A stretch of DNA of 59,940 bases, counting the filler, from Squatina squatina (lineage: Eukaryota), in NCBI GenBank assembly GCA_031763465.1. It is 3 parts of 2 records of this genome, joined end to end, with 100 filler letters (N's around TTAATTAATTAA, not from the genome) between each part and the next. Parts side by side here need not be neighbours in the genome. Positions count along the whole stretch, not along the records: positions 19,222 to 32,051 come from JARFOE010987552.1; 2 more parts are not named here. One strand, given 5' to 3'. The translations under genes and the position numbers were made by a program. The notes under the pieces are model-generated. The model saw only the letters and a program-made list of their open reading frames with translations. It was not told where the DNA came from and did not search any database. Positions 1 to 59,940 of the stretch are shown in pieces. Position 1 is the stretch's first letter. Every line of letters starts with the position of its first letter.

Positions 1-11010: not shown

Positions 11011-14000
11011 CAACTTGTCCTGACCCCTTCAAAGACCAGTGTCTGTGCACCCCCTTTAAAATTGTACCATTTAGCTTATATTGCCTTGGCTCATTCTACC
11101 AAAATTAATCAGTTCACATTTCTCTGCATTAANNNNNNNNNNNNNNNNNNNNNNNNNNNNNNNNNNNNNNNNNNNNNNNNNNNNNNNNNNNNNNNNNNNN
11201 NNNNNNNNNNNNNNNNNNNNNNNNNNNNNNNNCCAGACTGTACTTACCCAATCACCAGTGTATTTACACACTGGTCATTCAGGGCATTCTTCTGACCTCT
11301 TATCCCTATGTCTTCAACCCTGTGTCAAAACAAACATTGATTTAGGCCTGTGTTGAAAGAGTTCATTAGCACACTTCATCGCTCTCCAATCCATTGCTTT
11401 CTGTTTCTTTGCACCAATTCAGATCAAGGCATTCAATTTAATTCAATTGCTGCTGCATTTTGCACCAATTTGCTTTGTGGAAAATTGAAATATTAAGGAA
11501 AGTCGAAAAGTGTTCACTTTGTCGGCTCTGTAAGCTGCGGTTTTAAATTATCCATGTCAGAAGGGAAAATAGGTCTGACTCCTGTCTTTTTAATGTCAGA
11601 CTGATTGCCCATTTTATTTTAAACTGATGCACATCTTGTGCTGAGGTGTTTTGTTGCAACGACAGCATTACTGTAAGCATCTTGAAGAAAGAAACATCTT
11701 AGTAATTGAGGAGTGAGAAAAATTCAATTAAAACTCTTGCTGCAGCTTTTGGGCAGACTTGTTATGCAGGAATGCATTGATGCACAAATACATAGTAAAT
11801 ATGACCCGCAGAAAATCCATCAAATATTTCCAAAATTAAGAACACACTGGAAGCAGTGGCAATGGTCAATTTCAAGACAATGGCATATTAAGTGAAACGA
11901 TTTCACACGATAATCTACACTACAGTTTTATAGTTGTAGCAGTGGTGTGACGTTCTTTCACTTCGCACAGAGGTAGTGACAATGTATCCCAAGTCTGCAG
12001 TCAGATTGAGCCCTGACTGCAGCAAAACAGAGTAAAACATTCGGAATGAGCCTGACTCACTCCAGAGTCAGATGTGGCCCGAGCTCTGGCTTTCCACTGT
12101 AGCAATTTAGCGCTGGTGCAAAGTGAAGTAGACATCACTTTGTACTGACTCTAAACTTGTAGTATAAATGCACTTTAAGTGGATGAATGGAATGCAGGCT
12201 TTGAGTATGTGGAGGTATCTGAGATTTAGGCTACAGTTATACGGTGGAGTGTGCTGTAAAGTTGGCAGACTGTAAATACAATGCTGTGGGTCACACTGAG
12301 GTCAGCACAATGCTTAGGCACATTAGGCAGAGCTCCACTCTCCAGGCTTCTGCACATTCCAAGACACTTGAGAGGTCTGAGCATGTCATATCCAAATTCA
12401 GTCAGCAAATCTGAATCTGCATATCAGCTGGTTTTGCTGCCTGCCGCCAGGAAAATTTACACAGTCGATAAGGCCCCTTGCAGACTGGAAAACACTGCAA
12501 CAATATCAGGAAGAATTTATATTTAAAGCAACTTACATTGTTTGTAAAAGGATGCATTTTGTGCACTTCGCTTTGTTGACATTATAAAAATTCATCTAAA
12601 TTCAAAAGTTCTGAGAAAGCAGTTTGCCGTTTTAATTACTGCATTTAGAAACGTGCGCTGTGTATATTGAGTGTAAGCAATTCTGCACTTTTTTACATGT
12701 ATATGCCTAGTGATTCTTTTATTTGCTTGGTGAGCGACAATACGAGTCGTATAAAGGTTCCCTATTTTCTTTTGGAGTAATGTATCAGTCCAAGAAGTGG
12801 TGTGAAATATTGCTTTTCTCTAACTTAACCACCTTGTAAGAACAGTTTTTCTTCCAAAGCATGTGTTGGGATTGTATACAATAAGGTGAGTTTGTTCAAA
12901 AAAATGTAAAGAACATTTGAATGTTTTCCGTGACAAAACTTAAAGGGAGCTTGAAACATGCACTATAAAAACAAGTTTGAGTTGATGTTTTTATTAAACG
13001 GAAGCACCTTTTATAATAATTGAAAATAAGCTATTGAAATGTAATATTATCAAAACACCCTTTATTTTCAGGTTTATCTTCAGAACAGTTATCAATATGG
13101 AGTTTGTGCCTATACACTTGTCATTGAAGGTATTCTTTGTGATGGTGGGCACAACCGACATCAAGTTGCTTCTAGATGTTTTATGGACATATTTTAATTT
13201 GTGAGAGCAAGTCAAAACAGTGAGCAATTCTACATTTTAAAAAACATTCTGAAGTTTTCAGTAAAGCCACCAATCCAATACCAAAATTAAGATATTAATA
13301 ACTAGAGCAACTAAAGAAATACAGTAATGTAGATATTACTTGCTTGGCTACCTAATTAAATACGCATTTAAAAAACAAGGAAGTTGAAACTGTTGACAGT
13401 GATTTTGGTTACAATGAAAAGTCTATTTATAGTCAAAAAGAATGCCAGTGAACCAATTTAAATAATGTGTACTAGATCCGCACACTGACTGAATGCGGTA
13501 ATTACACTTTTTAACGTTCAGACTATCTTAAAAATACATTAAATTTACATAAACATTGAACAGAAAATATTAAAGCAGCTTTTGAGTAGCAGGTGTTTTT
13601 TTGCTCAGTAAATAATAGTGTAGGTCGGCACGAACATCTTTAGGCTCTCTGTCTGACTATAATATTTGCATCATGCTCCAGAGACGACATACGATTATAG
13701 TAGCAATTCTGCTTTATTTATTGTTATTCTTTACTGTAATGAATTGAGTTAATTATAAANNNNNNNNNNNNNNNNNNNNNNNNNNNNNNNNNNNNNNNNN
13801 NNNNNNNNNNNNNNNNNNNNNNNNNNNNNNNNNNNNNNNNNNNNNNNNNNNNNNNNNNNTGCATCTATACGTACATTTCAGTAAACTATTTCTTTTAAGG
13901 TCAGCATAATTTCGTCAATAGCTTTGAAATTGCCACATAAAAAATTAATAATTGCAAAAGCTGCTTCTGTTTTAGTGCAATTGGTGTTCTATTCATATAA

Positions 14001-15729
14001 GTGCTTCTAGCCATCATTTGTATCCTAAGGCTTCTGATGCTTTTATAATTGGTTCTTTATGATTAAGACCTTTGACATTCCCTGCTGTGAAACCAAATAG
14101 AGATATCTCCATTATATTTATTAAACACTAGATGAGATCCTGGTATAAAACTACTTTAGGCTTTTCAGATTTCCTTAGAAATGGTGATAGCATGATGAAT
14201 GTCATAATTTGCTGGAAGTGATATTAATGTTTCCAATTTTAACTATCAATGTAATGGTTTTCTAGTCCTCAAGGTTAACAAAAAGGGATTTTCTTTTCGG
14301 AAGAGTGCCTTGAAATTGTCATAAGAAAACCAATAGAACTGGCAGTAACTCTTTTGGCAATGACAATGCGAGTCCATTTGATCACTCCAAGTTTCTGGCC
14401 ATCATTTATTTCCCCTTGCAACTAGATATAAGTTAACACATAGGTTTAGGATGTGCAACTAGGCAGTCACATTTTGACAGGATGATATGGCTGAAGCTCG
14501 AACAGTTCATCAGTACTGCACCACTGGCACACTTCAAAATATTAAAACACCATCATATCTCTTATTCTTTAAAATTGATCCATTTGTCCTCTTTTCAAGC
14601 TGTAAATTAGAAAAGCCACAAAAGCTCCTGCACTGGTTCAGCAAGCTTAGGGAGTGAGTAGCTGAGGTACACAGATCAAGGGATCTAATTTTCTCTGATA
14701 ATGCACTATTTAACACATTTGTGTAATTCTTTTTCAGCTACTAACCAGTTTTATTTTGAAGAGGCTTCCATGGTATGGATTTGAACACAGGTAGCAGAGG
14801 TGAAAGGACAATGTGCTAAACTCAATGCAGTGCCTGTGACAGTACCATTCATTACATTTGCAGAGCTTCTGGCCATACTACTTTGTAGAAAGTTGTGAAT
14901 AACTTTGGCTCACTCGTGTGACAAGAAATGACATCTCCGTGACTCATGGAGATGAATATCTGGCATTTAAAAAAGTGACAATAAACATGAATTAAAAATG
15001 AAGAGGGTATGAGGTAAGAAATGGATTNNNNNNNNNNGTTGTCTGCAAGAATAGTCAGTTTTTCTCCATTAGCATGTAATTGCAGTTCTTAAATGTTTTG
15101 CCATTTGCAGATTGCCCTTGTGGGGGAAGCTGTATATATCCTCTCATACGCACTGTACTATTGCTGGCTGGAATGTTTAATTCACTTTTACTGTCTCGGA
15201 TAAATGTGCTGTTACTCCTCACTTTAAAAGCTGCTTCTGTAAAAATTATCACATAGATAGAAATAGCTGGTTGATATTGAGGATGAAACAAAATAAATCA
15301 AACCAAAGATTTTCAGAACAATTCTCAACGAATAATTTTTTTTCCAGCTCAAATTTGTTACAGTGGTATTCTAAGGGAAAAGCTTTGCTCCCTGTATCCC
15401 AGCTGTGAGATTCAGTAAACTTTGTCTNNNNNNNNNNNNNNNNNNNNNNNNNNNNNNNNNNNNNNNNNNNNNNNNNNNNNNNNNNNNNNNNNNNNNNNNN
15501 NNNNNNNNNNNNNNNNNNNNNNNNNNNAGGTAATAAATGTTTAATTAATTAAATCAAATTCCTACTCATAAGGGCACACTGAATTCTGTCTGTTTGTTAT
15601 ATCCTTTCTGTCCTTCTCTTGGAGTGGCTACCCTAAAAAAAACCTTTTGAAGTTTTGAAGAACGTTCATTTAATCTCCATAACCATATCTGCTCCAGTGG
15701 AAATTGTCCTGGTATTTCAAATCTATTAT

Positions 15730-15860
15730 TCTTACAGTTTCTCAACCCTGTTGAATTTACATTGAATGCCCTCTGTAGCTTTAATACCCTTTCTATAATG
15801 GGGCACCCAAAATTGTAAACAGTATTCTAACTGTGACTTAACAGTTGCCTTGTAAAAAAT
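15730..15860 (-). mobile_element. Old CR1 ORF2 fragment
   Basis: FYKATVKSQLEYCLQFWVPHYRK resembles CR1 [19 protein letters not shown]. Confidence 0.75.
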
Positions 15861-16937
15861 TACCAGGGCAAAATTGGTTCTGGGAGGTAGCACAAAATAG
15901 GCAACAGCAAATTGGCAGCCCATTTTACACCCCAACCATTTATATTTCCCATTGACCTTTAATTCCTTGTTTACCTTCCTTAAATGCATTGCATCATGTC
16001 TCCACGTTAAATTGCATCTGTCACCTGTCCTCACATTCCAGTAACCTTTCTATGTCATTAATGCTAAGCATTAATTCATATGCTGTAATTCTGCTGCTAC
16101 CAGTTAAAACAGTAGCTATAGAGTGTGATCCGCAGCTGTGAATTACCCTCAGGATGCCAGAGTTTACATAAAGGCATGGAGTCTTTTTCTCAGCTGCAAA
16201 AATTGTTGTTGAGGGCATGGGCATGGGCATGAGCATTTGCTGTTTCTAAACATTAATAAAGCTTCTGCCTAAGTTCACAAAGTTTTCAGGAAATTTAATG
16301 TAATTTCTGTTGGGCAAATCATGCAAACTAAGATTAGTCAAGCCCCGACCTTATCAACATAATTTCAGAGCCTCTAACGAGTTTGCGCCATGCCTTCAAT
16401 GAGAGCCGCCAGCAGCAGCAACATAGCCCAGTAATAAGAGCCTGGCCTGTGTAATCCCAACTCTGAGTTGATATAAGCACCCTCCCCCAATCCATTCACA
16501 TACACAACCACTACATTGCATCATCAAATGCACCTTAATATTTTTTAATTTATTCAATACCATACTTTTTTTTTAAGATGAGACTTAAAACCTGTTAGAC
16601 ATTCTACATTTTATCGCAGCAATGGTTTCTAAAAAGACAGCAATAATACTGAGGGCTTTATAGAGAGAAAGAGGAAAAACTGGTAAGATGTAAATCAATA
16701 TGACCATTTCCATTCCATTGCCTAGTAATGTAATACAGTTATACCAGATGAAAATCGATCACTCAACATACAGAAATTGAAAATGGTTGCAAAATAGATC
16801 ATTGCGAAAAAAATCCACAGAGAAGGATTGTGCTCAACATGTTCACAGTTTCTGTCATGTTATTTCGCCCTATCCACCCAGCTATCGTCTCTTGTAATGA
16901 GATAATACATTCCAGCCTGACAACATCTTTAGAAATT

Positions 16938-17087
16938 TCGCTCAACCAGCTGCGATGGGCGGGCCACATTGTCTGCATGCCTGACTCAAGACTCCCGAAA
17001 CAAGCACTTTATTCCGAGCTTTGTCACGGCAAGCGATTACCAGGAGGGCAGAGGAAGCGCTTCAAGGACGTTCTCAAAGCCTCCCTG
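16938..17087 (+). mobile_element. RTE-clade LINE ORF C-terminal fragment
   Basis: NQLRWAGHIVCMPDSRLPKQALYSELCHGKRLPGGQRKRFKDVLKASL is the characteristic RTE C-terminal motif. Confidence 0.9.
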
Positions 17088-17453
17088 NNNNNNNNNNNNN
17101 NNNNNNNNNNNNNNNNNNNNNNNNNNNNNNNNNNNNNNNNNNNNNNNNNNNNNNNNNNNNNNNNNNNNNNNNNNNNNNNNNNNNNNNTCAAATGGCATAT
17201 CCTACCAACTGCACCAACTGCACCACTAGCCTCATTCGCTGCTCAATTCACTACACCCCCATCATCCACCTACCAACAACCTCTATCAATCAGTACTCAA
17301 CCATAAAATTCATATGCTTCACCTCATCCTCACACACATAATACTGTTGCAAGCCTTACAGTTCGCACACACTGGCAGCTATTCCACCATGACAGACATG
17401 TTCCCCAATCATATTGCAGGACACTCACTGAAACTCTTCCTTCAATCTTGCAG

Positions 17454-18170
17454 GAGGTGGTGGCACATAACAGGGGGCAGCAGGAAAGAACTGGAGGAGG
17501 TCAAGTGCACCTGCATGTTTTAACCCCCATGGAGGAGACAGTGCTGGCCATCATGTGAAGAGGTACTGCAGAGGCTGTGGCTACTGGTGGCACTGGAGGG
17601 ATCGATGATGAGGGTATCTGCATCCTTAATCCTACTCCTGTTCCGCTTCTCCCTCAACGCACAATCTCTTCTGACTCAAAAGGTGCAGATGGTGTAAGCA
17701 CACATTTCTTACTTTCTCCTCTCCCCTCCCCACACCCCAATCCTTGTCCCTTATTCATTTTAGATACCCAAGATCTGAAGCCTTCCCAATTTGTAGAGGA
17801 AGAGAAAGAAGAACATGAAGTTGAAGAAATACAGTCACTCGATCTACATTCACAGCCACCAGCTCCGATTCTGACACTGTGCGTATGTGAGAGGCTAGGA
17901 TAGAGGAGGGATCTGCACGTGGTGGGACACTGGGCACAAGTGCGCAGGATCTAGGGTAGCGGGAAAGGTTAGTACAGGTGTCAGCTCGCCAAGGGCAAGA
18001 TTGCACACAATTCTTGTTGCAAAGGCATCATATGAGGATTCCAATGAGCCAGGCTACAGAAGAAGGCTGATTGTTTGCACAACCAAATGCACTGGAAATC
18101 CTTGCCATGCTTTGTGGCTGCAGCAGTTAGCAAATTTCAATCAGGACCTCTTTTGTGAAGCAAAGATATC
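17454..18170 (+). mobile_element. PIF/Harbinger Myb/SANT-like accessory gene remnant with retained intron
   Basis: Exon 17454-17613 (TTGCAG|...G|GTATCT) reads EVVAHNRGQQERTGGGQVHLHVLTPMEETVLAIM*RGTAEAVATGGTGGIDDE, the AHNR..RTGGG..LTP.EE motif that follows Myb/SANT-like domains. In-frame TGA at 17556. Next exon from 17764 is acidic (DTQDLKPSQFVEEEKEEHEVEE). Right boundary approximate. Confidence 0.7.
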
Positions 18171-18517
18171 TCATGCATTGGTCCTCGCTGAAGCTGAAGT
18201 AGGAGAATTGCGAGAGCCAATTCAAGCGGCTCGAAACAGGCCACAGCATGCGTGGCGCCACAACCGGGGATGCGCCACACCAGCAGCGAGGNNNNNNNNN
18301 NNNNNNNNNNNNNNNNNNNNNNNNNNNNNNNNNNNNNNNNNNNNNNNNNNNNNNNNNNNNNNNNNNNNNNNNNNNNNNNNNNNNNNNNNNNTGACCTGGC
18401 CAATGCCACATCACTACTGCGTTAAATTAACCATTTTAAATGATTAGTTTGAAATTAACAGATAATATTTTCCAGTCATACTTAATCAACTTAATAAACA
18501 AATGGAAAATTACTCAC

Positions 18518-18668
18518 CAGTGTTTACACTGAGTCTTACAGCCGCAATCGCGTATTCCAGGGCTTGGTCTAAATGGTTCAGTGAAGTACTAAGTTCAGTC
18601 AATTTGTTAAATAGTCTGAGCTCTACATCAGTATTGCCTGTCATCTTAGCCAGAGGTACTGCCCCATC
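18518..18668 (-). CDS. SH3TC2: SH3 domain and tetratricopeptide repeat protein 2-like internal exon (151 bp)
   Basis: CCTTAG|GAT...ACT G|GTGAGT; translates DGAVPLAKMTGNTDVELRLFNKLTELSTSLNHLDQALEYAIAAVRLSVNT-G, similar to recalled human SH3TC2 [51 protein letters not shown]. SH3TC1 not fully excluded. Missed by the ORF track. Confidence 0.85.
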
Positions 18669-19121
18669 CTAAGGAATAATTCATAAAGCGTCATGTCAGA
18701 CAAATCAGATTAAGTTCACACCAGTGCCAGTTTATTGAGCAATGCTTGTTTTTGCATAAACACACGATTTTTTTCTCAAATCACAGGGACCCCAAGAACA
18801 TCAAAACTGAACTGGAAGAAAGATTTGCATTTATAAAATGCCTTATCATGAGAAATGTTGCAAAGAAATTCTCATACAATGAATTACATTAAAGTGCATT
18901 GACTTATTGGGGGAATTTTAACCTAAAAGGGCGGGTGGGTTTGGATCATGGGGGTAAACTAAATTGTTATAAATGGGATTCCCGACCTGATCCCACCTCC
19001 AACATGCCCACTTCTGGTTTTACCTTCTGGGCAGGACGTGTGCGGGCAGCCAACCTGCTCCCAGGAGGCGGGACATCAATTTCAATATAATGAGGCTCAA
19101 AGCCTCTTTTTTAACCTACAC

Positions 19122-19221
19122 NNNNNNNNNNNNNNNNNNNNNNNNNNNNNNNNNNNNNNNNNNNNTTAATTAATTAANNNNNNNNNNNNNNNNNNNNNNN
19201 NNNNNNNNNNNNNNNNNNNNN
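19122..19221. other. Artificial scaffold/contig linker
   Basis: 44 N + TTAATTAATTAA (19166-19177, stops in all six frames) + 44 N = 100 bp. Confidence 0.95.
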
Positions 19222-19416
19222 TTTAAATACCAAGGGAGCTGAATATCAATATTAACAAACCCTGTCACTCTGCAGGCTACTACTGACATAAGTTCTATAT
19301 TTGCATTAATACCCACCAATTTGTTTTCTACTGAAAATCTCGAAAGTTTGAGTCTTTCCCATTATGACGAATTGACTAGAGTTAATCAGACGACCATTTC
19401 TGTACCCGTCACTCAC

Positions 19417-19710
19417 CTACTATTACCACCACCAATGCCTCACTGAGCTGTGACTGTAACTGTCTTGTTTTGACCAAGGTTCTTTATAGGCATCCAAACC
19501 ACCATCCGTGATATGCAATGTTAGACTGAAATGTACACATGTTCTCTTTTGTGACTATTTCAATGGAGGGCAAAAGTGAAGCGCCTCTGTAAAAATATAA
19601 CTTTTTCTTGTGATATTCTCTGGTCACAGTGCAGATTATGCTGACCCTCTCTCCATCTAAATGCACTCTGTTTGGCCGAGTAAGATATATCACTGGCGCT
19701 TTTAGTGGAT
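19417..19710 (-). pseudogene. Disabled Ig-like domain exon (294 bp, phase 1/1)
   Basis: DPLKAPVIYLTRPNRVHLDGERVSIICTVTREYHKKKLYFYRGASLLPSIEIVTKENMCTFQSNIAYHGWWFGCL*RTLVKTRQLQSQLSEALVVVIV. Donor G|GTGAGT intact; acceptor reads CTG instead of CAG (19713-19711); in-frame TAA at 19486-19484. Confidence 0.8.
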
Positions 19711-20899
19711 CAGTGGTAAAATGAACAGAAGGTATAATTAGAAGTAGATCTGTGGATTTTCCTGTACATTAGAACGTTGGACACTTAATTATTTCGCTGT
19801 TTTGAATGGAAGTGCCAGCTTGGGGGATTTAGATTATACATCAGGGAAATATGCAATTCCATTGGCGGAAATGCTTAATAAATCCACTGGTGATCTGTTT
19901 GCAAAAACAGGGTTTAACGTTTAAATATCACTCTGGCAGACACGAGGAACAATGGGAAAGTGCAGATTAGAAATTCAGCATTCTGGTACTTGAGCCGAGT
20001 CATACCCTGATAAAAGAGATTGAAATTCTCTGCTAATAAGTGGGGTTTTACATTGCAAATAATGTGCCATGAAATTGGGAATGGTTATAAGACCGCCTTT
20101 TATTTACCATCTGTATTTGCCACTTGAGAAGGCGGTGAGTCTTCTTATTGAACCACTGCAGTTCTCTGTGGTGAAGGTGCTCCCGCAGTGCTGTTAGGTA
20201 GGGAGTTCCAGGATATTGACTCAGCAATGATGACAGATTTCAATGTCTAAGTCGGGATGACTTGTGATTTGGGGGAAATTTTGAGGTGGTGTTTTTCCCA
20301 TGACCTGCTGCCCTTGACCTATTGGTGGTGGAGCTCGCTGGTTGGGGAAGTGTTCCCAATCCAATTCAGGGGGAGATAGGAAAAGGCAAAATATAATCAA
20401 GTTCATATGTTCCACTTAACAGGATCAATTTGAAAAACTCAGCAAATATTTTTGGTTAATTAACAGAGAGATCTTCCTAAGGAAAAGGCCAACAAGTCTG
20501 CTGCTGCAACGTGAGGTGATACCACAGTCAGTGGAGCTAACTCACTGGTTATTGCATTTCCGACATTCTAAAAATTGTCAAACTGAGAAAAGGGCGACTT
20601 CTGCACCTTCACGCTTATCATTAACATGTATCAAAAATACCAGTGGTTGGAATACCAACACCAAGAGCCACCAATCTACCCTTTCTTCCAGTCCAAAACA
20701 CAGCCGTTCACCACTACTATTTGCAAGAAATTTGCTCGCATTCAATATTTGTCCAGGTTACTTTTGAAATTTACTCTTGCCAAATTCACAAGATCCTTTC
20801 AGGCAGTGCTTTCCAAACCTTAACAAATCGCTGCATTGAAAAGTCGACTCATCCCACATCTGGCGTTTCTATCAGTAAGATTAACTATGAACGACCCAT

Positions 20900-23330
20900 C
20901 TGATAGTGGAAACGGTTTCACTTTAATTACTTTAGAGAAATTCATCATGATTTTCAACTGCTAAATTAAATCTCCCCTTAATCTTCTCGTCTTTTATGGG
21001 AACAATTCCCAATTATGTCGCCTCTCCACACAAACTTAACACCTCATCCCTGGGATATCCCCAGTAAAGTTATGCTGCACCTTCTCCAAAGCCTTGGCAT
21101 CCTGATTAAAGTTCAGTGCCCGGAATTGGAAAGAATACTGGAGCTGAGTCCTGACTAGTGATTCCTATTTTTTATTGCAGGTTCTTGAATTTTACTTCTA
21201 CATCCCAATTGTAAAACCAAAAGCACCACACGTTTTATTCAACAGCCCATCAACTTGTCCTGCCACCTTCAATGATTACTGTACAATTACACTCATGTCT
21301 CGCTTTTGCTGCCCTCCTTAAATTAGTGCTATATTATTTAATAAGCCTCCCCTAATTCTCCCTGCAACTGCATCACCTCAAACTGTTCTGCGTAAAATCT
21401 GTCCTGCACGTATTAGCCCATTTCAGCAGTCTCTCTGAGTCATCCTGATGTATGTTATTATCCTTCGCAGTTTTTCAAACCTTTCCGAGTTCTGTGCAAT
21501 CTGCTAACTTTGAAAGTCTACTATGTAGAACCATGACCGGGTCATTAATATATCTTGAAATGAACAATTGTCCCATATACAGATCCTGGGTATAATACTG
21601 GTTACTTTTCTCCGATTGAAATGCCACCATTTGATCTATTATTTGTATCTGTCTGGAGAACAACATCCCATCCACCCAGCCTCTGTGCCTCCAATCATAA
21701 CAGTTCAATTTTGTTTGCAATTCTATTCTGTGGCAATTTATCTAAACCTGTGTGAGTCCATGTACAGGGAATCAACCAAAATACCCGTAAGTGGCATCTC
21801 CATCATTTCCTCAAATAACTCTATCAAGCTTGTCTGACACGACTTGACGTCTGTCAATTAGTAACCCATATTTTTCCAGATAATTGTTAAAATTGCCCCG
21901 GATTTTGGTCTCTGGAATCTTACCACCACATCAACTGTCTCCTCTGTATGTATCGGGTTCTCGCCATCTTTGAAAGGGCCTTAACATTTGCAAAACTCCC
22001 GTTCTTTGCCACCACTTGCATGTCCAAGGTCGATTTAGGTTTACAGTTAGTGCTTCCAGTATTACTTCCCTCATTAACGTAGGATGCACCCTGACCGGAG
22101 CAGGTGAATTTTCTACATCGAGTGATGCCAACCTTTCAATTTCTATTATTATTTATATTTATATTCTCCATTTTCTCTTCTCCAGGCTCCTTTTCTCCAA
22201 TATGGACAGTGTGACCTACTTTAGTGAAGGCAGTTGCAAAGAGTCATTTAATGTCTCAGCCAATCACTCTGCCACCAGAAGCACACAACATGTTTGAACA
22301 TAATCAGCTCCATCCTTTCTTGGACCATCCATTGTTATTCATATGTTTCCAACAAGATTTAGTGCTCCTTTTTATGGTACAAGGTAATATTTTTCCTAAC
22401 TTTCCCTTTGATGCTTTTATATCAGTTTTCAGCTCCCCTCTGCACTTTCTTTAATCTGTTCGATTCTTTCATGTATTATGAGCTTGGACTTTACCACAAG
22501 CTTCATTTTCCTGACATCTTAATCCAAATTTCCTTAGTTCTCCAGGGATGCTAGCGTTGGATGCCCTTCATTTCATCCTCATATGATTGTGTCTATTCTG
22601 TACGGTAACTATTTCCACCCATCGTTTATTAACAATTTTACCCAATCCTACTTGGCCACATCCCATTCAGCTCACTGAACTTATTATTTTTCCAAATACG
22701 AATATTGAACTTTGATTGTCCTTGTACTGTATCAGAAGTAATCAAATTCAAATTCTGTTTTTAAGATATTTCCAAGTTCACTCACAGTAAAACTTGCTGC
22801 ACTTGCTTCACATTATTTCACAGAACTCGCTTCACCACTCATTCCTTCCAAACTTGGCTGGAAACACATTGATCAAGGAAGTTGTATTGTACACATTTCT
22901 GAGAACCTTCCCCTGCTTTCCCTTTGCAGTAGCTTATGTTTATAATGGGAACATTGAATGTCCTTGTTGTCACTACGCTATTGTGTTTACAACTTTCTGA
23001 AATGGGCATGGAGATTTAATGCTCCCTCTCCTCAGCTTTAGTCGGCAGTTACTGGTCTAAACCTTATTCTTGCTCAGAACCAGAATCACATGACATTGGC
23101 CTCCTTTATTTTGGAGATTCATTTCTTTGGACTGATGTTCCAAGTGCTTGTTCGACTTTTCCCATTTCACCGCCTAGAAATGAATCCAGAATGACTTTGT
23201 TCCAAGGTCGGCTGGAAATGCGCTGATCAAGGAGGATTTCTTGAAACCATATCATAAATCTTTCCCCCATCTTCCTTATTACACTGCTCTCAGTTGATAT
23301 TTGAAACATTGATGGCCCTCATTATCTATA
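20900..23330 (-). mobile_element. Long, heavily decayed CR1 LINE (endonuclease to RT)
   Basis: GQLFISRYINDPVMVLHSRLSKLADCTELG (~21480-21580) resembles LFLIYINDL..ISKFADDTKLG; GERFMIWFQEILLDQRISSRPWNKVILDSFLG (~23170-23270) resembles the APE endonuclease end. Boundaries approximate. Confidence 0.7.
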
Positions 23331-23523
23331 CAATAATGTGTTTACAGATTTGTCTTGCAGATTCTGTTCTCCCTCTCCTGGCCACTATTTGGTGCACACC
23401 AATCTGCATTTTTGTGTTACTCGTATTAAGAATCACTGGAACCGGCTCAACACAACATTAGCGATTCATTAGTTTAAGCCAATAATTATAAACTTGCTGC
23501 AATGTCAGGAAAACATTATTTAC

Positions 23524-23817
23524 CTGTTACAGTTAACTCAACAGGGTCGCTGGCCTGTGAAAGCAACTCGATTCCTGAAACAGTTATTGTGTAATGGCAA
23601 CTGTATGATCCTCCGTCCAGCTCAGAAATGTGATCTATTCGGTGCTGATAATTACTCCAATCTTTTTCTGTGCGGTTCAACGATTCACTATTTCTGTAGA
23701 AGGTAAAGTATTTACTGCGCTGGGACCCAGTAGTGTCACATGTTTGCGTGGCCACCTCTCCTTTTATGTAGACACCTGAACCTTGGTCCAGTAAAATCCT
23801 TGGAGTCGCCAGCTGAT
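23524..23817 (-). CDS. Intact Ig-like (C2-type) domain exon, 294 bp, phase 1/1, of an unnamed IgSF receptor
   Basis: TTTTGTTGCAG|AT...ACA G|GTAAAT; DQLATPRILLDQGSGVYIKGEVATQTCDTTGSQRSKYFTFYRNSESLNRTEKDWSNYQHRIDHISELDGGSYSCHYTITVSGIELLSQASDPVELTVT. Two Cys 46 residues apart, DGGSYSC F-strand motif, SDPVEL G-strand. Confidence 0.88.
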
Positions 23818-24199
23818 CTGCAACAAAAGTTTAAAAATGCATTTCAGAAATAAGGCACTTTGAAAGTATTTTGCACATTATGAATGAGGATGTTAATCGC
23901 TATTACCGCTCTGCTGGAAGGCGATCCTAAAATCATAGATACTTGAAGCTCACAAAGAGGCCATTCAGGCCATCTTTCTTGTGCTGGCTCTTTGAAATGG
24001 CTAATCAAATTGTCCTGACATTTGCTCTTTTCCGAAAGACCATAACATTATTTCCTTTGCAAGACTCTATCCAATTCAATTTTAATATTGTTATTGTATA
24101 CTGTTCCCCCGCCATTTCAAGCATAACATTCCAGGTCATAAAAACCAACTGTGTAAAATAAGCCCTGGTTTTTTGCCATTATTTAAATCCGTGTCATCC

Positions 24200-24730
24200 A
24201 ATCCAAGTGGCAAGTAACATTCAAGCCACACAAGTGCCAGGTGAAAAACACCTCCCAGAAGAGAGAATCTAACCAGCTCCCCATGATATTCAACAGAATT
24301 AGCATCGCTGAATCTCCCACAATCTACATGCTGTGGTTCACCATTGCCCTTAAACCAAACTGTACCAGACAGATACACATTCTGGTTACAAGAGCAGGTT
24401 AGTGACTGAGTATTCTGCAGCGAATTTCTCATCTCATGACATCCCACATCCTTTCCACCATCTACAAAGCACACGTCAGGACTGTGTTGGAATGTAGATC
24501 ACTTCCCTGGATGAGTGCAGCTCCAACAATACTCAACAGGCTTCATATCATCCAGGACAAAGCAGCTCGCCAGATTTGCACCCCAGCCACCACCTTCTGC
24601 ATTCAGTCCCTCCACCACCGGCGCACACTGACTGCAGTGTGTACCTTATATAAGATGCACTGCAGCAACTCACCACAGCTTCTTCGTCACCAGCTCCGAA
24701 TCATGCGACCTCTACCCGGTCGAAGGACAA
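24200..24730 (+). mobile_element. Non-LTR retrotransposon (CR1/Jockey group) RT C-terminal fragment
   Basis: LSTIYKAHVRTVLECRSLPWMSAAPTILNRLHIIQDKAAR...QSLHHRRTLTAVCTLYKMHCSNSPQLL in ORF 24436-24903. Confidence 0.8.
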
Positions 24731-26822
24731 AAATAAGAGTCCTAAAACTAAGAAAAAATCCAAGTCTACCCGTGTTGTCTGAAGCACATATAATGAGCTG
24801 CCAAGATGGCGGGGCACAGCATTTTGCAAAATTGGCTGCTCCCAGGATTGCACGCAAGAAAAGGAAAATTGATGCTGAGTATCACGTATTAAAATGCCCT
24901 TAGGACGCGGGTTGTTCTTTCACCAAACACAACGTATTTAGCCTGATATATCTGGAGAAGCTAGTAATTTTCAAGGAATGCAATATCAAGCAAGATTTTT
25001 CCACAAAGGACGCTATCAAATTTGACAGCATCATGGCTTAGTTGAGAAACGATCGAGTGACCTTGCAGAAGCCAAATGTGATCGGGCAATAATATTTCTT
25101 CAAAGCTGCAAACCCGAATTCTGAGGCAACAACCAAGTTTAGATTTTTGACAGTGGAATCAATAGTCACGAAAGTGAAGCCATTGTCTGATGGGGAGTTT
25201 GTGAAAACTGTTTGGGCATACTTCTATCTGCTGTATGTTGTGACAAAAATCCAACATAGAAAAAAATCAGCCTTTCTCATCAAACATTTATGAGATGCGT
25301 AGATGACCTGGCATCAGCATTCAACATTCTCTGATCAAACGAATGAATGTCTGTGAGATTTTCAGCTTAGTGGTCGATGAATGCACAGATGTGAGTGATA
25401 TAACTCAACTGGCAATCTTTGTATGATGAGTCATCAACACCTTTGAAGCCGTTGAAGAACGGCACAATCTATGTCCAGCGAAAGGGTCAACAATGGACCA
25501 AGACATTTTCGATGAAGTAAAACGTATCTTGGTGAAAGTCAATCTTCCAGAGATTAATCTAATAACTGCTGGAGCCCCTGCTGTGAGAGGCAGAGACATG
25601 GCTTCGCTCATCTAATGCACAGATCAGTGGCTCGTGATGCAGTCAGACATCACTGCATCATTCACCAACAAGAGCTCTGTGCAAAGATCCTGGAGATGAT
25701 ACATGTGATGGAAATCTTTGATCATACAATCAATGTCATGACGTCCAATGGGCTGAATCGCAGGCTTTAACAACCCTTCTAACAGAGGTAACACCACAAC
25801 ATGACGATGGCGTTCACTTCAGCCTTGTTCAGTGGCTCAACGAGGCGACCACAATAGCCAGTTTCAGGTCAGTGGTAGCAGAAAGGAAAACCTTCATGTC
25901 AAGCAAAGGAAACATATAAGCTTCGTAGATGATGATCATTGATTCAAAGATTGGCATTCCCTGTTGACATCACCAAGTATCTTGAAGACTTGACTGTGAA
26001 GCTGCAATGAAAGGGTCACTGTGTAATCAAACTCAATGAGCATGTCCAAAGGATTATTCAGGAGTTAGACATTTTTCAGACACTCTAGATCGTGAAGAAA
26101 GCAGTGAACGCTATCGAGAAGGCAGAGTGAGAGGGTGAAACAAGAAAATTGTACTGCACGAGAGATAATTTCCAAGAATGTTTTTCCGATATCAGTGAAT
26201 ACTGTGATGTTCTGAACCTATTTGCAGATCCATTTGGCACTGATGTCGCTGATGCTCAGGACGTGTTCCAACTGGAAATAATTGAGATTCAAAATGACAG
26301 TGAATTGAAGAGAGCTTTTGCAGAGCATTGGTCTACTGACATTTTACTGTCAATATTCCCCCTGGGAGTCTTATCCTAATCTAACAAGAAATGCCCGCTA
26401 TTCATTGCCCTGTTTGCCAGCACGTATTGCTGGGAACAACTTTTCTCAAGAATGAAACATTTCAAAGGAAAATAAAGATCACACGTGAAAGGCGAACTAC
26501 TAACCGGAATACTCTGCATTGCTACATCAAATATTCTGGCAGACATTAACTATTTGTGCAAGCAAAAAACACTGCCAGATATCTCAATCAAGGAGTGGTC
26601 AATACAGTTGTGAGAAACCAAGCGAATAATTTAGTCATCTGAGCTGAAGCTTGTTCATAAATATGCCCTTGTTGATGTTTTGATAAATAGTGAAAAGATA
26701 AATAATTAAATAATTATTTCATCTCGAATCAAATGCATTATCTTTCTGAAATTTCCTCACTCGCGCTCCATGTGGCAAAAATTATAATGTGGCTCATTAC
26801 AAAAAATGGTTGGACACCAGAG
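24731..26822 (+). mobile_element. Decayed hAT transposon (Charlie/Buster/SPIN; GTF2IRD2/EPM2AIP1-like transposase)
   Basis: Ordered motifs RKKRKIDAEYHV (24853), FSLVVDECTDVSDITQLAIFV* (25361), HCIIHQQELCAK (25651), LFADPF..QLEIIEIQND (26218), LFASTYCWEQLFSRMK (26410); many stops and frameshifts; Charlie-like right end GTGGCTC..AAAAAATGGTTGGACACCAG. Left TIR not found. Confidence 0.88.
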
Positions 26823-28139
26823 AAAAAGACAGACTGTTGAAAAGTGCAGAAACATGGACGGTGCATTTGATTGCGAATCAGTGTGAAACGCTACAACTTG
26901 TGATAATTTAATTGCTACTATTTTAAGAGTGGCATAAGTTCTAAGGGACCTGGAATTCAATATTCACATGTCTCTGAAGTTGGTTGCATATGCTGATAAG
27001 GTGGGTAAGGAAGCGTATTTCATAAAATAGGGATTTTGGTAATAAGAAACAAGGAAGTTATGCAAAACATTTGAAAAGCAATAACTTGGCCTCAGCTGGA
27101 ACATTGAGTAGTGTTCTGGCACAAGATTTTTTAAAGGCTCCCAACGCATTAGAGAAGGTAAAGTGGAGGTTTACCAGGGGGACCATAGCAATGAGTGTTT
27201 TCAGTAATGTGGTGAGATTGGTGGAGCTGGTATTGTTATATTTGTTACAGAGAAGATTAAGGATGGTCCAATAGATGTATTCTAAATTACGAGGTCTATG
27301 ATTGAGCAGCTGGGCATTAACTGTTTCCTCTGACACGTGGGTCTGTAAACAAAGGTAAATTAATCAAATAATTGGCAAAATAACTAACGGGGCAGGGAGC
27401 AGAAAAAGATTCACATCCCTTGGGTGAGACGTTAAACTGATATTCTTTCTTTCCTCGTCGGGGAAAAGTGAATGTGGATTTTTTTCTTTTGGAACTGAAT
27501 CACTTTCTGAGATTACTTGGGTTGAGGAAGCAGGAGGTGCAGTTAGTGAAAACAGCGAGTCCAGAGAGGACTAGCCCTGAAGGAGAGAGAAGAAAAAGTA
27601 AAATTACATTCATAACTAGGGCAGGAGTCGCTGGTTGAAGGAAAAACATTTAAGCAGCAGAGGCAGCTGATCGGAGGAGCATTTGGATGGAAAGATTGCC
27701 TGAGGAGGCAAGTTCGGGGTCGGGGGTGGAGTGTTCGTGAATTTAGATGGAAGACCTAATATGAATCGAGAGGCTTAGGAAACACATTCAGGCTGCAAAC
27801 GCTGAGGGCTGCTGGTTATTGAAATTGCTGCAGAGTTTGCAGCCTTTCAGGACAACGACGCCCTCAATGCAAATGCTGTGTGATGAAAGGAGAAGACATA
27901 ATTGGTAAGATACTCTGATGGGATTGACTTTCGGCAGAAAACTACAAAGTATGGAGAGGACAGAAGAGTGGATCGACGTGAGATGCTGATTGGAAGAAAA
28001 GACAAAAAAGTTGCAAGAGTGAGCTGAAATGTGTAAATTAATGATTAGGACCACAGTGCAAACACAGGCCTCTGCTGGGGCAGGTGGTGGCTTGTAGGAA
28101 GCGTCAGAGAGGTTTAAGCTGTTGCCAATGTGAGCTCAG

Positions 28140-28760
28140 TCAAAGCCAGTAAAGCAATAGCAGTGTTCATGTTCCAAACGAGCCTCCTTCCAAGCCGACC
28201 TCATCTACACCCATCAACATATCCTTTCATCCCTTCCCATCTGATGTGCCTTCCAAACATCCATTGAATGCATATAAGCTGGTCCCCGCAACTAGCGAGT
28301 TCCACATTCTCCCCACGCTCCGATAAATACCTTTCTGCAGGATACACTATCAGCTTCACCAGTGATTATCTTATACTTATTGCCCTTATTTCCGGTCTCC
28401 CCGTAATTGGAAACATCTTATTGACGTCTGCCCTGTCAAATCCTTTCATAATCTCAAAGACATCTATCAAATCCCCCCTCCCATTACACTGCGCTCCCCC
28501 AGACCCCCGATCCCCCGCCACACACAACCCCCACCCCCGGCCTCTTATTTCCATCGAAACAATCCCGGGAATTATCAATATTTCCTGATAGTTAAAGCCT
28601 GTTAGTTCACGTAGCTTTCTTGTAAATATGTGTCTATATCCCTTTTTTAACATGGAGATGGATCTGGTGACAGAACTTCAACTGCGGTCAAAGTAAGTTG
28701 CGATTCAAAATTAACATCAATTCTCTGTTTTTCATTTTGAGGACTTTAGAAACGAATTCC
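28140..28760 (-). mobile_element. Old CR1 3' fragment
   Basis: RGDLIDVFEIMKGFDRADVNKMFPITG in ORF 28366-28653. Confidence 0.75.
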
Positions 28761-29447
28761 CGCATATTATTTGAATTGCTAACCATCATTGCTACTTTTT
28801 TGATTGCTGTACAGGAAGCAACCAGATCCCTTGGTGCCTCGACCATATTAAGTCACTTTGGGTGGTCAAATCGTGTTTTTGGCATTTCCAGTGCTAAACA
28901 CCGAATTTAACGCTGAAATTGGGACGCTTTGAAAATTTTCAATCAAGTCCGCAATTAGCCACTTTACAATTTGAGAGTTCTAATACATGCAAACGTTAAT
29001 CTTAAGGGACCCATATGTAACTGACCTATTGGAAGTGTTCAGGCAAATTCCACGGCTTGCTTCCAAACTGACAGTTCACTGATTTCCAAAGTTTGTTTCC
29101 AACCTGTCAAGCCACTAAATAGCTCAGTTGACTTAAGTGTTTCAAACTTCTTTATTGGCTACTTTCTAGCTTCCAGCATTTAATGCCCCAAATATCGCCT
29201 TGATTGCTCAGTTATCTCAGTTCCCAGTTCAAACAGAAGAGCTCACACTGACCCTGCTGACTTCACGCAGACCCTGTTCACTGCTGAGGTTTGGGCTCAG
29301 CTCACACAGATCTGGCGGGGGCTTACCCACGTACCTACCTGCAAAGCTACCCACCCACCTTTCCACGGTAGGATCTCAGAGTAAGTAACAGAGCAATACA
29401 ATTGAGTGCACTATGACTGCTTTCAATTGCGCTGCGTTATCCAAATT

Positions 29448-29840
29448 AACATAGAAACATGGAAAATAGGTGCAGTATTGGGCCATTCGGTCCTTCGAGC
29501 TGCCCCGCCATTCAAGACGATCATGGCTGATCTTTCAACTCAGTACCCCGAACCTGCTGTCACTCCATACCCACTGATCCACTTAGCCGTAAGGTCCACA
29601 TCTAACTCCCTTTTGAATATAGCTAATGAACTGGCCTCAACAACTTCCTGTGGTGGAGAGTTCCACAGGTTCACCACTCTCTGGGTGAAACCGTTTTTCC
29701 TCATCTCGGTACTAAATGGCTTCCCCCTTATCCTGAAACTGTGACCCCGTGTTCAGGACTTTCCCAACACCGGGAAGATTCTTCCTGCGTCTAGCCTGTC
29801 TAGTCCATTAAGAATTAATCATCTTTCTATAAGATCCCAT
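29448..29840 (-). mobile_element. CR1 LINE 3' end
   Basis: AACATAGAAACATGGAAAATAGG tail plus CR1 3' UTR and ORF2 end (GAGTTCCACAGGTTCACCACTCTCTGGGTGAA). Confidence 0.88.
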
Positions 29841-31039
29841 CAGCTGGAGTTTGCTTTCTGGAATCAGGTTTATCGCTGAAATATCACTTTAGTCACGCAA
29901 GGAACAAAGGGAAAGTGTTTGTTTGTATGTCACCATTTTGAAATTTCAGTTGAGTCATAACCCGATTAAAAACAGTGAACATCTTCTCATAAGTGGAAAT
30001 TATTAGTTGCAAATGAAGCAGTTAATTATTGGTGGGATCTGTGAAATGGGAGTTTCACCTTAACCATCTCTATTGCTCAATGAGAAGACGACAGTTTGGT
30101 TCTTCCGGACCAGCTGCAGTCCGTGCGGGGCAGGAAGACTCACAGTGCTGCTATGTACAGAATTACAGAGTTTTAACTCGGTAATGATGACAGACTTCAA
30201 TATCTAACTCAGGACGATTTGTAATTTGGGATAAAATTTGGGGATCATGGTGTTCTCGTGCACCTGCTACCCTTGAACTTCTTGATGGTGGACGTTGCTG
30301 GTTTGGGAACTGTTTACCAATCCAATCAAGAAGGTGATAGGCAATCCCAAATTATAACTCATTTAATTTATTCACAATAATAGGATTACTTTGAGAATCT
30401 CAGCACGCAGTTTCGCTTTATTGCGAGCAAAATCTGGAATATGACAAGGCCAGCACATCTCGCAGAGCATCGCGAGGGGACGCCATAGTCAGTGGAGTTT
30501 CAACACCGTTTACGGCATTGCCGAATTTTGTACCATTTGCAAACGTATAAGCAATTACTCCATCAAAACCTACGTCCTGATTGTTAACATATATCGATGA
30601 GAGCAGGAGTACCAAAACTAATAAATCAGAACACAAATCTGCACATTCCGTCAGTCCAAAACACAACCGTTCACCACTAAACTGTGCCAACAATTTGCTC
30701 GTCTGCAAGTATTCCACCAATTTTCTTTTGAAAGTTACACTGGAATAGTTTTCAGACAGTTTTCAGGCATCACTTTCTAGAACGTATTAAACCACCTAAT
30801 CTCACATCTGTCTTTTCTGACAATTACATTAACTCTGTTTCCTTTGGTTAAACACCCTGCTGCCTCCTTATAGTGTTTGTCAATATTTACTTTATGGAAA
30901 CTCTTCATGATGTTGAACGGCTTTATTGCATCTCCCGTCAATCTTTCTGTCTGTGATGAGAACCATGCTTAAGAACAATAGAGTTATTATAATCGTCTGG
31001 GAAGGGAAGCTGTTGCAGGTGTTTATCTGGCTATGATTA

Positions 31040-31360
31040 GATCAATCAGAATGAAGCCATTTCGGCCTCTGCCAGCTGGACAATGGTGGAAAGACGTTGC
31101 AGAAGGATAGAGTGGTCAACTCTGTCGATGTCTGCAGGCCTGACAAGGAGGAAGTCGAGAATTAGGCTGCCTTTGTCCCAGTCACAACATGACATCATCA
31201 GTGACTTTGATGGGAGCAGTCTGACCAGTGAGGAAGGAGAGGAAACTGGATTGGAAGCAGTCAAACATGGGCCTGCGAGAAAGATGGCAACGGATTTTGG
31301 AGGCGACATCACATTCAAGATTTGGAGGGACAAGGGTGCTTGGATATGGGGCGGTCGTTT
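31040..31360 (-). mobile_element. L2-clade LINE RT fragment
   Basis: CDWDKGSLILDFLLVRPADIDRVDHSILLQRLS resembles L2 LLVLLDLSAAFDTVDHSILLQRL. Confidence 0.75.
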
Positions 31361-32051
31361 GCAAGGATTGAGGATTCTTGGTGTCTTGGATTCTCGGATT
31401 TATTTCAGGATTTGCACTGTCCCTGGCAGGAAAGAGTCAGCCTCTGTGCTCAGCATAAATGATTACTGACAGGATCTGAGCGCAGAGACCATCTCTGTGT
31501 AGATTAAACACTGACGGCTCTGCCCTTAAATTAATGGAAGGAACAAGCAGGAATCAGTCTGTGCATTTTCCTACATGGTGAAAGGTTGGTAATGTTTTAA
31601 TGATTGTGCTGTCATAAAGAAATTGTTTCAACCAACAATTCAGATTCTACAAAAGTGGAATGGAAGCTTTCAGTGGCAGACAGAAACAGAAATGTGACGG
31701 AAAATGATTGAGCCTGGGATCTACTTCCGAAACCAGATTTTAGCGCAGCGTTTCACTCAAGCTTACAAGTATAATGCATTAACTCTCACTTCTCCGAGTT
31801 AAACGCCATTTGCCACTTTTCCAGCCATTTCACCAACCCATTGATATTATTCTGGAATCCACAGTTTTATAATTCACGATCAACTACCCGGACAATTTTT
31901 GTGCTGTATGCAATTTTCCCAACTGTTTCACACCACCCACAACCCCCCGCAACACCCCAACCCACATTAAAGTCCAAACCATTAATATATACCGCAAACA
32001 GCAAGGCAACCAACACTGAGCCCTGCGAAGCACCAGTGGAAACGGCTTTCC

Positions 32052-32151
32052 NNNNNNNNNNNNNNNNNNNNNNNNNNNNNNNNNNNNNNNNNNNNTTAAT
32101 TAATTAANNNNNNNNNNNNNNNNNNNNNNNNNNNNNNNNNNNNNNNNNNNN
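32052..32151. other. Artificial scaffold/contig linker
   Basis: 44 N + TTAATTAATTAA (32096-32107) + 44 N, identical to the linker at 19122. Confidence 0.95.
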
Positions 32152-32423
32152 CTGCAGTTTTTTATTGTTATGCTGTGGAATAGTCAGTCACAAAGCATAG
32201 TAGGCACCAGGTTTATCACAAGTAATTATCGTGGGTGCTTGTCATTTAATTTATCATACTCGGGGATTAGCTGGCCTTTTCATTTTCAGCCATTTGCAGG
32301 GAGCAGGATGTTGCAGTGAAACTGTCTATCATCTGCCTGTAGCTGACGCTTTCTGGTTCTGGAAATGCTGATACTAATTAACTTGTAATTAATACAGCTT
32401 TGTGCTCAGAAGAAGTCAAAACC

Positions 32424-32476
32424 ATGAAAGGCAAGAAAAGGAGATTTTTTTTTCCCCTCAAGGAGACACAGCCACG
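32424..32476 (+). CDS. Candidate exon A of unidentified plus-strand gene (may extend to acceptor at 32398)
   Basis: AAAACC ATG ... CCA CG|GTATGA; MKGKKRRFFFPLKETQP-R, phase-2 end compatible with exon B. Confidence 0.4.
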
Positions 32477-32970
32477 GTATGAATACACTGAGGCTCTACA
32501 ATGGTAGGATGAATTCCTTGCCTGAGTCTAAGATGGCAGCCACAGTAAAAAGTTAGAACAAGCAATATAAGCTGACAGATGACACTTGTACGTGCTCAGC
32601 AGTCCTATGCTGTTTAACAATAGACCTGAAGTATATAGTGTCCCTCTACCTTCTTCAGTTCTGTTGATCACCGGCTATTACTTTTGTTCTCATTTCTGCT
32701 TTCACCACTCCCTGGTTCGATACCTGATCTATGCTTTAGTGGACATTGGATGAGGCCTCGATCTCTCTCAGCTGCAATCTCTCCTATGATTGGAAAACCC
32801 ATTGGCTGTTTGTGATCGAACTCAGAATGAATTGGTGCCTTCAGGAGACGAGCGGGGTGTAAAGAAAAACGTCCTACAACCTGCAAAGGCACAGCAATGA
32901 AGTAACTTGAGCAAATAGTTTTGTTCAAAAGCATGCCATCTTTATTGAATGTCTTCATCGTGTGTTGCAG

Positions 32971-33133
32971 TAGGCACAGCAAGATGCAAATAGGCGGCCT
33001 CTATCCAATTAGTTACTCTCTCCTCAGAAGCTCTGACCCAAAGTTGAAAATTTTCTTGGAAACAGCTAAGTGGCCAGTCAGGCTGCATCAACCGCCAGCC
33101 TTGGTTGAAGATTGTATTCCTCTTTATCATCAG
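32971..33133 (+). CDS. Candidate exon B of unidentified plus-strand gene
   Basis: TGTGTTGCAG|T AGG...CAT CAG|GTCACC (weak donor; NAGNAG acceptor); RHSKMQIGGLYPISYSLLRSSDPKLKIFLETAKWPVRLHQPPALVEDCIPLYHQ; phase 2/0. Confidence 0.55.
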
Positions 33134-33419
33134 GTCACCTCAATATTACAGACAAAAAGAACAAATGCATTTCTGGAAGTATTAATAAGAACAAACAGAA
33201 GGTGCTGGACGTGCACAGCAGACCCATTTGAAAAGTGAAATGGCAGGTTAACATCCTGGGTGGGGCTGTTCAAAGGGAGTTCTCCAGGAACATTTGCCCA
33301 CTTGTCGCTTTACAGGCTTGATTTGCTGTCTGTTTTTGCTATTCCTTCTTTTTATTTCACTTCAATTGTGATATTTTGCCTGGACGAAACATTGACAGGT
33401 ACAAAAACTAATCAAAAAG

Positions 33420-34020
33420 GTGAATGAAAAGTTGGCCTTTATCTCAAGGGGATTGAAATTCATACTTGAGAAAATGATGCTTCAGTTGTGCAGAACCTTG
33501 GTCAGACCCCATCTGGATACTGCGTGCAGTTTTGGGCACTGAACAACAGGCAAGACGTATTGGCCTTGGAAGTGGTACAGCGTAGATTCAGCAAGATTTA
33601 ATGAGTTAAATTATGAGGACAGGTTGCATAAACTTGGTTTACATTCCTTTGAGCTTTATTGAGGGATGATCTAACTGAGTTAATTAAAATGGGTAAGGAT
33701 TTGATAGGGAATATACAAAGAAACTATTTCTTCTGATAGAAGAATCCAGAGCAGGAGGGCACACTGTTAAAATTAGAGCTAGGCCATTCAGGAGTGAAGT
33801 CAGGAAGTACTTTTTCATAGGGTAGTGGAAATCTGGAACTAACTGCTCCAAAAGGCTATGGATGCTGGGGCAATTGAAATTTTCAAGACTGATATTCATA
33901 GACTTTTGTTATTTAAGGCATACCTTGACAGGTAAATAGAGTTGAGATACAGATCTGCCACGACCTAAGTGAATGGCAGAAGAAGCTCAAGGGGCGAAAT
34001 GGCCTACATCTGTTCCTAGC
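33420..34020 (+). mobile_element. CR1 LINE 3' fragment, decayed
   Basis: MLQLCRTLVRPHLDT...VQFWA region followed by CR1 3' UTR (AAGGGGCGAAATGGCCTAC). Confidence 0.82.
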
Positions 34021-34024
34021 TGTT

Positions 34025-34180
34025 GGCCCAGAAATTGCTGAAATGGCACATCTCGTGGCGACTCGGATCGTGTCTTCAGGATCCTGAAGGGAGAGGGTGA
34101 GCAGCCGGAGGTGGTGGTGCACGTTGGTACCAACGACGTTGGAAGGACGAGAGGTGGGCAGATAATAAAAGCATACAGGG
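34025..34180 (+). mobile_element. CR1 ORF1 SGNH/GDSL esterase fragment
   Basis: ILKGEGEQPEVVVHVGTNDVGR contains the esterase block III motif GTND typical of CR1 ORF1. Confidence 0.8.
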
Positions 34181-35083
34181 NNNNNNNNNNNNNNNNNNNN
34201 NNNNNNNNNNNNNNNNNNNNNNNNNNNNNNNNNNNNNNNNNNNNNNNNNNNNNNNNNNNNNNNNNNNNNNNNNNNNNNNNAGGAGTCACTGGATAAAGAT
34301 CAGTAAGAACCCATGGGAAAATTTTCAGCCCCACAGAATGGAATATGGTGGTACAGGCTCTGGGTTCAATTATTCCATGTGAAAGACAACACTCTTGACA
34401 ATGGGGCAGTCTCTCACGACTGCACAAGTGTCAACCTGGATCATATGTGCAGCTCTTCTGACTTAGAGGCAAGAGGTATACCCCTAAGCCAATGTAACAT
34501 CGAGGGCTATTTGCTGGGGAAGGATCATGGATTGTATAACTAACCTCCTTAACATATTGCTGTAAATTAGAATTTTTTTTTTATAAGCTTCTAACCAGGC
34601 AAATTAACACAGAGTTTAATGGGAAAATTGGGACTTTGTAAAGATTTTCTTACAATTGATGCTCCTCTAAGTAGGTTTTAAAAACTAATCAGAAGATTCT
34701 AACGGTTAAGCTTCAATTTCAATTAATTATACATGTTTATCAGTGATTAAAATCAAATCTTGCACTGAGCAACCTGCATTTAGTGCACTGAGGGTGAAGT
34801 GGTTCGTAAATGGCTTGAATGATGAGCAATTTCTAATCACTGCATACAATATTTACCAGTTTTTGCCTCTTCGAATTTTATCTCATTATTTTGCTTTTAC
34901 TCTCTTGCTCCTTCCAATCCACAGGGTGCTGACCCATTCTGTGGTACAGTACCAAGTGTCGAACGCACTCTGGCATCCTGCACNNNNNNNNNNNNNNNNN
35001 NNNNNNNNNNNNNNNNNNNNNNNNNNNNNNNNNNNNNNNNNNNNNNNNNNNNNNNNNNNNNNNNNNNNNNNNNNNNNNNNNNN

Positions 35084-35312
35084 TGGTGAACCTGTGGAAT
35101 TCTCTACCACAGAAGGCAGAGGAGGCCAAATCATTATATCTATTCAAGAAGGAGATAGATATATTTCTTAATGCTCAAGGGATCAAGGGATATGGGGAGA
35201 AAGTGGGAACAGGGTACTGAATTAGACGCTCAGCCATGATCATATTGAATGGTGGAGCAGGCCCAAAGGGCCGAATGGCCTACTCCTGCTCCTATTTTCT
35301 ATTTATCTATGT
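35084..35312 (+). mobile_element. Young CR1 3' end
   Basis: GGTGAACCTGTGGAATTCTCTACC...GGCCGAATGGCCTACTCCTGCTCCTATTTTCTAT. Confidence 0.88.
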
Positions 35313-35983
35313 AGATCAATGAGCACAGGAGTGATGCGTGAACGGGACTTGGTGCGATACTTGGACAGAGTGCGGACTGTGTGACACATTAAAACAAGCT
35401 GTTTAAAATTTGCAAATAAACCCTAGTTTTGTTACTTCACAAAAGTAATTGCATCACTGCTGTTCTGTCAACAGGAATAACCCTTCATACACAAAACGAG
35501 AGCCAAGAACTAACAGGCACACAGCAATCGCACATGAAACTAAGTTGAAAACATGCTATTAGTAATAAATGCATTAAAAATAGGTTGACATATTTTCTAA
35601 ATAGCAGACAGAAAAATGACAAGCAACCAATGCAATGTACTACTATTAATGTTGCATAGCGGAATTTTAATCTTAAGAATAACGGGAATGCAAAATACTA
35701 ATATAAAAGAGCCTGATTCATTATTTATTCATCATGTGATGTAATCATGCTTCAAACAACTTGTCCTCATGAGATCTGTGTCCGATTTGAAATGCTTATG
35801 CCTTGAAAGCTGTGTATGACTGGAATTTGTCTGGAGGCTATTAGTTGCTGTCAACCTACATTTATGATCCACCTGCTCATTAACTGTTTGACCTTATGTA
35901 AATTGCTTTGATGATTCACAAATGCCGTTGACAATTGCAAAGAGATGAAAGGTGATGACTATTTTCTGTTTCTTTTTGTGCAG

Positions 35984-36021
35984 AACAATGTACTTGACTT
36001 GCACTTTGAGGATGTTACAAG
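35984..36021 (+). CDS. Candidate exon C (38 bp) of unidentified plus-strand gene
   Basis: Strong acceptor TTTTCTGTTTCTTTTTGTGCAG|, donor AAG|GTCAGC; NNVLDLHFEDVT-S; phase 0/2. Confidence 0.6.
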
Positions 36022-37020
36022 GTCAGCTCAAAGTGTTTGTTAACTAACCACTGTGTTTAGACCCTTTCCAACTCCACTGATACCCTGAGTAGGGATAGTC
36101 CTCAAAACATATTACAGTTCACTGGTGACTTTTCCTTTCAAATGTCTCCCCTCCTCTTCCGCAGGGCTGACTCTTGCTGGGATAGTGCCATAGGCACTTG
36201 CTGTCCATCAGTACCTAGCACAAAAATCCTCTCTTTACGTTTGAGCTAAGACAATGAGTGTCAGCGGCTGTTTCACACGAAAGGCATCACACCATATTCT
36301 CATTTGAAGACCCATGTACACTCTTACACTTTGGCGCAGGTATCATGCATAGTATGAGGACCTTGGCTGATTTATTTCTGTCCCCAGCCCAGTGAAATGT
36401 TGACTTACCCTGGTGCAAAACCCCTCTTCTGATGTTTGTCATTACACAACAGCTCCATCGATTTTAGCATTGTATCGTTCTAAAATTGGCTTGATTGCTC
36501 CATTAATCTGAGATATCCTTTTTTTTTAACTTGACATGTGAGTTCGTCCTAGTTTCTAAACTCAGGTGAGTAATTGGACCATTAATGAGATTTTCTGCTA
36601 ATTGCAAGAATGTGCACTCCCAGTTCCTGTTTTGGAAACTTGTGATTTATTTTAGAGCACAAGAGCTATCAGGAAGGAGAAAGAGCCATGTGCCTCATCA
36701 AAATTCATCCCTTGCGTACCATAACTTTATAATCACAATCTCCAACTAGGGTACTTTGAACAACATTCATCTCATTGTCTCTACTGCCCTTCCTTTTTGG
36801 TTGTCCTGAGCACTTGTCACTCTTGGGGTAAAGTTCTTCTGAATATCTGTTCAAAAATTGATAGCTTCAATTGTCAAGTCACAAAGTGGAGAAAACAAAA
36901 TAAAAGATCTGTAGGAGGGGGGGGGGGGTGGAAATCACACCAAGGCTTCAGCACCAACAGAAAAAGAATTACAAGAAGGGCCTTTAAAAGGCCTGCAGTT
37001 AACTATCTTTGAATTCTGCA

Positions 37021-37135
37021 GGGGCACCCAATTGGTCCCTTAGCGAGAGCGCTAAATGAGGGCTAAATGGGTGCTAGGGGTCTAACCCCCGTGTCATTCG
37101 CTAAGTGGCTCCGTTGGACAACTGGAGTGGTGCCA
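37021..37135. mobile_element. Left end of GC-rich TIR element running into gap
   Basis: GGGGCACCCAATTGGTCCC terminus related to ends at 3822 and 8797. Confidence 0.55.
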
Positions 37136-39264
37136 NNNNNNNNNNNNNNNNNNNNNNNNNNNNNNNNNNNNNNNNNNNNNNNNNNNNNNNNNNNNNNNNN
37201 NNNNNNNNNNNNNNNNNNNNNNNNNNNNNNNNNNNCTGTCTTGTTTGTAGGAAACAAGGGACTCACATGAGATGAACAGAATCTACCTTTTTGGACACGT
37301 GTTGAGTAAATTACCAAAGTTTCCATATCTCTTCGCAGCAAACCTAAAATATTGCAGGCGCTTCAGCTTTCCCCTGGTGCAATACACGACAGGTAATAGA
37401 TTTCTGGCAATGAATTTTAAGACAGTAATTCACTTGAACAGCTCTGTTGATACCATGAACCTGAAGAATGAAGCTTGAATGGCTTATGAGCATGGATAGA
37501 GCAGTGAAATGAACTTACTGCTTTACAGAGACCTGTTATTTATATTACAGTACAAATCCTAATAATGTTAAAATAATTGTTCTTATCAATGGCTGTCAGG
37601 CTTCCTGAATGCATTGGTATTGGTGTGACATTGGTAAAAAGGTAATATAATGTAAGGTAGGCATAGTAATTTAACTCCTTTCTTTTCAATATCACTAGGG
37701 GTTATGCTGTACACAGTATAACATGATAAATACAAGGTAGTGGAATGCTCCTGAAATTCATCAGTAAAAATAACCCAATAATAGCAGAAGATCTGTGTCA
37801 AAAATTCAATACGGCTTCAGGCCCTTTGTTGCACATTATCCTCAAACATAAATAGAAACAAAAATGGAGAACCACAACAGTAAGCAACAGAAAATTCATA
37901 TCCTGAAACATTGTACCAGAGCACCAAGCAAATTTAAAATTGTTAATCCAGTCAACTTAACTTTCACTCTCATAAGTCATAATGCCATTTGAATCCTTTA
38001 GTTCAATCATTGGCCTGTGTTGCACTGATATTTATCCGATGTCCTTAATGGACAGCATTGGATTTTTCAAAGAGGAATAAAAACAAATGTTCCTTACAAA
38101 GCTTACTGAAACAAAGAATTGCACCATTTTTGCCAATATAACGGTTAGTTAAGATCTACACTCACTTCATCCTAAANNNNNNNNNNNNNNNNNNNNNNNN
38201 NNNNNNNNNNNNNNNNNNNNNNNNNNNNNNNNNNNNNNNNNNNNNNNNNNNNNNNNNNNNNNNNNNNNNNNNNNNNTCTTTTTAAGTATGATGGACAGGA
38301 AGTGCACGGTAGATGTATCACGAGGCATAGATGAAATGGATTTTATATCTTGATGAAAGATGATGATAAGGAGGACACAGCAAACTGTTCCTAGAGGAAA
38401 AATGTGTCACTGGTGGTTAATATAAAATAAATGATTATGCTGCAGGATTGCATAATTAGGCTTTGGATTGAAGGTGTGTGGAGATGAGATAAATCATGCC
38501 GTTTTGTTTCTTTCACTGGCTGCAAAGATGATTTACACTGCAGTGAAGGTAAGCTCTATATGAAAGAAATTGGCGAGGAGGATTTGATAGTTCCCTAGAC
38601 TGGAATAAATTATGTGGCCACCAGTTAGTCTGAGATCCAGGAAAGGAAAGGAAGGCTATGGAGAAGGTTACAAGATGCTATTACAGAACTAGTGCGATCT
38701 AGAACGCTCCTTAAACTGTGCTGGGGCAGTCTAATATTCAGCTGAATACCCAGCTTTCAAATTAGTATTCACAAAAAACATGTGAGCCTTATGTTACAAA
38801 CTGCCAGATAACATGTAGACAATATGATAATAGTGTGAAATATAATAAAATCTGAATTTGCCTTCAAAAACATTTTTTAGTATCACAATGGCCATCCTGC
38901 CTGTTGGAATTAATATTTACATTCCTCAGTTCCCGTGCTAATTGTACTCTGAGAAAATGAAAGTGCAGGAGTATCTGACACTAGTNNNNNNNNNNNNNNN
39001 NNNNNNNNNNNNNNNNNNNNNNNNNNNNNNNNNNNNNNNNNNNNNNNNNNNNNNNNNNNNNNNNNNNNNNNNNNNNNNNNNNNNNCATTACTAATCTCAT
39101 CATCCGATCTCATGTCCCCCTGTTCTATCTCACTGGTAAAATATTTTAAACTTCTTTGTTTCCTTCTTGCTTTTGGCTTCTACCACCATTTTGGAGGATG
39201 GGCGGAAATGTTGAAAGTCTGAGTTGTCACTGGCTGAAAGTTAACTTTGATGGCGGGTATTTCA

Positions 39265-39702
39265 GTGTCAACTGTGGCTCAGTGGGTAGCACACTCGCCT
39301 CTGAATCCAGAGACTTGAGCACATAAAGCTAGACTGACACTCCAGTGCAGAGCTGAGGGAATGCTGCACTGTCGGAGGTGCCGTCTTTCAGATGAGGCGT
39401 TAAACTGAGACCCCGTCTGCTCTCTCAGGTGGACGTAAAAGATCCCATGACATTATTTGAAAGAAGAGAAGGGGAGTTATCCCCAGTGTCAATATTTATC
39501 CCTCAATCAACATCACTAAAACAGATGATCTGGTCATTATCACATTGTTGTTTGTGGGAGCTTGCTGTGCACAGATTGGCTGCTGCATTTCCCACATTTC
39601 AACAGTGACTACACTCCAAAATTACTTAATTGGCTGTAAAGCGCTTTGAGACATCCGGTGGTCATGAAAGGCGCGATATAAATGCAAATTTTCTTTCTTT
39701 CT
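39265..39702 (+). mobile_element. tRNA-derived DeuSINE (SacSINE1-like), near full length
   Basis: A-box TGGCTCAGTGGG (39275); Deu-domain core GATGAGGCGTTAAACTGAGACCCCGTCTGCTCTCTCAGGTGGACGTAAAAGATCCCATG; tail TATAAATGCAAAT(TTTC)n. Confidence 0.88.
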
Positions 39703-40338
39703 CAGACATGAAAGTCAGGTGCAATCAGATCAATCTTCAATGTGTCTTTTTATCGTATTTCAAACCAGAGGAGTGCTGCTTAATGACCATACCATCTCCA
39801 TTCCTGATCACAACAGTGCGTGGTTGACTAAACACATCGCCGTGTTATGGGAGTTGAAGGAAGACATTTCGAGAAAATGCCCTTACCTTCTGTGCTATTC
39901 ATTCTACAGCTTGTCAGTAAAATAGCATACTTACATTGCAGCTACTAGCCTGAGACTCGTAAGTACAGTTCAGATTTCAGCTGTTCAATGCTCTTTTCAC
40001 ATTACTTGGCATCTGCCTGACTCAAACCCTTAATTATCCTGCCTGGGAGAGAGCCGTGTGGATTCATGGATTCACACATGTGCTGAGCTCTCTCTCAACA
40101 ATTCAAAATGCAAGTGTCTGGAGAGTGGGGATGGGGAGAATCCCTGCTTTCTAAACATTGACGATTAGGTCGGACCAGTTTAATAAAAAGAGGTGCCGGG
40201 GTCCAATAGGCCCACTGAGCACTTTATAAACCAGGTTTNNNNNNNNNNNNNNNNNNNNNNNNNNNNNNNNNNNNNNNNNNNNNNNNNNNNNNNNNNNNNN
40301 NNNNNNNNNNNNNNNNNNNNNNNNNNNNNNNNNNNNNN

Positions 40339-40540
40339 CCCTCCCCCCTTTCCCTGCCCCTGCACTTGCTTAAAAACCTGCTCCAATTCTAACTTTTTTC
40401 CAGTTCTGACAAAGGGTCACCGACCTGATACGTTAACTCTGTTTCTCTCTCCACAGACGCTGCCTGACCTGCTGAGTGTCCCAGCATTCTCTGTTTTTAT
40501 TTCAGATTCCAGCATCCGCAGTATTTTGCTTTTGCCTTGT
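40339..40540. mobile_element. Dispersed repeat, probably Penelope-like terminal fragment
   Basis: GTTAACTCTGTTTCTCTCTCCACAGACGCTGCCTGACCTGCTGAG; reverse complement at 54535-54602; decayed copies near 8300 and 33200. Family assignment from recall. Confidence 0.6.
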
Positions 40541-41899
40541 CCTTCATGACTGCAGCAACAAAAACGTTCTGAAGAACGTTTGTAAATGACAGGTCTGATT
40601 TTGGTTCCGAAAAGTTGCCGCGTCATTTAAATCGACCAAATTTGATTTTACCATGATCCACCTTTTAGAAACAAGCTCAAATTCATGTCCACTGGAAAGT
40701 TGCTAACTGAGCTTCCAGCTGTATTTGCTGCTTTGTGCAAATGTTTGCATCTTAAAGACACCACCGTGTCAGGAAAACATAACAACAGAAGTCACACATT
40801 GATTATCCATAACAGGCTAACATAAAGCACTTCCTCGCCTCAAAATGCAGCAAATCTTCCTTCAAGCTATTAATTCTGTATGATATTCTCTCATCTAAGT
40901 AGAAGCGAATGAACAGAGAATAATAGTTGATTTTCAATTTCTCTGAAATAATTAATGGGGAAAGAACCCAACAGCAGAAAGCTACTTTGTTGCATAAATC
41001 GACCCTGATTGAATCCATTTCTAAGGAGATTCAAAGCTATTAGAATTTCAAACTAATAAGGTCATATTTTTTTCAATTATGTGAGCAGTATTCTTCTCTT
41101 TGTATTGTACTATTATTGTCTCCTTTGTTCATCATTCATGAATTATTCTTTGTTCCCTTGCACTTTAATTTATTTCTGGTCTGTCAACCAATAAGCAATA
41201 AACTACAAATGCTGTTCCTAAACACACTAAGCAGTAACTTTGAATATGCCTATTCTTTACTCCTCAATTCAAATGTTCTCCTCTCCTAAATATGCAGTTC
41301 TACATGTACAGGTGTTGTGTATTAGGAATAAGTTTGGACTTTGCTTTCTACAACTACGGCAGCTCCAATGTGGGAGTATAAAGTCATGTGATCTTTGTAA
41401 GCCCGCCTCTCTTTCTCCAGTGACTCCTAGTGCTCACCTGAGTTCAGATGACCTGGGGGTTCCTGCCTGGAGCTCAGAGCAGGGCTAGTCGATGTAAACC
41501 AAGTGTATAGTTCCCAGCCTTAGTCTAGTGCTGGAGAGTTTGCTCCTTAATACAGATAGTTGTTTTAAGTGCTGTGTCGACCCAGTCATTTCCAGATCCA
41601 CCAGAACCCAATACATAAGAAGTCATAAAATAGCTAAACATTTCTGGCACAAAAAAAAGCTAAAAAAAAACAATAATTCCCAGTTGAAGATTGACACCAG
41701 AAAAAACAAGACGGAGCGGCAGGCAGAGGGGATAAGGCCAGCATGCTGGAATCATTTCAGAAACTGCTAGATTTTGTAAGGGATATGGTAGGGTTGTTAT
41801 TCTGGAACAATAAGATCAAGTGGGATTAAGGGCCTTCTTTCTCTGAACCTCCCTGGTGATCTACAACAAGCAAGCAGTGTGTTTTTTCTGCCTGCACAG

Positions 41900-42005
41900 T
41901 TTTCGAAACATAATTGATTACGAGGTGTGCGGCACAAATCCATTCACAGCTCCTCGAACATCCACTGAGGAGGCAAAGACGCAACATCAGCGCTTTACAA
42001 ACAAA
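41900..42005 (+). CDS. Candidate exon D (106 bp) of unidentified plus-strand gene
   Basis: GTTTTTTCTGCCTGCACAG| ... AAA|GTGAGA; FRNIIDYEVCGTNPFTAPRTSTEEAKTQHQRFTNK; phase 2/0; locally CpG-rich. Confidence 0.65.
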
Positions 42006-43574
42006 GTGAGAACTTTGATTTCCTACTGAAGCATTGGACGTGAAAGTAGAGATTTTGTGCACAGGTAGTAGTTTGGGCTCATTTGTACATGCCTGGGAGG
42101 GTGTGAATAAAATTAGTCCTGTGTTCTGAAACATCGCAACACTACAGTGTTACACATGTTTTGATGTGCTGTTTCATATATCAAAATTTAAACATCCAGA
42201 ATTTAAAGAGGATGAAGAGATGAATAGAAGGGTCTGAAAAAGTATTGCACACATTGAATGATGTTGCTAAAAGAATAAGAATATCGCTGCTTATGTAATA
42301 TGACATAGGTGTTCAGTAGTGAAAGCTTACTTTAATTACACTGCACATATTTCTGCTCATTTAGTCACTGTGAATGTTGCCTAACTTTTTTTCTCTCCTT
42401 TTCTCCAAAAGGTCCTGACTCAGGCTGAAGCACAGCTGCCAACCAACCTCCACAACCTTGCACAAGTGGCCATCCTTTACGTGTGAGCGCTGGCAAGATA
42501 TGCGACTGGAGAAGGTGATCACAAACCAGCCCAATATTAACCTCACCCAACGCCCACGCNNNNNNNNNNNNNNNNNNNNNNNNNNNNNNNNNNNNNNNNN
42601 NNNNNNNNNNNNNNNNNNNNNNNNNNNNNNNNNNNNNNNNNNNNNNNNNNNNNNNNNNNAGAGAGCCAGCTGGTAAAAGTGACTCCTTTACCGGAGAGCA
42701 AGGCAGGAGCTGTCACTGTAACTCTGCGTCACCCTCAGCAGCTGCCTGTAACCTAACAGCACCTGACATCGCTGAGATATGGCTTCTCATCTGCAAATTC
42801 ACTCGCTACTCTTATTAGAGGAGGATTTACATGCACTTTTTCCAATGTGTTAGCATACAAAAATCATATAATAACAGTAAAAAGTAATGTAGTGAAAAAA
42901 CACGTTGCTGAACTCCAGTTGCCCCTTCAATCAATATGAAATGCGATAATGCACAAGTAGAAAGATATGTTTTATTGGAGTAGGGAAAATTAAAATTCTA
43001 AGTCATGTGTCCTTATTCTTTTAGGTAAAGGAAGTATTCAGGGTTGAATACAAATCATATTGAACTAAATCCTGTCATGTTTGCTTATGGAGGATTACTG
43101 AGACAGCTAGACAAACAAGGCATGTGCTGATTAAAATCCTTCTCTCTTAAGCTCAACTAGCTTCAGGTTCAGGATTAGGTTGACTGTGCTTCCTTGTTGC
43201 TGTGTATAATGTAGACTGTCAGCATCAATACTTGTGAAATGCCATGTCCTCCTTTCTAACTATCACCCGCCTACAGTTACATGAGAGGTTGTCCTTTCTT
43301 GCTGTACGTTTCAAAAGAATTGCTGCACCAATTTCCCTTCTCTAATTTGCTAACTGTTTGTAATGTCATGTGCTGAAGCCAGACTGATCGACGTAAGTCA
43401 GTTTACTGAGTTCACATGTCAGCATGAGCATACACACAAGTGTCTCTATCACTAATGAGCTGTCAAGGACAAATATGTTCCTACCAGTTCCTCCTAATGA
43501 CGGTTGTCGCCTGTATCCATTGCAGCAGAATTTATTAAGGACCTTCCACCCCCAACCACATCTGTATTTTACAG

Positions 43575-43610
43575 CTACATCCAACGCATTTACAATTCTT
43601 TGAGAAATAG
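43575..43610 (+). CDS. Candidate terminal exon E of unidentified plus-strand gene
   Basis: CTGTATTTTACAG|CTA CAT...AAA TAG = LHPTHLQFFEK*; AATAAA at ~43942 beyond a gap. Confidence 0.45.
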   Translation, partial: LHPTHLQFFEK

Positions 43611-45969
43611 GTCCATGATGGGAAAAGGGTACGGAGAATGTGATGNNNNNNNNNNNNNNNNNNNNNNNNNNNNNNNNNNNNNNNNNNNNNNNNNNNNNNN
43701 NNNNNNNNNNNNNNNNNNNNNNNNNNNNNNNNNNNNNNNNNNNNNTGAACTGGGGGGAAATTGGGGCTTCAATGCTGTCAAGGACAGAGGTCAAATCAAC
43801 TTCTGTTCTGAAAGGTAATAGACTTCACTTCATAGTTTCATCTGTTCAGCTTGACTTGATACAGTAACAGCATCTATCATCAGTAACTGCAAATGTTTAA
43901 AAATGTGAAGGGAAGTATACCACATTAAACATCTTCAGCGAAATAAATGTTCGGACTGAAAACTTATTGTCTGGGTTCAATCAGATTTGATAAAAGTTCC
44001 ACTTTATCACACACCTTTCTTGTCAGAAAGCAGATCTGCTGATGAAGTCCTCAGAGAGCCTTGCATTACAGCAAATGGAAAGCTTCGTTTCCAGAGTTCT
44101 CTCTGAACTAATTGTAAAAATTGTCAGCTCAAGTCAATTCGGACATTAATTTGTCAGATAACCAAAATATCTGCAAGTTATAAACAACGATTAGCCGCAG
44201 TGATAGTTGAAGTAAGTACCAGGCCCTTTTCTGAGCATTTCTGGCCTGTCCGTGTTGCAGCCCAGCGTAAGCTTGGTGCAGCTCATTCTGGGAAAGGTGA
44301 AGATTGTGGCTGAAGAGGAGAGAGCGATGGCCAGGAAATAGAAGGGAGTGAATGTCTGCAGGCCAACCATTCATTTAGAAGGAATCTTGTGACAGACTAG
44401 GATAAATGACACCTTAATTTATGTGTCTGTACCATCCAGTGCACAGCAATCACCTGCCCAATACCTTACCTTGCCATTGCCATCAACCATCACAAGACCA
44501 TTGAGTACAACAGCATTTCTCCTCACCTACATTATTCAGCTCCATCTCAAATTAACTGATGGGACCTATCAGAGTACCAGTTCTCCTAAATTTTATACTC
44601 CTTAACAGCGAGATCACTGTGGCTTCCTCAGTGCTTCCCATTATGACAGTTTATGCTGTTTATCTTTTACTTCCTAACTGTGTGATCCTTCTAAGATCTT
44701 CCTCAGTGGGAGGAGGGCTGTAATTTTGTGGCAGTCTCCAAAGAAATACCTTTTTAATATAAAAAGATCAGCACATGCTTGTTAAAAATGCTTTCTTTTT
44801 ACAGTGTTCCTAGAATAATAAATTGTGTATAATAACCTGGGCTGGTCAGTAGTTGGCTGTAAGGCTGATGCTACAGTGGCTCCCTGGGCCCACATACTTT
44901 TTACCACATCTGGTATCATTCTAATTTTGGGTGACAGCGCAAAACATNNNNNNNNNNNNNNNNNNNNNNNNNNNNNNNNNNNNNNNNNNNNNNNNNNNNN
45001 NNNNNNNNNNNNNNNNNNNNNNNNNNNNNNNNNNNNNNNNNNNNNNNCTTGAGGGTTAGATCCCGACCCGATTGCTGAGTTTTCCTGTTCTTCTGACATT
45101 GATGCCAAGTGGTTGCAGATGCAAACGTAGCAGCGTCACTCCACAGTTAGAATGACCTTTCCTCATATAACCTTCTCCAAATGTAATTTTGGTAAACTCC
45201 CAAGATTTAAACCTCTGGAGGAGATAAAGAGAATTGTATGGAAGATTATGATATCAAACCAACTTAAAACACTCCAATCTTGCATTTTTGATTTTGTGCA
45301 CAACTTCTTCACAATCCTTTTTATTACATTTGGTATTAAAAATGCCCAGATAATTTTCTGCAGATTTCTTGGGCTCAAGGACAACAAAAAAAGATAGAAG
45401 CAGGAAGCAGGTTATTATTTTATAAGTAGCTTAAAGCAAGATATTATTAAGTTATGGTATACTGCAATCGTTCTGCATCAATAAAAATGTTCAAATGACA
45501 CCAGTTATAATAACAAATTTTCCCTTGAAAAGAAGACAATGAAAATGAGATATTGGGAAATGAAAATAACTTACTGTACAATTTAAATATGCTTTGCATT
45601 GCACAATGCCACATATACATTATGCAATGATGTTCTGGGGAACATGATAATTCAAATGAATTAAGATATGTTACTCAACCCCAGCGTAATAAAGGAATCT
45701 GGAAGTTAATACTGTATCATTATTTCTGTCTCTCAGTCCTTATTAATTATGAATGTTTATTGTAGTTAGTATAACTCATACTAAATATATTAAGTTGATA
45801 AAATGAGACCTACTACTTTTTTTTTCCAAGGAGAAGAGGCAGTGGAGCCAGNNNNNNNNNNAGGGTCACAAAATTCAATTATTCCCTATTCCAGAACACG
45901 GGAGGGTGAAATTCCGTAGCGCTGAAAAACGGACGCAGGCACCTCGATGCGTGATATGCCTGCGCCCTT

Positions 45970-46292
45970 TTAAGGAGGCCTTAGAGAGGGTGCTGAAATA
46001 TTTACGAGAAAGATTCCAGGGATGAGAGACTTCAGTAACGTGGCTAGACTGGAGAAGCTGGGGTTGTTGTCGTTGGAGAAGAGACGGTTGAGGGGAGATT
46101 TGCCAAAGGTGTTCAAAANNNNNNNNNNNNNNNNNNNNNNNNNNNNNNNNNNNNNNNNNNNNNNNNNNNNNNNNNNNNNNNNNNNNNNNNNNNNNNNNNN
46201 NNNNNNNNNNNNNNNNNNTGATCTGGGACAAAGGTTCGGCACAACATCGTGGGCCGAAGGGCCTGTTATGTGCTGTATTTTCTATGTTCTAT
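45970..46292 (+). mobile_element. CR1 3' fragment (gap inside)
   Basis: MRDFSNVARLEKLGLLSLEKRRLRGDLPKVFK, then GGGCCGAAGGGCCTG..TTCTATGTTCTATG tail. Confidence 0.85.
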
Positions 46293-46294
46293 GG

Positions 46295-47519
46295 TCGTAC
46301 TCTGGGTCTGTATACAATACTGCACTGGTGGCACTCTGTGTGTGCACAGAATACTGCACTGGTGGTACTGAGTGAGTGCACACAATACTGCACTGGTGGT
46401 ACTCAGTGTGTGCACAAAATACTGCACTGGTGGTACTGAGTGAGTGCACACAATAATGCATTGGTGGTACTCAGAGAGAACCACAATACTGCACCGGTGA
46501 TACTCAGTGAGTGCACAATAGACTGCACTGGTGGTACTCTGTGTCTGTACACAATACTGCACTGGTGGTACTCTGTGTCTGTACACAATACTGCACTGGT
46601 GGTACTCTGTGTGTGCACACAATACTGCACTGATGGTACTCAGTGTGTGTACACAATACTGCACTGGTGGTACTCATTGTCTGTACACAACACTGCAGCA
46701 GTGGTACTCTGTTTGTGCACACAATACTGCACTGATGGCACTCTGTTTGTGCACACAATACTGCACTGGTGGTACTCAGTGTGTGAACACAATACTGCTC
46801 TGGTGGCACACTGTGTGTGTGCACACAATACTGCACTGGTGGTACTCTGTGTGTGCACACAATACTGCACTGGTGGCACTCTGTGTGTGCACACAATACT
46901 GCACTGGTGGTACTCTGTGTCTGTACACAACACCGCCCTGGTGGTACTATGTGTGTGCACACAATACTGCACTGGTGGCACTCTGTGTGTGCACACAATA
47001 CTGCACTGGTGGCACTCTGTGTGTGCACACAATACTGCACTGGTGATACTCTGTGTGTGCACACAATACAGCACTGGTGGTACTCTGTGTGTGCACACAA
47101 TACTGCACCCGTGGCACTCTGTGTCTGCACACAATACTGCACTGGTGATACTCTGTGTGTGCACACAATACAGCACTCGGGGCATTCTGTGTGTGCACAC
47201 AATACTGCATTGGTGATACTCTGTTTGTGCACACAATACAGCACTCTTGGCATTCTGTGTGTGCACACAATACTGCACTTGTGGCACTCTGTGTGTGCAC
47301 ACAATACTGCACTTGTGGCACTCTGTGTGTGCACACAATACTGCACTGGTGGCACTCTGTGCGTGCACACAATACTGCACTGGTGATACTCTGTTTGTGC
47401 ACACAATACAGCACTCATGGCATTCTGTGTGTGCACACAATACTGCACTGGTCGTACACTGTGTGTGCACAAAATACTGCACTGGTGGTGCACTGTGTGC
47501 ACAGAATGCTGCACTGGTC
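46295..47519. repeat. 34-bp minisatellite, about 36 copies
   Basis: Consensus ACTCTGTGTGTGCACACAATACTGCACTGGTGGY head-to-tail; explains the Cys/His-rich ORFs on both strands (34-aa period = 3 units). Confidence 0.95.
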
Positions 47520-49749
47520 CTAAATATTCTCAGTTTGCTTCAAAGATTCATAATGCACAAAAGTTCTGAACCTGAGTAAACGATGAGGTATTTCTCACAA
47601 GTGAACCCAATAAAACACTACTTTATTTAACACCCATACTTTTGTGTGTGCCAATGGGGTTGATCGGCATGAACTATTTTTAACTGACGGTTTAAAGTGT
47701 GAGAGAACATCTTTGAGAATGGGTTACACAGCAGCCTGCCACTTTAGGTTGTGTTTTAACTTCAAAAAACCTAAAATTTAAGAATTATGAAGAAAATCAG
47801 TCATCTCACAAAAACAAACACTCATCCCGAATACCAATCAGTGAATAATAGAAACACTGAAATTTGATCTTTCAGATCGAGGGGGAAAAATACTGCAGTG
47901 CTCACCCGTGCTGCCAGTGAACCTATGGCTAATTAATAAAACATATAATCCATTAAAACATTGCAATTGGAACCAGGGCAAACATCAATAATTTCAAGCT
48001 GAACCTTTGGGACTCAATAAATTATTCACAAAATTAACCTCACTATGATAGACTAACTCTTAGACCCAACAATGACTGTTGAATCATTAGATATTTCATT
48101 GATCTTTTTGTTAGGAAATTTACAGTCTCCATATTAACAGGTTTCTACCTCCAGATTGTTAATCTCATTCACAGTTATATTATTAATGCCTAATGGCTTT
48201 AAGGGAAGCCTGTTTATAGTTTCAAACCATTTTAGTATCTGTTTCAAACTGTGTTGACAACAGGCTTGCAGACAACCTGAGCCATAAGTGCATAGCTCAA
48301 AATGGGGAATGTGAGCTCTCTACCCTCCCAGGTTCTCACAAACGGCACGTTATAAACACTCATCTATTTACATATTCAGTGTCAAGCGACTGACGTTTCT
48401 TTGGAAGACTTTTGCACCTTGTTCTTGTTCTAACAATTCTTGTGCACTAATGCAGGAGGATGAAAATGTTAACTAACTAGGCAATATAAGCAGAATATTA
48501 AGCATTCAAATAATAAATTTCGATACTCAGTCAGGCAATACAAGCACTTGAGAAATTCGTTTCTGAGGTAATTTTGATTGTTGACCTTTTTATATAAGGA
48601 TCAAAAATGTCCACGTGCCTCTTGCCTACAGATTTGAGCATTAAAATCTTTAGGTTCATGCACACTGATATTGGGAAATATTCATCTATCACAGTTGAAA
48701 ATCAAGGGATATGTTGCAATTCAGGCGGCAAACCAGGTAAAAGAAGGTGATGCATGCAAATGGGATAATTTAGGAGAAGATTAAAATTGGATGAATAAAT
48801 TGATTCAACATCCCTTGTGCAATGTTGACTTGAGGAAGTGGCTGATTCCTGTATCCTCTCTCACTGCACTTTACTCAACTAATGTCATAGGTTGCAGGTC
48901 AAAGGCAGCCCCAGGGAGGAATCCAATTACAGTTGTGGAGTTCACAATTGAAATATGAGCGATTAATCTAACTATGCAGCAGTAATATTGCCTGAATAGA
49001 TAAAACCTATTTGCCTGTAATTTTTTTAAATAAATGAAGAATAACACATAGAAATACTTTCCTGTATTCCCTAAATGTTGTCCAGGCCTGTTTATTTTNN
49101 NNNNNNNNNNNNNNNNNNNNNNNNNNNNNNNNNNNNNNNNNNNNNNNNNNNNNNNNNNNNNNNNNNNNNNNNNNNNNNNNNNNNNNNNNNNNNNNNNNAT
49201 TGTTTTGAGTGACACCTCAGCAACAGAACGAAAACACAACTCTGTTTCTGAGTTGGTAACTGTGGACAAGACCAAACTGCAATGAAAATACCCAGCTTTG
49301 TGGAGAGAATGGTTCTGAATGTGCTGGGATCCTGCCTTATCTACAGTACATCACATGAAGTACATTACATAGATCAAGTAGAGCAAGCAAGTCTGCAAGA
49401 GGTATCACCATTGGTGGCAGAGCAGTCACTTGAACTGACAGCATGATAAATTTATATTAAACTGCTGATTAAACATAGTTCTGGCATCAAGTAAATTTTT
49501 AATGCAGTTTATTTTTAACTCAAATAATTTGCATTTTGTGTGTCTTCAATATTTCTTGCAGCTATTGGATTTCTAAACTGCTGTTGTATTTAATATAATT
49601 ACATTGTAGATTTAAATGCATTGCACTTCAGGCACTTTTCCATGGGGAAAAGCTTTGGTTTCTTAAACAACTCCTATTTGAATAAACCCTTTGGGAACTG
49701 AGTGTTGCAGAAAGGCTATATTCACTTCATTAATTAATTGCAGAGTTAT

Positions 49750-50160
49750 TAAATGTTCAGCAACTGCAAAGTTTTTAAATGCGAGGTGCGTAAACTGAAA
49801 ACAGCTTCTGCTGATCTGGTGACAGTTTGGAAAACTGGTGACACCACGGAGAAGAACATGAGTAAAATGCTGCAGATCTGCAAGTCTTCAATGTCACTTC
49901 TGTGGTACTGAGACATGGGCACTGAAGGCAGAGGACTAACTAAGGCTTAGAGGCATTTGGGATTCTGTGAAGCAGCCAATAACATAATTCAAAGTGACAA
50001 GATTGATTTCTGAACCAAAATAGATACCAATTAGAAGTAGGGAAGACTGTGATTGATATTTGCAAGGCAAAATTTGGATAGTTTGGTCACCAGAGTAGAA
50101 TAGGCGAAACAGTCATGCCCACCTTGTTCAAGGAACAAGAGGAAATGCACAATGAAAAGC
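49750..50160 (+). mobile_element. Old RTE-like LINE fragment
   Basis: CGTETWALKAED resembles RTE LYGSETWTL; downstream degenerate FGH..R motif; many disablements. Confidence 0.55.
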
Positions 50161-52568
50161 AGCAGAGGTCTCTGACTTACTCTTTTGGAGCAGAGGTCTC
50201 TGACTTGTGCCAGATGGAAATTATTGCAGCTGCAAAACTGGTCCATTGCAGGTGCACTGGGAGGCATGTGATCAGCTTCTGCAAAAGTAAAGGAGAAGGA
50301 AAATGGCACTGAGCACCATGATGACTTTGCATAGAAGTTTCGGAATATGAATGGAGCTTTATCCTTTCTTTCATTTCTTTCTTTGGGGTAGACAACCTTT
50401 TAATATCTACAAGTCGGGGTCGAGTGACTTGAACCACATGCTACTTGCTGGCTGTTAGTCTTCTTTAGTGGACAAGTTGNNNNNNNNNNNNNNNNNNNNN
50501 NNNNNNNNNNNNNNNNNNNNNNNNNNNNNNNNNNNNNNNNNNNNNNNNNNNNNNNNNNNNNNNNNNNNNNNNNNNNNNNAAAGCCTCTTTGGCATGATAA
50601 TGTAACCTTGGTCAAAGTTGGCAATATTCAAGATTCACATTTTGATCCATTTTATTTACAGCCTGGGACAAACATGTGCTGTGTAGCTGGTTGCATTTGC
50701 TAAAATGAATACATTAATATCAGGCAACCTAATTTATATTAGTTCCACGAGGGTGCACCAATAAAATGCTTTCTGCAACTAATATCTTCCCTTGTCCCTC
50801 ATTTTCCTTCCCTCTTTAAGGAAAGAAGCACGGTTCGGAAAGATATACCTCACCAGCTTTAGGCTTCGCAAAAGCATGAGTTCCAATTTTTTGACAGCAA
50901 CTCTTGGAAGCCTAATACTTCCAAGAAGGTGACAATAATTGAAAGTCTACTTACATATTTTGCTTCACACAAAAATGCTGCAAATATCAGTTGGCTGTCC
51001 AGTGTGCATCAGATACCTTTTCAGCATGGTTAGCATCCTGCTAATTAATCAGGCTTTACATATTGTAACTAGAAATAGGTTTTCTGTCTCTGCTGTCCAG
51101 CAAATCCAGCTCCATCTCCCCGCAGCAGTCATTAACTCTTGTGTCATGCGGTATCGCAAGTGATGGAGTACACAGGGGGGTGGAATTAAGGTACTTTCAA
51201 ACCATGAGTTTAGAGTCAATGGAACAATTAATGAGGTGTGTCTGAATGCTGAAAGTATAAATTTGCATTACTGAAGGGATAAACAGACGAATGACCTTTC
51301 AAAAAGAAGAACTGCATGCCAGCTCAATGACGGATATGTGCCAAGTTTGCAGCTTTAATTTTCCAATAAGGTCGGTGGTGATTAGCGATCTAAGGTAACG
51401 AAAATCTACAACACTGACTTGAGGTTTAATCTGTAATAATCCAGTTAATCAAACATTTANNNNNNNNNNNNNNNNNNNNNNNNNNNNNNNNNNNNNNNNN
51501 NNNNNNNNNNNNNNNNNNNNNNNNNNNNNNNNNNNNNNNNNNNNNNNNNNNNNNNNNNNTAATGGAGATAGAATCTGTTGATCTGATCGTTACAGTTCCT
51601 CTGCAGGTAACTAGGCATCTCCTGCTGAGTTCTCCTGCTGGGAATGTGCTTGAGTGCAAGAATGATGACCGTTGATCCTAGTGATAACAAAATCATTAGC
51701 TTATCGAGGTTGATGGAGCTGATGACAGCAATGAGGAGTTGCTATGACTGATTCTGATGCGATGCAGCATAATGACTAATCTCAAATCTGAACATTCATC
51801 TGCATGACTTAAAGTGCTTCTTGTAGACATTCAGTGTGCCAGCAGTTTCACGGTGTAGATAATAAATGATGACATTTCTGCTCAAATGCTGAATAAAACT
51901 GGCTGTGGTTCAGATGTGTTCCTGCAACCTCGACATGATGGCCATACTATAGTAACATCTGGGATAATAGAAATATATAAGGCAACATGTGTGCTGGAGT
52001 GTGTTATGATAGTAACATGTGACTTCATAAATTGCCGTAATTCTCTTCTTGTGACTTATTAACTCAATAAAATTTCTGAAACGTGTTACTCTTTGAAACA
52101 GACCCTATGGCCTACGATGAGACCACATATGTTGAGGAGACAATCTTATTCCATTTTTGCAGCAGGCTTCTACTTTTCAGGTTGCAGTTTCACTCAGATA
52201 TGCTGATGCGCAGCAGTGAATCTTGAGCAGCCATGTTTGAATTACGTGATTTAACCTGAAGTGCAGCTTTATTGGTTGATTAGAACTGCAGAGATATCAG
52301 TTCTAATTTCCCTGTATGTAAGCAAGTATAACAAGCCTGAGGATTTCAAAGGTTGACCAACAACCACTGAACTCCAAAATGTGTGGCCCTGAATTTGCGA
52401 TCAGAGGCTTCCTGCATGTGGAGGCCTCCGATGGCAAAAATCTCTATGTGCTTACCTAAGGATCATGGCCTTGCGAGTTGGAAATTCAATGCGGGGCTCT
52501 GTAGATTCCAGGGCACACCGAGCGAAGAGGCTGGAGAGGTCACATGGGAGGCCCCAACTAATTAGGTA

Positions 52569-52675
52569 GGGCTTATACTCGCTGGAATTTAGAAGATCGA
52601 GGGGGGATCGTATAGAAACATATAAAATTCTTAAGGGGTTGGACAGGCTAGATGCAGGAAGATTGTTCCCGATGT
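52569..52675 (+). mobile_element. Young CR1 fragment at contig edge
   Basis: GLYSLEFRRSRGDRIETYKILKGLDRLDAGRLFPM. Confidence 0.88.
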
Positions 52676-55600
52676 NNNNNNNNNNNNNNNNNNNNNNNNN
52701 NNNNNNNNNNNNNNNNNNNNNNNNNNNNNNNNNNNNNNNNNNNNNNNNNNNNNNNNNNNNNNNNNNNNNNNNNNNAACAAGATAACAAGATGCCTGCTGC
52801 GCTTAGTTATGTTGTTAGGCTCGTGCTGTTTTATGATGTACAGTTTAAGAAGGAAGTGAACCGCAACGTTCTTAATTTGCGATGTGAACAATTTACTGAT
52901 GTTCTGTGCGTGATCCAACTGTGACCCCTACAGGTCTCTGACAGCAATGTGTTAACTGGAACTGGAACTGCACCGCCCTTTTTATTGAGTTTCCGCAGTT
53001 AGTGTACAATATCTCTGTGATTGCTGAGTACAATGAGATTCAATCGATGCAGTTTGTGCTTCATTACTTGACTGTCGAGTACACAGTGGCGGACTGCGCC
53101 TCTTGTTTGCGTTACCCTGCCCTAAAATAAATTATCAGACTCTTTCAACGTGGGCCGTTAAATTGGTTTTGAAAGAAACTCGAAATGAATGGCATTAGTA
53201 ACAAATGTGCGGCGGGAGAATAATAGTGATGTATACTGGCAGAAACAAGACCATTACTCACTGCCATCACTGTCCAACACAAGAACACCTCCCCCATCCT
53301 TCTCTAACTTCCTGCATCCCTTTCAGCAGCTCTTGCAACTTCAGATCCAACACTGGGTCCCGCTTCGCTGCGTCCTGGGGACCCCCACTCATCAAGCTCG
53401 ACCGCGACATCTGAAAGTCACCAGGTATTGCGGGAAGAGTTAGAGACTAATGAATCATAGAAGAGTACAGCACAGAAGGAGTCTGTGAAGAGCAATCCAG
53501 TGAGTCCTACTCCCCCCCCTCTTTCCCCAGTCTCCAGCAATTTTTTATACAAACAAAAAATGCTGNNNNNNNNNNNNNNNNNNNNNNNNNNNNNNNNNNN
53601 NNNNNNNNNNNNNNNNNNNNNNNNNNNNNNNNNNNNNNNNNNNNNNNNNNNNNNNNNNNNNNNNNAATACATAACAGATTTGCATTCCTAGTGACTAAAT
53701 CAGCGGGGCACAGTAAGTTGACTAACAACATATTGATTGTCAGTCTTTTGATTGTGCTGGTCTGCAACGAGCACCATCCTCCTGCCAACTGAAGCTCTTT
53801 GAGTCATCTTGGGAGCAGTCTGGTGAGAGTGAGGAGTCAGCCACAAGTACCACTGTCAAGCATCTGTCAGTTTATTCAGAGACTAACCAGGCAGAAGTTC
53901 CTCCCACCAGTCCTCATTCACATGGTGACACATCTCCATCCAGTTTAACATACTGCAATCAAACCTAAATTAATCATGGAGTTAACGCAATTCACCATTT
54001 ACTGTGTAAAGCTCAAGATATTACTTTTCTAATTGAATATTTGAAAGATTTTCAAGTGCAATGTTTTTTAAATGCTTGCTGTGAGCCACTATAGTTTTCA
54101 TTTGAATTCAGTTACACAGCAAATGATCATGCGCAGTATAAATGTTGCAAAACTGTTCATTTTTTATGGATTGTAGAAAGAACTCCTGATGCAAACTAAG
54201 ATTTATTGGCAGAGATTTACCTGCAACACCACCAATGCTTACAAAATAAGGTTGCTGGAAGCTGCTCTGCTCCCCTCAGGACATAGGCTAACAGGTGTTA
54301 ATCCATCTGAAGCACAAGCTGCAATTATTAACCCAAATGCCACTGGTTTAATTTTATTGCCAAAGCAAAAGGTACAACTATTAATCAAGCAATTCACTTC
54401 AGGGGGGAAGGCAACGTTGTTCACAAAGAGGGTGCTAAAGGTCATAGCATAAGACCAAGAGATGCATTACTTCAGTATTTGGAAAACAACATTCAATAGC
54501 TACTGCAAAACAATATTTAAGAGTTCAAACAAAAAATGCTGGAAAAACTCAGCAGGTCAGGCAGCATCTGTGGAGAGAAAAACAGAGTCAACGTTTCGGG
54601 TCNNNNNNNNNNNNNNNNNNNNNNNNNNNNNNNNNNNNNNNNNNNNNNNNNNNNNNNNNNNNNNNNNNNNNNNNNNNNNNNNNNNNNNNNNNNNNNNNNN
54701 NNCATCCTGCCTGACGATATGCACGGCAGATCTGCCCTCATCGTCACCCTCCTCCTCATCATGGGAGTCTTCCTCCTCCCCCTCCTCCTCCCCCTCCCCC
54801 TCCTCATCATGGCAGTCTTCTTCCTCCTAATCTCTATTCATCATGAACAGCCAAGAGGGATGTGTGTTATTCGTGAATTGCTGAATGCCTCCTGGCTCCT
54901 GTGAGAATTAAACTTTGCCATTTTCCCTTCCCTCTCTATTTTTTGGATTTCGGTAGTGCAGCATAACAGAATTCTCCAGCTACCTTTGATACCAGGGTCT
55001 AAGTTATTTCTGCTCACAACCTGCATTTTAGTTGATTTATTAATAGGGGGAATGAATGCCTTTACTAATGGATCAGAGAGGATGATAGAAAAGAATACAT
55101 CTTGTGACAGAACAGCATATATGCCAGAATGTATAAGTATGTAATATACTGTGTAGATGAGAAAATTTGAAAAGAATATTTAAAAAAAAAGTATTTAAAA
55201 TAGCTCGGAGCTTTGAGGATGGTATGGTGTGGCCTTGTTATTGGGTCTAGTACCATTCAGGATCATTCACAGAGGAACCTGATGTAAACAAAATATTTCT
55301 AATACGTAACAGGACTGACTGGGCCTTATTGCCAAGCTTTACTTTGGAGATAGAGCCTGAGTACAACGAGAAAAATAGCGACCCAGGTAAAACCAAAATT
55401 ATTGTAAATCGGTAACCGCAGTTGACTTATTGAGTATACCATATTTTTTCACCTATAATGTACAATGTTGCTTTTCGCTGCTTGTCACTATGTATAAAGT
55501 GCACCCTGAGACAGACCACACATGAATTCCTAGCCTATTTCTCAACGCAACCTAGTTTGCAGTGTGTGTAGAAAGAGTATGGCAGTTGGGTTCATTGTTT

Positions 55601-58600
55601 AAAAAGTTAGAACTGAGGAGAGAAATAAAATGGAATTAAATTAACGAGAGTTATATTACGTAAAATCGCAAGGGACACTTTGGTCAGGAGCTTTGTTAAA
55701 ATAATTGTCTCCACATTGTGGTTGAAGTAAATCATAAGAGCTTTGGAGATGGACATGAAAAATCTCCTTTCAAAGTACAGTATAGCTGTGGTGGATAACA
55801 TATTTTGCACAAAATATGTGTCTTGGGATCAGTAAAGCTGTTAATTACAGGTGTCCTGAAGGCTTTTAGAATTAATGACTGATCCACATTTTGCTGATTT
55901 ATTAGCTAAACACATCTCCATGATCTGTGTAGATCAGCAAATTGCTGTTAAAGTTTTTTTAATATACGAGGTGATGCATCAGCAGTGGGCCTTGCCAATA
56001 AATTCGTATTAGCGCTGAAAAAGGATGGTCATCTTCCAGTAACCTGCCAAATGCTTCCACTGACCTCAGCGCTCTTTGTCATCAGGTGTTTCTGTTCAGC
56101 ACAAAAAAAGTGTTTGCAAACAATTGATGGTATCACTAATTGCAGCATAGGTGAAAGTCTGCATAAGTCTTTGCAGTGATGTTTTTATAACCTCGCTACG
56201 GGGAACAATAAGCAGTGGGAAGTGATATGCAATGTAGAGATCCAACTTCGATTCCTCTCTCCACTAATTTTAGTGGAAAACATAGGGCAGAGNNNNNNNN
56301 NNNNNNNNNNNNNNNNNNNNNNNNNNNNNNNNNNNNNNNNNNNNNNNNNNNNNNNNNNNNNNNNNNNNNNNNNNNNNNNNNNNNNNNNNNNNTGGCTGCT
56401 ATGACATACAGGAAGTCATAACGCTTCTGTACTACAATATATTGTATTTGAAAGGCTGTACGAATGCATGTCGGTGCCATATCTGCTGCTGATTCTGTCA
56501 GCTGATCCTGGCAATAGCAGTCAGCGGTTAAGCTAAGTAATTGCCATTTATAACTTGTGACCCTTAAACATAAACAATCTGGATAGAAATGGTATTTGAA
56601 GATTCCAGTGTAAGTAGGGGAAAACATATTGTTATTTTGTGTCTTCATTAAGTTGGGTTCATTGTCATCACTGTGCATTTTTCTGTCAAGTCTATTTATT
56701 TTGAAAATGTTATAAATGTAGTAGAAATGTAAAGTGAATGAGATTAGGGAATTAAACATGATGTGATTTTGTAAGTGAAGCCTTGTGGGTGAAATATTTA
56801 GTGAAAGCATAAATCTCTCATCAAGAAATCAAGAATGCGAATGGCAAAATAGCACCATTAACAGAAAATGTTGCTGTAAATTACATTGTATTCACTGTAT
56901 ATTTATTGAAACTGCCTCAAGGTGAAGTAGACAGGAAGGCATTTAGTACCAGGCACTGGCAAGATGATAGTGGGTGGAAGTGTTGGGAGGTTTTATTGAA
57001 ATCAACCTTTAGGGAAATTATACATCATCATGAAAATATATTCATTAAAATAAAATTAAATGTCTTTATCCTGAAGGGGTTTCAACTGTCAGGCCTTGAT
57101 TAAGCATACAAAATATTTATGAAAGTATATCATCTGTTTCTGACTTGGCTTTATATGTGAAGTTGTACATTGAAATGAAATTGTCATGTTGTTGAATCCC
57201 AGACTAAATTTGTTATGATTTAATATTGTGATTTTATTGTTCAACGTTATACATGGATGTATTTTGCTGATACATGTATTCTGATGTGTGTTGGATGGGG
57301 TTTGCAGCCAGCTAGGTGATGATGGTGATATTCTGAGGAGAAACTGTGAAGCAGTCAATTAGACATTAATATTTCATCACTTTGCAAGGTGTGCTTTGAT
57401 GCATGCCCATATACTCGATAGACATTGTTTTGATAATTCATGTCTGAGAAAATGTTGCATTAAAATAGATTTTTTTTTATTGTAAACCTACCTGTTTTAT
57501 AATTCAAAATTAAAGGGAGTCTGAGAGCCTTCGATTCAGATCCAATTACTCCGACAACCCACTTCTTGGAGAACTGGATTTGACCCTCTCCCACACTGGC
57601 ATAAGATTATTGTAATTGTGGCTGCGCATTACAGTGCTTCTCACACCCAACAAAGTGGCTGGTTATAGGTTTGTGCTTGTAATTGCCCACACAGAGGGCT
57701 TGTTTTCTTTTTCTCTACCGACCCGACTGCTGGCTCCATGTCAGCTTCCCCCACGACTTTCCCTAGATTGGATTTTGTTAAGTGCGCCCTGCGATGTTCC
57801 TGATCAATTAAAANNNNNNNNNNNNNNNNNNNNNNNNNNNNNNNNNNNNNNNNNNNNNNNNNNNNNNNNNNNNNNNNNNNNNNNNNNNNNNNNNNNNNNN
57901 NNNNNNNNNNNNNCTACATAAATGCAAGCTGTTAGTATTAGTGCTATTGATGTTAGTGGTTAGTGATGATTGCTGTATAAGTGGGATAATGTGTTGGCAG
58001 AAATAATTTTCTTGATTCTCCCTTTGTTAAAACTATAGAGCCAACCAGTCTTTTCCAGACATGTGTTGAACCAGAGACATTCCTGTCAGTTTAACAGCAG
58101 GCAAATAAATGAAACCTGCTTTAGACTATACATGGGTGTATTGTTGAAGAAAGTCCAATTAAAGGCATCTTTTTGTTAAAATGTTCTGTAGCTCACCCTC
58201 ACAGTTCAAAGGCTGTCCAAATCAATGAAGTATGACTTGAAAAGCATTCAAGTTACACAGGAAGAGTGTGGTAAAGTGTCACCTCAATGTATTGCCCCAT
58301 TGAGTCTCCCTGTCTTCCCTTCTGTTTGGATGACATCTGGCTTTGTTCTAAATAAACACCTTACACTTGTTCAGTGCTGGCTTCCATCCGTGTCATGAAG
58401 TGCCACGTGCTTCAGCATATAAAGCATTCTAGGTTGCAGGTGCACTGAAATATGAAAGGGATAAACCAGGCTTTGGCCGTGTAAACAGTAAATCAGTGAA
58501 TGCAGCTCCTGCAGGGNNNNNNNNNNNNNNNNNNNNNNNNNNNNNNNNNNNNNNNNNNNNNNNNNNNNNNNNNNNNNNNNNNNNNNNNNNNNNNNNNNNN

Positions 58601-58616
58601 NNNNNNNNNNNNNNNN

Positions 58617-58725
58617 CTTCCTCAGATTAGGAGACCAAAACTGCACACAATACTCCAGGTGTGGTCTCACCAAGGCCCTGTACAACTGCAATAAGACCTC
58701 CCTGCTCCTATACTCAAATCCCTGC
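58617..58725 (-). mobile_element. Young CR1 ORF2 fragment
   Basis: [25 protein letters not shown]. Confidence 0.9.
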
Positions 58726-58769
58726 TCCTGTACTCAATATATATGATATATAATTATATGAGCTGTTCT

Positions 58770-59035
58770 TCATGCATGAGTCAGGGCATGACAGACTATT
58801 GTACTGTGGGAGTCATCACAGTTGAGCCTGATCCTGTGATCATCCGGTATTGACAACCAGGGCTGCTGGGTAACAATCAAAAAAGAAATCCAGGCTGATA
58901 TTTTGCACCTTTATTCCAGCTCTTGGGGCAAATTGGCACAGCCCTACAGTTAACTGAGCAGAGACCAGAGGTTGAACCTGGGACCTGCCTGTTCTGTGCG
59001 GTTTAGCACCGCACTAGGCAGGATATCCACTGAGG
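58770..59035 (-). mobile_element. Decayed tRNA-derived SINE, family unassigned
   Basis: Minus strand CTCAGTGG (A-box-like) and CCCAGGTTCAACC (B-box-like); body similar to stretches near 36230 and 42460. Confidence 0.5.
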
Positions 59036-59940
59036 CAGAAAATGAGTTTTCACCGTAGCAAATGAATTGGAATATTTTACCTGATTCATTGTTATTCTGC
59101 AGCTCAAGTTGTATCTCCTATTTCAGTGGTCTTAAAGCGAAAAGAAGAGTTATTGGGGAGAGGGGAAGGAGAGAAGCATTTTTCACAGCATGCTTTGCAT
59201 GTTGATAGTGCAAATGAGCTTGCCTGCTGTTTCCATTATCTGGCGTACAAGTGCCTCGCACTGCAAATTAATTCTGAACTTCACACATTAATGCTGAGGT
59301 TTATTTATATTTAAATTTACAGATCAATTTACCAATACATTTAATTGTACCAAACTAAGTGGTAAAAGCTGAATTTTCCAAATGAAGAAGTGTTCTGAAT
59401 TTCCTCTTTGTAACTGGTTGTCACAATGTTCTAGCTGGCTGAATTTTCAGCAAATTTGTTTTGAGCTCCAGAGGCAAATCATCAAAATTGGTGGGTGAAT
59501 CCCCAGCTGATTTTATTCCCTTCACCATACAAGCCATTGAGCAAACTCTTATCAAAAAAAATCCCAAGAGATCGATGGACCAGTTTTGCTCTCTCTGCTC
59601 CCAAATCGTGTCCAAAATAGCAGGTGCAATGCAGACAAAGAATGGACACTAATCCTTTGTTGCAATTCTGTTCCTGAAGGGCACTGCATCTGAATTTCCT
59701 CTTTGGCTTTTCTGGTGTCTGCACATAACCGCATCTGAAGAGGGGCACGGATTGTAAATTGTATGCAAAGTAGGGCCAGGTGGGCTTTTCACACCAGTGT
59801 CCTCTAATACCACTGGGCGTCGTTCAAGAGCACCCCACCCACCCCCCACCCTTTTGTAATTTGGAGGCAGATGAGGAGAAACAACTACAAACCTGCATGG
59901 CAGCCTGCTAAAGTTATTCACCTGGGTCTCTTCTGAGCTG

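Follow-up and report, generated by a model that had tools for sequence, protein, structure and literature searches.

Two immunoglobulin exons from a probably decayed copy of an expanded multi-Ig receptor family of elasmobranchs, found in Squatina squatina

Sharks possess MHC class I and antibodies, and we know of no innate-cell receptors that read them. Two immunoglobulin (Ig) exons on a single contig of the shark Squatina squatina raise the question of which receptor family they come from, and whether the gene that carries them is still alive. The window was a stretch of 59,940 nucleotides, filler included, from assembly GCA_031763465.1, and the part studied comprises positions 19222-32051, which is the whole gap-free 12,830-bp contig G000:C987552. 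Our main reading, to which a probability of about 0.7 is given, is that the exons encode the first two domains of a gene copy that has likely become a pseudogene and belongs to an expanded elasmobranch family, the intact members of which are predicted to be paired inhibitory and activating leukocyte receptors.

Exon A (23524..23817, minus strand) encodes an N-terminal D1-type C2-like Ig domain of 294 bp, with an open frame and AG/GT splice sites. Exon B (19417..19710, minus strand), likewise of 294 bp and with a GT donor, encodes a D2-type (B-type) Ig domain and is disabled; the contig ends 195 bp beyond it. Both exons are of phase 1/1 and have Cys at positions 26 and 73, with 46 residues between, which confirms what a sequence-only reading had described as two minus-strand exons on one ungapped contig; they are separated by an intron of 3,813 bp (19711..23523, minus strand), both ends of which are homologous to the introns of paralogous copies. 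The strong divergence of the two exons noted by that reading was also recovered, 22 of 97 residues being identical, and the ending Y.C.Y...S..SDPVEL.V that it had quoted holds for exon A but not for exon B. Both exons are real, chance being ruled out by the Pfam and profile scores: exon A matches Pfam Ig_2 at 29.5 bits (cut-off 27), and the family profile, which was built with exon A included and exon B excluded, gave 106 bits for exon A and 79 bits for exon B. The single-exon search of the protein collection gave no match, and the best four PDB matches of exon A, to PIR-B and LILRs, were without exception weak (E 4e-6 to 4e-4).

A profile of 22 domains retrieved 33 proteins, 29 of which are from elasmobranchs (nine shark and ray genera) and bear the automatic names FCRL5, IGSF1-like, KIR3DL1, LILRA or uncharacterised. 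The identity of exon A to D1 of P0002, P0004, P0005, P0006, P0010 and P0011 is 45-53%, and in all six D1 is followed by a B domain, as on the contig; exon B is up to 50% identical to B-type domains of the relatives. The number of domains in the relatives varies from 2 to 10. An uncharged membrane segment was found in 18 of the 29 and an Arg segment with a short tail in six, while tails with two tyrosine motifs (xTYAVL and TxYAxV types) occur in 11; one model contains both kinds of segment and may represent two fused neighbours. Since the relatives carry either an uncharged segment, often with two tyrosine motifs, or an Arg segment followed by a short tail, they probably form a paired family, with inhibitory and activating forms. 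A wider search, in which 30 of the 150 proteins listed were named, added long multi-Ig/SRCR-Ig receptors of rays, horn shark, chimaera, teleosts, frogs and turtles, together with tetrapod LRC proteins.

The search of the S. squatina genome with exon A gave 72 matches at E<=10, of which 37 reach E<=0.001, the query itself being counted. Almost all lie on short contigs of a few kb, and FCRL-type exons are among the lower-scoring ones; exon B, searched as DNA, was matched at 14 places. These counts are only lower bounds, because the assembly is in 1.15 million pieces, and they possibly include alleles. The family exons measure 288-306 bp, have phase 1/1 and fall into four types, namely D1 (A-like), B (B-like), C and membrane-proximal, and the paralogues of this genome are up to 75% identical to Pristiophorus and 87% to Heptranchias, as would suit a squalomorph shark. 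In the tree, exon A grouped with the D1 types at 100/93 and exon B fell inside the B-type group at 100/99. Both exons belong to one copy of a multi-Ig receptor family that is expanded in elasmobranchs, A being its domain 1 and B its domain 2, and with the 37 exon matches at the stricter threshold the earlier proposal of an expanded, fast-evolving family of this kind in cartilaginous fish was borne out.

The same reading had seen no TM or ITIM exon and had suggested a search for them. Membrane exons of the uncharged type (nine) and of the Arg type (three) were present in the genome, the Arg being kept in one of the three and replaced by His or Cys in the remaining two, but no tyrosine-motif exon was found with three queries in this incomplete assembly; signalling segments of inhibitory and Arg type can thus be named for the family, but none lies on this contig. 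One exon of a zeta/gamma-family adaptor was detected in the genome (62.9 bits), which is of FcR-gamma or CD3-zeta type and perhaps more like zeta. It is highly improbable that the exons are what is left of a structural or neural member of the Ig superfamily that has no immune role: weak PDB matches to neuroplastin, NCAM2, titin and contactins would agree with such an origin, whereas the dozens of paralogues, their frequent decay, the paired membrane segments, the tyrosine motifs and the fold searches, led by LRC receptors, speak against it.

Exon B carries two lesions. A TG (19711..19712, minus strand) replaces the AG acceptor seen in the paralogues, and an in-frame TAA (19484..19486, minus strand) occupies codon 75, two codons past the second Cys; the conserved Tyr before this Cys is lost, and the private pN/pS of the exon is 1.0. 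The earlier description of the locus as having one domain disabled is correct as far as exon B is concerned, but it probably understates the damage, the whole copy being more likely dead than alive. That the copy is a pseudogene is considered quite probable. The other possibility, which we regard as unlikely, is a live receptor gene in which the dead exon B is skipped, exon A is spliced to exons off the contig, and exon A diversifies as a ligand-binding domain. The symmetric 1/1 phases would allow in-frame skipping of exon B, the domain number of the relatives is variable, and exon A models well (pLDDT 89.6); however, the three paralogues nearest to it by DNA (L002, L003 and L005) are all broken. 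Among the nine D1-type exons found, five were broken, three were complete and open, and one was cut at a contig end.

Both readings were compared with DNA contigs of a related organism, from three runs of one study (X1, X2 and X3), which cover the locus at about 92%; at 85% they did not reach exon B. Two X3 contigs span exon A, with splice sites intact, as here, and with no stop and no indel, as would be expected of a live gene, and they differ from it at 19 positions, 18 nonsynonymous and one synonymous (p about 0.05 against the site counts), a ratio that diversifying selection would also give. On the other hand, the nonsynonymous divergence of 18/225 sites (8.0%) equals the intron rate, being 352/4,452 (7.9%) in 20 non-coding pieces, repeat copies possibly among them, and it is the synonymous divergence that is low (1/66, p 0.06 against the non-coding pieces). 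The pattern would fit neutral decay with a chance deficit of synonymous changes, but diversifying selection would fit as well, and because intact-looking paralogues among themselves also show dN/dS near 1, the substitution rate cannot separate a dead copy from a fast-evolving one. Further points against a live gene are the Gln at position 24 of exon A, in a core strand, where the compared D1 paralogues have Leu and which is retained in the relative's contigs, and the loss of the exon A acceptor in one contig each of X1 and X2, at a depth under 3, so that these may be errors.

The absence of a leader also argues for a dead copy: a splice-site scan, with a positive control on C242, detected no leader exon over the 8,234 bp that precede exon A. 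In C242 the same scan located a leader exon of 31 nt, 8.4 kb upstream of its D1. A distance of the C242 type slightly exceeds the sequence available upstream of exon A on the contig. A leader profile scan was uninformative, because it gave no match anywhere. Upstream of exon A there is also an orphan copy (29838..32050, minus strand) of the intron found in paralogues ahead of B-type exons, 83-88% alike, which stops about 190 bp short of the expected exon start at an interspersed repeat fragment (29448..29836, strand not assigned), presumably LINE-like.

The inventory of two exons given by the sequence-only reading stands for both of them but missed a third element, the second half of a fossil B-type Ig exon with a stop inside (19258..19413, minus strand), lying directly behind the exon B donor and scoring 22.8 bits to the family profile. 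It was considered as a mark of the decay of this copy and rejected, since the same remnant is present behind 8 of the 17 paralogous B exons examined, and for this reason it is older than the copy itself. It marks a subfamily that, following an old partial duplication, was copied as one block. Seven remnant-bearing contigs show a following C exon; in one of them it is open, and in the other six it is broken or truncated. The family turns over through tandem duplication of exons and genes and through decay, to which this copy has most likely fallen victim; its value is as a record of that turnover, and because it is probably dead it adds little functional information.

The LRC/LILR-type identity proposed earlier was only partly upheld: the resemblance is LRC-like in the fold and in the membrane-proximal domain, but membership was not. 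When the exon A model was compared with known folds (best 50 rows, in which FCRL structures do not appear, an absence not used as evidence), the highest values were those of PIR-B (Z 14.5, rmsd 1.4, 90 aligned), NKp46 (14.4), and LAIR-1 and CHIR-AB1 (13.9), with FcgRI barely outside this tie (Z 13.4, rmsd 1.4, 83 aligned); Foldseek ranked LAIR-1 and LILRB4 at the top. The membrane-proximal domain matched LILRB2 at 1e-12 over its whole length and FCRL5 at 9e-4; against the LRC resemblance, an intact D1 paralogue of exon A had no LILR match in PDB. The family has one C2-type Ig domain per phase-1 exon, as LRC genes do, and, at the level of the family and not of this contig, the LRC pairing of an uncharged segment with an ITIM tail against a charged segment with a short tail. 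The missing C-strand Trp, which had been taken as typical of LILR/KIR-type domains, proved not to be diagnostic, because domains 4-9 of FCRL5 also lack it in the alignments. The look-alikes in the Atlas were mixed (IGSF1, allergin-1, FCRL5, PECAM and TARM1) and gave no discrimination.

The tree comprised 81 rows and 97 columns after 21 of 102 domain rows had been removed as near-duplicates, and its references were LRC domains from three species only and FCRL domains of shark and sturgeon only. The careful tree placed the family, tetrapod LRC and the long Ig receptors apart from the FCRL types and outgroups at 88/57, with a bootstrap that had not settled; an exclusive clade of family and LRC was rejected (p-AU 0.009). 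In the quick tree the family was on the LRC side against FCRL, together with other long Ig receptors (SH-aLRT 93), and the membrane-proximal type stood beside tetrapod LRC (SH-aLRT 82), a placement that the careful tree did not settle. That the family is instead a shark branch of the FCRL/LITR receptors, and not an LRC-like group, is improbable, if clearly less so than a structural or neural origin. FCRL5 is the best summed or whole-sequence PDB match both for the profile and for the whole protein P0020, many members are named FCRL5 in RefSeq, and a tree with LRC outside the side of family plus FCRL was tolerated (p-AU 0.31). The FCRL5 score of the profile, however, is a sum over nine domains with alignments that mostly end near position 77 of 97, the membrane-proximal domain prefers LILRB2, the FCRL-type domains of this genome, which are separate and lie on other, mostly small contigs, fall on the opposite side of the tree, and an exclusive clade of family and FCRL was rejected (p-AU 0.013).

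On the evidence of fold, membrane-proximal domain and tree, the family leans LRC-like over FCRL-like. It is predicted to work like an LRC family, yet it is not filed as a member of the LRC, because its Arg segments lack NxxR, the tree gives it weak support and no syntenic link emerged. The Asn three places before the Arg was found in none of six Arg-type proteins and not in the one Arg exon here, a PxxR-like motif taking its place, whereas the tortoise reference P0156 has it; the Arg and an inner Glu are present in the Arg segments of the family. With regard to synteny, PRPF31, CNOT3 and TTYH1 showed no link to family exons in this fragmented assembly: PRPF31 was not found in the genome search, the TTYH1 exon sits on a 672-bp contig, and a CNOT3-type match on C38 had no family exon in 150 kb, half of which is N. 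The neighbours of two family exons on large gappy scaffolds, where the scan took in 148 of 326 candidate exons for one and 148 of 337 for the other, showed no link either, and as single exons these were not used as evidence.

Newly noticed here are the fossil half-exon that paralogues share in the intron and a likeness to HIDE1/C19orf38. The corresponding Pfam family, PF17737, matched 13 of 22 family domains at E<=0.01, exon A itself not being matched, and for most family domains generic Ig models score equal to or above it. It gave 66 and 86 bits with two whole family proteins and 121 bits with the chimaera relative, of which it is the best Pfam family; it also matched a 12-domain lizard protein (88 bits) and a sturgeon FCRL-type protein (46 bits), and no match to the mammalian LILR or to the tortoise LRC protein was obtained at 1e-4. 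These matches suggest that HIDE1 may be a mammalian relic of a wider multi-Ig group.

The function of the intact members can be predicted by analogy. In LILR and PIR biology, tyrosine-containing tails recruit SHP-1/2 and damp activation, and Arg segments pair with an ITAM adaptor. In inhibitory members of the shark family the outer domains would bind ligand and the two tyrosine motifs would recruit SHP-1/SHP-2, damping activation, while Arg-type members would signal through an ITAM adaptor, FcR-gamma or CD3-zeta. Candidate ligands are MHC class I, antibody constant regions and the surfaces of pathogens. A large family of paired receptors with birth-and-death turnover would be an obvious candidate for the receptors that read shark MHC and antibodies, and such a family would push LRC-like signalling back to the root of the jawed vertebrates; the data suggest that LILR/KIR-like paired receptors are older than bony fish. 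It is tempting to speculate further, although this is more doubtful than not, that the family is the cartilaginous-fish branch of a proto-LRC, with a membrane-proximal domain and Arg segment sister to those of tetrapod LILR/KIR/CHIR, that it forms one unrecognised radiation with the long multi-Ig/SRCR-Ig receptors of chimaera, teleosts, frogs and turtles and with mammalian HIDE1/C19orf38, and that exon A is a binding domain under diversifying selection. If this were true, paired signalling of the LRC type would date to the first jawed vertebrates.

The likeliest prior description, judged from its title, is that of Wang, Belosevic and Stafford in 2021 (Immunogenetics 73:93). The family is already present in RefSeq under automatic names and is otherwise unnamed; no paper describing it was found in a literature search made mostly without subscription journals and with supplements excluded, in agreement with the earlier remark that it is poorly described in chondrichthyans. 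The accessible text of Akula et al. 2014 reports no C2-only LRC, FCRL or FcR-gamma homologues in sharks (PMC4016189), and that of Guselnikov and Taranin 2019, in which NxxR and the LRC framework genes are defined, does not contain the word shark (PMC6557307). According to the accessible parts of two sources, NxxR lies in the activating membrane segment of LRC receptors (PMC6557307, PMC4536121), and the second also gives it for Xenopus (PMC4536121). Genes labelled fcrl3 and fcrl5 appear in bamboo shark B cells in the accessible text of PMC11372145, and may include members of this family, because RefSeq names many members in this way.

Compared with known systems, the locus is closest to the RefSeq/UniRef models P0002 of Pristiophorus, P0006 and P0012-P0015 of Heptranchias, P0010-P0011 of Scyliorhinus and P0016 of Mustelus, with which the domain types and their order match. 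These models, automatically and inconsistently named FCRL5-like, IGSF1-like, KIR3DL1 or LILRA, are intact, whereas the Squatina copy has a dead D2 and neither leader nor membrane exon on its contig. The long multi-Ig/SRCR-Ig receptors of chimaera, teleosts, frogs and turtles come next in score among the relatives and lie on the same side of the tree. FCRL and teleost LITR receptors share with the family long Ig arrays without the C-strand Trp and paired signalling, but the FCRL-type domains of this genome are separate and group apart. From the tetrapod LRC (LILR/PIR-B, NKp46, LAIR-1, KIR and CHIR) the shark family differs in having a PxxR-like motif instead of NxxR, up to 10 domains and no exclusive clade; it resembles it in having one Ig domain per phase-1 exon, in the best fold matches, and in paired membrane types with Arg near the outer and Glu near the inner end. 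Its many decayed exons likewise have a counterpart in the LRC of elephant and armadillo, as described in the accessible text of PMC6557307.

An open exon of the C type, L057 (G000:C189:538780-539082), belongs to the elasmobranch multi-Ig, probably paired receptor family and lies in a 10.8-Mb gapped scaffold of Squatina squatina. Its neighbours there are exons with the Pfam domains Erf4, Fz, NTR, zf-met, TM2, TACC_C, AWS and PHD, surroundings which we take to be the GOLGA7-SFRP1-ZMAT4-TM2D2-TACC1-NSD3 block of human 8p11, and an SRCR exon is located about 80 kb away. L057 is a single placed piece and may be misplaced in this scaffold. The 10-Mb scaffold that carries the open B-type exon L023 (G000:C120:6581777-6582061) also has an ERAP1_C exon, the two being about 65 kb apart. 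The sole match in the genome to Not3, the CNOT3-type domain, fell within G000:C38:650001-800000, where the surrounding genes are presumably TNRC6B, RPL3, GTPBP1, a CBX and WBP11, and not framework genes of the leukocyte receptor complex.

Five receptor genes of Pristis pectinata (P0034, P0036, P0086, P0104 and P0009) belong to the wider group that includes long multi-Ig and SRCR-Ig receptors; Ig domains number about 25 in one of these genes, and SRCR domains occur in one. All five were found on a contig of the same size, 5,270,553 bp, and they therefore likely form one cluster.

Within the window, the ORF at 24406-24903 (+) is assumed to be retroposon-like, and what we regard as transposase-like fragments lie farther upstream, within 24406-26900; neither the ORF nor these fragments gave a Pfam match. 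A Pfam scan of 61 of the 92 long ORFs from the two other stretches (1-19121 and 32152-59940) also returned no match. The latter stretch contains a tandem repeat array at 46269-47576, open in several frames.

The top HIDE1-type Ig exon in the genome was L156 (G000:C794758:85-321; PF17737, 36.8 bits). FCRL-type Ig exons were represented by the row L063 on G000:C967098, four consecutive exons, one of them with stops; one exon of this row had seven more matches in the genome. On the basis of the row and these further matches, FCRL-type genes are present in sharks.
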